This document shows positions 1 to 64,000 of a DNA stretch of 64,000 bases, in pieces. The notes under the pieces are model-generated. The model was not told the DNA's origin. It searched no databases and was given only the letters and a program-made list of their open reading frames with translations. Source of the DNA: Candidatus Thorarchaeota archaeon (GTDB lineage: Archaea > Asgardarchaeota > Thorarchaeia > Thorarchaeales > Thorarchaeaceae); contig JAUWOA010000001.1 of assembly GCA_030612365.1 (NCBI GenBank), positions 7,184-71,183 of the forward strand, given 5' to 3'. The position numbers were made by a program, and so were the translations under genes. Each line of letters opens with the position of its first letter. Positions within the stretch are counted from its first letter, which is position 1.

Positions 1-1524
1 GAACTGTACTTGTTGACGCTTCTTTTGACGATCATTAGCTGATTGAACATGCAGCGCGAGGGATTTTGGTGAATGACCATAGACCTTTGCAGTCTTAATA
101 GCTTCAGCAATAGTATCACGAACTGCCTTGTCAGGTCCTGGCTGCAGACCTATTTTCCGCAGAAGCTCAGGGTATGAAAGTCTCTGCGGCTGCACGCCTA
201 TTTCTGCCAAATTCTGTTCAAGTGTAGGAATAAGATTGTTCTCTGCAAACAATGTATGGTTTGTTTCCCAGAGTGTTTTCCCGTGTTTCTGAAACTGCTC
301 ACGTTTCCAACACATCCCTTCAAAATATGCCATTGTATCTTCGGCTGAAAAGAAATCAGGTGGTCGACAGTCGGAGCTTACAGCCCAGTGTTCTAGATAT
401 ATATCATATTCTGAAAGATAGAAGTCTGGATGGTAGGTTCGTTTGGGTTCATCAGGATCCTTGTCACACCACGTAACTTCAGGTTCGTACTCAAATGGAA
501 TTCCATGCTGGAGAAAATAGTTGGCAATGTCACGTTCTGCAAGGCTTCCGACTTTTCTTCCATTCAGTGCTCTATAGAATTCATGAAGACGATGTCGAAA
601 GCGTTCATCCATGAGCTCAGGCTCCATAGCAGCCAGCTCCTCAGGCACACCCCACGCACTGACGTATGATAGATACTTTGCCTGAAACTTATAATCAGTC
701 TTGACTAACTTGTCAACAATTTCCTTGATTGTGGCTTCTCCTTCGCTCTCGACGTTAGTATCGCGCCTCGTTTTGTCATAAGCCTTAAGAATTCGAAGCC
801 CTAGACTGTGGAAAGTGGTCACTTCCACACCCTCGATTCCAAACCTGTGCTTTAACCGACTTCTTATCTCGTTGACTGTTCTCTTGTTGTAGGCTAGGAT
901 GAGAATTTCTCTTGGTGCTACGCCTTTACGATGAGCAAAGAAAGCTGCACGCGAAGTAAGCACGCGAGTTTTCCCTGCACCAGGACCAGCTATGATTAGG
1001 TTATTGATATCATTGGTTAGGATTGCTCGTGCTTGCCTCTCATTGAAACCGTAGCCATCATGATAATCCAGACCGTTGAAGAATTCAGCATGTCTCGACT
1101 TTTGCTCAATGATGTAAGCTTCATTATATCTCTGAAGAAAGGTCAGGAAAGAATCAAGATTATTCGCAATTGGTTCAACATGATGGTCGAACTTGTCAGG
1201 CATCTTCAATAGTTCCATCATTGCTTTTTCAAGAGGGGTTTCGAACGCCATCTTAGCTGGAGTAGTGAGATACGAATCGAATTTCCACAGAAGCTTGATT
1301 TCTTTCCGGAGCGTCTCAAGGTCAGCCCAAAGTTTCTCTATCTTGCTTCGAGCCTTCCTATCTTGTTCTCTCTCCCAATAGTAGTAATAGTATAGTCCGC
1401 CTCCCATCAATACTGGTGCGATTCCATAGGTTGCGAACACAAAGAGGATACTAGCAAACACGCATCCGAAACACAAGCATAACTCAGTATCAGAGAATAC
1501 CACTCGGCCCTCGTAAAATCGCAT
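1..1524 (-). CDS. SF1 UvrD/Rep-like helicase, partial (C-terminus lies off the left edge). It has an N-terminal TM segment and an internal Vsr/DUF559-like endonuclease motif.
   Basis: Manual minus-strand translation from the ATG at 1524 gives MRFYEGRVVFSDTELCLCFGCVFASILFVFATYGIAPVLMGGGLYYYYYWERE... The frame stays open to position 1. Walker A is LIIAGPGAGKTRVLTSRAAFF, encoded around 990-1020. A Vsr-like insert YHPDFYLSEYDIYLEHW is encoded around 370-420. It is absent from the ORF track because there is no in-window stop. The plus-strand ORFs 252..476, 430..669 and 1193..1381 are antisense to it. Confidence 0.6.
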   Translation of the reverse strand, partial: MRFYEGRVVFSDTELCLCFGCVFASILFVFATYGIAPVLMGGGLYYYYYWEREQDRKARSKIEKLWADLETLRKEIKLLWKFDSYLTTPAKMAFETPLEKAMMELLKMPDKFDHHVEPIANNLDSFLTFLQRYNEAYIIEQKSRHAEFFNGLDYHDGYGFNERQARAILTNDINNLIIAGPGAGKTRVLTSRAAFFAHRKGVAPREILILAYNKRTVNEIRSRLKHRFGIEGVEVTTFHSLGLRILKAYDKTRRDTNVESEGEATIKEIVDKLVKTDYKFQAKYLSYVSAWGVPEELAAMEPELMDERFRHRLHEFYRALNGRKVGSLAERDIANYFLQHGIPFEYEPEVTWCDKDPDEPKRTYHPDFYLSEYDIYLEHWAVSSDCRPPDFFSAEDTMAYFEGMCWKREQFQKHGKTLWETNHTLFAENNLIPTLEQNLAEIGVQPQRLSYPELLRKIGLQPGPDKAVRDTIAEAIKTAKVYGHSPKSLALHVQSANDRQKKRQQVQF

Positions 1525-1682
1525 TCACACACCACGCAGAGTGGAATAGGTATGATTGTCTGACATCTCTAACTTTCTAATCATTGAACTTGATTCCTAT
1601 CCACGATTCAAGCAGTTTTGCCGTCTGGCATGATATAAGATTTAGTAGTAGAGATTGGACTATCATTCCAAGGATGGAAAAA

Positions 1683-1735
1683 GCGGACCGGCCGAGATTT
1701 GAACTCTGGACCTCCTCCAGGCCAATTGGCATTGT
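1683..1735 (-). repeat. Degenerate tRNA 3'-end fragment (T-arm plus acceptor plus part of the anticodon arm). Putative att remnant and cassette boundary.
   Basis: The reverse complement is aatgccaattggcctggaggaggtccagagttcaaatctcggccggtcc. This aligns with the 3' portion of the intact tRNA-Ala at 28105-28181 (ggaggaggtcgtgagttcgaatctcacccggtccacca). There is no 5' half (no D-arm). Confidence 0.6.
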
Positions 1736-1824
1736 AGTGATTCTTAGACCCTAAGACTCGAGATGTTTGCAGATTCTATTGTGAATTACAAGAAAGGAAT
1801 CGCGCCCTCTGTCCCATATTCTTT

Positions 1825-2805
1825 TCATTTAATAAATCGACTCTCAAAAGCCGCTGAGAACGCCTCTTCGAAGTAGACCAGTGCTTGAGAAACAGTTCGC
1901 GGATCGCTTGTGCAGATGCCTGCCTCCAGATTCCTATTCATAGAAGGGGCTACTAGGTTTGCTGAGCCGATATACAGTTCTTTGTCATCAACAATTACTA
2001 TTTTCGCGTGCAGATGGTCTGCAGTTTCTATGACAAATCTCCTCTTGTGGAACCCTCTGACTGTTTCCTCATGATGGGGGTCATCTCCTGCTCTTCGTGT
2101 TAGTATCCTTATCGAAACATTCCGTTCTTCCTTCACTTGTGTGAGTTTCTGCTCAATATCTGTGATGCCCCAAATCCATGGAGATGCAATAAGAATCGTC
2201 TTTTCGGCCCTGTCAATCATGCTAAGAATTTTCGGGAGAATTTCTCTGTCTTTCACAAATGATACATCTGTAGATGTTGGTTGAGGTTCTGGAATGTCCT
2301 CTAGATCCATTGAGTACGATTGAACCTGTTCACGGAGTTCATCAGCAATTCCTAGAAACTCGGAATATCTCCCAATGTCATAGCTATCATCGGAATAGTG
2401 AAGCCCATCCAGTGCGATATCGTTGAGCTCTGCTGACCATTGTTCTAACTGTCTTTGAGGAACGTAGACCACCTCGTTGTTCAAATCCTTCCAGAATTCA
2501 TGAAGTTCGCCTGAGATTGCCTTGACTCTGTCATAGCGGTCTAGATCATAGTCCTTTGCGGCATACTCCTCTCCTTGTTTGAAGATGCGAAAGAGTCTTT
2601 TTCCCCATCGTTCCAACAGCCCTCTCTCGAACATGATTTCACTCTGGTCTCGTTCTTCATGTTTGCATCTGGAACATCCTTCTGCTTTGAGATGCCATTG
2701 CCCACAGTCGTTGCATTTGATTACTAGTCCCTGGTCACGCATCTGGAAATGCTCTGCACAAAGCGGGTAGTAGCCGCTCTTCTTTCCACATATCTGACAG
2801 ACCAA
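1825..2805 (-). CDS. PLD-family (HKD) nuclease-like protein with N-terminal Cys-rich zinc ribbons
   Basis: N-terminus MVCQICGKK..CAEHF..CNDCGQWH..CSRCKH has C2C2 pairs. The C-terminus carries the HKD-type motif HAKIVIVDDKELYIGSANL. Confidence 0.55.
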   Translation of the reverse strand: MVCQICGKKSGYYPLCAEHFQMRDQGLVIKCNDCGQWHLKAEGCSRCKHEERDQSEIMFERGLLERWGKRLFRIFKQGEEYAAKDYDLDRYDRVKAISGELHEFWKDLNNEVVYVPQRQLEQWSAELNDIALDGLHYSDDSYDIGRYSEFLGIADELREQVQSYSMDLEDIPEPQPTSTDVSFVKDREILPKILSMIDRAEKTILIASPWIWGITDIEQKLTQVKEERNVSIRILTRRAGDDPHHEETVRGFHKRRFVIETADHLHAKIVIVDDKELYIGSANLVAPSMNRNLEAGICTSDPRTVSQALVYFEEAFSAAFESRFIK

Positions 2806-2996
2806 ACAAGCTACCTCCAGTCCCGTAACTGACCGAGCCTTGTCCGGGTATTAAGACCATCGATGTTTTCCTAATCCTCAGATCAACGACCCAATGAAAT
2901 CCGAAACGGTTCAGAGCTGGCTAGCGGAAAGACCTGATGACGTAGAGAGCGTAAGAAGGCAACTTCAGAAGGAGGGGCCATTGGAATAGAAGAAAT

Positions 2997-3033
2997 GGTG
3001 GACCGGGTGAGATTTGAACTCACGACCTCCTCC
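2997..3033 (-). repeat. tRNA 3'-end fragment (near-identical to the tRNA-Ala T-arm and acceptor)
   Basis: The plus strand reads ggtggaccgggtgagatttgaactcacgacctcctcc. Its reverse complement is ggaggaggtcgtgagttcaaatctcacccggtccacc, with 1 mismatch against tRNA-Ala over ~37 nt. Upstream sequence is not tRNA-like. Confidence 0.7.
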
Positions 3034-3132
3034 TTAATTCCCTAGTTATTAGATATCGGTACTTAATATTGAATTCGTAATTATTATCTGCAGGTCTTTC
3101 CCATTAAATCATGCGGGTGGCGGGAATGTACT

Positions 3133-4695
3133 TTGAAAATTGATGAAAATCCAAATAAAGTCAATAGACATCACTTTGAACGAGCAGTTGAGCTCTCTAG
3201 AAAATGCACGCCTGAAAAAGAAGGAAAGGCAATTCCAATGGTGGGAGCGGTGATTGTCATTGACGGAAAGATAATTTCTGAAGCATATCGTAACCAGACT
3301 GGTTCTGGTGATCATGCTGAGTATATTGCTCTTGAGCATAGAATAGCGGATAAGACCGCTTTCGCTGACGCTGATCTAATTACAACACTAGAACCCTGTA
3401 CCAAAAGGAAGCATGGCAAAGAAAAGAAACCCTGTTCCGAATGGATTGTACTTCGCAGAATTAGAAAGGTATGGATTGGTACGCTTGACAGAAATATTGA
3501 CATTCAGGGAGTGGGCGAAATCTGGTTGCAGGATGCAGGAATTCCCATTGGTAGATTCCCCGATGATTTAGCTATTACAGTACTTGAACTGAACAGGACT
3601 TTTTTTGACCATATTTCAAAACAACCAAGGGTTCCAATAGAAACCTTGGAGGAATTAGCCGAGGAAATTCGAAGTGAAGTAAAGGATTGTCTTGAATCGA
3701 TTCAGCCTCAGGTTGATGCTTATTGGAGCAAGCATAGAGGATTATACTACAAATCAGCATTTCGAAGGATGTTTTGGGACGAACGTAAACACAAGGCTAG
3801 TACGAGGTCTTGGAATGACCTACAGAGAGGCTGGTTCTTAATCAGTGTTCTCAAAGACATTCGAACAGAACTCGATATGCCCTCTCCTACAAGTTCATCC
3901 CATTGGTCCCGAATAGGAAACTTGCTTCTTCACCTACATGAAGGATATCTCGTTCCATTTGAAAAGGAATTAGCTGGCATGGACTCGTTTGTGCATGCGA
4001 CCATGAAAAGAGTCTATGATGAACGGGACCGGTGGGATATTTCCAGAGAAACATCATATGATAGAACAGGTCAACCGACTTCCAATGGCACTCTGGGGTC
4101 TTGGCTGAAACTGCGAACATTCCCAGTTGGATTAGCATGGCGGGCTTATGATGTTTCAACAGAACTTGATGCAGATCATTACGAGGGTTGGCTAGGGAAA
4201 GCAAAAGCCGAGCTCTTTCGTAGAAAATTCGAGCAATGCTATGGGAGTCTAAAGAAAGTCCTGAGCATCCGGTTGTTTGATGTCAGTGGTTCTTTCATCC
4301 CTGCGTCAGAGATGGTTGGTGATGATGTGGCATCAACTCTGCATTGGCTAGCTAGACTAATTGACATCCGTCATCCCACAATGGTTCTTCCATTAATACC
4401 TCTGACACTTCATTCTATTCAGCTCGATTCCATTCTCCAGCTTGCCAAAATCACAGGTTCTGTGCATGATGTTATTGATTTGATTCACTTGCTTCTAAAA
4501 AGACCTCTAGAATTTGATTCCGATGAAGACAAGGAAAACTGGAATGAACTAGGACGCACATTGACCGAATTAGGTGGAGATAGGAAACCAAGTAAGGTGC
4601 CTCAGGAGCTGGCAACGATATTCGGAGAACTTGGCGGTTTGTGTTTCAAGCGCTTGGATTCCAGTGACGATAAATCTGAAACTAAGTCGAGCTGA
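3133..4695 (+). CDS. CDA-fold (cytidine/deoxycytidylate/RibD-type) deaminase domain protein with ~400-aa C-terminal extension of unknown function
   Basis: The zinc-binding signature reads GDHAEYIALEH ... TLEPCTKRKHG..KKPCSEW (the H-A-E ... P-C-x(n)-C pattern) near the N-terminus. The rest of the 520 aa is uncharacterised. Confidence 0.5.
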   Translation: MKIDENPNKVNRHHFERAVELSRKCTPEKEGKAIPMVGAVIVIDGKIISEAYRNQTGSGDHAEYIALEHRIADKTAFADADLITTLEPCTKRKHGKEKKPCSEWIVLRRIRKVWIGTLDRNIDIQGVGEIWLQDAGIPIGRFPDDLAITVLELNRTFFDHISKQPRVPIETLEELAEEIRSEVKDCLESIQPQVDAYWSKHRGLYYKSAFRRMFWDERKHKASTRSWNDLQRGWFLISVLKDIRTELDMPSPTSSSHWSRIGNLLLHLHEGYLVPFEKELAGMDSFVHATMKRVYDERDRWDISRETSYDRTGQPTSNGTLGSWLKLRTFPVGLAWRAYDVSTELDADHYEGWLGKAKAELFRRKFEQCYGSLKKVLSIRLFDVSGSFIPASEMVGDDVASTLHWLARLIDIRHPTMVLPLIPLTLHSIQLDSILQLAKITGSVHDVIDLIHLLLKRPLEFDSDEDKENWNELGRTLTELGGDRKPSKVPQELATIFGELGGLCFKRLDSSDDKSETKSS

Positions 4696-4744
4696 CTTTT
4701 TCTGAGGTTGATTGTTCCATATAAAGGACTGATTAGCATAGATT

Positions 4745-4769
4745 GGGTGGCGGACCGAGCGAGATTCGC
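4745..4769 (-). repeat. Degenerate tRNA 3'-end fragment
   Basis: gggtggcggaccgagcgagattcgc resembles the consensus ggtggaccgggcgagattcgaactcg found in the other fragments. Confidence 0.4.
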
Positions 4770-4774
4770 TTATC

Positions 4775-4990
4775 CTACTACGTGTCCCATTACCTGTCCT
4801 GTCTTACTACCCCTCCTACTGCCTGTCCCACTACCAGTCATGCTACCTGTCCAACTACCTGTCCTATCCTACTACTTATCCTACTGCCTGTCCCACTATC
4901 AGTCATACTACCTGTCCCATTACCTGTCCTATCCTACTATCTATCCTACTGCCTGTCCCACTTCTCATTATGACTCATTGTCCATTACTA
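4775..4990. repeat. Tandem direct repeat of about 3 units of 65-68 bp with a ~9-bp sub-periodicity (tacctgtcc / ctactgcctgtcccact)
   Basis: cctactgcctgtcccact recurs at ~4813, ~4881 and ~4946. tacctgtcc recurs at 4790, 4853, 4862, 4909 and 4921. The track ORFs 4708..5058 and 4743..4973 translate this as a low-complexity P/L/T/C string. Confidence 0.7.
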
Positions 4991-5054
4991 ACCCGCACAA
5001 AAACCACATATTTCGCAATAAACAAACATTTATTACATATCTGGAGAATTATCC

Positions 5055-5309
5055 TTGATTATAATGCAAGATCTTCCCACAAAAAAAATGAATGAGATGC
5101 GTAGGTCTACGAAGGCCAACTACAACGTTCTCTCAGAAGTTGCCAAGAAGTACTTGAATTCGGAAACGGGTGTAGAACTCAAAGCACTGCTGGAACTAGT
5201 AGGTGCGAAGAAATGGACTTTACGGAATTTCGCAAAAATGGAGGACATCAAGGTATCGATTCTTAGTGACCATGATGGCAAGAAGTATGTTTTCTTTAGA
5301 AGCAAGTAG
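5055..5309 (+). CDS. hypothetical small protein (84 aa)
   Basis: Single ORF in its own intergenic space. No motifs recognised. Confidence 0.3.
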   Translation: MIIMQDLPTKKMNEMRRSTKANYNVLSEVAKKYLNSETGVELKALLELVGAKKWTLRNFAKMEDIKVSILSDHDGKKYVFFRSK

Positions 5310-5335
5310 TTTCTGCTAGATTGGAGTGAGTAGTT

Positions 5336-5674
5336 GTGACAGATGGCTCTGATAGAATCGAGACAGTCAAGATAACGACGGTCACGACTACACGAGTAAT
5401 CACTGCGGAGCTGAGGGTAACTGAAACAATCGAGCGTGTGGAGCAACTTCCGTCAATATCGAGAAACCGGTCTGCTGCAAGGATAAAGAAATATCTGATT
5501 ATGGGCGTGTTTTTGGATATTGCAGGTAATCTGCTTGCTGCAGTACTACAGTTGGGGTTGATACTGCAGAATGTAATCCCCTATGTCCTACTCAACCTAC
5601 TAGTGGCTATGGGCATAATCTTCGTGGTTCTGAGAGAACACAGAAGAGGTGCACATGATGCTGATTTGCCCTGA
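5336..5674 (+). CDS. hypothetical small membrane protein (112 aa)
   Basis: The C-terminal half is hydrophobic (LIMGVFLDIAGNLLAAVLQLGLILQNVIPYVLLNLLVAMGIIFVVL). Confidence 0.3.
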   Translation: MTDGSDRIETVKITTVTTTRVITAELRVTETIERVEQLPSISRNRSAARIKKYLIMGVFLDIAGNLLAAVLQLGLILQNVIPYVLLNLLVAMGIIFVVLREHRRGAHDADLP

Positions 5675-5858
5675 AACGCGATTCATGCATCCTCCTAATG
5701 CAACCAAGGAGATTGCTAAGCGAGGGCAAAAGGGGCAGGGCTCAAGTTCCTGTTTCGTGGGGCTTCGCTATGAATTTATTATCGATGCAAATACGTGCGC
5801 GCGTCTTCTCTTCCGACAATATGATGAAGATGGATGTGATTAGAATCTCAGAGGAAAA

Positions 5859-5901
5859 TGGTGGACTGGCTGAAACTCGAACTCGGCACCTCTTCCATGC
5901 C
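5859..5901 (-). repeat. Degenerate tRNA 3'-end fragment
   Basis: tggtggactggctgaaactcgaactcggcacctcttccatgcc has the acceptor-like ggtggac, the T-loop-like cgaactcg and cctcttccatgcc (compare cctcctccatgcc in tRNA-Ala). Confidence 0.45.
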
Positions 5902-5968
5902 ACCGAGGCTGATTCGAATGATTATAATAGAAATCATCATAGATGGACAGAACTGACAAGCACAAGAG

Positions 5969-6922
5969 GTGATTGCACTCAAGAATCTTAAACGCAAAAT
6001 CATTGGTATTGGAAAACATGCTGATGGCGGATTCAAGGATCTGAGTTTTCCTGGTCTCTTTTCGACCAAAATTGGTAAGAAGTTAGGCCACCAATTGAGC
6101 AACCTATCCATGTTTGTGTTTGTATCTTGCTTCTTGACATTCCCAGCTGGGGAATTACAGAATGCTTGGCTTGTGATTGCTAGAAATAATGATATTGTGA
6201 AACTGAGACCTTTAGTAAAATCCGAAAAGGACTATGAAAAATTCGAGCAATTGATGTCTTGCTTTGAACTAATTTCGGAAGATGAAGATTCAAGCGATCT
6301 TGGTCGTCTTTTTGGAAGGAAAGAATTACGTCGTTTCTTAGCTTTGCTTTCTCTCTCAGCTTTTTCATATCTCGAAGTCTTTGGGCAGATGCTCTGTGAT
6401 TACATAAAAGAACACCCCCCCATTTGCAGCAAGGTGCTTTTCTATCTGCAGCAGAATGATGTGCGTGATAAATGCGGCACTCAGGTATTGACTATGAGTC
6501 AAGTCAAGAACCTAGGACTAAGAAAGAAACTGAGTATTCTAGGGGAATCGCTGGGTGCAGACAAAGCATGCGATAAGTATCTTGGCGATGGGGAATTTCT
6601 GAGATACCGCAATCTATTCAACTACTTCGTTAGACTTAGGGGCAAAATGGCCCATGGAAATCCAGAACCCAGTCTAAGTAAATTCGACCATGAATTCTTC
6701 CAGAGCGCACGGAAAGATGTGAAGAAAGCCTTCACTACCTTCGCAGACAATATGACAGAAGTACCGGAGCCGCTGCGGAATCATGTTGAGATAATTCAAT
6801 CATGGTTCAGGAAAACAGCGTCAACACTTGCAGTGATTTACGCAGTCCCGAAAATCATAGTAACCTACACATCAATCCTTGATTCCGTCATTGCTCACCA
6901 CGTAGTCACATCGTCATCCTAG
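5969..6922 (+). CDS. hypothetical protein (317 aa)
   Basis: Long ORF filling a cassette between two tRNA-fragment repeats. No recognisable motif. Confidence 0.4.
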   Translation: MIALKNLKRKIIGIGKHADGGFKDLSFPGLFSTKIGKKLGHQLSNLSMFVFVSCFLTFPAGELQNAWLVIARNNDIVKLRPLVKSEKDYEKFEQLMSCFELISEDEDSSDLGRLFGRKELRRFLALLSLSAFSYLEVFGQMLCDYIKEHPPICSKVLFYLQQNDVRDKCGTQVLTMSQVKNLGLRKKLSILGESLGADKACDKYLGDGEFLRYRNLFNYFVRLRGKMAHGNPEPSLSKFDHEFFQSARKDVKKAFTTFADNMTEVPEPLRNHVEIIQSWFRKTASTLAVIYAVPKIIVTYTSILDSVIAHHVVTSSS

Positions 6923-6976
6923 GTCCATTGAGTAATGGATATACTTGGGCTGTCAAAGAGTACAACGAGCAGAGAA

Positions 6977-7012
6977 TGGTGAGCATCGAGATTTGAACGC
7001 GCGACCTCCTCA
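6977..7012 (-). repeat. Degenerate tRNA 3'-end fragment
   Basis: tggtgagcatcgagatttgaacgcgcgacctcctc. The T-stem no longer pairs, so this is a decayed copy. Confidence 0.45.
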
Positions 7013-7078
7013 TAGCAAGCCAAGAGGATCTCTCTACGGCTACATGCCAGAACTGGGTTCGCTCATTGATGCAAATCA

Positions 7079-8332
7079 CTACTCCTGTGGAGATTGCTCT
7101 GTGTCGCCATAGTATTTCCGCTCAAGAACAACAAGCTCCACCATTCCATCAACTATCGTTCTGGATTTCAGGTCAATCATTGCCTTATCAAGCAGCGCGA
7201 TTATCTTGTTTTTATCTTGGTCTAGCATCTGCAAGAGAATGACTATGCAGGCTCTCGTCATCTCAAGAATATCAGTACAGAGATTCTCCAACCCCGCATC
7301 TTCTCCTACAACACTACCATGAATGTAGGTGCTTCGCACATCATATGCACGGATTATGGAATCATAAGTTTCAGATGGCTTATAGTTAAATTTGCTGAGC
7401 AGAATTGCGAGTCGTTGTCCAAGTCTGCGGGACAACCCCTCTCGTTCTTTTGGCTTCAGAAGTAGTGCTTCCAATGAGGTTATGGCGAGTGTTATCCTTT
7501 GTGCCCAGAGTCCTGGCCGTACAAGTGCATCACTATATCTCTCAAGTGCGACACAGACGTACTTGTGCTTTTGATTCCGGAAGGAGTTCTGCACTAGTGG
7601 CATCATCCTTTCGTAGAAGGTCTTCAGGTTCTCTATGTTAGCTTGAGTCACATCGTAATGGTAGATTACCTCACATAGTTGTAGATCAATATCAACAGAT
7701 TCGTTGAAGAAAGATACGGGAGCAATGGATCCTTCAAAAGCGCACACGACTGCTAACCGATAAAGCCGCAAGATATGCAGTACTGTGACGAGCTTGTCCT
7801 GCGCATCAGTCAAATTTCCAGCAATCGTTAATTCTATCAATGAATCAAAGATTTTCTCCTTCAAATCAGGTTTCAATTTTGTACCATCTGTGAACACACA
7901 AGTCACATCAGGATGAAGAATGACTCCCTCCAAAGCCGCATAGACATCATACCTAATCGGATTTCCACTGAGTTCATTCATGAAAAGGCTTACAGTTTCT
8001 GCCAAAACCTTGGGTGTGAATCGATTGTCAGCTTTTTCAAGAATATTGGTGATGAAGGTCTTTGCGTTTTTCTCAGCATCTTCATCTGACAAACTGAATC
8101 TGGTTTTCAATGCATCAACTGTCACTACGTACGATTCATCACGTATTATTCCTAGGATGATTTCTTTCTGGTCGATCCCCTCATCTCTAAGTATCGCAGA
8201 AGTTCTTCTACGCCTATTGCTTATCTTTCGTTCTGCTTCTATGGCTTTGAAGACTCCATATCTATCCAAAATTGTTTCTATTGCTTGCGCTAGGTCCCAT
8301 AATGTACCGTGTAGTGCATCACTGGATTTCAT
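7079..8332 (-). CDS. hypothetical protein (417 aa)
   Basis: Long ORF. No motif recognised. Confidence 0.4.
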   Translation of the reverse strand: MKSSDALHGTLWDLAQAIETILDRYGVFKAIEAERKISNRRRRTSAILRDEGIDQKEIILGIIRDESYVVTVDALKTRFSLSDEDAEKNAKTFITNILEKADNRFTPKVLAETVSLFMNELSGNPIRYDVYAALEGVILHPDVTCVFTDGTKLKPDLKEKIFDSLIELTIAGNLTDAQDKLVTVLHILRLYRLAVVCAFEGSIAPVSFFNESVDIDLQLCEVIYHYDVTQANIENLKTFYERMMPLVQNSFRNQKHKYVCVALERYSDALVRPGLWAQRITLAITSLEALLLKPKEREGLSRRLGQRLAILLSKFNYKPSETYDSIIRAYDVRSTYIHGSVVGEDAGLENLCTDILEMTRACIVILLQMLDQDKNKIIALLDKAMIDLKSRTIVDGMVELVVLERKYYGDTEQSPQE

Positions 8333-8418
8333 TGTTTGCTTCCCCCGAATACATAGCTAGTGCATTATTCACGTTGATTTGACTCTTCCTTTGCATATTG
8401 GAAATCAGAAGAAGTGAT

Positions 8419-8452
8419 AGACCGGGTGGGATTTGAACTCGCGACCTCCTTC
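8419..8452 (-). repeat. Degenerate tRNA 3'-end fragment
   Basis: gaccgggtgggatttgaactcgcgacctccttcatgc. Confidence 0.45.
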
Positions 8453-8529
8453 ATGCAACGGGGAATGATTGGAGGAAAGACTAAGAGGAAGTTTTACTTG
8501 GAAACAGCAAGATTGGGCAAGAATCGGAG

Positions 8530-9669
8530 TTGAGTGATTTGCTTGGAACACTACTTGAACAGGAAGAGAACGATAGAATGGATTTCAAGGTATCTCTTCC
8601 ATTAGACAAACCGTCTCAGAGGAAGGAACTCGCAAAGGACATCTGTTGTTTCGCCAATTCGCAAGGAGGGCATTTGGTCATTGGAGTTGACAAAGATAGA
8701 ACACGAGTAGGAATACCCCCTGGCTCACTCAACGTGGATGTTATCTTGAAGGTGGCTCGTGAGAGAATTCGGCCTGCTGTTAATACTGCACAGGCTTGGG
8801 AGGAGGTGTGCGAAGAGATTACGTATGGTATTATTGCCATTGACAAAACACACCATGTACACCAGACAATCGAGGGTGTTCACTTCATTAGGGTCAAAGA
8901 TAATTGCATAAGAGCCGACACATCTGCTATTGTAGGTTTGGGGAACGAATCGAGAGAGCATTGGATTGCTGAAACTCGACGTCTACAGGAAGCAGAACGG
9001 CGCGACTTCATTGAAATAGAATCCACACAAGCGGATGCAATACTGAACAGGTTACTTGAGCAATGCTATGGGGACGGACTGGTCGAGCGCCTTTCCTCAT
9101 CGCGTCGGGAGAGGAAATGGCATCTCCGAAGCATGGTTGATTGTCGACTGAATGCATTCAAAGATGCTTGTAGCATAACCCTTGACCCAGAAAGTCCTGA
9201 GATTGATGAGATTCGAAACGACCTTCTACGAACAAGGGCAATAGGGATGTTGGCGATGGCGCATCTTGGAAGTAAGTCTGATGACAAAAACAGGAAAGTA
9301 CGTTTGATACTGGAATACGATCCAGAAGTTGATGCACAACGAGAGAGTGAGTATAAACAGGAGGCAGTACTAGAATGGGCTATGAAATTTAGGAATTACC
9401 AAGAAACAGAAGAGATTCCGACACATGATAGAGGTTTGCTCGAAGAATCTCTCAGATTGCTTGATCGCCTTACGCTGGAGAATGAAATGCGAAGCACTCA
9501 GATACAGCTCCTTAGAGATAATCCCAAGCTTATGTTGCTGTCGTGGGTTCTGCTGAGTTCTCTAGCCGTCGACTCCACATGGGATCTTTCATCTGGTAAC
9601 TCTCGATGGGTCCAGATTATTGAACGTGAACATCGTAACGCATGCAAGCAGACGCACACAAGTGAATAA
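8530..9669 (+). CDS. Schlafen/AlbA_2 ('divergent AAA', AAA_4-like) domain protein
   Basis: N-terminal MDFKVSLPLDKPSQRKELAKDICCFANSQGGHLVIGVDKD matches the AlbA_2/Schlafen core (the E/D-F-K ... ELAK.I.AFAN..GG.L.IGV pattern). Confidence 0.5.
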   Translation: MSDLLGTLLEQEENDRMDFKVSLPLDKPSQRKELAKDICCFANSQGGHLVIGVDKDRTRVGIPPGSLNVDVILKVARERIRPAVNTAQAWEEVCEEITYGIIAIDKTHHVHQTIEGVHFIRVKDNCIRADTSAIVGLGNESREHWIAETRRLQEAERRDFIEIESTQADAILNRLLEQCYGDGLVERLSSSRRERKWHLRSMVDCRLNAFKDACSITLDPESPEIDEIRNDLLRTRAIGMLAMAHLGSKSDDKNRKVRLILEYDPEVDAQRESEYKQEAVLEWAMKFRNYQETEEIPTHDRGLLEESLRLLDRLTLENEMRSTQIQLLRDNPKLMLLSWVLLSSLAVDSTWDLSSGNSRWVQIIEREHRNACKQTHTSE

Positions 9670-9680
9670 CAATGAAGGAG

Positions 9681-9706
9681 TGGTGGACCGGGGGTTCGAA
9701 CTCGTA
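9681..9706 (-). repeat. tRNA 3'-end fragment (acceptor plus T-loop only)
   Basis: tggtggaccgggggttcgaactcg. Confidence 0.45.
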
Positions 9707-10429
9707 CTACGGTGATTTTTTCTTTCGGCCTTTCTTCTTTGGTGGCTCACATTCCTTATCTAGTAGAAAATCTAATGTAAAGTTGAATATGCCATCAGCT
9801 GTTTTCCTGTCTACATTGAACCGCTTAGGATGAGCGGAGAAGATACGATACTGATTGACCAATTTGAGGAGGTGCTCGTAGTATGGAGGAATGCAATTCT
9901 TAAAAGCACTTTTATTTTTCAGATATGCATCCGCCAGCTGCCCAAGAGTGAATCTCAATCTCGGATTTATGGATTCTAGTGTTTTCTTGCTTCGTCTTTT
10001 TAGAATGAGGAATAATCGACTCTCTAAGGCAACAGCGGAATTAATTACTGCAGACCAACAACATCCTTCCATAAGGCAATGGAAAGATTCGTTAATCCTC
10101 TCGGATTCTTCAGACGTACATACCTTAAGCTGCTCAAGTTTAAATGAAGTAATCTTTGAGTATTCTTCTTCAATTTCACCTAGAATTTCTTGTAGTAATC
10201 CCCTATAATGAGGTGTTTTAGGAGCCCATTTATGGATTGGATCTTTTGTATGCTCGAATCCTTCATCCACTCTAGTTAAGAAATCTAGATAACTTCCAAC
10301 ACTATTTCGAAGCGACCAATAGTATCGGTAGTATGTAATTGATTCATACTCTTCGCTGTTTATCTCTTTGATTAGCGTGGATAACCACTTGTCAAGGTGT
10401 AGAACCACATCTATGTAGTTTCTCTTCAA
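9707..10429 (-). CDS. hypothetical protein (240 aa, Lys-rich C-terminus)
   Basis: ORF only. Confidence 0.35.
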   Translation of the reverse strand: MKRNYIDVVLHLDKWLSTLIKEINSEEYESITYYRYYWSLRNSVGSYLDFLTRVDEGFEHTKDPIHKWAPKTPHYRGLLQEILGEIEEEYSKITSFKLEQLKVCTSEESERINESFHCLMEGCCWSAVINSAVALESRLFLILKRRSKKTLESINPRLRFTLGQLADAYLKNKSAFKNCIPPYYEHLLKLVNQYRIFSAHPKRFNVDRKTADGIFNFTLDFLLDKECEPPKKKGRKKKSP

Positions 10430-10705
10430 ACTGAATCCCCTAGCAGCTAATAATCAGGTCCACTGATTTCCCTTTCTGGATTGAACCCGTTCAAATATAT
10501 TTCGGCAATCAATTGAATAATCAGATTCACTCCACAATTCCTTTAACCGTTCCATCCAGCATGCAACACAAATCGCACTTGTTGTGCAAAGGGCCAGTAG
10601 ATCCGCCCGATAGACTACTCCTTCATATTTCGTCGCTGTCAAGCGGAACCGGACAATAAGGCGTTCTGAACTGCCAACCCTTCAAGACAGCTTTGAAATC
10701 TCTAA

Positions 10706-11653
10706 TCAGAGGTGAGAATCGATGAGGTTGACAAACCAAGAGTAATCAAAGAGCACCATCTCATAGTCTGCTGTCAGTGCAAGTGTCGCCCTTTTCAGAT
10801 TGTCCTGCTGCAAATGCTGTCCAAGGATATTGAACGAGAGAACCATACCTATGTCAACGACCTTGGAGAGAAGCGCGAGATACCTCCTCAGTTCATTCTC
10901 CATCAATGCCGGTTTCTCAAAGAGATTTCTTCCATGAAGCATACCCCGACCTAGGTCGGTTTCTGAGGGCACGCTGTGAACAGATTTGGATAGATGCCCG
11001 TAGATACTGCGTAATTCATTTATCGGTATTGGGTTTGTGAATCCCCAGTTGTCGAGCTGGGTAACCATTTCACTCACTCTAGGGATGAGCCTGTAATGTC
11101 GCTGGTGGATTTGATACTTGTTTGTGATATCAAAGATGATGGCGGAACCTTGTTCCAGATGTCGCACCAATGCGGGCTCTGATTTTATCTCTCTTTTCAA
11201 AACATCGAGGAACCCTACTTTCTCATCGCCATCATGACCAATCCTAAGCTTTTGGTCCTTTATGTTGTATTCGTTTCTGAACTGCTCCTTGGCTATCGAG
11301 TCGAAGAATGCACCTCTGATCATGTTCTCCAAGACAATACGCAGAAGCAATGTAGCTATAGAGTACCTGAAGCCAAGGGCATTCTGAAGTGAAACCTTCA
11401 TGGTCTGAGTTGCCTCCCAGATGAGAATCAGGAACGCAGTACTCACTCTGTAGAGAGGGCTTCTATCCTCCTGCTTCAAGATGAGAGCATCCTGTACAGC
11501 GGCTAGGTTGCGGACTGGATTGAAATCGAGAACATCCATAGTCCTGCAGATGTCCAAAGACTCAGAAACACCAGCGGATGCTCTTTTCATCTCTTCTGTG
11601 ACAATCCATTTCAAATCGTTAAACTCATCTACGCTTTCATTCATCTGACTCAC
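10706..11653 (-). CDS. hypothetical protein (315 aa)
   Basis: ORF only. Confidence 0.35.
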   Translation of the reverse strand: MSQMNESVDEFNDLKWIVTEEMKRASAGVSESLDICRTMDVLDFNPVRNLAAVQDALILKQEDRSPLYRVSTAFLILIWEATQTMKVSLQNALGFRYSIATLLLRIVLENMIRGAFFDSIAKEQFRNEYNIKDQKLRIGHDGDEKVGFLDVLKREIKSEPALVRHLEQGSAIIFDITNKYQIHQRHYRLIPRVSEMVTQLDNWGFTNPIPINELRSIYGHLSKSVHSVPSETDLGRGMLHGRNLFEKPALMENELRRYLALLSKVVDIGMVLSFNILGQHLQQDNLKRATLALTADYEMVLFDYSWFVNLIDSHL

Positions 11654-11746
11654 ATTGCTGTAATTGGGTCTGTGCTTGGTTAAAGGATTTCATTGTACGA
11701 CACTGCAATCTTTGGTTAACTGCTCGAAAAGAAAAAGAGGAGAAAC

Positions 11747-11785
11747 GGTGAATCGGGCGAGATTCGAACTCGGGATCTCTTCCAT
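11747..11785 (-). repeat. Degenerate tRNA 3'-end fragment
   Basis: ggtgaatcgggcgagattcgaactcgggatctcttcc. The reverse complement shows T-arm cccgag-ttcgaat-ctcgc with one mismatch. Confidence 0.5.
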
Positions 11786-12376
11786 TTTGGATGCACGCGG
11801 AGTGCGTCGCAAGTGCCAGAGTAAGTCATAGATTCCTAAGGAACTTGGTAGCATGCTATGAATCTGAATTTGAAACCAAATGGCGTACGATATTCACCCT
11901 CATATCGATCTGGTTGCCCAGTAGGTCTAATCAATGAACCAAAAATGTATTCCAGACATTGATGAATCCAGGCTTCATTATCATGTCCATCAGAAGTTGT
12001 CCAAAGGAAACAAATCAATCCATAGCCCAAATCGTCAGCATGTACATATCTTACATCTGGGTGCATCGCCATTCTCTTACGCAGCCTTACTCGTTTGCCT
12101 GTTGAGAGGTCAGTCAAAGATATTCCCACGCTTTCAGGTCTTCAGTCCTGTACTATCGTGGATTCAGACTAGCACAGATTTCTCTCAGACATCATTCATT
12201 CTCATCCAAAAGCATTGAGATGCCTGATTCAGCTGCTCATTCCAACCCTTTAACGATTGCTCCAAACTATCTAGACGCAAATGAGAACAATTGCTTCCTT
12301 ACTCGCGAAATACAGGGATACTACACTCTGAATTTCTATATCGGTACGTTCAATTACTAGAGAAATTCGTACATGA

Positions 12377-13354
12377 TTGGAGTGGCAGTGTTTGCTTCAC
12401 GACTTAAAATCTGATTTTAAACGCATTGAGGCAATTGAGGACCCTCGAACTCGCGGTCTTAGATTCGAAGAATTCCTTACTCGAATATTCGATAATGAAG
12501 ATATTGATTTCAAAGGCAGATACAGACCAAGAAGTGAAGAGGTTGATGGAGCTATCTTTCTTTATGGACGAACATATTTAATCGAAGCAAGATGGAGAAA
12601 GGATCCCGAACCTGCTAGCGCAGTTTATGCTTTTCGTGGTAAAATTGAAGGAAAAATCGCTGGAACCCTTGGCGTATTTTGGTCAATTAACGGATATTCA
12701 GATAATTGTGTACCTACTGTAATAGCTGGTAAAACTCTCAATGTGCTCCTTTTTGACAGAACCGATCTTGAAGCGATTATTGAGGGGGAAATATCATTCA
12801 AAAAATTGCTGGAGAAAAAGACCATTGCTGCGGGAACAAAGGGGGATATATACCTCCCTTGGTCTACAATTAGCAAAGCGCGTATATTAAGAAAACACAC
12901 CGATGATCTAAGCTTATTTGCCATAGTTGAGGGGTATTATGCTGTCACTATTCTAACTTCTCTATTCAATTTCATATTTGATAAAACTAAGTACAAGCCT
13001 GTGATAATTCCATCCGAAGGAAAAGCCAATGTATTAACTCAAGCTCCGATTTATGCTACAATTCTATTCTCTAATCCAAATGCTTATTGTCTTGTAGTAA
13101 TGGACCGTGATGCTGATTCAATTGAGTTCGTTGACCGCTTTCAAGATAAATTGAAAAATGCAACAGGTCCCGGTAAGAACAGATTGCACCTTGCAGTTCC
13201 AAATCCCTCAATCTGGACTTGGTTGAATTTAAGTTTAAAACTTCCAAATCCAAAGCTTCAAGAAATCTTGAAGGATTTTGATTGGTCTGATGCGATTTCA
13301 AAACATTCAGACCTCGATTCACTAGTCGAATTCCTTAAACAGATTGAAACATAG
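12377..13354 (+). CDS. Mrr-like PD-(D/E)xK restriction-endonuclease domain fused to a Toprim-like C-terminal domain
   Basis: N-terminal FEEFLTRIFDNEDIDFKGRYRPRSEEVDGAIFLYGRTYLIEARWRK fits Mrr_cat (FE...GDgGiD...hhQcK). C-terminal CLVVMDRDADSIEF resembles the Toprim DxD region of OLD/DUF4276-like proteins. Confidence 0.5.
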   Translation: MEWQCLLHDLKSDFKRIEAIEDPRTRGLRFEEFLTRIFDNEDIDFKGRYRPRSEEVDGAIFLYGRTYLIEARWRKDPEPASAVYAFRGKIEGKIAGTLGVFWSINGYSDNCVPTVIAGKTLNVLLFDRTDLEAIIEGEISFKKLLEKKTIAAGTKGDIYLPWSTISKARILRKHTDDLSLFAIVEGYYAVTILTSLFNFIFDKTKYKPVIIPSEGKANVLTQAPIYATILFSNPNAYCLVVMDRDADSIEFVDRFQDKLKNATGPGKNRLHLAVPNPSIWTWLNLSLKLPNPKLQEILKDFDWSDAISKHSDLDSLVEFLKQIET

Positions 13355-13549
13355 TGTATCACAAGTTCGGTGGTCAGCAAGAAGTGGTAGACCACCTCTC
13401 TCATCTTCTTCTGGTGCATCACCTGTGAAGAAAGATTTCAATTTCGTAGCGAGATGTTGAAACCAAGAATTCTGCACATCATCTTCTTGGTTAAAGATAG
13501 TGGCTAATTTCACATACCCATGTAAAACAGGAATCTATGGGTCGTGAAG

Positions 13550-13590
13550 TGGTGGACCGGGCGAGATTCGAACTCGCGAGTTCCTTCAAA
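13550..13590 (-). repeat. tRNA 3'-end fragment
   Basis: tggtggaccgggcgagattcgaactcgcgagttccttc. Confidence 0.55.
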
Positions 13591-13606
13591 TTAAAGCCCA
13601 ATTCCT

Positions 13607-14554
13607 CTAATCAGGAGGTTCATCATGAAGTGAGAATGAAACCTCATAGTATTTGATACTAACAAGATCACTAACCACCGAAACTGCGTGATCCATTCTT
13701 TCATCACTCTCTGTACAGAGAATCAAGCCTTTCACGTTGTCATCTAGGTTTTCTCTGACCCAACCCATATACCGTAAAACCTGACCAACTGTTTCATCGG
13801 GGCTTTGTCTCTTCTTAAGTTCAATAACAAGATATGATTCATCCTCTCCTCTCTTTGCAAGGATGTCTATGTATCCTATAGGCCTACTAGATTCCCCATA
13901 GACCGGGTACTGCTGACCTATGCGCCCATCAGCATCAATGAAGACCTTGTATTCTCCATTAAATATTATATCCATATTCTTCACTACGAAATCTTCAAGA
14001 TGCGTTTCTAAGCGGAAGCCGACGATGTCTGAAGTTCCTTCTTCCTCCTCGATGTCTTTTACAAGATTCTGGTAGTAATCCTCATCAAAGAATCCAGTTA
14101 AAGTATTCATTCCGAACGTGATACTTCCGAACTCCACATTCAGTTCCTCCCATTCAACATCGATGAAGCGTGGATACGGAGTTGCACCATGGTCACCAAC
14201 TCGCTCCTTTCCCTTTTCCAAATCGAAATAAGCTTCACCAACTACAGTTCCTACAGCTAATAGAATCATTCTTCCCTTTCTAGCTAGGATTTTATCACCA
14301 AGTTTGATTTTGTGATGGAAGTTCCATATCGCGTTGGTATCTAACGATACTGCGTTTTGTCCCACAATATCAGGATAGTCCTCTCTCCATTCTGCTACCC
14401 TTTCCCAGAGATCATCCTTTTCAATATCTCCAATATCACCCAAGGATGTCCAACCAACCGCTATCGTTCCGTGTTTCAAATCATAATTCCAGACATGGTT
14501 GAACACTCTCCAATTCCGAGAAGCATACGGAGCAATAACCCAGTAGCGAGTCAT
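13607..14554 (-). CDS. N-terminal EVE/PUA-like domain fused to a C-terminal NucS/DUF91-type PD-(D/E)xK nuclease domain
   Basis: The C-terminus GYIDILAKRGEDESYLVIELKKRQSPDETVGQVLRYMGW matches the NucS C-domain pattern (IDLLA..G..vvVEVKRR..a..AVeQLlrY). N-terminal YWVIAP...WRVF...G.IAVGW is EVE/PUA-like. The N-terminal assignment is weaker. Confidence 0.5.
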   Translation of the reverse strand: MTRYWVIAPYASRNWRVFNHVWNYDLKHGTIAVGWTSLGDIGDIEKDDLWERVAEWREDYPDIVGQNAVSLDTNAIWNFHHKIKLGDKILARKGRMILLAVGTVVGEAYFDLEKGKERVGDHGATPYPRFIDVEWEELNVEFGSITFGMNTLTGFFDEDYYQNLVKDIEEEEGTSDIVGFRLETHLEDFVVKNMDIIFNGEYKVFIDADGRIGQQYPVYGESSRPIGYIDILAKRGEDESYLVIELKKRQSPDETVGQVLRYMGWVRENLDDNVKGLILCTESDERMDHAVSVVSDLVSIKYYEVSFSLHDEPPD

Positions 14555-14606
14555 ATTTCTATGAACGCTCTTAGGGGTATTTGTCTTTCTGGTACAACAT
14601 GATGCT

Positions 14607-14642
14607 TGTGGACCGGGCGAGATTCGAACTCGGGACCTCCAA
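14607..14642 (-). repeat. tRNA 3'-end fragment
   Basis: gtggaccgggcgagattcgaactcgggacctccaat. Confidence 0.55.
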
Positions 14643-14809
14643 TGTAATCTTTGAAGAGGCAGTTATTGTCCACAACAACCAAGCTATCTTTTCAACTGGA
14701 CTTCTGGGCTCCGGATAACCTAGCATCTCTTCTATGCTCAATCACTCCGACACTCCACTCTTTCTACCTTATCAGCAAATCTCCTGTTACATCAAGAAAG
14801 TGCGCCGCA

Positions 14810-16015
14810 TTAAGCTCTATGTTTTCTCGAGTCTTTCTGCAAAGTATGTACATTTTTCCTCATGAGAGCCAACGGAATTTTCCAAACCCAATTCTTATCA
14901 TGTTCCATTGCCTCTATCGAGCGATTGTTCATTTGGGTGTTTAGTGAGAGCAAATAGGACCCACGATTCAATACTTCATTTGGGTTATCGAAGTTATCGA
15001 AAATCCATTCAATGACTTCTGAAAGATTCTTACTGTGAAACGCATCCATTATTTCTCGATCAAATGATTCGCTTTTGTAATCAGCATATTTACGGGCCCA
15101 TTGGAAGAAATCATCATGGTATTTCTTATCCATCCCTTCAATATACATTCTGAATGCCATGGGATTAACCTTCAAATGGAGTTCTATTGGTTTCTTTTTC
15201 ATTTTTTCAGAGATGGTCTTACCACTCTGAAATTCACTAACTAATAATTCAGCCAATATTCCATAAGACCGAAATGCAATACTGTCCAGTATCTTTCGAT
15301 CCAATTCCAGTTGCTTACTAGTCGTTATTTCACTAGCTGCCAAAAACGCTCTACAAAATTTCTCGTATCGTTTCAAATTCAGAAAGGACATCTCCCTTTT
15401 CTCTTTTGAAAATAGAGAAGTCTGTTTACCCAGTAGGTTTTTGGAATAACGGTAAAGGAGTTTTTCAACTTGCCTGGTTTGCTGGTTAAGCAAGAGTGAA
15501 CCACTAGAAATAGGTAGAGAAACTTCACTCGAGTCCTCAATCTGAGCCTTTCTAATACGCTCCTGAGACTGTTTATTAGCTATTAATTCCATTTCAAAAA
15601 TCTGTTTCACTTTGGCGTACTGAGTAGTTTCACCTCTTCTTACCGGAACACGTCCTTGTTGAAGTTCGTGAACATATCCAGTTTTGGGAATCGATAGAAC
15701 CGCGATTACTTTGGTTTCAATATCCACGAAGTTTATGGCTAGATGTATAGGTGGGAAAACTCGAGAGTTTGAGATTTGATGAATGATAGAAGAATTGAAC
15801 GCTTTCTTATCAATACCAATCACTTCGCAATCCCCATTTCTAACACCAACTAGAATCCGACCACCGAAAGTGTTTGCCATTGCAGCTATATCCTTCGCCA
15901 ATTCCTTTTTTTCGGACTCCTTTGATAGGTTCAAGGTTACCTTAAAGTCCAGATTTTCACTCTCTCTACATTGTTGAATTATTCCTTTTACAACTTCATC
16001 CAAATCCTCTGACAT
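14810..16015 (-). CDS. Schlafen/AlbA_2 ('divergent AAA') domain protein, a second paralogue
   Basis: N-terminal NLDFKVTLNLSKESEKKELAKDIAAMANTFGGRILVGVRNGDCEVIGIDKK. Confidence 0.5.
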   Translation of the reverse strand: MSEDLDEVVKGIIQQCRESENLDFKVTLNLSKESEKKELAKDIAAMANTFGGRILVGVRNGDCEVIGIDKKAFNSSIIHQISNSRVFPPIHLAINFVDIETKVIAVLSIPKTGYVHELQQGRVPVRRGETTQYAKVKQIFEMELIANKQSQERIRKAQIEDSSEVSLPISSGSLLLNQQTRQVEKLLYRYSKNLLGKQTSLFSKEKREMSFLNLKRYEKFCRAFLAASEITTSKQLELDRKILDSIAFRSYGILAELLVSEFQSGKTISEKMKKKPIELHLKVNPMAFRMYIEGMDKKYHDDFFQWARKYADYKSESFDREIMDAFHSKNLSEVIEWIFDNFDNPNEVLNRGSYLLSLNTQMNNRSIEAMEHDKNWVWKIPLALMRKNVHTLQKDSRKHRA

Positions 16016-16355
16016 CTGATCTCACCACTGACAATGTATTTCTCGCTGTAATAACACGCCACAATTCTTTTGGCCATATCATCCAGCACTGCAAATCGCT
16101 CACACATGCAACCAACGGACCGGTAGATAAGCCCCGTAGATCGTTTCCTAACCCCTACCAGTACCAATCATCGTGGTCTACCCACTGCATCATGATGCCA
16201 GCAATGCAATATCAATCTATCATACGTTTTGGTGCGTATTCTGCTATTGCTGTATTCATCATTTGTCTTACAGCATCAATTGAGTTCATGCCAAGCTAGA
16301 TGGTTGATTAAAAGGATATCATCATTAGTGATAATTATGATAACAACAGAATTGG

Positions 16356-16955
16356 GTGAGTACCTTGGACAAGAGAGAAGCGTATGCTAAATGTATGAAG
16401 GCAAGTCTTCGAAATGCTGAGATGTGGCTAAAGGAAGCTGGACTGATTGCCAAGCACGGAAGTAGTTGTCATGCTCAGGCTCTAACAATCTTTGCTTACG
16501 AGGAAGTTGGTAAGTCCTTCATGTGCTGGCTAGTTGTAAACAGTGTAATGCCCTTCAATCATCCTGATGTAGATTTTGCGAATCGAGGAAGCATATTCAA
16601 GAAACACTCCCTCAAGAGCAGCACGACATTTGCAATTCTTACTGCGGCTAGGCGGTACCAAAAGAAGGTTGGTGAAGATTTGAGAAAGCGTTTTGCAAGT
16701 ATGGGGGATGCCGCAACCAGAACTCGGTCTATCTACATGTATACAGATATCAAACGAGGACGTAAAGGACTTGAAATCATCAATCCATTGATGCAACCAA
16801 CTGCCATTGAAGCTGCATTGAATGAAGTTGCCCTTGCCATAAGAGAGCTAAAGATGTTCTTCAAGCTCACACCCGAGATTGGCTACATCTTTGAGAAGGG
16901 ACGGATAGAAGCAGAAGAGCATGATGAAAAATGGCCTGAAGACCCAGAGTGGTGA
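16356..16955 (+). CDS. HEPN-domain protein (AbiV-like)
   Basis: Rx6H motif in DFANRGSIFKKHSLK, plus a predicted alpha-helical N-terminus (MWLKEAGLIAKHGSSCHAQALTIFAYEEVGKSFM). Confidence 0.4.
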   Translation: MSTLDKREAYAKCMKASLRNAEMWLKEAGLIAKHGSSCHAQALTIFAYEEVGKSFMCWLVVNSVMPFNHPDVDFANRGSIFKKHSLKSSTTFAILTAARRYQKKVGEDLRKRFASMGDAATRTRSIYMYTDIKRGRKGLEIINPLMQPTAIEAALNEVALAIRELKMFFKLTPEIGYIFEKGRIEAEEHDEKWPEDPEW

Positions 16956-16987
16956 TATGATGGAATGCAATTAGAAGAAGCAGTAGT

Positions 16988-17021
16988 CAGGCGAAACTAG
17001 AATTCGGGATCTCCTCCAAGC
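16988..17021 (-). repeat. Highly degenerate tRNA 3'-end fragment
   Basis: caggcgaaactagaattcgggatctcctccaagcc versus consensus gcgagattcgaactcgggacctcc. Confidence 0.35.
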
Positions 17022-17032
17022 CATCCTTAGCA

Positions 17033-18127
17033 TCAGATTGCCCATTTGCAATTCTTTTCTTTATGATAATTCAGTGACTCCGGTTCTATATTATGATTCC
17101 AGCGAATTTCCAATCCATGTAGTGTGTGTGATTTATTGTTATGTATTATTTTCAAGGTCATTGGGTCGATATAGAATATACCAAGGTGCATCTCAGCATG
17201 ATGATTAGGGCAAAGACATAGAGTGTTCCCATCATAATCGAGATTGCGCGATGGGTCAGCTTTTGGAGGAATAATATGATGTATATGACAGTAATACCTA
17301 CCTTCAGGAGTAGCAATCGGAATGCCACAAATTTGGCATGTGGCATTTTCAAGATTTCTGACTCGTCTTTTTACTCTTGAATCACGCTCGATTTCTTCGC
17401 GCATGAATACGATCTTTTTTGGAATTTCCCCTTTCTTTGGACGTACCAGAGGAGGTCGATTATCTTTCTTTCGAGTCAGGGGCTGCAATCGTAATCCGCC
17501 CTGAATCCTAATCTTTCCTTGATTTACTCGATATAGAAGTTCATCAACGAATCCAAGATCTGTGAAACCATATCGTGTGAATATCGTCTTGACTACTTGT
17601 ATGATGCGAGCGTATTTCCATTGGGATGATGTGTATTTCCACTTACCTTGTAGTAGTCCAAGCTTCATCAGACCATTAACACTTACAGAATTCCAAATTG
17701 GATACTCCAGAGGTTTGGCCACAAAGAGCATCGTAGAAGCGAAATCATGACCTGTTCCTTTTAATCTGTATGGAGATCGATTCTTGAGAAAAATACCTAT
17801 TCTGGTTGCTACCGAATCGGCATTGTCATAAATCAGATATTTCAATGATTTCCTAATCTGTATGATTCCATTTTTCTGGAAACTTGTTGTATGCATTCTC
17901 TTCATTTTCGCCGTACGAACTTCTTTGTATAGTTCAAGTGCTTCTGACACAGTGAGTGTGTTCAGATGATTTTCCTGTAGATAGCCGCCTAGGTTTCCAA
18001 TACGAGTGTTCCACCAACCCACCCTGTAGTCCTCATAGCTCATTCCCTTAATCTCAGGACCTCGATCATATCCCGGAGTTCGAAATTTCTTGACTATCTC
18101 ATCTAGTTTCCTATAATGTATCACCAA
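17033..18127 (-). CDS. HNH endonuclease-domain protein
   Basis: C-terminal CQICGIPIATPEGRYYCHIHHIIPPKADPSRNLDYDGNTLCLCPNHHAEMH carries the C..C ... HH..P ... N..LC..CH..H HNH signature. Confidence 0.6.
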   Translation of the reverse strand: MVIHYRKLDEIVKKFRTPGYDRGPEIKGMSYEDYRVGWWNTRIGNLGGYLQENHLNTLTVSEALELYKEVRTAKMKRMHTTSFQKNGIIQIRKSLKYLIYDNADSVATRIGIFLKNRSPYRLKGTGHDFASTMLFVAKPLEYPIWNSVSVNGLMKLGLLQGKWKYTSSQWKYARIIQVVKTIFTRYGFTDLGFVDELLYRVNQGKIRIQGGLRLQPLTRKKDNRPPLVRPKKGEIPKKIVFMREEIERDSRVKRRVRNLENATCQICGIPIATPEGRYYCHIHHIIPPKADPSRNLDYDGNTLCLCPNHHAEMHLGIFYIDPMTLKIIHNNKSHTLHGLEIRWNHNIEPESLNYHKEKNCKWAI

Positions 18128-18204
18128 CTACTTCCTCCCACAAACAAATGAGACGAACTAACTCTTATATATTTCATATGGACTTCTATAGAAACAATGA
18201 AGTA

Positions 18205-18234
18205 ATGGTGGGCCGGTCGAGATTCGGAATATTA
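18205..18234 (-). repeat. Degenerate tRNA 3'-end fragment
   Basis: aatggtgggccggtcgagattcggaatatt. Confidence 0.4.
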
Positions 18235-18279
18235 ATTATCTAGAATTCATTATATCGGGCTTGTTGAGGGGGTGTATTA

Positions 18280-19542
18280 TTGACCAATTCCAACCCTAGT
18301 GTAGCAATAGGGCAATTGCGTGAGGCTTGGTCTGACATACGTACCTATACGTCAAGTATGTGGCAAATCTCAGCACTCTGTTTTTCAGTAGTTGCAATCT
18401 CTCTCAATGTATATTTAGCATCTCTTAACATGAATACTGAACTCCCAGCCATAGCAAAGGACTTCGCATTGATCATGGCACTGAGTTTTGTAGTTTTTAC
18501 AATTGCCACATTTCAATGGTTACGTGATAGTATTGTTAAAAGAGAACTGTATATTGGAAATATCGAAGTAGTTCTCTCAAATCTTACAACAGAAGATTCC
18601 GTCGTATCTTCTGTTCATTTATTTGATGTGACTTCTAGACCGCTCAAGTATGTACTAAGGCTGTTCTATTTAGTAGCTAGCATGTTGGTTTTACTTTTGA
18701 CCCCATCTCTCCTAGAATATCAACAAGTATTGATGTCGCCTGCCGCTATCCTCTCTATTCTAGTGATTATCGGAACCGCGATCGCGTTACGCTTTTTTCG
18801 AAATAGAATACACATACTCAGGAATCGATTCAAGTCGATTTTGCATATGCTTATCATCACTTCAGTCATTGTCTTTCTTGCTGAGCTCTATCTTCAAATG
18901 GAGGAGATTCCATTTGACTTCGCATTATCATCTTTGATTGTTGGTGGAACCATCTTTATCCTATATGCACTCTCAAAACAGCTTATGAGTTTGAATCTCC
19001 GGATAGATTTTGCTTCCCGTCTCACTCGTCTTCCAGTTGAGAAGAAGGCGCCTTATAGCTTCAGCAAATCCGCAACCATTGCTGCCCTGCAGATGATATT
19101 TGGCTCTGATTGGAAAGAAACAGATCTTGGTGTATGGTGTAAGTTGGGGGTGGATAAGAAATGGAACCTTCGTATCAGTTCCTCTGATTTCTTCAATAAT
19201 ATGCGCGATCGTGATATTCAGTTTGAAAAATCTATCCTTTTCCATACTCAATCGACGGTAGTAATTGATGTTGACAAATCAGACTTAGACTCTGTTGCAC
19301 AAGCATTCGGACTGGATAAAACTCAAGCTAATGCAATTACGCTGAACGCAAAACAAATACTAGGCCATCCTGTATTAGGGACAAATAACGAAATTGAGTG
19401 CATTATTATTATCAGATTGGTCAAGGATTTGAAATTCAATGTTAATGGAGCAATACCAGTATTCGCTTATCTAGTTGAAACATTGAAAGAACTTGCATTC
19501 ATCAGAAATCGATATGCTCACGAAGATGAATTAGGATGGTAA
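18280..19542 (+). CDS. Polytopic membrane protein with C-terminal HEPN-like (Abi_C-type) motif
   Basis: Several hydrophobic helices lie in residues ~20-230. The C-terminus LAFIRNRYAHEDE fits Rx4H. Confidence 0.4.
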   Translation: MTNSNPSVAIGQLREAWSDIRTYTSSMWQISALCFSVVAISLNVYLASLNMNTELPAIAKDFALIMALSFVVFTIATFQWLRDSIVKRELYIGNIEVVLSNLTTEDSVVSSVHLFDVTSRPLKYVLRLFYLVASMLVLLLTPSLLEYQQVLMSPAAILSILVIIGTAIALRFFRNRIHILRNRFKSILHMLIITSVIVFLAELYLQMEEIPFDFALSSLIVGGTIFILYALSKQLMSLNLRIDFASRLTRLPVEKKAPYSFSKSATIAALQMIFGSDWKETDLGVWCKLGVDKKWNLRISSSDFFNNMRDRDIQFEKSILFHTQSTVVIDVDKSDLDSVAQAFGLDKTQANAITLNAKQILGHPVLGTNNEIECIIIIRLVKDLKFNVNGAIPVFAYLVETLKELAFIRNRYAHEDELGW

Positions 19543-20148
19543 TTCCCTGAGTCATATAATTTCTTGGACATTTTCCACAGTCCAACTATGCTAATTTCGG
19601 TTTTGTGTCATACTTAGGAAAATGGGGAGTTGGACAGATTCAGAATGCTGCTATTTCTTCGTGTGAATTTCGTTAGCTGATACGGTTTCATACGAGTTCA
19701 CGTAAATCAATAAGGTCCGCATTAACTACTTCGCGAAGTGCCCATTCTGGATACTTGACAATATACATTGTTTTCCTCCGTTCAGCATCCCAGAATTTCT
19801 TCTCCTCCCTACGGTTCGTAGGAGCGAATGGATTTACAGGTTGAATCGATGCATAAGCTGGAAAAAGGAAATCAAACTTGAACCTGCATTTCACCAAGCA
19901 TCATCACAACTCCTAGACTCCCAATTTCAGGTATGGCTATTACAGACTGACTCCCCTCTGCTGGTTTTGGAAGATTCATGGCAAATTAGTGTTATTGTGA
20001 TTATAAAATCGAACCTCATGAATAATGAGAATGGTTGATAATGATAGCTTATTGTCAGTCATAAGGCGATTTTGTAATTGAAAAGAAACCTAATATCGAA
20101 CTCCACAGAATCTGGTAGACAACTGAAACACAATGGGAGAGGAAACTC

Positions 20149-21135
20149 ATGTCAGATGATGAAAACATGCCCGTATATGATGGAAGCATCGAAAAGTATC
20201 TCAATTATATATCCCGCATAGCCAGCAAAAGGCAAAAGCACCTGCTGAATTCGGCAGAAGAAGATTGTGATTATATCGCTAAATCCTATTGGCACACTTT
20301 CGGAATCACGGGAATAGTCACTTTCTCTTCTCAACCTTATCATCAGAAGGATCAAGATCTTCATTGGCAATATGTAAAGAAATGGATCGGAATCCGGTTT
20401 AGATTACAGGAAACTCTGAATATACTGCAGGACTCAATGACTCTAGGATTTCAAGGAAGAACATCAAGTGCATTCAATCTATTGCGTTCTGCTTTGGAAA
20501 GCATTGTGACTGGAGTATTCTACTATTTTCTGTCTCAGAACCATTATCGAGAAATCGCTCATATTGTGAAGCATAAAACAATTGGACGAAACAACCACAG
20601 GTTCCAGGATCTTGTTAAAGAAGCTATTGATAGCATTGAGGATAAAAGCGAAGTGCCATTAAGGCTGGAATCTCAAATTGCAGGAATCGCTTCAGAATCG
20701 CAGCCGCCTTTGATTTTGCCCACTTTTAGAGAAATGACTAGGCAAATCGCTGAATGGAAACTTGTGGGCCATTCAGCTGACGAAACAATGAATCTTCTAT
20801 ATAGAGGATTTTTCAACGAGTTCTCTACTTACACACACTCTCTATTTGAATCGACTTATGTCCAAAGTGGGACTAGCGCCGGAAACATCAATTTATTGCT
20901 AGGTTGGGATATCGATTTGAATGCCTTCCAAGAGTATTCACGTCTTTTCAATCTAACCTGCAGTACAGTCCTAATTCTCTATCTTTCATCGACATTAGAA
21001 TTACAGACAACCTCTGCTTTCTCTAAATTGTTTTCCATTTACCTAAATAAACATCCAGATGTTGAGTCCGTATTTGGTGAAATTACTGAACAGATTAAAG
21101 GGTTAATCAAAAAAAGTCGGAAAACGAATCAATGA
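20149..21135 (+). CDS. hypothetical protein (328 aa)
   Basis: ORF only. Confidence 0.4.
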   Translation: MSDDENMPVYDGSIEKYLNYISRIASKRQKHLLNSAEEDCDYIAKSYWHTFGITGIVTFSSQPYHQKDQDLHWQYVKKWIGIRFRLQETLNILQDSMTLGFQGRTSSAFNLLRSALESIVTGVFYYFLSQNHYREIAHIVKHKTIGRNNHRFQDLVKEAIDSIEDKSEVPLRLESQIAGIASESQPPLILPTFREMTRQIAEWKLVGHSADETMNLLYRGFFNEFSTYTHSLFESTYVQSGTSAGNINLLLGWDIDLNAFQEYSRLFNLTCSTVLILYLSSTLELQTTSAFSKLFSIYLNKHPDVESVFGEITEQIKGLIKKSRKTNQ

Positions 21136-21455
21136 AATCAAGGCGTGCGAGGAAGAGAGCCAATTGCTCATGTGTGAGCAGTTCAAGGCTGCTTTAGCAC
21201 TATTCGGACTCTGCCTCCTCCAGAGCCAAAAGGATGATGACGATGCAGAATCCGTCCTAGATAAGGTCGAAATGCACTCCAAATTGTTTGCGCCTGTTAT
21301 CATGCCGATGATAAACGACTTGTGGAACCTTCTGTAGGAAGGAGCTAAGGTCAGTGAATAGCTGGAATCTACAGAGTTTCGGTGCTAGCCTGCTTTGCTT
21401 ATGTAGAACTGGGTACCGACAAGGGTGATAAAGGAACAAGCTCATGTAGACAAGC

Positions 21456-22643
21456 GTGAGGGGAATAAATGTGGCTCATAAGGCACTTCTTGTTTTGGTC
21501 TACCTGTTTGTAATGTTTCCATTTGCTTCGGAGCCACGTCTAGCAATAGACAAGTATGGAACCACAGGCATGAGTCTAACCGCCGATTATACGCCTCACG
21601 ATCCAATCTTAATAACATCCGATGATGACTTCGAAACACAAGGTTGGCCTGGCAGTGGGACTCCTGAAGACCCGTTTGTGATTGAAGCCCTTTCCATAGA
21701 TGTCGCCAGAGGCGGTCATTGTATGGAACTTCGAAATACTAGAGCAAGCTTCACCGTAAGAAGCTGCTTTCTGAGTCATTATGGCGATGAATGGGTTGGA
21801 GGAAGTCATGCCAGTACAGGTGTTAAGCTTTTCAATAGTACACATGGAATAGTTGAGAATAGTGGATTTATTGAAAATGGAGTCGGCATCTATATGCTCA
21901 TGTCGAACAACACGATGATTAAGGATAATGACTTCTCTGGAGTGGCCGATGACCCCATCATATCTGCCATTTCAAGTCATGTGACAATCTCGAATAATAT
22001 CTGTAGTGGTAACAGCTTTGGCATAGATGTCACCAAGCATGGACATGACTATTCACCAGCCTTAGACATCCTAAAATCCTATTCCGGAATCTACAATGAC
22101 ATTACCGTTGTCAACAATACCTGTACCGGTGACAAGCTTGGCATTTTGATATCAGGTTGTATGTCTGGCACCATTATGAATAATACTGCCTTTAACAACG
22201 ATTACTACTGGGATGATGGTGAAGAAGGAGCCATGACACGTGGAAGCAATTTCATGATAAGTGATTCACAGAATCTTCTCTTTACAAATAATACTGGAAT
22301 TGCAAAAGGGGTCTGCATTAGCATCAAAGGCAGTTTAAACATCTCAGTTGTGGGCAATTCTTTCACAAGTCATGAATTCCATCCTGCTTATGACGAGTCT
22401 AAATTGGCTTTCTTTGACTACAATTATTACTCCAACTATGATGGAATAGATGAAGATGGTGATGGTATTGGGGATACTCCCTATTTTGACCTATATGGAA
22501 ATATTCAGGATGAACATCCATTGATGTACTATCCTTGGTGTGAACCCGAAATTGATTCCAGCGACTTTATTCTGCTATTGGTTATCGGCGGTTTGTCAAT
22601 CACAGCTATAATCATTGTGATTCTGTGGTTCAAGCGTTCCTGA
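21456..22643 (+). CDS. Secreted/cell-surface protein with right-handed parallel beta-helix repeats and a C-terminal membrane anchor
   Basis: N-terminal hydrophobic signal (ALLVLVYLFVMFPFASEP). Repeated segments of the form G.....N...G..I (NSGFIENGVGIY, ISNNICSGNSFGIDV, VVNNTCTGDKLGILI, FTNNTGIAKGVCISI). C-terminal TM FILLLVIGGLSITAIIIVILWFKRS. Confidence 0.55.
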   Translation: MRGINVAHKALLVLVYLFVMFPFASEPRLAIDKYGTTGMSLTADYTPHDPILITSDDDFETQGWPGSGTPEDPFVIEALSIDVARGGHCMELRNTRASFTVRSCFLSHYGDEWVGGSHASTGVKLFNSTHGIVENSGFIENGVGIYMLMSNNTMIKDNDFSGVADDPIISAISSHVTISNNICSGNSFGIDVTKHGHDYSPALDILKSYSGIYNDITVVNNTCTGDKLGILISGCMSGTIMNNTAFNNDYYWDDGEEGAMTRGSNFMISDSQNLLFTNNTGIAKGVCISIKGSLNISVVGNSFTSHEFHPAYDESKLAFFDYNYYSNYDGIDEDGDGIGDTPYFDLYGNIQDEHPLMYYPWCEPEIDSSDFILLLVIGGLSITAIIIVILWFKRS

Positions 22644-22830
22644 CCTTTCTGTGAATTTGGATTCTATTTGAACTCGTGTTAGTTGTTGATAGATTGGAAT
22701 GGGCCCTTGTCGCATGCAGGGCATCATCCTGGGAGATCGCGCACGGCAGCGATTCACAAGTTCTGCACGTTCAAGTCGCCCTTTGTGGTGTTCTTTAGGA
22801 CAGCTCCAGACCAACCTACGGTAGACCATC

Positions 22831-25389
22831 TTGGAAAAGAACTACAAGAATCAGGTGTATGCGATCGAGATTACTGAGATTCCTAGGTCCTACTTCGAGC
22901 ATGCCATGAAGCATCTTGAGAAAAAAGCCTCCAGTCCGACACATGTCAAGCTTGAGAGATTCCTAAGTTCTCTTTCACACACGGATGTCCCAACTGGATT
23001 CAGGATTCAAGGGTTAGGAGGGAATGCTCGACTGCTCTACGTTACAAGAGGTACTAGGTCGAATATGGAAGCCATCAAGGAGAGCTTTGCAGCGCACTTC
23101 CCTGAGTTCGTGGTCCAGTCCTTATCCGAAGTTGGGTGCCCTTTGGTGGCTGGACAAGCGAATGCTGCGTTATTGACCGGAGTTCCCCAGCCAGCTGTCC
23201 AAGCATTGCAGGCAATGACAGAGATTATGGTCAACTTCAAAGGTAATTCATTATACCAAGTCTGGATGGTTCCTGCGGGGCCAAGTAGGGTTAAACGAAT
23301 TCTTGCAAAGAAGCGCTACAGGTCTGCTTTGGAGGGCTCCCAGAGGCAAAAAACGACTCAGACTTGGCTGGGGGGTCAAGAAACTGCAACACAGGCTGAT
23401 GTAAACGCCAAGATGAGCCTCAAACATCTTGAGAGAAACTATGAGAGATCAATCTCGAATCGCATTCTGAAATGTCAAGTCACATTGGCATTCTGGGATC
23501 GACCGGATTCGGAAGAGAAGCTGAGAACTGCTGTGAACGCATTGCTTGCAGCACTCTCATCCAGCCACAGAAACGCCAGGATGAAGGTCAGGTTTCTCTC
23601 AGGTAAGATTGCCCAAGAAGTGATTCGGAAGACGCTCATGCTAGAAAGGAGGAGGATGACAACTGAACTGCTGCCGAAAGAAGCGGTTTCATTGGTTGAA
23701 ACCCCCAGTGTCGAAGTGGGGACAAGAGTAGGCAGCCCAGCATCATTTTCAACATCTGGTAGCAAAACAACACAACCGACATCAGAGACCCTAGAATTCC
23801 AAACTGACCATATCGCTCTCGGTCATGTATTCCGTCACAACACTGTTGACAAGTCACGAACGAAGCTCATCGAGATGGAGCAACTTAGACTCCACACGGC
23901 CATCGTAGGAATGTCAGGGTCAGGAAAGAGCACTACAAAGAACAGGATTGTCATCGACGCCTGGAGGAACGGAATTCCTAGTCTGTTGATTGAGCCGGTG
24001 AAAGCCGATGCACGCATTCTCATGGGTGCCATTCCTGAGATGCGCATCTTCACGGTGGGCCGGGAGGATGTGGCTCCCTACCGCCATAATCCGTTTCTGA
24101 TTGACGCGAACGTGCCAGTTCAACTTCACATTGACTTGCTCTACTCATGTTTCTTGGCTGCATGGCCACTCTACGGCATTCTTGCTAACCATTTGCGCAA
24201 GGTGATAAATCGGACGTACAAGCATAATGGATGGGATTTGCTCAACAATCGTCCGGGAAAAACCATCACGCTGGACATGTTTCTAGAGGAAGCAGAAACC
24301 TATTCACGAAACCTCAGATATGGTGCGGAACTCAAGAAAGACTTCGAAGGAGCAATTGTGGCCAGAGCTCAGGATCTCTGTGACCAATCGCGCGCGGCAA
24401 TTCTCAACGCTGAAAGGAACTTACCAATCGATGAGCTGCTCTCAAAGCCAACCATCATCGAGCTGAAGCACATTGGTGACCCTAGCTTCAAAGCCCTTAT
24501 GCTTAGTCTCCTTATCATTCGTGTTTACGAATTCTTCGACAAGCTTGGTCCCGCGAATAAGCTCCGCAATCTGCTTGTAATCGACGAGGCGCATAGCTTC
24601 CTTGAAGAACTGCCCAGAATTGCGGACATGAGTGAGGGCGCAGTCTCAAGAAGGCAAGTTCTTGACCAGCTGTTGAACCTAATTGCAGAGGCTAGAAGTT
24701 CGGGACTTGGGCTTGTGATAGCTGACCAGAACCCTGCGCGTCTATCGCGTGATGCTCTCAAGACCTGCAACACTAAGATTGTACATCGTCTTACGAGTCC
24801 AGAGGATTGGGACTTGCTTGGTCGGGAAACAGGTTGTACTCCAGAGCAGGCACGGCACATAGGCGTTCTGAAGAACGGAGAGATTGTTCTACGTTTGCCT
24901 TCTGACGATGTTCCGACCAAGGTAAAGGTGTTCCATGACCCTGAGTTTCACCCCGACATGAAACAGAATTGGACAGATGATGATGTAAGAAGAAGAATGA
25001 AACTATTCTATGATACACATCTAGATTTTGCCATAACACCAAGAGCACCACAACTTGAATCCGGAACCAACAGAGATGACATAGTCCAACTAGCACTTCT
25101 GGTGGAAGATGTGGTTCAGGATGATGATTTTCGCAGACTGTATCTCGCATCAATAGGTGTCAAGGGCCAGGACGACACAGCACACCGAGTCGAAGAGGTA
25201 ATCGCCTTCTACGCGGCCAGCCTTCAGGTTCCGAACCTGAACCCGATTGAGTTCGCGTGGGTGCTCTTGAAACGATCAGTAGAGGTTCTTGGAGCGCCCT
25301 CCAACCCTCCAGACCGTGACTTGGTGGCTAAGCTAGTGGGTGATAACCTGCAATCGGGCTTGACTCCGCCCGAGAGCGGAGGGGTTTGA
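22831..25389 (+). CDS. HerA/FtsK/VirB4-like (DUF87-type) P-loop ATPase with ~330-aa N-terminal extension
   Basis: Walker A AIVGMSGSGKSTT. Walker B LLVIDEAHSFL. HerA-type motif LVIADQNPARLSRDALKTCNTKIVHRLTS (the QRP....QCNT.I..RL pattern). Confidence 0.65.
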   Translation: MEKNYKNQVYAIEITEIPRSYFEHAMKHLEKKASSPTHVKLERFLSSLSHTDVPTGFRIQGLGGNARLLYVTRGTRSNMEAIKESFAAHFPEFVVQSLSEVGCPLVAGQANAALLTGVPQPAVQALQAMTEIMVNFKGNSLYQVWMVPAGPSRVKRILAKKRYRSALEGSQRQKTTQTWLGGQETATQADVNAKMSLKHLERNYERSISNRILKCQVTLAFWDRPDSEEKLRTAVNALLAALSSSHRNARMKVRFLSGKIAQEVIRKTLMLERRRMTTELLPKEAVSLVETPSVEVGTRVGSPASFSTSGSKTTQPTSETLEFQTDHIALGHVFRHNTVDKSRTKLIEMEQLRLHTAIVGMSGSGKSTTKNRIVIDAWRNGIPSLLIEPVKADARILMGAIPEMRIFTVGREDVAPYRHNPFLIDANVPVQLHIDLLYSCFLAAWPLYGILANHLRKVINRTYKHNGWDLLNNRPGKTITLDMFLEEAETYSRNLRYGAELKKDFEGAIVARAQDLCDQSRAAILNAERNLPIDELLSKPTIIELKHIGDPSFKALMLSLLIIRVYEFFDKLGPANKLRNLLVIDEAHSFLEELPRIADMSEGAVSRRQVLDQLLNLIAEARSSGLGLVIADQNPARLSRDALKTCNTKIVHRLTSPEDWDLLGRETGCTPEQARHIGVLKNGEIVLRLPSDDVPTKVKVFHDPEFHPDMKQNWTDDDVRRRMKLFYDTHLDFAITPRAPQLESGTNRDDIVQLALLVEDVVQDDDFRRLYLASIGVKGQDDTAHRVEEVIAFYAASLQVPNLNPIEFAWVLLKRSVEVLGAPSNPPDRDLVAKLVGDNLQSGLTPPESGGV

Positions 25390-28104
25390 GTGGGTTCCCG
25401 ATTCAAAGGGATTGAATCAAAGACCAAGGCGCAGCTTAGGAGGGAGCTAGCATCTAAATTAACAGAAGCTGCTCAGGAGTTCCAAAGAAAACAGAAACTG
25501 AAGAAGAGAGAGAAGAAGCACCTTCACGGTGACCTTCCCAAAGACCACAAGCCTATCGTGTCAGATGCGTACTTGGTCGATAGGAAGAAGTTCGATGAAT
25601 GGATTGAACGTGAGTGGAAGCATATGTTTCCCACCGGAAATAAGAAACGTTCAAGCAGGTTTTCTGCTTCCGAAGTGAAGGACTCAGGGAAGGGCTTGTT
25701 ACGAACCATTGCTGAAGCCTTCAGATTCTCAGTTGCTCGCAAGAGTGACGATAGCTCGAGTGAAAAAAACAAGGATTCCCACGATCGAGAGGAGCAAAGC
25801 AAACCGACCAAGAAAGCCAAGCGAGAGTCAACCTCTGGCGTTGAATCCGCACAGGAAAAGCGGTCTAGACCTTCAGGTTCAGATGCTAAGAAAAACAGAA
25901 CGGCATCGGAAACTCGGAGGGATTCAAAGGAGCGGCATCATCGCAGGTCGAGAACGGAACGACCTGAATCCAAGATGACCAAGAGAGAGAAAGATGTTGG
26001 ACAAGTCAGAGTAATTCGTTCAATGGAAGACTTCAATCGAGCACTCAAGAGATACCCGGAATTCCGCTATAGAGAGAACTTCGAGAAAGAGTATGGCAGG
26101 ATAAGACAGTATTTTGAATCAGACGAAAGCCGTCGAAGACATACTCCAAAACTTCTATCATTCATTGAGAGGAAGGAGCTGCATCTTGCATATGAAAGAG
26201 ATGTTGGCCACCCCCCAGAAGTCAAAATAGAAGGTATGAAGGATGTAGACAAATTACTTGGCAAACATGACAATCGACAACAATGGAAAGGCTTCAAAGA
26301 AGATTATCGGATGGCAACGGTGTACTTCGAAGTCAGATTTAGTCGCGAAAAGACAACGGAACTAGCAAAGATTCACAATGTCCCCCAAAAAAGAATTGGC
26401 GTATTCAAGAAGTTAGCGGAATCAGCTCTAGTATCTTCTCTACGTAGAATGGAAGAACGAAGGATTGTAGAGAAGTGGGCGGAATCCAATCTGGAGTCAC
26501 ACCTTAGGGCTTTGGACAAGCAGGTTTCAGAGAAGAGAGAGAAGACACCATCTCCTAGAGAATCATCAATCAATCCGATTTCGCCCGTAGATGCGACTCA
26601 CATTTATGACAAGCTCTCCAAGATAGGAGAAGGGGATCTCAAAGCTGGAAGGCTAACAGATGCAGCTGTAGAGATGGCCGGAATGATAGCTGAAGGCAAA
26701 GCTGGTCTATCTTTCATTGAAATTGACAAGATTGGTCTAAAGAAGCAGGACGTTAGGAATCTAACGCGAATCATCGAAGACAAGCACCAAGATGTTGAAT
26801 CCGCCCTTCAAGAACGACTTGAGCTAGGTTCTACTAACTGGGAATTCCGATTTGGGATTGCTGAAAATCGGATTTATCTGTGGAAGTTGAATAAGACGCT
26901 TAACGACATGCTGAATGTCTGGTCTGACCATTATTTCTACTTCAATCGGGTTGACATCGTGAAAATGCTAGATGATTTCGGAAGAAAACTTCAACTCCCT
27001 GATGGCAGATCACACGAAATTAGGCATTTCAACGGAATGATACAATCCTTGGTTTCAGAGGTCGCAGCAGCCCAGGTTAAAGTTGAACGTGGGCAATCAC
27101 GTTTGAGGGGGGATGTGCTTCATCTCTATCGTGATGTGGTTGGGCTTGACAATCTCGATTTCCATGGCAAGATGGTTAAGGTGGCTTCAAGACTGGGTCG
27201 TGGTCCAATCTATAACCCAAAGATTCCCACCGGAAAGGAACTTGAGCTTCTTAGAAGCCAATTCGGCGCGGCGGTGAATAGCGACTGTTGGCTAGGTGGC
27301 GATGGCCGAATGTATTACTATGAAGCTGACCTTAGCCGAATTAAGATAGTCCAGGAACAGCTTCAGAAGCTAGGTGATATTGAATTGCGACTGCAACCTA
27401 TGACGGGACGAAGCTATCGGATGCTCTTACCTCGGCCGATTGGTAAGGCTTTCATATCTTGGGAATTCGCCACAGATGACAAGTCTATCAAAAACGAACG
27501 GCTGTCGAGATTCGTTCGAAAGGGAAACCGTAATGTTTGGATTGCCTATCACAAGAATCTCATTCCAGAGGATGGCTCTATCACTGAAGAAACAGGATTT
27601 CAGTGGAGTAGGTCTATTGTACTTAATCCTGGAATTCAAGATGCGAAATATGGCTTAAGGCCACAACTGTCTGAACAAGATATCTCCATCATCAGAGAAA
27701 ACGGTAGACGTGATAAAAAGAGGGGATACATTCACCTTCAACTCAGTGCGTTCCTGAAATCCGATAATGAATCGAAGTCTGAAGCAATTGAGAGAATGGA
27801 ATCTGTGATATCAAGCAATAGAAGTAGGCTCATTGACGATGAATCTGACTTGGCAGAGAAACTTGGAATAAAAATGAGAGTCTATCCAGAGAGCATCACG
27901 CTGTATGAAGGAACAGGTAGAGTATCGATAAAATGGGTCGCAAAGACAAAGGATACAGAAAATGCAATCAGATGGTGGCTCTTGGCTCCTCCCAATGATG
28001 TAAGGAAGAATGGAATCGTGAAGAACTGGCTTCTAAAAAAGCTGGGTGCTGTTCAAAGAGTGCAAAGACAGCTTGAGGATGAAGGACTACTGAAAAAGAA
28101 GTGA
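25390..28104 (+). CDS. Large partner protein (904 aa) of the HerA-like ATPase. Lys/Arg/Glu-rich N-terminal ~200 aa. No recognised domain.
   Basis: GTG start at 25390 directly abuts the upstream TGA at 25387-25389, which indicates translational coupling. Its stop at 28102-28104 abuts the tRNA-Ala 3' end. Confidence 0.55.
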   Translation: MGSRFKGIESKTKAQLRRELASKLTEAAQEFQRKQKLKKREKKHLHGDLPKDHKPIVSDAYLVDRKKFDEWIEREWKHMFPTGNKKRSSRFSASEVKDSGKGLLRTIAEAFRFSVARKSDDSSSEKNKDSHDREEQSKPTKKAKRESTSGVESAQEKRSRPSGSDAKKNRTASETRRDSKERHHRRSRTERPESKMTKREKDVGQVRVIRSMEDFNRALKRYPEFRYRENFEKEYGRIRQYFESDESRRRHTPKLLSFIERKELHLAYERDVGHPPEVKIEGMKDVDKLLGKHDNRQQWKGFKEDYRMATVYFEVRFSREKTTELAKIHNVPQKRIGVFKKLAESALVSSLRRMEERRIVEKWAESNLESHLRALDKQVSEKREKTPSPRESSINPISPVDATHIYDKLSKIGEGDLKAGRLTDAAVEMAGMIAEGKAGLSFIEIDKIGLKKQDVRNLTRIIEDKHQDVESALQERLELGSTNWEFRFGIAENRIYLWKLNKTLNDMLNVWSDHYFYFNRVDIVKMLDDFGRKLQLPDGRSHEIRHFNGMIQSLVSEVAAAQVKVERGQSRLRGDVLHLYRDVVGLDNLDFHGKMVKVASRLGRGPIYNPKIPTGKELELLRSQFGAAVNSDCWLGGDGRMYYYEADLSRIKIVQEQLQKLGDIELRLQPMTGRSYRMLLPRPIGKAFISWEFATDDKSIKNERLSRFVRKGNRNVWIAYHKNLIPEDGSITEETGFQWSRSIVLNPGIQDAKYGLRPQLSEQDISIIRENGRRDKKRGYIHLQLSAFLKSDNESKSEAIERMESVISSNRSRLIDDESDLAEKLGIKMRVYPESITLYEGTGRVSIKWVAKTKDTENAIRWWLLAPPNDVRKNGIVKNWLLKKLGAVQRVQRQLEDEGLLKKK

Positions 28105-28181
28105 TGGTGGACCGGGTGAGATTCGAACTCACGACCTCCTCCATGCCAAGGAGGCATTCTACCAGGCTGAACTACCGGCCC
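28105..28181 (-). tRNA. tRNA-Ala (anticodon GGC), genomically encoded CCA
   Basis: The reverse complement is GGGCCGGTAGTTCAGCCTGGTAGAATGCCTCCTTGGCATGGAGGAGGTCGTGAGTTCGAATCTCACCCGGTCCACCA. Acceptor stem is 7 bp with a G3:U70 wobble, which is the alanine identity element. T-arm is GTGAG/TTCGAAT/CTCAC. Anticodon stem is CCTCC/GGAGG with loop TTGGCAT. Confidence 0.85.
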
Positions 28182-28265
28182 ATGTTGTTAGTTTGCAAAT
28201 CCTAAGAGAACGGTTAAAAGAATTGTGGAGTGCTATCCTATTTCGAGCATAAGGTAGTTGATAGT

Positions 28266-29207
28266 TTATTCTAATTTGTCCATTGAAGTGAGGATGGGTT
28301 CATCATCTGTATTGTACTTCATCCTGACTGGAGGACCATAGTGGTGTAGCAACCAATCTAATTGTGGCACTTGGAATCGTGTTACAAACGTAACAACTTG
28401 AGAAAGGAAATGTAATAATCCGAGTCTTTCTGTTCCTGTTTCATCATCTAGAATGATCTCTGTCAGGTGCAATGGTTTATCCCAATGGTCACAAGGTCGC
28501 ACGAGTCGTTGGCTTCTTTCATAACCGAATACCCAACCAAGGGTAACATCTTTGTCATGAACATAAATCAAGTCGAAAAACGATTTCGGATTGATTTGGG
28601 CTCGCTTGATATTGGTTCGCACTGCTTTTTTAATGGACTTGGTATTCTTCCATCCGCTTTTGAAGGCGAAGATGAAGGATGTAGGCCATCCAATATAATA
28701 ACGCTCACCCCAACTTGCGGGCGTCACTAATGGACGAATTAGCTTAAGTTCTGTTCTAGTAGAATGAATGTTGTCAATTGCATCTCTTACTTTGTCTTTC
28801 AGAGTAGTCTTAACCTCAATAGTAGCAACAGCTGAATCAATTGGAATGAACTTGTTAGTTTTATTAGATTCTTCAGGAGTTTCAAATACAATGTATGGGT
28901 GAGAGAAGCGATCATAGATTATCACATCATTTTGCTTTGACTGGACACCATTTCTATCAATTAGGAATCCTTCCACAATTCCAAATTTAGGTGGCAGGTA
29001 TTTTTTAAGCAACTTTCGAATAATAGTTTCATTCGATTCTCCTTTTGCTTGGTTCTGTGCAATCACGTCATTCATGGCGGTTTCCGACTTTAGCCATGAT
29101 TCTCGCCAAGCCCGATTTTTCTTCAGGAAATGTGCGCTCTCAATTGCTTCAGTTTCCCTCGATGTTTCATCCTTAGATTCTTCTTCTGGCAACTTGAAAC
29201 TCTCCAT
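28266..29207 (-). CDS. hypothetical protein with possible PD-(D/E)xK restriction-endonuclease-like core
   Basis: VIIYDRF...FIPIDSAVATIEVKTTL follows the D ... hhhhEhK pattern. Assignment is weak. Confidence 0.35.
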   Translation of the reverse strand: MESFKLPEEESKDETSRETEAIESAHFLKKNRAWRESWLKSETAMNDVIAQNQAKGESNETIIRKLLKKYLPPKFGIVEGFLIDRNGVQSKQNDVIIYDRFSHPYIVFETPEESNKTNKFIPIDSAVATIEVKTTLKDKVRDAIDNIHSTRTELKLIRPLVTPASWGERYYIGWPTSFIFAFKSGWKNTKSIKKAVRTNIKRAQINPKSFFDLIYVHDKDVTLGWVFGYERSQRLVRPCDHWDKPLHLTEIILDDETGTERLGLLHFLSQVVTFVTRFQVPQLDWLLHHYGPPVRMKYNTDDEPILTSMDKLE

Positions 29208-29639
29208 CTACGAAATACACCGGAATAAGAAAGGGTTTCCATTCCTGTCTGCGCAATATCCTCTGTTTAGCGTAGAGGCGTCCGGTCCACCATTACTTCT
29301 TTTCCAGTAGTCCTTCATCCTCAAGTTGTATTTGTACTCCTTGAATAGCACTTGGTTTTTTCGATAACCAGTTCTTCACGATTACGTTCTTCCTTACATC
29401 ATTTGGAGGAGCTAAGAGCCACCATCTGATTGAATTTCCTGCATCCCTTATCCGAATTAAACCCCAAGGCGATCTGAGGATTAACCTGTCCCATTTGTCT
29501 TAGTGGATGGTCGGAAGTAGTTCCAGTACAAACCTGCGTATCTCTTCATACTTATATGCTAACATCGCCTTAACAACCACGACGGGCTTTTTTCGTCAGA
29601 AACTACAGTACAACATAGGCGATTCCTGAGGTAACATCG

Positions 29640-29906
29640 ATGGGTGAAGAAGTCACATACACCACGGCATACTGGCGTGTGAAGTTGGCCCTCCGACTTG
29701 TAATGCTAGCGGGCCTCATCATCATTTGGTGGGGAATTGGCTCGCTTATCACGGACATCATCATCTGGCTCGGTGTCGAGTGGGTTAGCGTTTCCACTAT
29801 CGGCACCATTACTATTGGTATCGGCATTGTCATATCTACTGCCATAATCGACAAGATGGTCGATCGCCTTTACCCCCTCCATGCCAGCCTCCAAAAAAAC
29901 GAGTAG
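29640..29906 (+). CDS. hypothetical small membrane protein (88 aa)
   Basis: Two hydrophobic helices. ORF only. Confidence 0.3.
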   Translation: MGEEVTYTTAYWRVKLALRLVMLAGLIIIWWGIGSLITDIIIWLGVEWVSVSTIGTITIGIGIVISTAIIDKMVDRLYPLHASLQKNE

Positions 29907-29950
29907 TCAGGAGGGCTAGACTGCCTAGTCGCGGGCTTGTATTCCTCCTG

Positions 29951-30301
29951 ATGCTACTGGCCATCGTCCTGACAGTGAGCCCATTGTTCTACGCTCCAGT
30001 CATGTACAGCGAGTATTCAGCGGCTCCAGCTCTGGTCATACGTGGCTACAACGTCCATGTTGAAGGTTTCGTGTACTGGTCCAATTACACCCCCGCCTCA
30101 GAAGTTGAGGTCCGAATATTCGCCACCGACGAGCTCACCAGTGAAACCATCCTGACAGATGTGGATGGTCGGTTCTACGGTGAACAGAGATATGAAGCTG
30201 GACAGGTCTTGGTCTTAACCATCATAGGTCAGCGTTTCCGTGTCTTTATTCCCTATTTCGCGGGAGGCACGGTGTCACTCGGTGACTTCTTCATAGACTA
30301 A
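29951..30301 (+). CDS. hypothetical small secreted protein (116 aa)
   Basis: Hydrophobic N-terminus MLLAIVLTVSPLFYAPV. Confidence 0.3.
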   Translation: MLLAIVLTVSPLFYAPVMYSEYSAAPALVIRGYNVHVEGFVYWSNYTPASEVEVRIFATDELTSETILTDVDGRFYGEQRYEAGQVLVLTIIGQRFRVFIPYFAGGTVSLGDFFID

Positions 30302-30357
30302 ACCGAGTAGGAAAAGAAAACATGGCATGTGATAGCCCTAATCTACCGACCCTGAGT

Positions 30358-30546
30358 TCAACCACGAATACGAGTGCCCTGAACGTTCTTGTGAGCCCAG
30401 GCGAACTTACGGAGTCTGGCTGAGGCGCCATAGTTGCAGGCTGCGCACTTCTTATGCCTAACGTGGTAGGATCGTCTGCCGCATCTTCTGCAGCGAATGT
30501 GGTGGGGGTTATTCTTCTTGCCTTTGGATGGAGTGCCCTTTCCCAT
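30358..30546 (-). CDS. rpl37e: 50S ribosomal protein L37e
   Basis: [50 protein letters not shown] has the C4 zinc-ribbon L37e signature. Confidence 0.85.
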
Positions 30547-30552
30547 AGCAGT

Positions 30553-30813
30553 CTACTCCTTCTTACCTGACTTGGGCGCCGGACTAACGATAATGACGTT
30601 GTCGCCTCTCACAATCACATTCTCGATAGCCACAACAGATTCTGTATTGGTTTCCGGGTCGAAGGTTATCTCCTCGGCGTTCTCAAGTATGAGGTTCAGA
30701 TGCTGGTCATAGCCAAGCAATCTCCCCTTGACCTTCTTACGCCCCTTCATCTCAACGAGCACCTGAGTGCCAATCGATTCCTTGAGCAGTTCCATAGGTC
30801 TACCTGCGTTCAC
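30553..30813 (-). CDS. Sm-like (LSm) archaeal protein
   Basis: Sm1/Sm2 motifs: VLVEMKGRKKVKGRLLGYDQHLNLILENAEE ... VVIRGDNVIIV. It is adjacent to L37e, the conserved archaeal Sm-L37e pair. Confidence 0.8.
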   Translation of the reverse strand: MNAGRPMELLKESIGTQVLVEMKGRKKVKGRLLGYDQHLNLILENAEEITFDPETNTESVVAIENVIVRGDNVIIVSPAPKSGKKE

Positions 30814-30978
30814 CAGTCTTCACCAACACAGAACAATAGTCGGAGCTTCTGAGCCCTCGACGCTTTCGTCTTGTCGCTGGGTTTGGCTTAAAAACGTGGC
30901 GATGAAACCAGCCAACCTAGTCACGTTTCCAGCCACTCTCGCGCGGTCGCGCCATAGGTTTCAAAAGGATATAGTCAT

Positions 30979-31494
30979 TTGGGATGGTTAATGCCAAAGA
31001 TAGAACGTATCAGAAAACGCCATCCAATGAAGAAACGTGACCAGAGGAGGGAGCTGGAGCGGATAGAGGATATTCTGAGTTCGAGCATAACTGGGCTGGA
31101 TGAAAAGTCAAAGCTCGAAGAGGGCGTACTGGATGACGGGTCACGGGTCATCTTAGTAGAAGGTGAGATTATCTTCTTTGAAACCGATGGAGTTCTCTTC
31201 CCAACTCTCCGGGCACTACTCAGCGAAGTCGTGAGGATCCCGACGGTGACAGTCGACATGGGGGCAGTCAAGTTTGTCGTCAATGGCGCAGACATCATGC
31301 GGCCCGGAATCACTCACATAGAGGATGGGATAAAGGCGGGATCAATCGTCGCCATAGTCGATGAGCGGCATGGAAAACCTCTTGCAGTTGGGGTTTCCAA
31401 GATGTCAAGTGAAGAACTCCGTAGCGCAGTTTCAGGCAAGGTGATTCAATCAATACACCATGTCGGTGACAAGCTTTGGGAATTCAAGATTTGA
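30979..31494 (+). CDS. PUA-domain protein (Tma20/MCT-1-like, DUF1947 plus PUA)
   Basis: C-terminal PUA-like GADIMRPGI...GSIVAIVDERHGKPLAVGVSKMSSEEL. Confidence 0.55.
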   Translation: MGWLMPKIERIRKRHPMKKRDQRRELERIEDILSSSITGLDEKSKLEEGVLDDGSRVILVEGEIIFFETDGVLFPTLRALLSEVVRIPTVTVDMGAVKFVVNGADIMRPGITHIEDGIKAGSIVAIVDERHGKPLAVGVSKMSSEELRSAVSGKVIQSIHHVGDKLWEFKI

Positions 31495-31499
31495 ACTGT

Positions 31500-34190
31500 T
31501 CAGTCATCCTTGACCATTTCTGCTCGGATATGACTTAGTGCAGCTTTGTACAGATCCTTTGCAAGTTCAGGGTTTAATCCCGAGTTCTTAGCGAATCTGT
31601 TCCTTGCGAGACCCCTCTTTGATGAGTCTATGTCCTTCCTGACTACCTCGCCTATCGATTTGTATCCCCTGTCGTTCAGTATTCGCGTTTCTGCTCTTGA
31701 TAGCAATCGTGTAGGTCCCTCTTCATTCTCAGGCAGCTGCAATTCCATCAGATTCGAATCTGCTAGGTCAAGTCGGACTCCGTAGCGCAGTTGTCGGCTG
31801 AATAGTTCCATTCTTTTCGCAATCTTTCTTCTTCCCAACGACTTCAGCAGTTGACTTAGGTCCTGTGCCAGGTTGCTGCAGATGCGGACAAGCATCGCTA
31901 GGTCTCCCTCATCGATATCGCTGCCAGAAGCACGTTCTCTTCCTTTGCTTATCGTCCTCGCATTTTCACTTGCTCCATCGATAATAGAGCTCACTCCGAG
32001 CTCGCTAATCCAATCATTCAGTGCCTGTTTCTTGAACTCCCTTCGCCCGCGGACAAGTTTTACATACCTGTCACTGGCTTTGTCGATTCCTGCCATTTGC
32101 AATTCGATATCCGCTGGGAGAACTGTTCTAGGCCTTATCGACTGAGGTATGCTGAAAGCCAACACGATGTCTACAAGGTCCGATTCCAACACCCCCTCAT
32201 CAAGACTAAGGAGCGATTCCCGGACTCTGTGGTATTCGATGATATTGAAACCGGCCCTAACTGCTGCACGAGTTTCCTTTGTCAATCTAAGCCCTTTCTT
32301 AACCGTTTCAATCGCTCCAACTTTCTGGTACCATGCGAATAGGGCATCAAACGTTTCTTCCATCTTCTCCATGTATTCGCTGTCTACTGATGCCCTGAAC
32401 GTTTCTCCCACCAATTGTAGAAATTTCAACTTCACAGTTTCTCGCTTGAATACGTTCTTAGTAGTGGCAACCCTCTCCATCAAGCTTGCTGCTAGCGTTG
32501 GATACAGCATTCCCGAATTCAGGGGCTCAAGTGGACGGTGAAGCAGCGTATCCTCCAACGACTCGGGGTTCGAAAACTGCCAAGAGGGGCCTCCAAAGAC
32601 AATGTAGACTCTGCCTCCATACTGAGCCAAGTGATACTCTCCAATTCTCCCTGCAATCTGAAGATATCTAGACCGTGCAACCAAGAACCCCATGCTTCCA
32701 TCGAAGATGATCACTACACAATCAAACGGAAAGCTAGCTCCCGACGTGATACCGGTTGTTGAAACCACGGTCTTTACCGAACCGTTACGGATCGCCCTCT
32801 CAAGTCGCTCCCTAAGATCAACAGTGAGGCCTGCATGGTGAAATGCTACTCCTTTGCGTAGGGTCGCTTCCAGCTTTCGAGCTCTTGGCATGACCTCACC
32901 TGAGGAGAGAATTCGAGAAACCACATGCTCCTCCATCGGACGCGGATGCTTATCCGCGAGATACTCCGAAAGCACCTCTGTGCCCTCTCTGTACCCGACC
33001 ACAATGAGAACTGACTTGTTTGGGTCATCACCCATGTGTTCGAACACGGCATCAATCAATCTATCCGCAGTTACCAGACATCCTTGAGTGCCATCACTGC
33101 TGACAATCGAAACACCTTGTTCCTCTCCAATCACCATGAACTCGTCGGGAGTGAGACGCATCTCAGGTCGGAAAATATCTGCATCGAGCCACCCAGCAAC
33201 TTCTCCTGTTTCGCCAAATCGTGAGGAGAGAGTGAGTATCTGCATGTTTATCCTGAGGAGCGTAATCAGGCAATCAAGTCTAGTGCTTCTGTCTGTGCCC
33301 AAGTTACGAGGCTGAACATGCGATACAAAGGAATCCAGTTCTGTTAGTTCATCTATTACGGCGAGGCCAATACCATTGATCCATGCCTTATTTAGCAGGA
33401 CAGCCGACAAGACGCTCTCATAGATACCAATAATGAGATTTGCGCCTTTCAGCTCTTCATCATCAGCTCTATGCTGTCCATCGTGTCTAACTACTTTGTA
33501 TCCCAGATTCTCGAAGAGCTTGCCGTATTCATCTACTACCTGCCTATTCAGAGATGTATAGGGACTAAGATACAGACACCTAATACCTCTTTGAACGCGA
33601 ATCAGAATGGTGATCATTGCGAGGAAGGTCTTCCCAGAACCCGGCGGCATCAGGATCATGAAGTTGCCTTTGACCTCTCCTACCTCTCGAATGAACTTTT
33701 CTTGAGCTGGGAGCAGTCGAATGAAGTTCTTGTGTTTGAGCAGAATCTTGGCAGCCTTCTGAATCTCGGTGTCGGCTTCTGTTGAGCCTCCCATGCTGCC
33801 AACTGCACCGAGGGCAAGCCTGCCTTGATGTGTAATCATAAATTTCCGCTGCTTCTTCCCCCTTTCACCCACTGTTTGCACAAACCCAACATTGGCCAGC
33901 TTAGTCATACTCTCGTAAAGTGTGCCCCCCGAGATCAGTTTCTTGCGGTCTGTTTCCCATGTGACTTGTTGTTGTGACTTCTCTCCCTTTGTTTGAAGAG
34001 TCGGCCTAGACATTCCTCTCTGAAGAAGTATGCCTTCAACTATTTCTTCCCACCTCAATGTCGGGATAATCTCTCCAGCCTGTGGACTTAGGGCCGCAAG
34101 AATCTCCATTGCATAGCGATTTCCCAACGCCTTAAGCTGACGTTGCAGCGTAGCAAGATGAACATCCTCCAATCCACGCGCGCTCATCAC
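31500..34190 (-). CDS. SF2 DEAD/DEAH-box helicase (Ski2/Hel308-like) with N-terminal winged-helix region
   Basis: Walker A LMPPGSGKTFLAM. DExx-type LAVIDELTEL. Helicase C-terminal region VAFHHAGL...R. Confidence 0.6.
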   Translation of the reverse strand: MMSARGLEDVHLATLQRQLKALGNRYAMEILAALSPQAGEIIPTLRWEEIVEGILLQRGMSRPTLQTKGEKSQQQVTWETDRKKLISGGTLYESMTKLANVGFVQTVGERGKKQRKFMITHQGRLALGAVGSMGGSTEADTEIQKAAKILLKHKNFIRLLPAQEKFIREVGEVKGNFMILMPPGSGKTFLAMITILIRVQRGIRCLYLSPYTSLNRQVVDEYGKLFENLGYKVVRHDGQHRADDEELKGANLIIGIYESVLSAVLLNKAWINGIGLAVIDELTELDSFVSHVQPRNLGTDRSTRLDCLITLLRINMQILTLSSRFGETGEVAGWLDADIFRPEMRLTPDEFMVIGEEQGVSIVSSDGTQGCLVTADRLIDAVFEHMGDDPNKSVLIVVGYREGTEVLSEYLADKHPRPMEEHVVSRILSSGEVMPRARKLEATLRKGVAFHHAGLTVDLRERLERAIRNGSVKTVVSTTGITSGASFPFDCVVIIFDGSMGFLVARSRYLQIAGRIGEYHLAQYGGRVYIVFGGPSWQFSNPESLEDTLLHRPLEPLNSGMLYPTLAASLMERVATTKNVFKRETVKLKFLQLVGETFRASVDSEYMEKMEETFDALFAWYQKVGAIETVKKGLRLTKETRAAVRAGFNIIEYHRVRESLLSLDEGVLESDLVDIVLAFSIPQSIRPRTVLPADIELQMAGIDKASDRYVKLVRGRREFKKQALNDWISELGVSSIIDGASENARTISKGRERASGSDIDEGDLAMLVRICSNLAQDLSQLLKSLGRRKIAKRMELFSRQLRYGVRLDLADSNLMELQLPENEEGPTRLLSRAETRILNDRGYKSIGEVVRKDIDSSKRGLARNRFAKNSGLNPELAKDLYKAALSHIRAEMVKDD

Positions 34191-34308
34191 AATCGCTCGT
34201 CATTACCGAGTGGACAGGTATAAACATTGGGCAGTTGGAACTACCTCATAATACTAGGTCTTTTCTTCTTACGACAGTTTGGAGCATCGTAACTCGAGGT
34301 GATTCAAA

Positions 34309-34710
34309 GTGCGTTCCCTGTTTAGACGCAAGCGAAACAAAAATGAGGCTGACAATGAAACGACGGTAATTCCGCCATATGCAGGCCTAGGTGTATTCTC
34401 GCCCGCTGTGAAGGGCAAAAGTCCAGAGCCTGCTCATGAATGCAAAAGGCTAGCGGAGCTCGAGTCCATATTCATTAGATCAAAACGCCTCGATTCTCTC
34501 AATGATGTTCCCTATGTTGTGGACCAAATCCGTAATGGCAACATAGTTCTCCTTGACATCACAAGAATGAATGACAGGAAAGAACAGAGCCATCTGGAAT
34601 TGAAACGCATAATCGAGCGGATTCGTGGAGAAACCCGAAGCTACAGTGCAGATATTGCTCTAGTTAACGATAACTGCGTCATCGTGACACCTTGGTTCGT
34701 CAAGTACTGA
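34309..34710 (+). CDS. sepF: SepF-like (DUF552) cell-division protein
   Basis: C-terminal IRNGNIVLLDITRMNDRKEQSHLELKRIIERIRGETRSYSADIALVNDNCVIVTP follows the SepF pattern. Confidence 0.45.
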   Translation: MRSLFRRKRNKNEADNETTVIPPYAGLGVFSPAVKGKSPEPAHECKRLAELESIFIRSKRLDSLNDVPYVVDQIRNGNIVLLDITRMNDRKEQSHLELKRIIERIRGETRSYSADIALVNDNCVIVTPWFVKY

Positions 34711-34720
34711 GCACACAACA

Positions 34721-36631
34721 TTATCTCAGTTTGACGGTTTCAGTGACCCTCAACGCAACTGTGTCAATGTTTAGAGCTTTATGGATTGTTGAGGCAAGAT
34801 TCGTGCACTTGGATGCTTCTCCATGACAGGTTAGCACAATTTCTGGAACTGGACTGACACGCTTAACGAAGTTCAGTATTTGCTTTCTATCGGAGTGTCC
34901 CGAAAAGCCTTCGACAGTGGTGATCTCAAGGTTCACGGGGATCGACCTCGTCTGTCCCTCATGGCTCTTCATGCGTACTTCCTTCCAGCCCTTTTGGATT
35001 CTACTGCCTAGCGTATTTGCCCCTTGATATGAAACAAATACCAACGTATTCTTCTCATCAGGTGCTAGAAGCCGGAAATAGTCCACACTGGGTCCACCAG
35101 CTAGCATCCCGGAAGTAGCCATGATGATGCAGGGTTCACCCTCCACAATCTCCTCGCGCTGGTCGGGGTTATCCACTTGAACAAACACCTCGCTCAAGAA
35201 TGGGTTGATTCCCTGGTGAAATACCATTTCTCGTATCTTCTTGCTGAGGGCTTCTGGATGTGTCGTATGGATTGCTGTGGCTTGGGCAATCATCCCCTCA
35301 ATGTAGATTGGAATCCTTGGAATCCGTTTCTTGGAAACCAAGTCCTCCAGTACAAGCATAATCTCCTGTGCTCGGCCAACTGCAAGGACTGGAATCAGTA
35401 TCTTCCCGCCCCTCGCTAGCGTTCTCTTGATTATCGACGCAAACTTTCTCTCAACTTCCTGTCTAGGAGGCATCTTGTCTGTCGGGTGGCCATAAGTACT
35501 CTCTACGATGAGGGCTTCCAATCTGGGGAATGTGAACGTAGCGGGCTCAAGAAGCCTAGTGCGGCCGAACTTGAAGTCGCCTGTGTATGCCATATTGTAT
35601 CGCCCATCCCCTATGTGCAGATGGATAATGGCCGATCCGAGGATATGCCCTGCATTGTGAAGAGTCAAACGGACATCTGGAGCAATATCAGTTACTTCTC
35701 CATAGTTCAATGGAATTGTGTGCAGAATGGCTTCTTTCACATCTTTATCGCGATACGGTCTAAGCTTCCCTTCTCGTTCAGCCACATCGAGATAGTCTAG
35801 CTGAAGGAGCGTGGAGAGATTGAGTGTCGGGGCAGTCATGTAAACTGGTCCGCGATACCCATACTTGAACAAGAACGGAACCATGCCACAGTGGTCTAGG
35901 TGAGCATGTGTGATGACTACCGCATCTAGATTGTCAATGCTGAACTCCGGCATATCCAAACGAGGAAATGCTCTAGTCGGAGTGCCCACGTTCACGCCGC
36001 ATTCAATCAGGATGTTGCTCTCAGAAGTTTGAAGAAACATGCACTGTCTTCCAACCTCGCGAAATCCTCCTAGTGCAGTTAGCCTAATCCATCCGTTATC
36101 CATCAGACTCCGGCGGTGTATCCTTCTGCCAATCTCGCGGAATGATTTGTTCCTGCTTGCTGCCTCCGATTGAATGATGTAGCGAATCTGTTTAATCAGC
36201 TTGCTTTCAATAGGTGGAGTTCTCATCACGGCTGGCCGCCAAAAGGTACGCCTTGTAATCTCTCTGAGCGTTGTCCCACTTCTGCCAATCACGAGGCCCG
36301 GCTTCTGGGCTTCGATTATGACTTCGCCTCTTGAATCGTCAAAATCAATTGAGGTTATCTCCGCATCCTCAGGCACCAGCTCACGTACCGACTTCTCTGC
36401 ATCTTCATGAGAAATTCTCACTTCCGGAGCCGACCTGACTACGATGCGTTTCCTCATCTTGCGGGCGAGTGCCTTGATCATATCCCCGTCGTCAAGAAGT
36501 ATCTTTGGCGCTTTCGAGTATATCGCAATCTCCGGGCCTTCATACTCAACAGCGCTTATCGCGGCCGATTTTGGAAGCGCGTCCTTGATTGCCTCGCGAA
36601 TGTCAACGTACTCGTTATAGTGGGAACCCAT
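34721..36631 (-). CDS. fttA: KH-domain/beta-CASP metallo-beta-lactamase ribonuclease aCPSF1 (FttA)
   Basis: N-terminal KH domains (VIGRSGTTLREITR). MBL motif HAHLDHCG. beta-CASP region. 636 aa, typical of archaeal CPSF1. Confidence 0.85.
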   Translation of the reverse strand: MGSHYNEYVDIREAIKDALPKSAAISAVEYEGPEIAIYSKAPKILLDDGDMIKALARKMRKRIVVRSAPEVRISHEDAEKSVRELVPEDAEITSIDFDDSRGEVIIEAQKPGLVIGRSGTTLREITRRTFWRPAVMRTPPIESKLIKQIRYIIQSEAASRNKSFREIGRRIHRRSLMDNGWIRLTALGGFREVGRQCMFLQTSESNILIECGVNVGTPTRAFPRLDMPEFSIDNLDAVVITHAHLDHCGMVPFLFKYGYRGPVYMTAPTLNLSTLLQLDYLDVAEREGKLRPYRDKDVKEAILHTIPLNYGEVTDIAPDVRLTLHNAGHILGSAIIHLHIGDGRYNMAYTGDFKFGRTRLLEPATFTFPRLEALIVESTYGHPTDKMPPRQEVERKFASIIKRTLARGGKILIPVLAVGRAQEIMLVLEDLVSKKRIPRIPIYIEGMIAQATAIHTTHPEALSKKIREMVFHQGINPFLSEVFVQVDNPDQREEIVEGEPCIIMATSGMLAGGPSVDYFRLLAPDEKNTLVFVSYQGANTLGSRIQKGWKEVRMKSHEGQTRSIPVNLEITTVEGFSGHSDRKQILNFVKRVSPVPEIVLTCHGEASKCTNLASTIHKALNIDTVALRVTETVKLR

Positions 36632-36747
36632 CTAGAATCACTTCGTGGTTTAAGGCGTATTGCATACCCTTCTGGTTTCATCTAAGACCCACAGCCGATT
36701 GGGCTGAAACGGTTTCGAATAGAGCTGACAAAAAACGATGTCTGCTA

Positions 36748-37386
36748 CTATTGTTTCCAGATCTTCGTGATGACGTCTTTGTCTACTTCTTTGTAGCCAT
36801 CCTTATCGATGACACTCACAAGAATCGAGTTTCCTGTTGCAGCATCTCTTTCGATTGCTGCGGCGATTGCTCGCACTGCAAGCTCTATGGCCTTCTTCTT
36901 GGCAAGCCCATCCTTGTACTCTGCTTCCAAGACCCCAAGAGCTATCGGGGATCCCGATCCTGTTGATGTGTACTTATCGGGCAGAACGGACCCAATGAAG
37001 TCTGTGTAGAAGACCTGTGGGCCATCATCATCAAATCCTCCCACTACGCATTGGAGCATATATGCTCCTCGAGCTGAAAACATTATGTTGCTCAAGAGAC
37101 GCGTTAGTGCCCTAACACGCATGGATCGTCCTCTCTGAATCTCAAAGAGTTTCGCTTCTGCTTTCAGAAGTTCCATAATTGCTTGAGCATCAGCAACTGA
37201 ACCTGCAATTGTCGCGCCAATGCTGTCACTGATTTTGTAAATCTTTTTAGCTGTCTTATTGGCGATAAGGTAACCCATGGTCGCTCTCTGGTCGCTTGCC
37301 AGGATGACACAGTCTTTTGCTATTAAGCCAACAGTTGTTGTTCCTGTCTTGGTTACCTCTGCGGGTGGCTGCATCTGATGTTCCAT
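36748..37386 (-). CDS. psmB: Proteasome subunit beta
   Basis: Propeptide followed by TTTVGLIAKDCVILASDQRATMG, the N-terminal Thr nucleophile motif. Confidence 0.9.
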   Translation of the reverse strand: MEHQMQPPAEVTKTGTTTVGLIAKDCVILASDQRATMGYLIANKTAKKIYKISDSIGATIAGSVADAQAIMELLKAEAKLFEIQRGRSMRVRALTRLLSNIMFSARGAYMLQCVVGGFDDDGPQVFYTDFIGSVLPDKYTSTGSGSPIALGVLEAEYKDGLAKKKAIELAVRAIAAAIERDAATGNSILVSVIDKDGYKEVDKDVITKIWKQ

Positions 37387-37516
37387 ATCGAGTAACTCCG
37401 TATCAATGAAATATAGCGTAGGAGAACTAGTGACAAAAAGCTGGTTCTGAGATTCGTATTAAAACGTTTCTTAGTGGTCGCTCTTGTGTTTTATTGGTGT
37501 CAAAATCATTGCGATG

Positions 37517-38344
37517 CTAGTTTCCTGCTTCTTTGGGAGGTTCAGGTCGTTCGTAGGTGACGACAAACTTGATTTTCTTGGCTTTCTCAATCACCTTTAG
37601 TGCGTCAGAAGCCACGCCAATCTCCGCGTACTGAATCCCTTCAATGTAGCGACTTGCCTGCGGAAACTCAATAGTGACAGTCTTTCCCTTAATGGACACA
37701 CCAAACTGGTCTACTGGTACGGCAGGGATTCTTCTTTTGATGACTGCCAAGACCTTCTTCTCAGGGTCAGTAATGAGCTCTCTGGCCGTGATATCGAAAA
37801 CAAGGGTTTTTCCAGCTAGCGGACTGTTGAAGTCAACTCTGACACGACGTCCAAGCACTTGGGTAATCACACCTCGTTCGTGACCTATCTTCACCTCTTC
37901 CCCCTTTATGGCCCGTACTCCGTGTTTGGCCAGTTTTATTTTGGCGAACAGTTTGATCTTGCTTGGGTCTCTAGGTCCCGATCCTTTCTCTGGTGGCACC
38001 TCAACAGTTTTTGATTCCCCCACCTTCATCCCGATTAGCTCTTCCTCGACAGCGGCGAGAAGCCAGTTCCAACCAATTCCGACGAGCATTGGCTCATACC
38101 GCTCATCCTCCTTGTACATGCCTTCTTTCCGCGCGACATCCTCCATGGTACAATCGAAGACTTTTCCATCTCTCTTGGTCTTAATTGTGTAATCGACATA
38201 CAGGAGACTGCCTTCGCTAACAACATTCTTAGCAACTGACTTCTTGGCCGCACTCTTCTTCCCTGTTGTCTTTTTTGTGGACTTCGTTTCTTTCTTGGTT
38301 GTCTTCTTCTTGGCCTTTTCGTTGGACACTGTCGATAACCTCAC
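37517..38344 (-). CDS. FKBP-type peptidyl-prolyl cis-trans isomerase with Lys-rich N-terminal tail
   Basis: FKBP core LLYVDYTIKTKRDGKVFDCT...MLVGIG...GMKVGESKTVEVPPEKGSG. N-terminus KAKKKTTKKETKSTKKTTGKKSAAKKSVAK. Confidence 0.7.
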   Translation of the reverse strand: MRLSTVSNEKAKKKTTKKETKSTKKTTGKKSAAKKSVAKNVVSEGSLLYVDYTIKTKRDGKVFDCTMEDVARKEGMYKEDERYEPMLVGIGWNWLLAAVEEELIGMKVGESKTVEVPPEKGSGPRDPSKIKLFAKIKLAKHGVRAIKGEEVKIGHERGVITQVLGRRVRVDFNSPLAGKTLVFDITARELITDPEKKVLAVIKRRIPAVPVDQFGVSIKGKTVTIEFPQASRYIEGIQYAEIGVASDALKVIEKAKKIKFVVTYERPEPPKEAGN

Positions 38345-38406
38345 GCGTTTCTATGTGTATTTTGCCGCCCGGTTAGATGGTGGAATAAAACGGTTTCCTT
38401 GTGGTA

Positions 38407-38994
38407 TTATTGCTGAATGCCCTCCAGTACTTGTATCTTTTCAAAGAATACCGACAAACTCGCCACGGTTTCAATATCAAGACCACAGTTCACCATCACA
38501 TTCTTCAAGTCCTTGATGTTCGCAAGAGATGAACTGACGACGAAGACAGAACCCCCTTTCCGAAGATGCCTGATAGCCTGTTGAATGAAACGCTCAGCGA
38601 GTTCAGTGCCCTTAGCACCACCCAACAATGCATGGTCCATATCAGTTGTGGCGCCGTCACAAGGAAGATATGGCGGGTTGAAGGCGATTACTGAGAACAA
38701 TACGGCTGAAGGAATGGAATCAAGCAGATCTGACTGCATGACACTACACAGATGTGTAAGCCCATTCCGCTTGAGGTTCCTTAGCGTATTCCGAGCAGCC
38801 TCCAAGGAGATATCGGTCGTTACAACCCTTTTTGCGATTCTAGCGGCGCCTAATGTTAGAAGCCCAGCACCACAGCCCACATCCAGAAAAACATCATCGC
38901 GGTCAAGATCAATGGCATCCATCAATAAAAACGAGTCTTCAGCAGGAGCATAAACCCCGGAATCAACCCTAAAATCAAGGTCTTCTACTCTCAC
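38407..38994 (-). CDS. HemK/Mtq2-family (N5-glutamine) methyltransferase
   Basis: SAM motif LDVGCGAGLL. Catalytic NPPY. Confidence 0.7.
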   Translation of the reverse strand: MRVEDLDFRVDSGVYAPAEDSFLLMDAIDLDRDDVFLDVGCGAGLLTLGAARIAKRVVTTDISLEAARNTLRNLKRNGLTHLCSVMQSDLLDSIPSAVLFSVIAFNPPYLPCDGATTDMDHALLGGAKGTELAERFIQQAIRHLRKGGSVFVVSSSLANIKDLKNVMVNCGLDIETVASLSVFFEKIQVLEGIQQ

Positions 38995-39878
38995 ATGTTC
39001 TTGCCCCTTGGACCCGGTACTAAACCGTCCTCTATCATCTCCACTAGGCAGTCTGCAAGCGTAACCAGGATATCCAGTGTTAAGTTCCTCAGCCGTTCGG
39101 TGCCAGTCACAGAAGCTCCCGCTCTATCCAGGAGCGTGTTAACCAGGGCCTTATCCAACTTCATATTTCGGAACCAGATTCGAAGTGCCTTCCCAATCTG
39201 TTTGTTTGGGTAGGAATAGGTGCCATGAATAAGCCAGAAGAAAACCTCAGGGTTTCTCGCGAATGGTCCCGCTACTCTGGGTGTCATGCAAACAACACCT
39301 GAATCGACCTTTGGAACGGGATAAAACATACTTGCTGGCACACTCATGATCTGTGCCACATCAACATGATATCGCACACCTATTGTCAAACGTGCGTAAT
39401 TGCCCGACCCCGGTTCTGCAAGGAGTCTTTCTGCGAATTCCTTCTGATACATCAGAGTAGCGCTTTCGAATTTCACTTGCTCAAGAAGTCGAAAGGTGAT
39501 ATCAGAAGAAATGTTGTAGGGCAGATTGCAGACCACTTTGTCAACTTCAGGGAAGTCTATCGCCAGTGCATCGCCCTCTATGATCTCGACATTGTCTAGT
39601 TCACTCAGAATCTCTCTTAGAGCTCTGACCAATCCCACGTCTTTCTCGACAACATAAACAGTCTTAGCACACTGAGCAAGCAATTGAGTGAGAATGCCTA
39701 GCCCTCCGCCAATCTCCAAGACTGATTCATCCTTGGTTAGATTCGCAGACCATACGATGTCCTTAGCAATTCTGTGACTTGTGAGAAAGCTCTGACCGGC
39801 CTTCTTGCTAGGTCGTACCGAGTATTTCTGAAGCAGGGATTTGACCTCTTCTTGATACAGAGATCTCACCCTGGCCAT
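38991..39878 (-). CDS. rsmA: 16S rRNA (adenine1518/1519-N6)-dimethyltransferase KsgA/Dim1
   Basis: GQSFLTS..., VLEIGGGLGILT, and NLPYNISS motifs. Confidence 0.9.
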   Translation of the reverse strand: MARVRSLYQEEVKSLLQKYSVRPSKKAGQSFLTSHRIAKDIVWSANLTKDESVLEIGGGLGILTQLLAQCAKTVYVVEKDVGLVRALREILSELDNVEIIEGDALAIDFPEVDKVVCNLPYNISSDITFRLLEQVKFESATLMYQKEFAERLLAEPGSGNYARLTIGVRYHVDVAQIMSVPASMFYPVPKVDSGVVCMTPRVAGPFARNPEVFFWLIHGTYSYPNKQIGKALRIWFRNMKLDKALVNTLLDRAGASVTGTERLRNLTLDILVTLADCLVEMIEDGLVPGPRGKNM

Positions 39879-40468
39879 TGTCTTCTCTCATCATCATTTC
39901 GCCTAGGCGGACGAACGAATACCCACCGCTTAACATCCTCTTTCAGCTCATTGATGATTCTCGCAGTAATGGTTTTCTTAGGATTCTGCAGCTTGGTCCG
40001 AGCAGCGATATCTTCGAAATTCTTGAATGGAGCCTTCTTTCTTTCATCAAGAAGCGCCCACATCAACGTCTTCCCAACACCAGGAAGGAGTTGGAGTGAA
40101 TGCATTCTAGTTGTGATTGGTTTCGCTTCATTGAAGAACTGCACGAACTTGTGTTCATGCTTCGTTACAATTAATTCAATGATGAATGCCAGCTCTGTCG
40201 TGCTTTCGGGAATCAGGTCCTCGTAGAAGACTCTTCGTTTCACATGATCGATGTTGGTCTGGGAGTCCTTCTGAATTGACACGCGATCTTGAGGCTTAAA
40301 TCTAGCACCACTTCGGGGTACAAGTTCAAGAAGAGTGAAGTGAGACTCACCCACTGCCTGTACTATGGGGTCTCCTCGTGGTCGTGAATCTCTCAGGTAC
40401 ACCTTCGGCTGACTGACTGCCAGGACATATGCGTGACTCTCGTACATCCTGCCTTGAGATGATTCCAT
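39866..40468 (-). CDS. DUF655 family protein, a conserved archaeal neighbour of ksgA
   Basis: The position immediately upstream of ksgA and overall similarity are typical of archaeal DUF655. Confidence 0.6.
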   Translation of the reverse strand: MESSQGRMYESHAYVLAVSQPKVYLRDSRPRGDPIVQAVGESHFTLLELVPRSGARFKPQDRVSIQKDSQTNIDHVKRRVFYEDLIPESTTELAFIIELIVTKHEHKFVQFFNEAKPITTRMHSLQLLPGVGKTLMWALLDERKKAPFKNFEDIAARTKLQNPKKTITARIINELKEDVKRWVFVRPPRRNDDERRQWPG

Positions 40469-40583
40469 ACTCTTACACTCCTGACACTATCAAGCCGCAT
40501 TACATGAGCAAATGGTGGTTTATGGATAAAAATGCAGCGCTCTTACTTTGCACCAGTTCTGATCGTAGTTAAGTGGTTAATAA

Positions 40584-40919
40584 TTATGAAATTGACTTCA
40601 AAACAAGATCTACTATCTCTATCAGCTGTTCATCAGTTACGTCAGTGGACCGCGCATCAAGGATAGTTCTCATCTCTTCCTTAGTTGTTGGAGCTATGTT
40701 TGCTACTTGAACGGCCTTAACTCGCTTGATGGAGTACTTCTTGATGAGGCGTTCCACGAGCTTTCTTGATACAGCTGGTGCCATCTTGGAGAATGATGAA
40801 GCATGTTCCAGAGTGATTGTCTGCTGAAATGATAGCTCCCCTTCCTTGGCTCGTTTGGCTAGGACCTTTTTCACTTGGGGGAGGGCTATTTCCTCTTCCG
40901 CTAAAACTTCTCTTGGCAT
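40584..40919 (-). CDS. rpoF: DNA-directed RNA polymerase subunit Rpo4/F
   Basis: ~110 aa. Conserved position next to L21e. Helical HRDC-like C-terminus. Confidence 0.65.
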   Translation of the reverse strand: MPREVLAEEEIALPQVKKVLAKRAKEGELSFQQTITLEHASSFSKMAPAVSRKLVERLIKKYSIKRVKAVQVANIAPTTKEEMRTILDARSTDVTDEQLIEIVDLVLKSIS

Positions 40920-40929
40920 GTGGTATCAC

Positions 40930-41226
40930 TCAGCCTTTGCTGACTTGAAGGTGCTCGGGTCGTATGATCAATGTCTTCATAGCTTTGCCAAGGCTGACAT
41001 CAACGACAACTGCCCTTCCACGCATTTCTTTGACAACACCCGTTCTCCCTTGATACCTTCGATGAGGCATGCCCTTGTGAAAACCCGGGTCTATCACTAT
41101 ATCGACTCTCTGCCCTTTCTCAAAGTCGACGAGCACTCTGTTCGGGGGGACAAGACCACGCGTCCGTACCCTCTTGCTCATCAAAGCTCTAGTGCGAGCA
41201 CGGAAACCATGACTCTTCTTAACCAT
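40930..41226 (-). CDS. rpl21e: 50S ribosomal protein L21e
   Basis: MVKKSHGFRARTRALMSK..RGL.P...L..F..GQRVDIVIDP...GMPHRRYQGRTGVV. Confidence 0.9.
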   Translation of the reverse strand: MVKKSHGFRARTRALMSKRVRTRGLVPPNRVLVDFEKGQRVDIVIDPGFHKGMPHRRYQGRTGVVKEMRGRAVVVDVSLGKAMKTLIIRPEHLQVSKG

Positions 41227-41494
41227 AGGGCATCAACATGTTGTTTGTTAGTACCTCGGTTGGTGAGAGAGATATACCCCTACGTAACCGAAGCCAAGCC
41301 TCTCCTCTTGGGTCGCCACTTAAGGATTTCGGACAAGCCAAGAAAAATGGACACGATTAGATATTCTCAAGAGGCTACTTGTAGAGCTATATGACCCGAC
41401 GGGGTATTCTCATGGAACCAAAGGCTGCTGTCAGACTTAGAGCAGGTGTCAAAATCATTTACCAATGGTTTCCAATGTCCTAGAGGAGTGTCCC

Positions 41495-41821
41495 CTACTG
41501 CAATTGAGCTCCATCGGTTGGAGGATATCTTAAACAGAAGCACATGTGTAAGACAATAACACCAGTCGTAATTGTGGAGCCCAACCGGCCTATGACCAAG
41601 CCATGGGTGGAATCAAGGAGTGCGACATCCGGAAAGATAGCATCAGGATAGTTGCGTACAACCATTTTCCATGTCAATGTATTCGACTGCTGCGAAGCGA
41701 AGGGTCCATTGCCAATGCTTGGAGCTGCAGCATGCCCAATGTTAGCACAAGGCATGTCTGAAGAACCTTTTTTCCTTTGAAACCATAGCTTGAATGCACT
41801 GTTTTCACCGGTACCGTCCAC
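41495..41821 (-). CDS. hypothetical protein (108 aa)
   Basis: ORF only. Confidence 0.25.
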   Translation of the reverse strand: MDGTGENSAFKLWFQRKKGSSDMPCANIGHAAAPSIGNGPFASQQSNTLTWKMVVRNYPDAIFPDVALLDSTHGLVIGRLGSTITTGVIVLHMCFCLRYPPTDGAQLQ

Positions 41822-41998
41822 TAGTGTGTGGTAAGCCGATATGCTCGTTCAGCCTAGAACGGCACATGGCCGCCACCCCCGCCAGACAGCAATACATTCT
41901 GGTAGTCACTGCCCAAGTAGTGGTGGGATGAATCATACGCCTTGACTTGTACCTTCATCTCAACATAGCCCTGAATGAGAGTCCAAGAGACATAGTAA

Positions 41999-42349
41999 TC
42001 ACTGCCATAGTAAGGTGTAATCTGTACCTACATGTATATAGCTTGTCCAATATCCTGAGCTGCTCTTGTACTTCACATAGACCTTCACATAGTCCATTGC
42101 TGAGTAGTGGTTCACACGGACGTATCCAGTTGTACCTGCAGACTCCCAGGCTCTGTAGATCAGTAAGGATGCGGGAATGGGATCGTTGGCGTTCAGTGGA
42201 TTGTAGCCCCAGCTGACTTCATTACCATCGCCAATTGCGTCTCCATCAGTATTCCAGTTCAGTGGATTTGTACCATGAGAGATCACCTCGGCACCGTCCG
42301 AGAGGCCATCGTTGTCTGAAGGCTGAAGCAACTCTTTGCAGCAATGCAT
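41999..42349 (-). CDS. hypothetical protein with Asp-rich calcium-binding-like repeats
   Basis: DNDGLSDGAEV and DGDAIGDGNEV resemble thrombospondin type-3/EF-like repeats. Confidence 0.3.
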   Translation of the reverse strand: MHCCKELLQPSDNDGLSDGAEVISHGTNPLNWNTDGDAIGDGNEVSWGYNPLNANDPIPASLLIYRAWESAGTTGYVRVNHYSAMDYVKVYVKYKSSSGYWTSYIHVGTDYTLLWQ

Positions 42350-42477
42350 ATCTAGCAGAGCACTAGCTAGTTCTTGACAAAAAGATACGATTCGATATTG
42401 TTGCCCTGCAATCTGGATTGTGGCTGTGAAGTTGTCACTAGGTTCGATTGTGAGGATCGCCTCACAGAGTGTTCAGA

Positions 42478-43917
42478 TTACAATGAACGGTTATGGTTTG
42501 CTTCAAGGCTGTGAATCGCTGTAACAACCAATTCAATGCAAACGCATGCAGAACCTACCTTACCGGCAATCGACGGCACAGTTCTCCCTTCGTCTCCTGA
42601 TATCAGTTCCTTGATGTAGGTGCCACCTTGAACCTTGAAGTAGCCCTCCAGCTCATGGCTTCTCCTCCTCTTCAATCGCACCTCGTAGATGTGCTTCTTC
42701 CTCGTCAAGTCACTTCTTCTGTGTGCCACTCGCGTTGGAGTTCTCTGGTCAAGGTCAATGTTTGTTAGTTCTCTTTCTGCTCTTCTTACTTCATCATCAG
42801 TCAATTCTCGGTCAGTCTTGATGATGGCTGAATACTCCTTGATGTTCTCAGAAGATTCACTCTTGAGTCGTTGCAGATGTTGTCTGTTAGTAGGTCGCAA
42901 GCCTTCGACTTCTACCTTCTTGCGTGATTTCTTTCTGATTTTCTTCTCCAGCTTGGGAAGATTCAGCGTTCTTACGCGAGGTTTACTAATCTCCACAACA
43001 AATGGACGTCCAGACCCAAGCATCAGAGCGTCCACATCTTCACGTCCTGCAGCATGAAACTTGAAACGGGTGCCTTTGGCGGCTTCTTGGATTGGCAAAC
43101 CAACATACTCCGAAATGGAGTCCGGGTACCTTCTCCCGGTATTGTGGCAAGCGTCACATCCTTTGCCATTGCAATCTGAACAATCCCATCGGCTTTGGGG
43201 GACTCCCACCACCTTCTTTCGATACCTACCGTAGATAAACAGCGGGTTGATTTGCAGCCTAACCAAATCGTTCTGCATATCATAGACTACAACTAGTTCT
43301 GGCTTATCAAAGTCAACGGGTTTGTCAAAGATCGCGCTAACCTGTTTCCCGAACTCCCTATTGAAATCAGACCTCAGGGTTTCTCCGTAGATGAGATTAT
43401 GTTGTCCTTTCAATTCATCTTCTCTTTCCGCGAGGATTGGGTGTGGTATAGACCCTGCGAGGACGGTGTGGAATTCGATGTCTTCTGTGTCCCTCACTGC
43501 CCGTTGAACGATCTCTGGTATTCTGTCGAATGCACAATCAGCGTCCACGGAACAGAGGTAACAGACCTTGCCCTTCTCATAATCCAGTGCTTCCTTCTCA
43601 GCAAGAATCTGCGCTGGAGAGAACATGCCGTTGCCAGCAAGAATCGTAAGTAGTTTCCTGCCTTCGTCCTTCGCACCAGCCTTGATTATCTCATCAGCCT
43701 TCATTGAGAGTATAAGCTTGATTGAATTTCCTCTCTGGTCGTTCGATGTACCGGTACTCAACCAGGCGAACTGCCGACCCAAGCATCTGTCGCATAGAGG
43801 ATATTCCTCAAGTAAGGATGCTGCGGTGTCTAGTATCCCTGGATTCTCTCTACCCACCATGTAGTAGGGCCTCATCGTCACCCGGCATGCACTTTGCACA
43901 TAAAGATGGCTATTCAC
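42478..43917 (-). CDS. pus10: tRNA pseudouridine(54/55) synthase Pus10
   Basis: N-terminal zinc ribbon CDRCLGRQ, THUMP-like region and C-terminal catalytic domain. Its ~480 aa size is typical of archaeal Pus10. Confidence 0.75.
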   Translation of the reverse strand: MNSHLYVQSACRVTMRPYYMVGRENPGILDTAASLLEEYPLCDRCLGRQFAWLSTGTSNDQRGNSIKLILSMKADEIIKAGAKDEGRKLLTILAGNGMFSPAQILAEKEALDYEKGKVCYLCSVDADCAFDRIPEIVQRAVRDTEDIEFHTVLAGSIPHPILAEREDELKGQHNLIYGETLRSDFNREFGKQVSAIFDKPVDFDKPELVVVYDMQNDLVRLQINPLFIYGRYRKKVVGVPQSRWDCSDCNGKGCDACHNTGRRYPDSISEYVGLPIQEAAKGTRFKFHAAGREDVDALMLGSGRPFVVEISKPRVRTLNLPKLEKKIRKKSRKKVEVEGLRPTNRQHLQRLKSESSENIKEYSAIIKTDRELTDDEVRRAERELTNIDLDQRTPTRVAHRRSDLTRKKHIYEVRLKRRRSHELEGYFKVQGGTYIKELISGDEGRTVPSIAGKVGSACVCIELVVTAIHSLEANHNRSL

Positions 43918-45131
43918 TAGACAAGTGGATCTATGTATTTCAACGCCTTTAGACCCAAGACAAACGTTCTGGGATTCCGCATAAGCCGAGCGATCACCTT
44001 GCGCTGCATGTCCATGTCGCCCTCTTGCTTCACAATCTCAACAAGTCCCATAGATTTTGCGTCCTCTATTATGGAGTTCAATCCTTTGTCTGAGAGAACG
44101 GATAATGCTCTTTGAGCTACGTACATCATCCGCAAATCCTTCAAGATTCGGAACCGCCAACCCGCTTCGTAGCGGCTCAACGATTTGTGCGAGCAATCTC
44201 TCTCATCAAGCGCTTTGGTGACAGTCCTTCCCGCAATTTGGGCTGCAATTCCTCCCATAACAACCCCGCCGCCCGTTGTTGCCTTGACCATGCCTGCAGC
44301 ATCACCCACTACAACGACCCCTTGAGCGAAGCATCTTCTTACCGGTAACCCCACGAGCACGATTCCTCCGAATCCTCTCTCTAGAGTTGCACCCCTTAGT
44401 CGCTCTCGTAGAACCGGATGGTGATTGATCGCAGCTTTTAGTCGAGGTTTCGCGCTATTCTTGGCTGCAAGACCAACTCTTGCTTTCCCCTCGCCCATAG
44501 GTATCAACCAAGCGAAGAACCCAGGCGCAGTCTGGCGTCCATAGTACATCTCCACAATGTCATCATCGATATCTACACCTTTCACTTCATACTGGTACGC
44601 AGGAAGCTTGTTCCGCCTTGACACTACCGGTAGGTTCAATGCTTTGGAGATTTGGCACCGGGAGCCTTCTGCATTGACAATGACCTGAGCGCTGCATTCT
44701 GATAGCATTCCTTCTTCTCTAATGCTCAATATCTTGGTTTGGCTTTCACTCGTTCGAATTCCAAGGACCTTCGCCTGAGTACTGATGTCCGCTCCGTTGT
44801 CCCTTGCCCTATCTGCCAACCATGAATCGAACCGCGACCGATTGATTACCAGCGCCTCACGACGACCGCGTTCAATCAATAGCGATTGTCCCGTTGGAGC
44901 GAATATCCTGGCTCCCGAAACCCGATTCTGAATAACATCGGAAGGCGGTTTGAGCCCTAGTAATGCCAATCCGGATGCGCTTAGCAAGCCCGCACAGTGA
45001 TCAGGCTTTCCTATCTCGGGATGCTCTTCAAACACTTGAACCTGATGACCACTTTGAGCGATTTCGGCTGCAGCCAGCAGTCCCGCAGGTCCTGCTCCGA
45101 TGACAATCGCTTCGGGGTCTAGAATAGCCAC
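43917..45131 (-). CDS. Geranylgeranyl reductase family (digeranylgeranylglycerophospholipid reductase-like) FAD-dependent oxidoreductase
   Basis: N-terminal FAD motif AIVIGAGPAGLLAAAEIAQSGHQVQVFEE. GGR-like length of 404 aa. Confidence 0.8.
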   Translation of the reverse strand: MAILDPEAIVIGAGPAGLLAAAEIAQSGHQVQVFEEHPEIGKPDHCAGLLSASGLALLGLKPPSDVIQNRVSGARIFAPTGQSLLIERGRREALVINRSRFDSWLADRARDNGADISTQAKVLGIRTSESQTKILSIREEGMLSECSAQVIVNAEGSRCQISKALNLPVVSRRNKLPAYQYEVKGVDIDDDIVEMYYGRQTAPGFFAWLIPMGEGKARVGLAAKNSAKPRLKAAINHHPVLRERLRGATLERGFGGIVLVGLPVRRCFAQGVVVVGDAAGMVKATTGGGVVMGGIAAQIAGRTVTKALDERDCSHKSLSRYEAGWRFRILKDLRMMYVAQRALSVLSDKGLNSIIEDAKSMGLVEIVKQEGDMDMQRKVIARLMRNPRTFVLGLKALKYIDPLV

Positions 45132-45158
45132 TCTCGACTCATTCCTGATGGCAACCGT

Positions 45159-47339
45159 TCATTTTAAGTTGGACAAACTCGGACATGCCGCATTTGTCCG
45201 TCCAGGAACGACACTGGACTCCATTTGAATCTTGACTATGTTGCGAGCCGCATTCACATCTGCATGCAGACTCATCTGACAGTGAGAACAAAAGAAGTAC
45301 TCCCCTCCCTTTGTTTCTTCAGTATCAAGTGGATTCTGTACTCGAACTCCTCTCTCACCACATCCACTACATATCTGTGATGTCCACGCGGGGTTCACCA
45401 TCCAGACACCACCCCTGTAGTGACCGAGAGCCGCACGTCGGTATCTCACGCCCTGAATCAACAGGCCCCAAAGATTGGTTGAGAGGTTCCAGCTATGGGT
45501 GTGCTTTCCACCAGCACCCTGAAAGAACCGGAGGTCCTCGAAGCACACGGTCTTGACTCTCCTGCTCTCGCAGAACCAGACTGTTTCGCAGGCAACTTGG
45601 TGAGAGATCTCGCGTCCGAGGCGTCTGACCTTTCGCCACACTGACCCCAGCTCCCGTTCTCTTTTCAGAATGTAAGCTGGAGCTATCAGCCCCGGATGCT
45701 TGCTCTCCCAGTTGTTCCTTCTTCTGGCTATCTGCGATGTGAGCTGCTTAGCCCGTTGTCTGAGTTTCTCGCGCTTGATGAACAGATTCTCCCGTCCAAT
45801 AATTCTTTCTTCGTAGTCCCCATCACAATTGCTGATAGAGACTACTACTGGGTTCCTGAGGCCTCTATCTACTCCGGCGTACTTCGTGCGTGATTGAGAT
45901 GGTAATACAGACTTCAACAACTCTTGACTAGGAGGCCTAAAGGGAATTGAGAGGCTAGCCTTCCCTTCTCTAAGCTGGATTGTTGGCGGAGCACACCTTC
46001 GTGTGTCCTTTAACCTTGTGACTTCGGACCTCAGCCGTTCAATCTCACCACAGTCATTGGTTCTTCTTGACGTGAGCTTGGCTAGTGTTCTCTTGGCTTG
46101 ATTAAGAGCAACCATGTTCATCAACTGGCTACTCATATCTTCGAAATGCGAGGCTCTGAACTCAAGGCGAAGTGCTCGCTCGCTATCCCCTCTTCCCAAG
46201 GCCTCTCTCGCTTTCCTCCGTGCTCTCTGAGCCTTATGTGGTAGCCAATTGAGAAACCTGAATCGTACTGTCTGGCTCCTGTAGGGAGATTCCTTGTCGG
46301 TTTCATGACCCAGCACACCAGGTGGGGTCTTCAGGTACAGGATGATCTCATCCTGTCTATCAGGGTCAACCTTGAACCAGTATCCTTGTCCTGTTGTATT
46401 CTCTGTGGAAGCGGAGAAGTCTTCCGTTTGCATTTTAAAGACAGGAGATGTGAAGGGGAAACCATAAGTGTGCCACATCTCGACCTGCCTACACAGGGCA
46501 TGCCTAATCTGGGCACTCTGAGGAGCATCACTTTTGAGGAGCTCCCGAACTCTTGCTCGTTGCTTGTTCCTCCGTCCACCTCCTAGGTGGAATGGGGGGG
46601 TGCTGTTCGTCTGATCGAAAGCGGAGAGAATAAGTTCGTCAAGAGCTCGCCTCAGTTGCTTGCACACTGACAGAGCATAGTGGAATCCTGACCCATTCCT
46701 ACGTGTCACGGAATCGCGAACCCTCCGTACTAGCTCAGGAGGTATCCGTTTATTGCCAACCAACCGGGAGATATTTTCACCTGACTCCTTGAGAATACGC
46801 AGAAGAGCACGCAGGAGTTCTCTGCGTGAGTAGTCAGCAAGGATGATTCGTGCTGCAGCTTCAAGTGCATTCCTGAACATTCTCTCAAAGACAAGTTGTC
46901 CGAACTCGTTGTCCTGTTCCCAGTTCAGGTTTGCCTCTTCACGAAGAATCACATATCCCCGACAGCGGGCAGTATCAAGTTTCCACCCAATGCTTTTAGC
47001 CTGAGCGTACGACTTGTAGACCCTTTGTAGGATTAGGTTGACAGCCTGGATGTATCTATCGAAGTGCTGGGTAAGTATGCTCAGATCAGCTACAGAACAC
47101 TTCTTGCCTGAATTGTTCTGCAAGCCTGCGGGCACTTTGTCAAGCGCTCCTCTTGAAAAGAGGAGATTTGGTTTTCTCCCTTGACCCTTTCGAGCTGTCT
47201 GTCGATTGAATGAGTTCAATGCGAATGTCTGGGTAAGAAAGATTGGTGAAGAGGAAATATAGCTACCATCCATTGTTTGCTGTTTTGACCCTGTTGAGAT
47301 CTTAGACTCGCGGGGATGGCGCCGCGACTTGTTCTTCAC
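45159..47339 (-). CDS. TnpB/Cas12-like RuvC nuclease (726 aa) with ~490-aa N-terminal extension
   Basis: RuvC-I YAGVDRGLRNPVVVSI (D at ~491). RuvC-II ...VKTVCFEDL (E). Zinc finger CSGCG...CSHC. RuvC-III HADVNAARNI (D). All three catalytic positions are intact. Confidence 0.75.
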   Translation of the reverse strand: MKNKSRRHPRESKISTGSKQQTMDGSYISSSPIFLTQTFALNSFNRQTARKGQGRKPNLLFSRGALDKVPAGLQNNSGKKCSVADLSILTQHFDRYIQAVNLILQRVYKSYAQAKSIGWKLDTARCRGYVILREEANLNWEQDNEFGQLVFERMFRNALEAAARIILADYSRRELLRALLRILKESGENISRLVGNKRIPPELVRRVRDSVTRRNGSGFHYALSVCKQLRRALDELILSAFDQTNSTPPFHLGGGRRNKQRARVRELLKSDAPQSAQIRHALCRQVEMWHTYGFPFTSPVFKMQTEDFSASTENTTGQGYWFKVDPDRQDEIILYLKTPPGVLGHETDKESPYRSQTVRFRFLNWLPHKAQRARRKAREALGRGDSERALRLEFRASHFEDMSSQLMNMVALNQAKRTLAKLTSRRTNDCGEIERLRSEVTRLKDTRRCAPPTIQLREGKASLSIPFRPPSQELLKSVLPSQSRTKYAGVDRGLRNPVVVSISNCDGDYEERIIGRENLFIKREKLRQRAKQLTSQIARRRNNWESKHPGLIAPAYILKRERELGSVWRKVRRLGREISHQVACETVWFCESRRVKTVCFEDLRFFQGAGGKHTHSWNLSTNLWGLLIQGVRYRRAALGHYRGGVWMVNPAWTSQICSGCGERGVRVQNPLDTEETKGGEYFFCSHCQMSLHADVNAARNIVKIQMESSVVPGRTNAACPSLSNLK

Positions 47340-47550
47340 CAGTCTTTCACCGTCTGTCTGTTTCGGCCTTTGTATAAAAGGACATACAAAAGAGATGGAA
47401 ATATAGCTACCAGGGTCATTTCATAGCTATATATTTGATATTATTATTTTATTCCAATTGATGAAATTATGCCAAAATTTGTAACTGCTATGGTTCTTCT
47501 TTACTCGCAGCAGTTAGAAATAAATACTTTCGCGAGTACAAGGGGGTGGA

Positions 47551-50500
47551 ATGCAAAAATCAAGAGGGCGACCTCGCAAGCCATTACCTAGACATCCTAA
47601 TCGGGTCATAGCAACTGCAGTCCAGAAAGGTCTGTCTGCTACCCTTGAGATGCAGAGAAGTATCAAGAACAAAAACACCGAAAAAGTTTATGCTAGTTCC
47701 AGAGAAACTTGGTCAGCTGCTAGGAATGTCTACCTTCAGACTAAGCGGCTTCGGAGAGCAGACTTCTCATATATCATGAAGGCTGAACCCAACATGAGAG
47801 GTAATCTTCTCAACATGTTGTACGAGAAGGCCGCAGCTTATGGCAACACTGAAGTCTCCAGAGTTAAGAGATCTAGCGATACAGTAGGTCCGCTCAACAT
47901 CCGTTTCAACGTATGCGGCGCAGCATTACGTGACTTCGCGATGACAATGTACCCCTTCCCGGATCCCGCATTCTTTGGAACACGAATACATCATCATGAT
48001 TCAAAGCGGAAGACCTTCAGGATCATGGGGTATGAAGCAGACTCGTACGGCCCAATGACCCCTCTGATTCATCCCGACATGGTGCCCATGGACTTCGTTG
48101 ATGCAATCAGGCATCACCTCGACTACCTTGCTACTTACTGCTACATCTATGATGTTCCGCCGAGAGACACGGGACGTTACTGGAAACTCCTTCAGCTCCA
48201 TGCACGAGCGTACTTGGACTACATATACTCAGAGCATCTTTATGGAAAAAGAGCCTTCAGAGTTGGCACGAACGCCATACTACAGACGCTCAAGATGGAC
48301 ATCCAGGAACATTACAGTGTCCGCACTGGAAACGCGCCAACCGTCACTGGTTCAATAAACCTCAGGAAGCCATCTTTCTCGATGGCCTTTTTCGAATCAC
48401 AAATCGCAGAAGCAAAGGCTGTCGGCATCGAACATCCCTCTCTGAACGAGCTTGAAAGGATACTCCAAGGCGGATATCGAATCGGAGAACACGAGGAGGA
48501 ACCTTGCCTGACAGAGAATGATGTCAGGCACATCTGGAGAGGAGCACTAAGAAGGAGCAGAAGAATTGGCTCTCAGGTCCACCGGCACATCTCCGACCAA
48601 CTGTGCAGCCCTTGGAGTCTTGCAGAAGCAATTCGCAATGGGGATTCATTAGGCAGCAACGATGGCTATCTCCTATGTTCCGAGGTCTCGGTGAATACCG
48701 GCCTCGGAGCGGGACGGGTCGACATAGTCCTGTTGAGGAGAGAGGTCACACCTGACGGGTTGTGTGTATATTGGAAACCCATCATGGTCTTGGAGATCAA
48801 GACTCGACTAAGCCAATTCTGGGAGTTGACACATGAAACAATCAGGTCCATGTCCAGAAAGAGCCATGGCTTGCTGGACCGGAAAGTCGGAGGTTTTTCC
48901 TTTCGCAGCAGAGTGCTCGACGGCGAGGAGTGGGATGCTATCGTACGTGCCACGCCGAACAAAGGCACTATCAAACAGGTTACGGCGTATACAGACGCTG
49001 TCTGGGGAGAGTACAAGAGAGTAACAGGAACAACACAAGACAATCCGATTCGTGTTGGTACTCTGTTGCTGGATGCGACAGAGAATATTGGTCTGACCCG
49101 CAAGGCCATTCGGAGCCTAGTTATCAATGCGTATGAAACGATGATGAACAAACGAGGAAGCATATCTCGGACACTGATTGAGCCCATCTTGAACGACGAG
49201 TTACCAAGGATTGCTGTCGTGATACATGAACGCGATGAAACGAGTGAGTCAGAAGGGACGTTCATCACCCCCTCTTGGAGGGCTGTCTATGATCCTTTGG
49301 AGAGCGCGAGCAATATGGGCAGAAGGTTCATACTCGCTCTGTTCAGCCAGTCGCGAACCTCAGCTGGCTTCTCAGCAGGATGGATTTCACAGTATTATCA
49401 TGGTCTTCATCTTGTTCGTGACTTGTTGGCGGCCAACTCGGATAGTGGTGTCATCTGGTTGGATCTAGCAGATGAGTTCTCGCACCCTCAGCTTGCTGAG
49501 GCTAGGTTGCGTCTTCGTCCGTACAGCTATCAAGAGAAGGATGTCCTTCGCAGTCAGCCTGAATACATCCGAGAGCTCTTCGAATCGATACGGGTGGTAG
49601 GTCTGCTTCGCGAAACTGACAACTTCCTGTTCAACAAAGGGCAACTACCCAATCTTCGACAACACCTCACTGAAATAGTGAATGGAAGGAAACTGATTAT
49701 CGTGAGCGGCTGGAGTACGCTCCAAGAGGCAACCCCGGAACCACACCGGGCTAGGCTGAATGAGCTTCTCAATGGCATCATTACCCAGCTGCCCAATGGT
49801 AGATCTACAACTGTTCTGTGGTTCGATGCTCCTGTACCAGGAGAGACAAGTTCAGCGGCGTACTCATCCCGCACCCTCCTTCCCTTCTATGACTCTTCGC
49901 GGCTCCGAGGTGAGGTAAATGAGATTATCTGGAACCTGCCAGTCGCTCCAAAGAGCGAAGTCCTACCTCAAGAATGGTGGCTGCCAGTTCTTGCTGCGAC
50001 ACCGTTCCATGATGACATCAGAGCTATTGTCAGTCAGAATGCAGAAGGCTTCGATGTTCGACTAACGCTTGTCCCGCCATTGACGAACTGGTCTAAACGG
50101 TTCCGGAATGAGGGGCTCGGAGTTGTGACAAAAACCGAATCGACTGAAGAAGTAGTACCTTACTCCACAGCGAGAGAGCGAATGAAAGTCCTTGCACTCA
50201 CGTTGCTGCCCTGGCTCGTTGAGCTGTGGCCTTCAGTTCGTCTGGATACAGAAATAGGCTCTCGCATCGTATGTGATCTCCTTGGCGAGATAGAATCCGA
50301 ATATGAACATGGGAGTGAGAGTGTTTCCGTTAAGGTCCGAACTATAGAGGGGGTTCCTGGCAAGGAACCGACCATATTGCAGCGACTTCGCTACCGTCCC
50401 AAAACTAGCCGGGGCGGTAAGTCATTCGCTGCCACCAGTATAAACACTATCAACTCAAGACGGCTCTACCGCGGTCCACGGAAACTGAAGACGAAGCCAC

Positions 50501-51774
50501 GGTGCCTGACCCAAGTCACACCTCTGAGGGCAAGTGTGAACCTGCACGCTGAAAGATTCAACCAAGCTGTGTGGTTTGGCCTACGACTATCCAGCGAGAG
50601 TCTGGGATTCGATTGGATAGCCATTCAAGATGCCAAAGCCCCCTACGGGGTGAGAGTTGGGCTCTTCTATCAACGAGAGGAAGGAACCAAGAGCGAAAAC
50701 CTTGACTGGTCCATCACACGTCTTGATGTAGTTCGGGAATCCGGGTTCAAACTGGACGAATTCGACCAAGTCATTGAGTATGCTTTCACGCGGGTTCACG
50801 AAGCGAAGTCTATGGAGGACTCAAGTCAAGAGCACATGTGGCTCGCATGGAGTAGACCAGACACAGAGTCTAATTGGGCCTTGGCTGGCATGCTTAGCCA
50901 TGTACTTCGGCCCCGCTCAACCACCGTGAGTCTTAGGGCCTTTGCAATCAAGTCTGAAGGAGTATCGACAGCGGCGACCCCTCCCATAGTCGACTTTCCG
51001 GAGAATCTGACAGGTGCTGCAAGACAGGCAATCGCACAGGTCGTCAGGAGGTTGTTGAGAGTGAGATATGTCAGGGTCAGCCTTGCCATGGAGGAAGACG
51101 CATGTGAGGTGCGCTTTGTGGATGAAGGCGACAGAATCCTCCGCAGGGTCAAGATTAGAACAACGGTGGATGTCATTCGACTCTTGCGTTGGCCGATGAC
51201 CAAAGGCAGACCTCTAAGATTGGGGCACGACCTCCGCGTGACCTGGAACCCCTTTCATGACTTCTCACAAGTGCGCCCCGACATTGACTATGGGAAACTC
51301 CGGTATCTGGAACCATTCGTCATCCTGAACCGTTCAGATGACCAGACAGGAACACTACCACCTTTCATGTCAGATGTATTGGCAGAGCATAGACCTGTCA
51401 GTGTTGTGATTCTCCATGATGCGGCAGTCTGTCCTCTCACGGATTTCTCAAAATGGGAGCATGCTAATTGTTGGAGGGTCCAAACCTCGGATAAGGGTTT
51501 TGGATTTGACAATAAGAGTGAGGACGCATTATCTGACAGGCAAGTCTACGCCGTCTTGAAGAAACTGGCCCAGACTGTGGGAGAGAAGAGAGTGCAAATA
51601 GAGTTTGACCACGGACAAGACGAGAACGACCGTCTTGTCTTTCATGAGAGTGAGTTCATGCGGAAACTCTCAAAGGAGTTTAGGCACGTTCCTTTGCATC
51701 CACTGGCCCCGGGACATACGGCAAAGATCAAGCTAATGCTCAGACAACGCAGTCGAGCTAGGAAACGGAGATAG
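47551..51774 (+). CDS. Giant (1407 aa) protein of unknown function containing a PD-(D/E)xK nuclease-like core and an AT-hook-like N-terminus
   Basis: LCSEVSVNTGLGAGRVDIVLLRREVTPDGLCVYWKPIMVLEIKTR fits E ... hhhD ... hhExK. N-terminal RGRPRKP. No Walker A found. Confidence 0.6.
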   Translation: MQKSRGRPRKPLPRHPNRVIATAVQKGLSATLEMQRSIKNKNTEKVYASSRETWSAARNVYLQTKRLRRADFSYIMKAEPNMRGNLLNMLYEKAAAYGNTEVSRVKRSSDTVGPLNIRFNVCGAALRDFAMTMYPFPDPAFFGTRIHHHDSKRKTFRIMGYEADSYGPMTPLIHPDMVPMDFVDAIRHHLDYLATYCYIYDVPPRDTGRYWKLLQLHARAYLDYIYSEHLYGKRAFRVGTNAILQTLKMDIQEHYSVRTGNAPTVTGSINLRKPSFSMAFFESQIAEAKAVGIEHPSLNELERILQGGYRIGEHEEEPCLTENDVRHIWRGALRRSRRIGSQVHRHISDQLCSPWSLAEAIRNGDSLGSNDGYLLCSEVSVNTGLGAGRVDIVLLRREVTPDGLCVYWKPIMVLEIKTRLSQFWELTHETIRSMSRKSHGLLDRKVGGFSFRSRVLDGEEWDAIVRATPNKGTIKQVTAYTDAVWGEYKRVTGTTQDNPIRVGTLLLDATENIGLTRKAIRSLVINAYETMMNKRGSISRTLIEPILNDELPRIAVVIHERDETSESEGTFITPSWRAVYDPLESASNMGRRFILALFSQSRTSAGFSAGWISQYYHGLHLVRDLLAANSDSGVIWLDLADEFSHPQLAEARLRLRPYSYQEKDVLRSQPEYIRELFESIRVVGLLRETDNFLFNKGQLPNLRQHLTEIVNGRKLIIVSGWSTLQEATPEPHRARLNELLNGIITQLPNGRSTTVLWFDAPVPGETSSAAYSSRTLLPFYDSSRLRGEVNEIIWNLPVAPKSEVLPQEWWLPVLAATPFHDDIRAIVSQNAEGFDVRLTLVPPLTNWSKRFRNEGLGVVTKTESTEEVVPYSTARERMKVLALTLLPWLVELWPSVRLDTEIGSRIVCDLLGEIESEYEHGSESVSVKVRTIEGVPGKEPTILQRLRYRPKTSRGGKSFAATSINTINSRRLYRGPRKLKTKPRCLTQVTPLRASVNLHAERFNQAVWFGLRLSSESLGFDWIAIQDAKAPYGVRVGLFYQREEGTKSENLDWSITRLDVVRESGFKLDEFDQVIEYAFTRVHEAKSMEDSSQEHMWLAWSRPDTESNWALAGMLSHVLRPRSTTVSLRAFAIKSEGVSTAATPPIVDFPENLTGAARQAIAQVVRRLLRVRYVRVSLAMEEDACEVRFVDEGDRILRRVKIRTTVDVIRLLRWPMTKGRPLRLGHDLRVTWNPFHDFSQVRPDIDYGKLRYLEPFVILNRSDDQTGTLPPFMSDVLAEHRPVSVVILHDAAVCPLTDFSKWEHANCWRVQTSDKGFGFDNKSEDALSDRQVYAVLKKLAQTVGEKRVQIEFDHGQDENDRLVFHESEFMRKLSKEFRHVPLHPLAPGHTAKIKLMLRQRSRARKRR

Positions 51775-51779
51775 TGGTT

Positions 51780-52403
51780 TCACTTTGAGCGATGGCCTTC
51801 AACTAGGTGAGTGTCCCAAAACTTGTGTGCTCGACGTTTCTCTCCGTCCACCTCGTACTCCTCAAGCCCCAAATAAGTTGTCATTATCATGAACACGGTG
51901 GAGTCCTCAAGGGGGTCCACGACGAAATCCTGAAACTGTTCTCCATGCATACTGATGAGCTTGAAGAGCGACGATGGGAGTGATATTGTGGCTTTCCTTG
52001 CCTCTACACTCTCATACTCGGGGTACAGCTGGCAAAAATAACCCCAGAATCGGGGGTATTCTCCAGTCGGTCCTTGGACCATGTGTACTTCTGTGGGAAC
52101 AAGACAACACCTCTGCTCGACCATTTCTTCATTCCACTGCAACTGCTCATATGGCTCCTCGTAGTCCAAGTCCTCTATTGCGCTCATACTCTCAGCTGCA
52201 ATGAGCTGAAGCTGGAGGGTCTTGAAGTCGAGCTCTTCATCTTCTTCATTCTCATCCCCTTCAGGAAACCAGTCAAGATCGACAATGACTGGAAGACCCA
52301 TCATTCCACGTAGTATGTCCTCTTCCTGCTCACCGAAAGGCAAGGTTTCTGGGTCAAGATCTAGGAGGTCCTCATCTCCTTTCAAATCATCGGATTGCCC
52401 CAA
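51780..52403 (-). CDS. Highly acidic hypothetical protein (207 aa, Asp/Glu-rich)
   Basis: DEDLLDLDPE..EGDENEEDEELDF.. is distributed over the whole length. It is convergent with the giant gene. Confidence 0.4.
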   Translation of the reverse strand: MGQSDDLKGDEDLLDLDPETLPFGEQEEDILRGMMGLPVIVDLDWFPEGDENEEDEELDFKTLQLQLIAAESMSAIEDLDYEEPYEQLQWNEEMVEQRCCLVPTEVHMVQGPTGEYPRFWGYFCQLYPEYESVEARKATISLPSSLFKLISMHGEQFQDFVVDPLEDSTVFMIMTTYLGLEEYEVDGEKRRAHKFWDTHLVEGHRSK

Positions 52404-52868
52404 GACATGTCACTCCCTTTGTCAGTCTTACAGAGGTGCTGTTGTACTTAAGGTTGGCCGTATCATAATGGTTGCATACCCCATGGATTAACCAGCAGTT
52501 CGGGCGTATCTCTTCCATCCAGCATGTTCTGGATATTGGCTCCCCTAGTCACCCTAACATGTCTAGGATCGTCCAACTTCTTGGCAGCCACCCTTCCTGC
52601 TACGTAATGTAGCTAGTTCGCTTTGGCTGCAGCCGCTGTGGTTTCGTTACCATGAATGGGTTTAGAACGATATCGCCCAAATGTGCAAGTGCATCGGTAT
52701 ATCCGCTCGCCGCCTACAGCGGGAGTTTCGTGATGCTGTTGTCTTGGCTGGCTTGATAATGAGTATGTACGTTCATATTCGAAAATGTTCAATATTGTCT
52801 AAGTTTGGTGCAGCTGTTTGCAACCCTTTATTATCTCTCGCCTAGGTTGGAGTTGAAGAGCTGACTGG

Positions 52869-53249
52869 ATGGTCAAAACGATGGCTAAACGCGAATTCAG
52901 ATACAAGCAAGTTATCGCGGTCAGAACCGATTTGGGCATGAGTCGCGGTAAGATAGCTGTTCAGGTGGCTCACGGTGCAGTGACTGCTGCTGAGCGGACA
53001 AGGGTTAGAGCGCCTGAGCTCTGGAAACGCTGGCTCAATGAAGGTCAGAAGAAGGTGGCTGTTAAAGTTGGCTCAGAAGAAGATCTGCTAAAACTTGAGA
53101 TTGTAGCAGCATCCAAGAATCTTCCCATCGCTCTCATCAGAGATGCAGGAATGACTGAACTTCCTCCCAGCACTGTCACAGTCTTAGGAATAGGCCCCGC
53201 GAAGATTGAAGCTATCGATCTTGTAACTGGTGAACTCAAGCTGCTCTGA
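52869..53249 (+). CDS. pth2: Peptidyl-tRNA hydrolase, archaeal/eukaryotic type
   Basis: YKQVIAVRTDLGMSRGKIAVQVAHGAV...IALIRDAGMTELPPSTVTVLGIGP. Confidence 0.85.
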   Translation: MVKTMAKREFRYKQVIAVRTDLGMSRGKIAVQVAHGAVTAAERTRVRAPELWKRWLNEGQKKVAVKVGSEEDLLKLEIVAASKNLPIALIRDAGMTELPPSTVTVLGIGPAKIEAIDLVTGELKLL

Positions 53250-53261
53250 GGAGGATTTCAC

Positions 53262-54614
53262 TTGATTGAGCCCCATCCACTCGAGGTCCTAGTGGGAATG
53301 GAGCTCTACAGCACTGAAGCAAAGGGTGTCGGAGGACGGCTGAAGACGCGCTTTGAGGATTTCCGCGTCGAAGAGATACTGCCAGACGGGAGGAATCTGG
53401 AGCTACGGGAATCGCTTGATGAGTCAGACCCAACAGCCACAGCCGACTTCACGATTGACGGGGATAAACGGAAATACGTTCGATTCACCATCCAGAAACT
53501 CGGCTTGTCCACGATGGATGTTTCCACAATACTCGCCACAGAATTGGGCATCCCAAGGCATCTAGTTTCCTATGCTGGCCTGAAGGATAAGCGTGCTTTG
53601 ACTGTGCAATCCATGTCAGTACCCGCTGGAGCATCTCAATCACTTGCGAAACTCAAACTCTTCAAAATGGCAATTCGGGATCTGGAGTACGTGCGACAAC
53701 CCGTTCAGATAGGTGATCTCTGGGGAAACCGGTTTGCTATTCTTCTAAGGGAACTTGAATCCAGCTGCACAGACTCCATGGGCACCGCGCAAGAATTGGC
53801 GGGCAAATTCATTCTCAACTACTTTGGCGTTCAACGGTTTGGTGTAACCCGACCGGACACACACACGGTGGGAAAGGCTGCCGTAAAGGGCGATTTTGAG
53901 GGTGCTCTACGCATCATGCTGACGGTCACAAGTGAGTATGAATCGGAAGAGCTCACAGGAGCTCGTCAGGACATTGCACAGAACATGACTGTGACCCAGA
54001 AAATACTGGATTGCTTCCCAAGGGGATTGCGACATGAACGTATCGTGCTTGGACATCTCATGAAACATCCCAGGGACTATCACAGAGCATTTACCAAGAT
54101 ACCTTCACGAATTCAAACCTTTTTTGTGCACTCTTATCAGTCATATCTGTTCAATCGATTGATTAGCCAACGCCTGAGATCTGGGCTTTCCATACAGTCC
54201 CCCGTGCCGGGCGATTTCTTGATACAGTTGGACCAAGCGCATTCGGGTCGTGATTCTTGGCTTTTCGTGACCGAACGGAACCTAGAACAACGCAGAGAAC
54301 TTGTGAGTTCAGATGCATATGGTTTGGCTGCCCCGTTACCTGGATTCTCCACAAGAACACCTCCATCCCTGCAATCAGAGATGCTTAAAACAATACTAAA
54401 GGATGAAGGGATAACCCTCATGGATTTCAGAAGCGCAGAAAGCAAAGCACTGGCTTCTCCTGGGAGTTTGCATCTAATCTCAATCAAGGTCCCTGAACTC
54501 AATCCGCAATGTGACGATGATGGGCTATGGCTCCAGTTCAACCTTAGGAAGGGGTCGTACGCAACTGTAGTTATGCGAGAGATAATGAAAAATCATCCCA
54601 TAAACAGAATCTGA
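53262..54614 (+). CDS. truD: tRNA pseudouridine synthase TruD/Pus7
   Basis: RLKTRFEDFRVEEIL ... YAGLKDKRALTVQ ... YFGVQRFG are TruD hallmarks. Confidence 0.8.
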   Translation: MIEPHPLEVLVGMELYSTEAKGVGGRLKTRFEDFRVEEILPDGRNLELRESLDESDPTATADFTIDGDKRKYVRFTIQKLGLSTMDVSTILATELGIPRHLVSYAGLKDKRALTVQSMSVPAGASQSLAKLKLFKMAIRDLEYVRQPVQIGDLWGNRFAILLRELESSCTDSMGTAQELAGKFILNYFGVQRFGVTRPDTHTVGKAAVKGDFEGALRIMLTVTSEYESEELTGARQDIAQNMTVTQKILDCFPRGLRHERIVLGHLMKHPRDYHRAFTKIPSRIQTFFVHSYQSYLFNRLISQRLRSGLSIQSPVPGDFLIQLDQAHSGRDSWLFVTERNLEQRRELVSSDAYGLAAPLPGFSTRTPPSLQSEMLKTILKDEGITLMDFRSAESKALASPGSLHLISIKVPELNPQCDDDGLWLQFNLRKGSYATVVMREIMKNHPINRI

Positions 54615-54615
54615 G

Positions 54616-55203
54616 TCAATCCATATCTCGCCGCCTTTCGCTGAGTTTTCGCATACTCTCGTCAAACTCATCCTCTATTGCGTCATCATCTTTCTCAAGG
54701 CGCTCGTCGTACTCAAACAGTACTTTCTCTCCCATAATTGCAGAAACAATTTCCTTGAGTTGGGCAGTCGTGTATGGAATCCGTTCTTTATCGTCTGCTC
54801 TCAAGATTACTATGCTTTCCCTATATCCTCCGGGCATGTGCAGACTATTGACTCCCACTTCGACCGCAGGGTCTATGAATGTTCTGACAATCTTCCGAAG
54901 CTTGATGGGCCCCTCGATGACTATTACTTCACCGAATGCTTCAGTGATAGCACTAATGAGCTCTTCTGCAGATAACAAAGCGATCTTGGTCCTCTTCTTC
55001 ACAACTAGGATTATCCGGTCTGCCACCTTGATGGCTCGTTGAAGATTGAGATCCTCCAAAGCTGAGTAATCTTTCTCCTTTTCCAGCAGCCATTTGCAGA
55101 ACTCAATATCGAAGGACGTAATCTTACCTTTATCGAATCGCTCCTGACAATTGGGACAAAGAGTATCCGACTCCAAATCAAAACGGCAAACTGGTATTTT
55201 CAT
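54616..55203 (-). CDS. hypothetical protein with N-terminal C4 zinc ribbon (CRFD...CPNC) and acidic C-terminus
   Basis: MKIPVCRFDLESDTLCPNCQ. The rest is not assigned. Confidence 0.35.
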   Translation of the reverse strand: MKIPVCRFDLESDTLCPNCQERFDKGKITSFDIEFCKWLLEKEKDYSALEDLNLQRAIKVADRIILVVKKRTKIALLSAEELISAITEAFGEVIVIEGPIKLRKIVRTFIDPAVEVGVNSLHMPGGYRESIVILRADDKERIPYTTAQLKEIVSAIMGEKVLFEYDERLEKDDDAIEDEFDESMRKLSERRRDMD

Positions 55204-55279
55204 TTTCTATTCCTCGCCAATCTAGAACGCTCCAGCTGTAGCCAGGCCTCGGGCGAGGACAATATTAGTCGTTCTCATA

Positions 55280-55594
55280 CTACTTGGAAATTGTAATATC
55301 TATCGTGGAAACGTTCAAGTCGCTTCCCTTGTCAGTTTGCACAGTGGTTGTATCTATCTGTATGTCCTTGACCTTGACATCGGTGATGAATCTATGACGG
55401 GTTATCTCAGCCACGTCAACAGCTCTGCTAATGAGCCGTCCCCGGGCCTTGATCACAACTTCTTTGGCACCCTTGTTGAAGAGGGTCACACATGCTAGCA
55501 CGTAAGACATCACATTCTTTGACCCAACGAGGACGACTGCATCTCTAGGCCCAGAGTCTGTCTGCTCTGCTTTGTCAGGCTTTCCCTCCGTCAC
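55280..55594 (-). CDS. albA: DNA/RNA-binding protein Alba
   Basis: [45 protein letters not shown]. Confidence 0.85.
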
Positions 55595-55713
55595 CCGAAG
55601 TCACCACGCTTGCTATCGCTGATTCAATATAGCCCTCTGTGGAGTCCTTCTAATATTGATTCCGATGCTAGGAAACTCGCCATATTTATACGCGAGCAAG
55701 CACATCGCTCCTA

Positions 55714-57066
55714 TTGGAGCAGCAGATAGAACTTCTGCACCTTCGCCTTCGAAAGCTTTTTCTTGCGACCGAACACGGCCACCCTTCGGAGTATAAACGG
55801 ATGACAATGTTGACATTCCTCGGTTCCTGCAGAGAGATAGGTCGTGCTGGGTTTTTCATTGAAGAGGGCAAAGAGAGCGTGATTGTGGATTACGGTGTTA
55901 AGTTCCTCAACCCGCTTGCGTTTCCGCCTTCAGTACCGTTGGATAATCTCCAAGGGGTCGCACTCACGCACGCACATCTCGATCATTCTGGGGGAATACC
56001 CATGGTCCTCTCAGATCCTGATGTATCTCTCTTCTGCACGCCTGCAACCCGCGATCTGAGCGTACTCCTGCTCCGCGACATGGATAAGATTTCTAGGGGA
56101 CGCCTTCCCTTCAGTCGCAATGAGATTCCGCGTGTGAAGCGTCAATGTCAACCTACAGCCTACGAGGAAACGGTTCCACTAGGTCACAATTTCGAGTTAA
56201 CGTTGTTCAATGCTGGACACATTCCCGGGAGTGCGATGGTCTCTGTGCGATGCAATGGCAAGAGAATCCTGTTCACTGGCGACTTCAACACGATAGAGTC
56301 TAGATTGAATATGGGTGCAAGGAAAAACCTCCCGAAGCACGATGTGGTTGTTACCGAAAGCACATACGCTCGCAGAATGAACCCGAATCGGGAAGAGATA
56401 GAGATAGATCTAGTAGACACCGTCATTGAAACCTTGGAGCGCGGAGGGACGGTCCTGATTCCTGCGTTTGCTGTTGGAAGAAGTCAAGAGATTATGTGCA
56501 TTCTTGAGGCCAGCAATCTTCCCCGGAAATACCCAATCTATGTGGATGGAATGGCCAGAAAGGTCAATGATATCTTGGTGAAGCATCCAGAATACATCGC
56601 TTCACCTCAAGCATTCTCAAGGGCTGTATCGAGGGCACATACAATACACGACAACCGAGATCGTCAGCGCGCAGTCAAGAAGGGTGGAATCATAATCTCT
56701 CCAGCAGGGATGTTGAAGGGTGGAGCTTCCCACCTGTACTTCAAGATGCTATATGATAATCCAAAGAATGCGATTATACTCGTCAGTTTTCAGATTCCGG
56801 GGACGCCTGGTGCAGAGCTGCTGGCAACGAATAAGGTCACAGTTGGCAACCGTGATTTCGACGTGGACGCCGAAGTAAAGATTCATCATCTATCATCTCA
56901 TTCCGACTCTAGAGGTCTGTTGGATTTGCTGAAGAAGATACCCGGGGACCCAGAATATTACGTGGTTCACGGTGAGTCTGAGTCTTGTGACGCCTTGGCG
57001 GAGAAGTTGAAGAAATCAGGCCGTCGAGCGCATGTGCCCGAGGTTAGCGAGAGTTTCGAGATCTAG
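55714..57066 (+). CDS. beta-CASP metallo-beta-lactamase RNase (aCPSF2-like, no KH domains)
   Basis: HAHLDHSGG, GHIPGSAM, and a beta-CASP region. ~450 aa. Confidence 0.7.
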   Translation: MEQQIELLHLRLRKLFLATEHGHPSEYKRMTMLTFLGSCREIGRAGFFIEEGKESVIVDYGVKFLNPLAFPPSVPLDNLQGVALTHAHLDHSGGIPMVLSDPDVSLFCTPATRDLSVLLLRDMDKISRGRLPFSRNEIPRVKRQCQPTAYEETVPLGHNFELTLFNAGHIPGSAMVSVRCNGKRILFTGDFNTIESRLNMGARKNLPKHDVVVTESTYARRMNPNREEIEIDLVDTVIETLERGGTVLIPAFAVGRSQEIMCILEASNLPRKYPIYVDGMARKVNDILVKHPEYIASPQAFSRAVSRAHTIHDNRDRQRAVKKGGIIISPAGMLKGGASHLYFKMLYDNPKNAIILVSFQIPGTPGAELLATNKVTVGNRDFDVDAEVKIHHLSSHSDSRGLLDLLKKIPGDPEYYVVHGESESCDALAEKLKKSGRRAHVPEVSESFEI

Positions 57067-57278
57067 CTCTCTTCGGTAGTGGTGCGCGCCTCTACAATTT
57101 GGCACTTCACCTGCTGAAGAACCTCTTCAGCTTTCTGGGGTTCAACGACAAGCGTGTAAAGATACCTACCAGTTCGGAGCTTCAACTTGACCTGGTTCGC
57201 ACCTCGCTTCACACGACACTCTGTTGCGTCCTCAGTCATCTCGAGGAACTTTTCCACGTCATAGATTTGCTTCGGCAT
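57063..57278 (-). CDS. rpl38e: 50S ribosomal protein eL38 (likely start at the internal MPKQ)
   Basis: MPKQIYDVEKFLEMTE...NQVKLKLRTGRYLYTLVVEPQKAEEV parallels eukaryotic eL38 (MPRKIEEIKDFL...[25 protein letters not shown]). Confidence 0.65.
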   Translation of the reverse strand: MPKQIYDVEKFLEMTEDATECRVKRGANQVKLKLRTGRYLYTLVVEPQKAEEVLQQVKCQIVEARTTTEES

Positions 57279-57309
57279 TGTTGCGCCCCTTGTTATCATT
57301 TCTTGTCAG

Positions 57310-57386
57310 TGGTGGGCCGGGGGTGACTCGAACACCCGATTTCCGCCGTGTGAAGGCGGCATCATAGCCAACTAGATCACCGGCCC
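57310..57386 (-). tRNA. tRNA-Val (anticodon CAC), genomically encoded CCA
   Basis: The reverse complement is GGGCCGGTGATCTAGTTGGCTATGATGCCGCCTTCACACGGCGGAAATCGGGTGTTCGAGTCACCCCCGGCCCACCA. Anticodon stem is CCGCC/GGCGG with loop TTCACAC. T-arm is GGGTG/TTCGAGT/CACCC. Confidence 0.8.
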
Positions 57387-57414
57387 ATACTGCCGGCTCA
57401 TCACTCGGGAGGAA

Positions 57415-57573
57415 CTACCTTCTAGACCGCCTCTTCGGCCTGAGGTCCTTTGTATGGCACTTTCTACATTTCTTCGCCTTCAGCGGGTTGGTGGCTCCGC
57501 AATAACGGCATACCGATTTGTAGAGCAGATAATGTTGTGCAAGTCTGCGTTTTTCGATATCTGCTACTGGCAT
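57415..57573 (-). CDS. rpl40e: 50S ribosomal protein eL40 (52 aa; below the ORF-track length cutoff)
   Basis: Manual translation gives [52 protein letters not shown]. This is the C4 zinc-ribbon eL40 pattern ([20 protein letters not shown]...CRKKKCGH). Confidence 0.7.
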
Positions 57574-57697
57574 ATCTATAACCTCATTCCTTAACGGCGG
57601 ACTATCTGGTTCCCCTCAAGTCTGCTCAGCCATCCCCGCTAGGTGACGTTAAAAAACTTATGCTCTCTACGCCACCCATTATATGCACTGAGCCCGC

Positions 57698-58588
57698 TCA
57701 CAAGACATCTTGGAGCAATCTAGCGACATCACTTGGCTTCTCTGCTACTGGTATACCTGCATCATTCAGCGCCTTAATCTTGGCCTGTGCAGTTCCGGTG
57801 CTGCCACTTATGATGGCTCCTGCATGCCCCATCCTTTTACCTGGTGGTGCGGTTCTTCCTGCGATGTAGCCTACGACAGGTCGGTCATAGTTTTCTTTGA
57901 TGTATGCTGCCGCGCGTTCTTCTGCATCGCCGCCTATCTCCCCCACAAGAACCAATGCCTTGGTGTTATCGTCTTTCTCGAACAGTTTGACTGCCTCTAT
58001 GGGTGTCAGTCCAACGCATGGATCCCCACCAAGACCAATTGCAGTTGTCATTCCGATTCCTGCGTATGTCATCCCAGCAGCAATCTCATAGGTTAGTGTG
58101 CCGCTTCGCGACATGAGTCCTACAGGGCCGTCAGCAAAGACGTGACCGGGCATGATGCCAAGCTTCTGCTTTGCTCCTGGAGTGACTATTCCCGGTGTAT
58201 TGGGGCCAATCACGGTGATTCCCTGTCTTTTGGCAGTATGAATTACTCTAATCTCATCGCGAACGGGAACATGCTCAGTTATCACAACAACAGGATTCAG
58301 CTGTGCAGCGATTGCCTCAAGTGCGGCGTCTCCTGCGAACGGTGCAGGGACAAAAATTACCGCAGCAGTGGCATCATGTGCCTCTTTTGCTTCCATTACA
58401 GTATCAAAGACCGGGATCCCATTGACCTCTTGACCGCTTTTCCCAGGTGTCACACCTGCAACGATTTTGGTTCCATACTCAAGCATTGCCCGTGAGTGAA
58501 ATGTTCCCTGTCCACCTGTGATTCCCTGGATGATGACTCTGGTGTCTTTGTCTGCTAAAATCGCCATTCTATTTTGCCTCCTTTGCAA
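57698..58588 (-). CDS. sucD: Succinyl-CoA ligase (ADP/GDP-forming) subunit alpha
   Basis: TRVIIQGITGGQGTFH; active-site His region GHAGAII; 296 aa. Confidence 0.8.
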   Translation of the reverse strand: MQRRQNRMAILADKDTRVIIQGITGGQGTFHSRAMLEYGTKIVAGVTPGKSGQEVNGIPVFDTVMEAKEAHDATAAVIFVPAPFAGDAALEAIAAQLNPVVVITEHVPVRDEIRVIHTAKRQGITVIGPNTPGIVTPGAKQKLGIMPGHVFADGPVGLMSRSGTLTYEIAAGMTYAGIGMTTAIGLGGDPCVGLTPIEAVKLFEKDDNTKALVLVGEIGGDAEERAAAYIKENYDRPVVGYIAGRTAPPGKRMGHAGAIISGSTGTAQAKIKALNDAGIPVAEKPSDVARLLQDVL

Positions 58589-59714
58589 GATTAACCACCT
58601 TGGAGGCTGCTTCCTCCATGGTTTTCAGGAACGGAATCCCTGCCTTGTTCAGAATCTCTTGCCCCTCTTCTTCATTCGTTCCCACCATGCGTACAACCAT
58701 TGGCACGGTTATGTCGCCATCATCACGTGCGGCTAGGATACCCTTCGCCACCTCGTCGCATCGCGTAATTCCTCCCATTATATTGATGAGTATAGCTTTG
58801 ACCTTGGGGTACATCAGAGCTACCTCGATGCCTTTCTCCACTCTCTCTGCATCTGCTCCACCACCTAGGTCAAGAAATGTGCTGGCTTTGCCTCCGTACA
58901 GCGACACAGTATCAAGGGTTGCCATTGTGAGTCCGGCTCCATTGCAGATGCATGCAATGTTGCCGTCGAGCTCGACATAGGCCATGTCATTCTCTGTTGC
59001 CAACTTTTCTCTTTCATTCTGCTCTACTGGGTCCCTCTTCAGGCTCTCCATCATTTGCTTGTGCCTGAAGAGTGCATTATCATCCACATTCAGACGCGCA
59101 TCAGCTGCTAGGAATCTGCCATCCTTTGTGAGGATGAGGGGATTGATCTCTGTCAGCTCTACGTCGTGCACTTCAACGATGTTCCACAGTTTGAGGAAGA
59201 AGCTTGCCAACTTGTTAATCTGCTTCCCTCGGAACCCCATCTTTGTGGCCATCTCGCGGGCATTGTAGGGCAGGAATCCAATACTTGGGTCTACATGCAT
59301 CTTAACAATCTTCTCAGGGTTTTCTTCTGCAAGCTCTTCAATTGACATCCCACCGGCTCCACTGCCTATCACAACGTATTTTCGCTTATTCCTGTCAATG
59401 GTTATGCCTGCATAGATCTCCTGTTGAATGTCCAATTTTTCCTCAACCAAGACTGCTTCCACGGACAGATTATTGATTTTCAATCCAAGGATATGCTTTG
59501 CGACTTCCTTGGCTTGCTCAGGGGTGTCTGCGAATTTCACACCGCCTGCCTTCCCTCTCTTCCCCGAGAGTACCTGTGCCTTGACGACAACAGGTTTACC
59601 CACCTTGGCTGCGACTTTCATCGCCTCTTCAGGCGTCTTAGCTACACCTCCAGGGGGTGTGGGCATATTGAAGGCACGGAAAATGTCCTTGGCTTCGTGC
59701 TCAAGTAATTTCAT
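58569..59714 (-). CDS. sucC: Succinyl-CoA ligase subunit beta (start probably at MKLLEHEAK)
   Basis: MKLLEHEAKDIFRAFNMPTPPG...ATP-grasp...GGMSIEE; it overlaps sucD by 20 nt. Confidence 0.8.
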   Translation of the reverse strand: MKLLEHEAKDIFRAFNMPTPPGGVAKTPEEAMKVAAKVGKPVVVKAQVLSGKRGKAGGVKFADTPEQAKEVAKHILGLKINNLSVEAVLVEEKLDIQQEIYAGITIDRNKRKYVVIGSGAGGMSIEELAEENPEKIVKMHVDPSIGFLPYNAREMATKMGFRGKQINKLASFFLKLWNIVEVHDVELTEINPLILTKDGRFLAADARLNVDDNALFRHKQMMESLKRDPVEQNEREKLATENDMAYVELDGNIACICNGAGLTMATLDTVSLYGGKASTFLDLGGGADAERVEKGIEVALMYPKVKAILINIMGGITRCDEVAKGILAARDDGDITVPMVVRMVGTNEEEGQEILNKAGIPFLKTMEEAASKVVNLAKEAK

Positions 59715-59881
59715 GATAATGCTCCCATGCATTGGGGTTCATCGTACGACCCCGGGCATAGGCTCGGACCGGCGCTCCGAGCTAGAAAAAGGTAACTGAA
59801 AATGCAGGAATGCTTTGGTTGGTATCCGACCCATGCGAATTCGTGGTGCAGTGTTCAGGTTAGTCAAAGTTACGGTCAGTA

Positions 59882-62101
59882 CTAACTGATGGCGTCAAGG
59901 GTAACCGTCAAATTCTTGTTCAATTTGCGAATCTCTCTCTTCAGTTCTTTGTCGGCTTTTCTTCCCATGATGCCTATCAGGATGCTATTGATGTAGTGCA
60001 ACTCCTCCAGACAATTCTCAACAATTCCTGGTCCATGTTGCCCACACTTCACAACCTTCTTCATGTCTTGTGTCTGTACCGCATCAAGAACTCCCGCAAT
60101 CGCCTTCCTAGGCATTCCTGTTCTAGCCACTGCAACATCAATCAGGATATTCGCCAGCTTATTCCCAGCTTGTCCCAGTGCTTTGGTCACTCTCTTTGCA
60201 TCCCTCACGGAAACACCTAGAACTGTAACGCTTTGCCCGAGTTCAGTACATTTGAAACCCTTACCATCCCGCTGCATCAATCCTTCTCTCTCCAATTCGC
60301 CAAGAATCTCTAATCCTCTCAGCGATTGACGGATTACCGAAGCAGCGTATGGCTTGGTTTCATCGTTCTGAAGAGCGAAATTCGAAAATCTAACTAGGTG
60401 TTTGCATAGTCTGTGCCTTTTGATTCCTTGATACTTCCATGACTCGCAGGTGCAGGAAACCCCCTCCCCGGCTCTAACAACGACATGGTGCCACAAGTCA
60501 CGACTCCGACTATGTACGAGCCCCTCAATCTTGCTGGGGCTTATGCTTACCAGCCTCACATCCTCCTCTGGTATCTCATGCGCACGTGTGATTGTGGATT
60601 TCGTTGTGCGCAGGGAAATTAGTGTTTCAACATCAGCATCGTCTGCTAGCATTAAACCCTCGCGAGATATCTGAGTGACGCGATTGGTTGTCGCCCAGAA
60701 TGTCCTGTCCATAATCGAGAATGGGTCTTCCTCCCCCGTATGGTCGCTGCATAGCTGTCGAAGTACAAGATCTTGAGCATTCTCTGGATCATCCATCGAG
60801 CTGTCAACCTCACCGAGCCTGGGGCTGATGTTCCCTTTTGAATCCTCGACGAAGTATTGTGCAAGAACTCTGTGCCTTTCAGTTTGGGTGCCGACAACGA
60901 CTATTCCAAAGGCTTCATTGTCGACTCCTCTCTTTCCGATAGAGCTAAGCACATCATTGAGCTGCCATTCAGATAGTTGTGTTAGTTCCTCCTCATTGGC
61001 TAGGTCCCCGATTAGATCCTGCATGAAGACTCCGATGAGAAAGATCACAGTCGCCCTCAGTCCGCTTGCAATCGCAAAGCGCGTTGGCATGACAATCACT
61101 GGCACGAGGCCATCTTCCCACGCACCGGATATGATCCTTCTCTGGCTTCGCGCAATTCCCTCGTGGATGAATGCAACCCCTCTGGAGATGGTTTGTCCCA
61201 GCATAACTGATGTTGCACATTCTGGGTACCTCCCCATAATATCCCGCGAGAGGTCTCCAAGGTCATCTCTATGTTCGGGCGCTAGTCTAAGATTAAGAGC
61301 TGACTCATTGCTTGCATCACTTATTCCTGTAAGCTGAGCAGCCAACTCTTCGCAAGCAGGAATGTTGGAGCAGAGAATGGCTACCTGTCCACGCCTATAT
61401 TGAACGAACTCAGTAAGGTCCGCGAGCGACTCGGTGACGCTTTCGAATGCCTTGACACTGAATATGCGTTTCATATCGGTCTTAGTGTCCTCAACAATCC
61501 TAGCGCCTAGCCATGAACTGAGATCTTCAACATCTGCGACTGGGGGGCTTACCACGACATGCTGCAATTCAGTATGCATGCCCATCAATGTAACCAACAC
61601 AGTTTCCAGTTTGGCACCAAGCCTTGGCTGGCCAATCAAGTCAAGACGGTCGGTAAGGAGACACTCGATGCCTTCGAATGCATCTGGATGTACGCGCAGA
61701 GCGATGTCTAGAGACCGGAAGGTTGCAACGATCACGCGCCCCCCCTTCCATGCGTCCCCAATTGCTGTCCTTCTCCGAATGATTGCTGTAGCTTCGATGC
61801 CAAGTCGTTTACATCTGTAGCTCAACGAATGGAATCGTTTTTCGGCTTGATGTGGATTTGGACAGAGCACAAGCGCCCTCGTCTTGAAGTCAGACGCTAC
61901 GCGATTCAGAAGCGATATCTCCGCTATCTGATAGGCTTCTTCATAATCATAGGTCTGCAGAATTTGACTCTCCCCTCTCAGAATCCCTCCATCAACCGCA
62001 GCAGACTGAAATTGGGTTAGACTAGTCAGGCCTTCTCTTCTGAGAACTTCCAATAGACGAGGCGAAACATGCTCGATTTCAAGTTCTCTAAGCGTGCTCA
62101 A
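59882..62101 (-). CDS. Helicase-like protein with degenerate ATPase motifs and a SWIM-type zinc finger
   Basis: SF2-like fold, but GxGKT is replaced by ...ILRGESQILQTYD. SWIM finger CTCESWKYQGIKRHRLCKH fits CxCxnCxH. Confidence 0.45.
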   Translation of the reverse strand: MSTLRELEIEHVSPRLLEVLRREGLTSLTQFQSAAVDGGILRGESQILQTYDYEEAYQIAEISLLNRVASDFKTRALVLCPNPHQAEKRFHSLSYRCKRLGIEATAIIRRRTAIGDAWKGGRVIVATFRSLDIALRVHPDAFEGIECLLTDRLDLIGQPRLGAKLETVLVTLMGMHTELQHVVVSPPVADVEDLSSWLGARIVEDTKTDMKRIFSVKAFESVTESLADLTEFVQYRRGQVAILCSNIPACEELAAQLTGISDASNESALNLRLAPEHRDDLGDLSRDIMGRYPECATSVMLGQTISRGVAFIHEGIARSQRRIISGAWEDGLVPVIVMPTRFAIASGLRATVIFLIGVFMQDLIGDLANEEELTQLSEWQLNDVLSSIGKRGVDNEAFGIVVVGTQTERHRVLAQYFVEDSKGNISPRLGEVDSSMDDPENAQDLVLRQLCSDHTGEEDPFSIMDRTFWATTNRVTQISREGLMLADDADVETLISLRTTKSTITRAHEIPEEDVRLVSISPSKIEGLVHSRSRDLWHHVVVRAGEGVSCTCESWKYQGIKRHRLCKHLVRFSNFALQNDETKPYAASVIRQSLRGLEILGELEREGLMQRDGKGFKCTELGQSVTVLGVSVRDAKRVTKALGQAGNKLANILIDVAVARTGMPRKAIAGVLDAVQTQDMKKVVKCGQHGPGIVENCLEELHYINSILIGIMGRKADKELKREIRKLNKNLTVTLDAIS

Positions 62102-62340
62102 CTAAATCTGCTCCGATGTTAACCTTATGGAACGTATAAGGATATGTCATTCTCTTGCTTTGCCGCTAACCAAAAAGTGCTAGTATTATCCAAAAATACA
62201 CAACGGCAGGGATTTCTTGGAATATCGGTGAATTGCCCTTCGCTTCCCTTTCAGCTCGATTGTCAATCTGAGCATATGGGACGATGGTGTCCTATCCTGC
62301 TATGACACAGTGTTAAAAAGGAACAGAGCCACAGCGCTAT

Positions 62341-63138
62341 TTGAAAGGACAAGGAACGGCAAGTACGTCCTTTGCTACTTCAAAGAGGCTTGAGAGAATG
62401 GCATTTGTTGCAACGAGACAGTCTGGTTTTGACATCATCTTGAAGAAGGGCTTCCAAGTTAAGCCCGGCTCCACATTCATCTGCGGCTTTCATGGTCTGG
62501 GCGAAGTAGGCTTCCTAAGCACCGCCCATTTGACCAGAACATTAGAAGCAAAACGAGTCGGGTTCATCAAGAGCGACATGCTGCCATTATTCGTATCGAT
62601 GGAAAATGAAAGGTTGGTACTTCCGTTCGAGCTATACTCCTACGCAAAAAAGAAACTGATCTTTCTCGTACCTCGATTCCAGCCACATCAGAGCGACCAG
62701 TGGAATTTTGTAGACAGATTAGCTGAGTGGCTAACAAAGTGCAAATTCTCAGAAACCATCCTTCTAGGCGGATTGGATGCAAGCTTCAAGGAAGGTGAAG
62801 CGAATATGCGTTGCGTCCCAACGAGTAAGTATGAATCCTTGGTTGAGAAGTGGGATGTTCCGCTCCTAGAGGAGGGGCTTTTCGTGGCTGGTCCACTCGC
62901 ACTCCTGCTAGCAGAGCTAGAGATGCGAGATGCTCCCGCAATCGGCCTGCTGTCCTACGCAATACGAGGAAGACCAGATCCGCGGGCAGCTGCCGCAATG
63001 CTGGAGAAGCTGAACCAAGTTTACGGTCTAAAGGCCAATGTGGAACAACTCCTAGAAGAGAGCAAAGAGATTGAACGGCTTGAGAAGATGCGCAGATCAA
63101 TCGAATCCGATGATCGGACTTCTGACATGTTTGTCTAG
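62341..63138 (+). CDS. PAC2-family (proteasome assembly chaperone-like, DUF75) protein; true start possibly the internal MAFVATRQ
   Basis: FICGFHGLGEVGFLSTAHL is the PAC2-like glycine-rich N-terminal motif. Confidence 0.45.
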   Translation: MKGQGTASTSFATSKRLERMAFVATRQSGFDIILKKGFQVKPGSTFICGFHGLGEVGFLSTAHLTRTLEAKRVGFIKSDMLPLFVSMENERLVLPFELYSYAKKKLIFLVPRFQPHQSDQWNFVDRLAEWLTKCKFSETILLGGLDASFKEGEANMRCVPTSKYESLVEKWDVPLLEEGLFVAGPLALLLAELEMRDAPAIGLLSYAIRGRPDPRAAAAMLEKLNQVYGLKANVEQLLEESKEIERLEKMRRSIESDDRTSDMFV

Positions 63139-63677
63139 CTCAACCTTCGTATGTACCACCCGATGTCAACAAGGTTCTTGGCCACAAGTCTATCCTTGGC
63201 CAGACGTCCAATCTTAGCAGCATCCACTGAGAGTGCTGCCAAACCAAGACACTCACTTGATTCGTTGAGGATGAAGACCTTTTGACCTCTCAGAAGTGAA
63301 GGGTCAATCTTGACAACTGACTCTTTGAGAATGCTTCTTCCGTATGTAAATGATTCAGCACCCTGCCTTGAAACAATGAGAAGGTTGGATGTGAATTCTT
63401 GAACGCGTTCCAGTGCTGGTAGGCTCAACCTAAACTTACCATCCACGAGGTCTCCAAGCCATGTGCCGAGTGAAAGAGGGGTGAATGGTATGAAGTCACG
63501 GTCAAGAATCTGCAGCCATCCGCTAGGAACTAGATAGAATGAGATTCCCTTGGCTCTGGGTAATGATACTGGTGTAAGAGTACCCAAGATGCGCTTTGTT
63601 ACACCGGCACCAAAGTCCGAATCTATTTGGTTCCTCACCGTGTCCCATTGGACCGAGTCCACATACTCCGGTTTCAC
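63135..63677 (-). CDS. hypothetical protein (180 aa), possibly a PUA-like partner of the upstream Sun methyltransferase
   Basis: A 4-nt ATGA overlap with the upstream gene suggests translational coupling. Confidence 0.35.
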   Translation of the reverse strand: MKPEYVDSVQWDTVRNQIDSDFGAGVTKRILGTLTPVSLPRAKGISFYLVPSGWLQILDRDFIPFTPLSLGTWLGDLVDGKFRLSLPALERVQEFTSNLLIVSRQGAESFTYGRSILKESVVKIDPSLLRGQKVFILNESSECLGLAALSVDAAKIGRLAKDRLVAKNLVDIGWYIRRLS

Positions 63678-64000
63678 GACGATTCCTCCTTCTCAATCCT
63701 GCAAATGAAGAAACCTTCCAAGTTGTGCTTATGGGGAAGAAAACGTCTTGCAAGGGTCAGTGATTCGTGCAACTCAACGCCGTACGGGTTGGGATAGGCG
63801 GGGACGCCAAACTCGATGTTGATGGGCACTAACTTCGTTTCAGGTCGCCGTTTCAGGATATCATCAATGACGAATTCGTTTTCTTCAGGGGCGATAGAGC
63901 AGGTTGAATATACAAGAGTTCCTCCCGGAGAGAGAGAGGTGATTGCAGCATCGAGCAGCACATCCTGCTTGGTTGCGCAAAACCTGATGTCCGCCATGCT
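63674..64000 (-). CDS. NOL1/NOP2/Sun-family RNA (cytosine-C5)-methyltransferase, C-terminal part (N-terminus beyond the window)
   Basis: GTLVYSTCSIAPEENEFVID is motif VI, with the catalytic TCS cysteine. The in-window M at 63997 is not the true start. Confidence 0.7.
   Translation of the reverse strand, partial: SMADIRFCATKQDVLLDAAITSLSPGGTLVYSTCSIAPEENEFVIDDILKRRPETKLVPINIEFGVPAYPNPYGVELHESLTLARRFLPHKHNLEGFFICRIEKEESS

Follow-up and report, generated by a model that had tools for sequence, protein, structure and literature searches.

The gene that dominates this locus runs from 47551 to 51774 on the forward strand and encodes a protein of 1407 residues, the largest open reading frame of the region, as a sequence-only reading of the window (the whole 64,000-nucleotide stretch of DNA analysed here) had noted. 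Head-to-head with it lies a gene for a predicted TnpB/Cas12f-like RNA-guided nuclease (45159 to 47273, reverse strand; 704 aa from its ATG, with the frame extending to a GTG at 47339), which we place in a class A. The earlier reading had recognised this neighbour as TnpB-like, and profile searches bear it out: the protein matches Pfam PF07282 (1.5e-12), PADLOC Cas12u3 (3e-20) and Cas12f, and a PHROG transposase (3.7e-19). Over aa 462-686 only, it also matches Cas12f, TnpB and Cas14a in the PDB (E 1e-4 to 4e-3). Alignment of the TnpB-like partners places, all on the reverse strand, RuvC-I (GVDRG, D469) at 45861 to 45875, RuvC-II (CFEDL, E579) at 45531 to 45545, and the zinc finger CSGC...CSHC with RuvC-III (HADVN, D672) at 45252 to 45371. 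The window protein has its RuvC D-E-D triad and CxxC...CxxC zinc finger intact. RuvC-II is intact in class A; class-B relatives carry Gly instead (AIGRLKNIR).

Between the two divergent genes is an AT-rich region (47274 to 47550, GC 0.395) that presumably holds both promoters. The gap of 211 bp originally reported holds with the GTG start; homologues start at ATG (MDGSY...), and the ATG start widens it to 277 bp. A 16-nt exact direct repeat, GGAAATATAGCTACCA, covers codons 2-7 of the TnpB-like gene (47253 to 47268) and recurs within the intergenic region (47397 to 47412), and a related locus, L001, keeps both copies. On the far side of the large gene sits a third, of 207 aa (51780 to 52403, reverse strand), shared by the window and 5 of 10 related loci (L001/L002, L003, L005, L012 and L014) with 76 invariant columns. 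The N-terminal half of its product is acidic, D and E making up 33 of the first 100 aa, and the C-terminal domain is conserved and includes an RHH-like stretch, KKATISLPSxLxK. Family searches with this protein (profiles, PADLOC, PDB) returned no match; it would be a conserved accessory.

The large protein had been called an orphan. It is nothing of the kind: it has 48 close homologues, and its family, when clustered at 50% identity, comprises 179 clusters or more. That family is restricted to Asgard archaea, all named members being Thor- or Heimdallarchaeota. A survey of gene neighbourhoods, which the sequence-only reading had proposed, found the TnpB-like partner head-to-head with the large gene in all 10 distinct loci examined, with unrelated outer flanks, and the divergent pairing holds down to 27% identity, across two Asgard phyla. 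The suggestion of a single functional module is therefore strongly supported by these 10 of 10 paired loci; the form suggested for it, targeting plus an effector, is not the one we favour.

Domains of the 1407-residue protein

Sequence profile searches recognised no domain in the large protein, and to that extent the first impression of a protein devoid of familiar domains stands. Structure tells a different story. With an AF2 model covering aa 1-720 (pLDDT 85) as the Foldseek query against solved structures, the nine highest-probability matches are all Cas1, from four different proteins, at about 250 columns each (among them 3god_A, probability 0.99; 9p11_C, 0.96; and 5fcl), although the best E-value is only 0.02. 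The matching region, a Cas1-like helical catalytic domain of about aa 14-320 (47590 to 48510, forward strand), is defined by Foldseek together with residue invariance: E79, Y97-G98, R104, N116, H174, D181, D184 and R187 are invariant or nearly so. Four of these, E79/H174/D181/D184, are co-linear with the active-site residues E141/H208/D218/D221 of E. coli Cas1 in an alignment that is itself not significant, and they are 96-100% conserved among 126 family members. Homology to Cas1 by sequence did not reach significance in Pfam, NCBIfam, a PDB profile search or hhalign (E 0.39, with a shallow template), and no N-terminal beta-sandwich domain is evident. The N-terminal 320 or so residues are a highly diverged Cas1-like domain.

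After it comes a RecB/Cas4-type PD-(D/E)xK nuclease (about aa 355-500; 48613 to 49050, forward strand), with E378, D391, E415-x-K417 and Q476xxxY480. The signature had been picked out from the sequence as SEV / GRVDIV / VLEIKTR, at aa 376-419, and its catalytic-type motifs are real. When 126 family members are aligned and only sequences with a residue at the position are counted, D391 is found in 121/121, [E/D]415 in 122/122, K417 in 122/122 and the QxxxY pair, Q476 and Y480, in 122/122. The secondary structure of this part of the AF2 model fits the PD-(D/E)xK fold, and Foldseek gives weak viral matches to an exonuclease and a PD-(D/E)XK protein.

The remainder of the chain is less familiar. 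The AT-hook-like RGRPRKP is where it was said to be, at aa 5-11 (47563 to 47583, forward strand), and its conservation is confined to a Thorarchaeota subgroup, about 36 of the 126 members. A conserved alpha/beta region lies at about aa 600-900 (49348 to 50250, forward strand), with D638, G720 and R824 nearly invariant and zero structural matches in Foldseek. Towards the C terminus, H1289, C1294-P1295, H1304 and C1307 form a conserved His/Cys cluster (51409 to 51474, forward strand), possibly a metal site; the model of the C-terminal half has a pLDDT of 65 and drew zero fold matches.

Ends, empty sites and target motif

What these genes have in common became visible on comparison with related genomes. 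The window and L001/L002 share a single block at about 92% identity with base-sharp ends, outside which homology stops, and the L001/L002 copy lies at a different genomic location in another MAG. The block spans 7,669 bp (45154 to 52822, junctions uncertain by up to 3 nt) and contains the TnpB-like gene, the large Cas1-like gene, the 207-aa gene and a non-coding arm of about 420 bp. At the orthologous GGR-Pth2 site of L017, L018, L019 and L023, related Thorarchaeota MAGs whose flank DNA is about 93% identical to that of the window, the block is absent and the flanks are joined; GGR adjoins Pth2 also in the more distant L022, L024 and L025. We favour a mobile element over a cellular or defence module because the block is sharply bounded, its site is empty in sister genomes and it occupies another place in a further genome.

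The two termini are unalike. The TnpB-proximal end, RE (45154 to 45175, reverse strand), reads ...TGTCCAACTTAAAATGAACGGT on the TnpB strand, lies 5 nt beyond the TnpB-like stop codon, and is kept in the window, L001 and L010 despite unrelated flanks. L010 shares this class-A terminus, TTAmAATGAACGGT, as do L005, which has it twice, and a second window-specific insertion, which ends in it. The non-coding arm (52404 to 52822) leads to the distal end, LE (...GCAGCTGTTTGCA), at 91-92% identity to L001 before a sharp boundary, and carries an 81-bp insert of its own in the window (52623-52703). Abutting LE is ACCCTT (52823 to 52828; AAGGGT on the TnpB strand), a candidate TAM that is already present, once, in the empty sites. 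ACCCTT abuts the L001 copy as well, and AAGGAT abuts the second insertion, so that the motif AAGGRT is drawn from just two sites where this exact element inserted independently (window and L001) and from one related insertion. No target-site duplication is evident in the window, in L001 or in the empty-site comparison; insertion beside the motif left none. Terminal inverted repeats were not found in the element, and metagenome exact-match scans for the empty junction and the distal terminus gave zero matches.

The second insertion, of 1,162 bp (41329 to 42490, forward strand), has no transposase, ends ...TTACAATGAACGGT and is missing in L018, L019, L020 and L023. Its terminus (42470-42491) matches RE of the main element at 19/23 nt and occurs also in L005, making it, judged from these letters, a candidate non-autonomous relative.

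We think it probable that the gene pair lies at the heart of an Asgard-specific, transposon-like element of 7.67 kb, in which a Cas1-like putative transposase is combined with a TnpB-like nuclease predicted to act in homing. The ORF list and profile searches turned up no other recombinase gene within the element, and the large protein is its sole candidate transposase. It combines a diverged Cas1-type integrase domain, a RecB/Cas4-type nuclease and a large C-terminal region, and we infer that excision and integration are both the work of this one protein.

Might it instead be a passenger? An unlinked IS200/IS605 TnpA or integrase could move the element in trans, leaving the 1407-aa protein as cargo or as an accessory that, for example, handles DNA ends, takes part in repair or controls copy number once TnpB has cut. 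Insertion without duplication beside a short specific motif, with a likeness between the element end (AACGGT) and the target (AAGGRT), is the signature of IS200/IS605 and not of casposons; casposase- or Cas1-style concerted integration is expected to duplicate its target. L005 has a canonical IS605-type TnpB, and a small element exists with the same terminus and without the large gene. However, none of the 10 loci harbours or adjoins a Y1, serine or DDE recombinase, apart from an L010 resolvase about 1 kb past the large gene. Moreover, across 126 members the large gene stays full-length and the catalytic residues of its two nuclease/integrase domains are invariant, as expected of an element's essential enzyme, and aCas1 is given the transposase role in the available text of PMC10691335. 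We regard mobilisation in trans as unlikely.

Nor do we give much credence to an immobile, domesticated host pair, with a TnpB derivative controlling transcription of the large gene through their common promoter in TldR-like fashion. The divergent promoter shared by both genes would suit it, as would the exact 16-nt repeat, kept in L001, with one copy at the start of the TnpB-like gene and the other between the two genes. But presence of the block varies among close genomes and a copy sits at another locus, a polymorphism that largely refutes the idea; the class A RuvC triad is intact, and one MAG holds three diverged copies (locus tags ACFFER_). It is very improbable indeed. A further remark of the sequence-only reading, that the gene appears more GC-rich than its core neighbours, did not survive calculation: the large gene is at 0.509 and the element at 0.500, against 0.483-0.496 in the immediate flanks, with a lower value (0.42) confined to the window's distant first 22 kb.

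The RNA scaffold and its predicted guide

In class-B relatives the TnpB-proximal end carries an omega-RNA-like scaffold supported by covariation. The structure is about 235 nt long and contains 24 doubly compensated pairs; shuffles gave 9.5 +/- 2.2 (0/500) and slid controls 1-7. Its end coincides with the end of conservation and falls in the published GTTCACTCA motif, located about 100 nt downstream of tnpB. That motif was not found at the window's own class-A end, where the structure test, on 3 sequences only, gave z = -1.15. The conserved scaffold runs exactly as far as the boundary of the element, which leaves only flank DNA to serve as guide. We would have the scaffold transcribed from the 3' end of the TnpB-like gene and the adjoining terminus, and transcription through that terminus would read the guide from the flanking DNA. 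The TnpB-like protein would then be active and guided by flank sequence, cutting element-free copies of the insertion site (AAGGGT, then flank) as in IS200/IS605, and such cutting would serve retention and homing.

The same two proteins could be cast as a defence or targeting system on a mobile island, with the TnpB-like protein as RNA-guided finder and the giant nuclease as effector. Their linkage is strict (10/10 loci), both appear from their residues to have active nuclease sites, and L003, L007, L010 and L014 have DNA methyltransferase or restriction-like genes close by. These methyltransferases, though, are outside the conserved block and differ among loci, and the moving unit consists of only the three genes with defined termini. 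No CRISPR or guide array was found, PADLOC gave zero matches for the large protein, and a scaffold that stops at the boundary and takes its guide from the flank follows transposon logic. We consider a defence role decidedly unlikely.

Relation to known systems

The aCas1 protein reportedly comes from work by Makarova and colleagues published in the CRISPR Journal in 2020 (3:156). The pairing of a large Cas1-like protein with TnpB, which had struck the sequence-only reading as unusual, is not new. Asgard aCas1-TnpB loci (Cas1H-Asgard-1 and -2; Altae-Tran et al. 2023, PMC10691335) were proposed as putative transposons, with aCas1 as transposase; Makarova 2020 is cited there. By matching features, not accession numbers, we equate our family with that set: an Asgard host, an extremely diverged large Cas1 beside TnpB, two TnpB groups (compare classes A and B here), the GTTCACTCA motif carried by relatives of the window element, and the same transposon interpretation. 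The window's class-A element differs in lacking GTTCACTCA and ending 5 nt past the tnpB stop; the published loci are "often flanked with repeats", and flanking repeats were not found for the window element. Here the element ends and the empty target site can be seen directly, and the guide-RNA scaffold in relatives. Empty sites, exact termini, the AAGGRT target, the PD-(D/E)xK domain, the third gene and the covariation-supported RNA are absent from the text of PMC10691335 as far as it was available.

Three better-known systems each resemble a part of the element. Like the IS200/IS605 TnpB elements (ISDra2, IS608), it has TnpB at one end, a structured RNA that overlaps the TnpB 3' end and stops at the element boundary, asymmetric termini with subterminal hairpins, and insertion without duplication beside a short specific motif that its own end resembles. 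Unlike them it is some 7.7 kb long, has a Cas1-like and nuclease protein of 1,400-2,350 aa in place of a Y1 TnpA or serine recombinase, and encodes much larger TnpB-like proteins (530-726 aa) whose N-terminal part is not recognisable. With casposons, which use a Cas1-solo casposase, it shares mobility and a Cas1-homologue integrase outside CRISPR, and some relatives adjoin tRNA genes; it has no family-B DNA polymerase, terminal inverted repeats or 14-15-bp target duplication, and its Cas1 domain is far more diverged, fails PF01867, has no evident beta-sandwich N-domain and is fused to a PD-(D/E)xK nuclease. The Cas4-Cas1 fusions of CRISPR adaptation likewise join a RecB-type PD-(D/E)xK nuclease with QxxxY to a Cas1-type domain in one polypeptide. 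Here there are no Cas4 Fe-S cysteines, Cas2 or CRISPR array, the order of the domains is reversed, with the Cas1-like domain first, and the chain runs on for about 900 extra residues.

A mobile element with mapped ends

The locus is a mobile element. It belongs to the Asgard aCas1–TnpB putative transposons, a kind previously noted bioinformatically and experimentally untouched, of which this member is new and well delimited. At its center lie an ORF of 1407 aa at 47551-51774 (+), which we call the large protein, and an opposite-strand upstream ORF of 726 aa (45159-47339), the C-terminal third of which matches TnpB/Cas12f models. A sequence-only reading of the window had singled out this divergent pair, and its observation was largely right: the neighbor matches PF07282 (1.5e-12, 47.9 bits, cut-off 26.3), PADLOC Cas12u3 (3e-20), a PHROG transposase (3.7e-19) and, in the PDB, Cas12f, TnpB and Cas14a (E 1e-4 to 4e-3). 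The two genes do share a divergent region, the length of which had been put at 211 bp; because homologues of the TnpB-like gene begin at an internal ATG (MDGSY..., 47273), the intergenic region is 277 bp.

Far from being an orphan, as had been supposed, the large protein has 48 mostly full-length homologues at 27-93% identity in a word-indexed search, every source-named one from Thorarchaeota. An exhaustive profile search with aa 1-1000 matched 179 clusters (50% identity), of which 136 reach E <= 1e-30; most are 1,400-2,350 aa long, and the distant family members are Heimdallarchaeota proteins such as OLS23950.1 of LC_2. Three diverged copies of the gene occur within one MAG (locus tags ACFFER_). 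Profile searches of Pfam, NCBIfam, PADLOC, PHROGs and the PDB with the full-length protein, its separate domains, a 48-sequence profile and distant members gave no match to the large protein; the sole exception in the family is C-terminal TPRs in some Heimdall members.

The suggestion that the large protein and the TnpB-like gene form one module was right. We surveyed the neighborhoods of ten distinct loci from other genomes (L001/2, L003/4, L005/6, L007, L008/9, L010, L011, L012, L014/15 and L016), a sample spanning 90% identity down to a distant Heimdallarchaeota member. A divergent gene with a Cas12f1-like TNB domain lies upstream of the large gene in all ten (frameshift-split in three), and the genes further out bear no relation to one another, with ribosomal proteins, RNA polymerase, RadA and transporters among them. 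By name, the hosts of homologues and flank orthologues are Thor- or Heimdallarchaeota. A conserved convergent gene of ~200 aa follows the large gene in the window and in five of the ten related loci. The window's version (51780-52403, minus strand, 207 aa) has no family match, matches to SET-domain histone methyltransferases (NSD1/2) at aa 82-140 being insignificant (E 0.1-0.6); it carries an RHH-like KKATISLPSxLxK stretch. These three genes are the element's whole gene content, with no polymerase and no other recombinase.

The ends came from comparison with L001/L002, the locus at 90% identity. Blastn returned a single block of 92% identity (45154-52622 and 52704-52828), with no homology on either side. 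Its boundaries are base-sharp: /ACCGTTCATTTTAAG... 5 nt past the TnpB-like stop and ...GCAGCTGTTTGCAACCCTT/ at the opposite end (slashes mark the boundaries). An 81-bp segment of the non-coding arm, 52623-52703, is present in the window and missing from the L001/L002 copy.

Orthologous loci were then retrieved with the flanking geranylgeranyl-reductase (GGR) gene as probe. In four Thorarchaeota MAGs with flanks ~93% identical (L017, L018, L019 and L023), 45153 is joined directly to ~52823, and GGR adjoins Pth2 in three more distant genomes as well (L022, L024, L025). The empty site reads ...CCTGATGGCA ACCCTT TATTATC... and the occupied site ...GATGGCA/ACCGTTCATT...(7.67 kb)...CTGTTTGCA/ACCCTTTATTATC. 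Neither the exact empty-junction pattern nor the distal terminus had a match in JGI metagenomes (0 each). No TIR or TSD is found at the mapped ends, just the similar hexamers ACCGTT and ACCCTT. The first belongs to the element, because it is kept at the terminus of three diverged class-A elements (window, L001, L010) with unrelated flanks; the second was already in the target, and the empty sites carry one copy of it. Apart from an ambiguity of 1-3 nt, the target is therefore not duplicated. On the TnpB strand, the element sits 3' of AAGGGT and terminates in AACGGT, and the L001 copy adjoins AAGGGT too. With LE and RE for the TnpB-distal (52822) and TnpB-proximal (45154) termini, the junctions are AAGGGT/LE...RE AACGGT/ in both. 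The sequence-only reading had suspected a GC-rich gene and proposed a GC and codon check; with a GC of 0.500 in the element against 0.483-0.496 immediately around it, a GC or codon anomaly is rejected.

Several known systems resemble parts of this arrangement. The Asgard aCas1–TnpB elements described in PMC10691335 share an Asgard host and a large diverged Cas1 homologue adjoining TnpB, and are often flanked by repeats, unlike the window element, which lacks flanking repeats at its mapped ends. CRISPR Cas1 has a Cas2 partner and an array, whereas the window holds neither a CRISPR array (TRF, repeat search) nor cas2. Casposons have PolB, terminal inverted repeats and a 14-15-bp TSD, none of which the element has. 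IS200/IS605 elements carry a Y1 (TnpA) or serine recombinase, which neither this element nor the flanks of the ten loci contain; what the element shares with them is insertion that leaves no TSD and lies 3' of a short specific motif resembling its other end.

Two predicted catalytic domains in the large protein

The sequence-only reading had seen no recognizable domain besides the nuclease. That view fell once aa 1-720 were modeled with AF2 from an MSA of the family (pLDDT 85): in Foldseek against the PDB, the nine highest-probability matches are all Cas1 integrases, of four different Cas1 proteins (3god_A, E 0.022, prob 0.99; 9p11_C, prob 0.96; 5fcl; 9p1d), with 9h1h and 4wj0 lower down. Each Cas1 alignment covers ~250 columns, and no non-Cas1 match exceeds probability 0.25.

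Conservation, counted over 126 members of at least 1000 aa, picks out E79, R83, G98, E101, R104, N116, N120, G123, R127, Y161, H174, D181, D184 and R187 as invariant or near-invariant. Four of these are candidate Cas1-type metal-site residues: E79 (100%), H174 (100%), D181 (98%) and D184 (96%). They are co-linear with E141, H208, D218 and D221 of E. coli Cas1 in an alignment that is itself not significant. By manual comparison, E79 corresponds to E141, Y97-G98 to Y156-G157, N116 to N178, G160-Y161 to G198-Y199, H174 to H208, and D181-x-x-D184 to D218-x-x-D221; a greedy hhalign alignment independently reached the same mapping.

Statistics do not carry the case. Pfam and NCBIfam gave no Cas1 (PF01867) sequence-profile match, including with the domain alone and with distant members, and the PDB profile search was empty. 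Hhalign against a 120-sequence E. coli Cas1e profile gave an insignificant E of 0.39 with a template that is shallow, because the homologue search on Cas1 yielded close relatives only (none below 77% identity and nearly all at 85% or higher); a single E. coli Cas1 fared likewise. The N-terminal β-sandwich domain is absent from the model, which opens with four long helices and has just a β-hairpin at aa 140-171. Given the insignificant hhalign score and shallow template, we rate the kinship with Cas1 as probable but not proven; the grounds are the ranking of folds, the pattern at the active site and published work.

The second domain is, clearly at the level of motifs, a RecB/Cas4-type PD-(D/E)xK nuclease including QxxxY. 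The PD-(D/E)xK signature and RGRPRKP lie where they had been reported, the RGRPRK N-terminus being confined to the Thorarchaeota subgroup. E378 is 98% conserved, and D391, [E/D]415, K417, Q476 and Y480 occur in every member with a residue there (121-122 of 126, the others gapped). Strand and helix order in the aa 1-720 model is compatible with an αβββαβ nuclease core. Unlike Cas4, with its Fe–S cluster cysteines, the domain has no conserved Cys around aa 355-500. It has no Pfam match, and its matches in a viral structure library are weak, a phage exonuclease ranking first and a PD-(D/E)XK protein fourth. The remaining ~900 aa hold conserved blocks at D638, G720 and R824 and a cluster, H1289/C1294/H1304/C1307, yet match nothing; the C-terminal half models poorly (AF2 pLDDT 65) and gave only noise in Foldseek.

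TnpB-like partners and a putative guide-RNA scaffold

The TnpB-like partners fall into two groups. Class A (window, L001/2, L010) has GVDRG, FEDL and HADVN with CxxC...CxxC, a catalytically complete RuvC site; the window protein has GVDRG (RuvC-I Asp), CFEDL (RuvC-II Glu), HADVN (RuvC-III Asp), CSGC...CSHC (C4 zinc finger) and the TNB domain, as expected of TnpB/Cas12f. A domesticated TnpB of the TldR type is rejected, the catalytic triad being intact and the locus polymorphic between close relatives. So is a type V CRISPR-Cas system: TRF and a repeat search found no array near the effector. In class B (six aligned loci), Gly takes the place of the RuvC-II Glu (AIGRLKNIR), the RuvC-III motif is NADRN and a long conserved C-terminal tail follows. 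PMC10691335 describes this type as having a "rearranged catalytic site".

Beyond the class-B stop codon, DNA conservation runs for ~105 nt and ceases after GTTCACTCAcc. This motif, GTTCACTCA, was reported downstream of tnpB in aCas1–TnpB loci by Altae-Tran et al. (PMC10691335). It is exact in five class-B loci, with one mismatch in L012, in L014 (which carries a class-B end too) and in a second RE copy of L003. The window's class-A element lacks it and ends ...AATGAACGGT. Past the motif come ~10-14 variable nt and then a semi-conserved RGGTYA (L003 7943, L005 7949, L007 7982, L008 7817, L011 7948, L012 7890, L014 7898), so the class-B boundary or guide segment may extend slightly further.

Run on eight class-B sequences, each comprising 120 nt of ORF and the segment downstream of it, RNAalifold returned 64 pairs, of which 24 show double compensatory changes, and placed three helices in the non-coding part. 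Paired cells reach 95%, against 35-45% in controls with partners slid, and the 24 double changes compare with 9.5 ± 2.2 in shuffles (0/500) and 1-7 in slid versions, a contrast somewhat inflated by scoring the structure on the alignment from which it was derived; despite that inflation, non-coding helices 10-12 hold 14 covarying pairs. Covariation supports a putative ωRNA at the class-B TnpB 3' end and element boundary. RNA structure at the window's class-A end is not significant (z = -1.15, three sequences), with just two short conserved hairpins.

A candidate transposase and relatives of the element

TnpB is the ancestor of Cas12, and its usual mobilizers are small Y1 or serine recombinases. 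Cas1 is the integrase of CRISPR systems and casposons, and Asgard archaea are the archaeal lineage closest to eukaryotes. To our knowledge, published accounts mention the aCas1–TnpB class only briefly, and no experiment has addressed it.

If the system works as IS200/IS605 TnpB does, its guide would be the flank adjoining the TnpB-proximal end, 5'-TGCCATCAGGAATGAG... on the minus strand, with the target motif AAGGGT serving as the TAM, and the nuclease would recognize precisely the junction that lacks the element. Exclusion of other genes, together with its two catalytic domains, makes the large protein the candidate transposase; if it is one, the lack of target duplication argues against a casposase-like action. 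Tentatively, and with the odds against it, we propose an uncharacterized transposase class in which a Cas1-derived domain and a fused RecB-type nuclease would move a TnpB-bearing element. In contrast to integration by casposases or CRISPR systems, insertion would take place at a specific sequence (AAGGRT^T) and leave no TSD. The transposase would have the TnpB TAM as its target motif, and short non-autonomous derivatives, such as the insertion at 41329-42490, would be mobilized in trans. In a stronger version, TnpB and its guide RNA may physically direct the large protein to its target, which would be RNA-guided transposition.

A Cas1-derived enzyme joined to TnpB bears on the repeated origin of CRISPR adaptation and effector modules from transposons, and on what else Cas1-fold enzymes can do; the apparent absence of target duplication, if upheld, would be unexpected for a Cas1-family integrase. 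An experiment can draw on the window and its sister genomes for precise termini, an unoccupied target site, a candidate target/TAM motif and catalytic residues to mutate, and on relatives for a guide-RNA scaffold model.

The insertion at 41329-42490 (1,162 bp) is window-specific, missing from four sister MAGs, and has no transposase. Its terminus, TTACAATGAACGGT, matches the main terminus at 19/23 nt in the opposite orientation and adjoins AAGGAT, the junctions being AAGGAT/...AACGGT/. It may be a non-autonomous relative of the main element. It holds a 116-aa ORF with thrombospondin-type-3-like Asp-rich repeats.

Comparison with L014 shows the element to be a mosaic. Identity with the window is 87% from 48502 (L014 10898) rightward and falls leftward to ~70% or to nothing alignable; there the Cas1-like N-terminus is ~70% identical and the TnpB-like genes are class A (window) and class B (L014). 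The drop in identity at 48502 and the class-B TnpB of L014 imply that recombination has swapped the left module (TnpB plus Cas1 domain). In L005, the 14-mer TTAmAATGAACGGT of the class-A terminus occurs in two places (19044-19057 and 23168-23181), exact or with one mismatch, where chance would give ~0.015; the intact element of that genome is class B. L005 also carries a canonical 408-aa IS605-type TnpB at 20011-21237, 6 kb from its aCas1 element.

In L003 and L014, tRNA genes occur no further than ~100 nt from the TnpB-proximal end; in L011, two tRNA-Ile(GAT) genes (3466-3543 and 14789-14866) bracket the region. Second copies of the class-B terminal RNA-like segment occur 4-6 kb beyond the intact element, at 1892-2121 in L003, where a remnant of the TnpB C-terminal tail is kept, and at ~3263-3400 in L011. 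They bracket genes for NucS, a DNA methyltransferase and a BNR protein (L003) and for AP endonuclease and SLFN/AlbA (L011); nested or tandem insertion, or the capture of cargo, may explain them. Many of these elements have a DNA methyltransferase or restriction-like gene no more than a few kb away, outside the conserved block, in L003 (3650-5701), L007 (14765-16966), L010 (15471-16073), L014 (5954-7606) and L008 (1-198); the elements may favor variable or defense regions, or this may be coincidence.

Within the shared promoter region, an exact 16-nt direct repeat, GGAAATATAGCTACCA, lies at 47397-47412, 144 nt upstream of its other copy at 47253-47268 (TnpB-like codons 2-7). Both copies are kept in L001 and absent from L010; an operator, a duplicated start and a guide-like self-target are possibilities. 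Elsewhere in the window, GC steps from 0.40-0.44 (1-22000) to 0.47-0.52 (30000-64000) around 22-30 kb; this step, unrelated to the element, could stem from a genomic island or a join in the assembly. An imperfect tandem repeat at 4773-4988 has a 65-nt period, a 12-nt unit (CCTGTCCTACTA) and ~3 copies.
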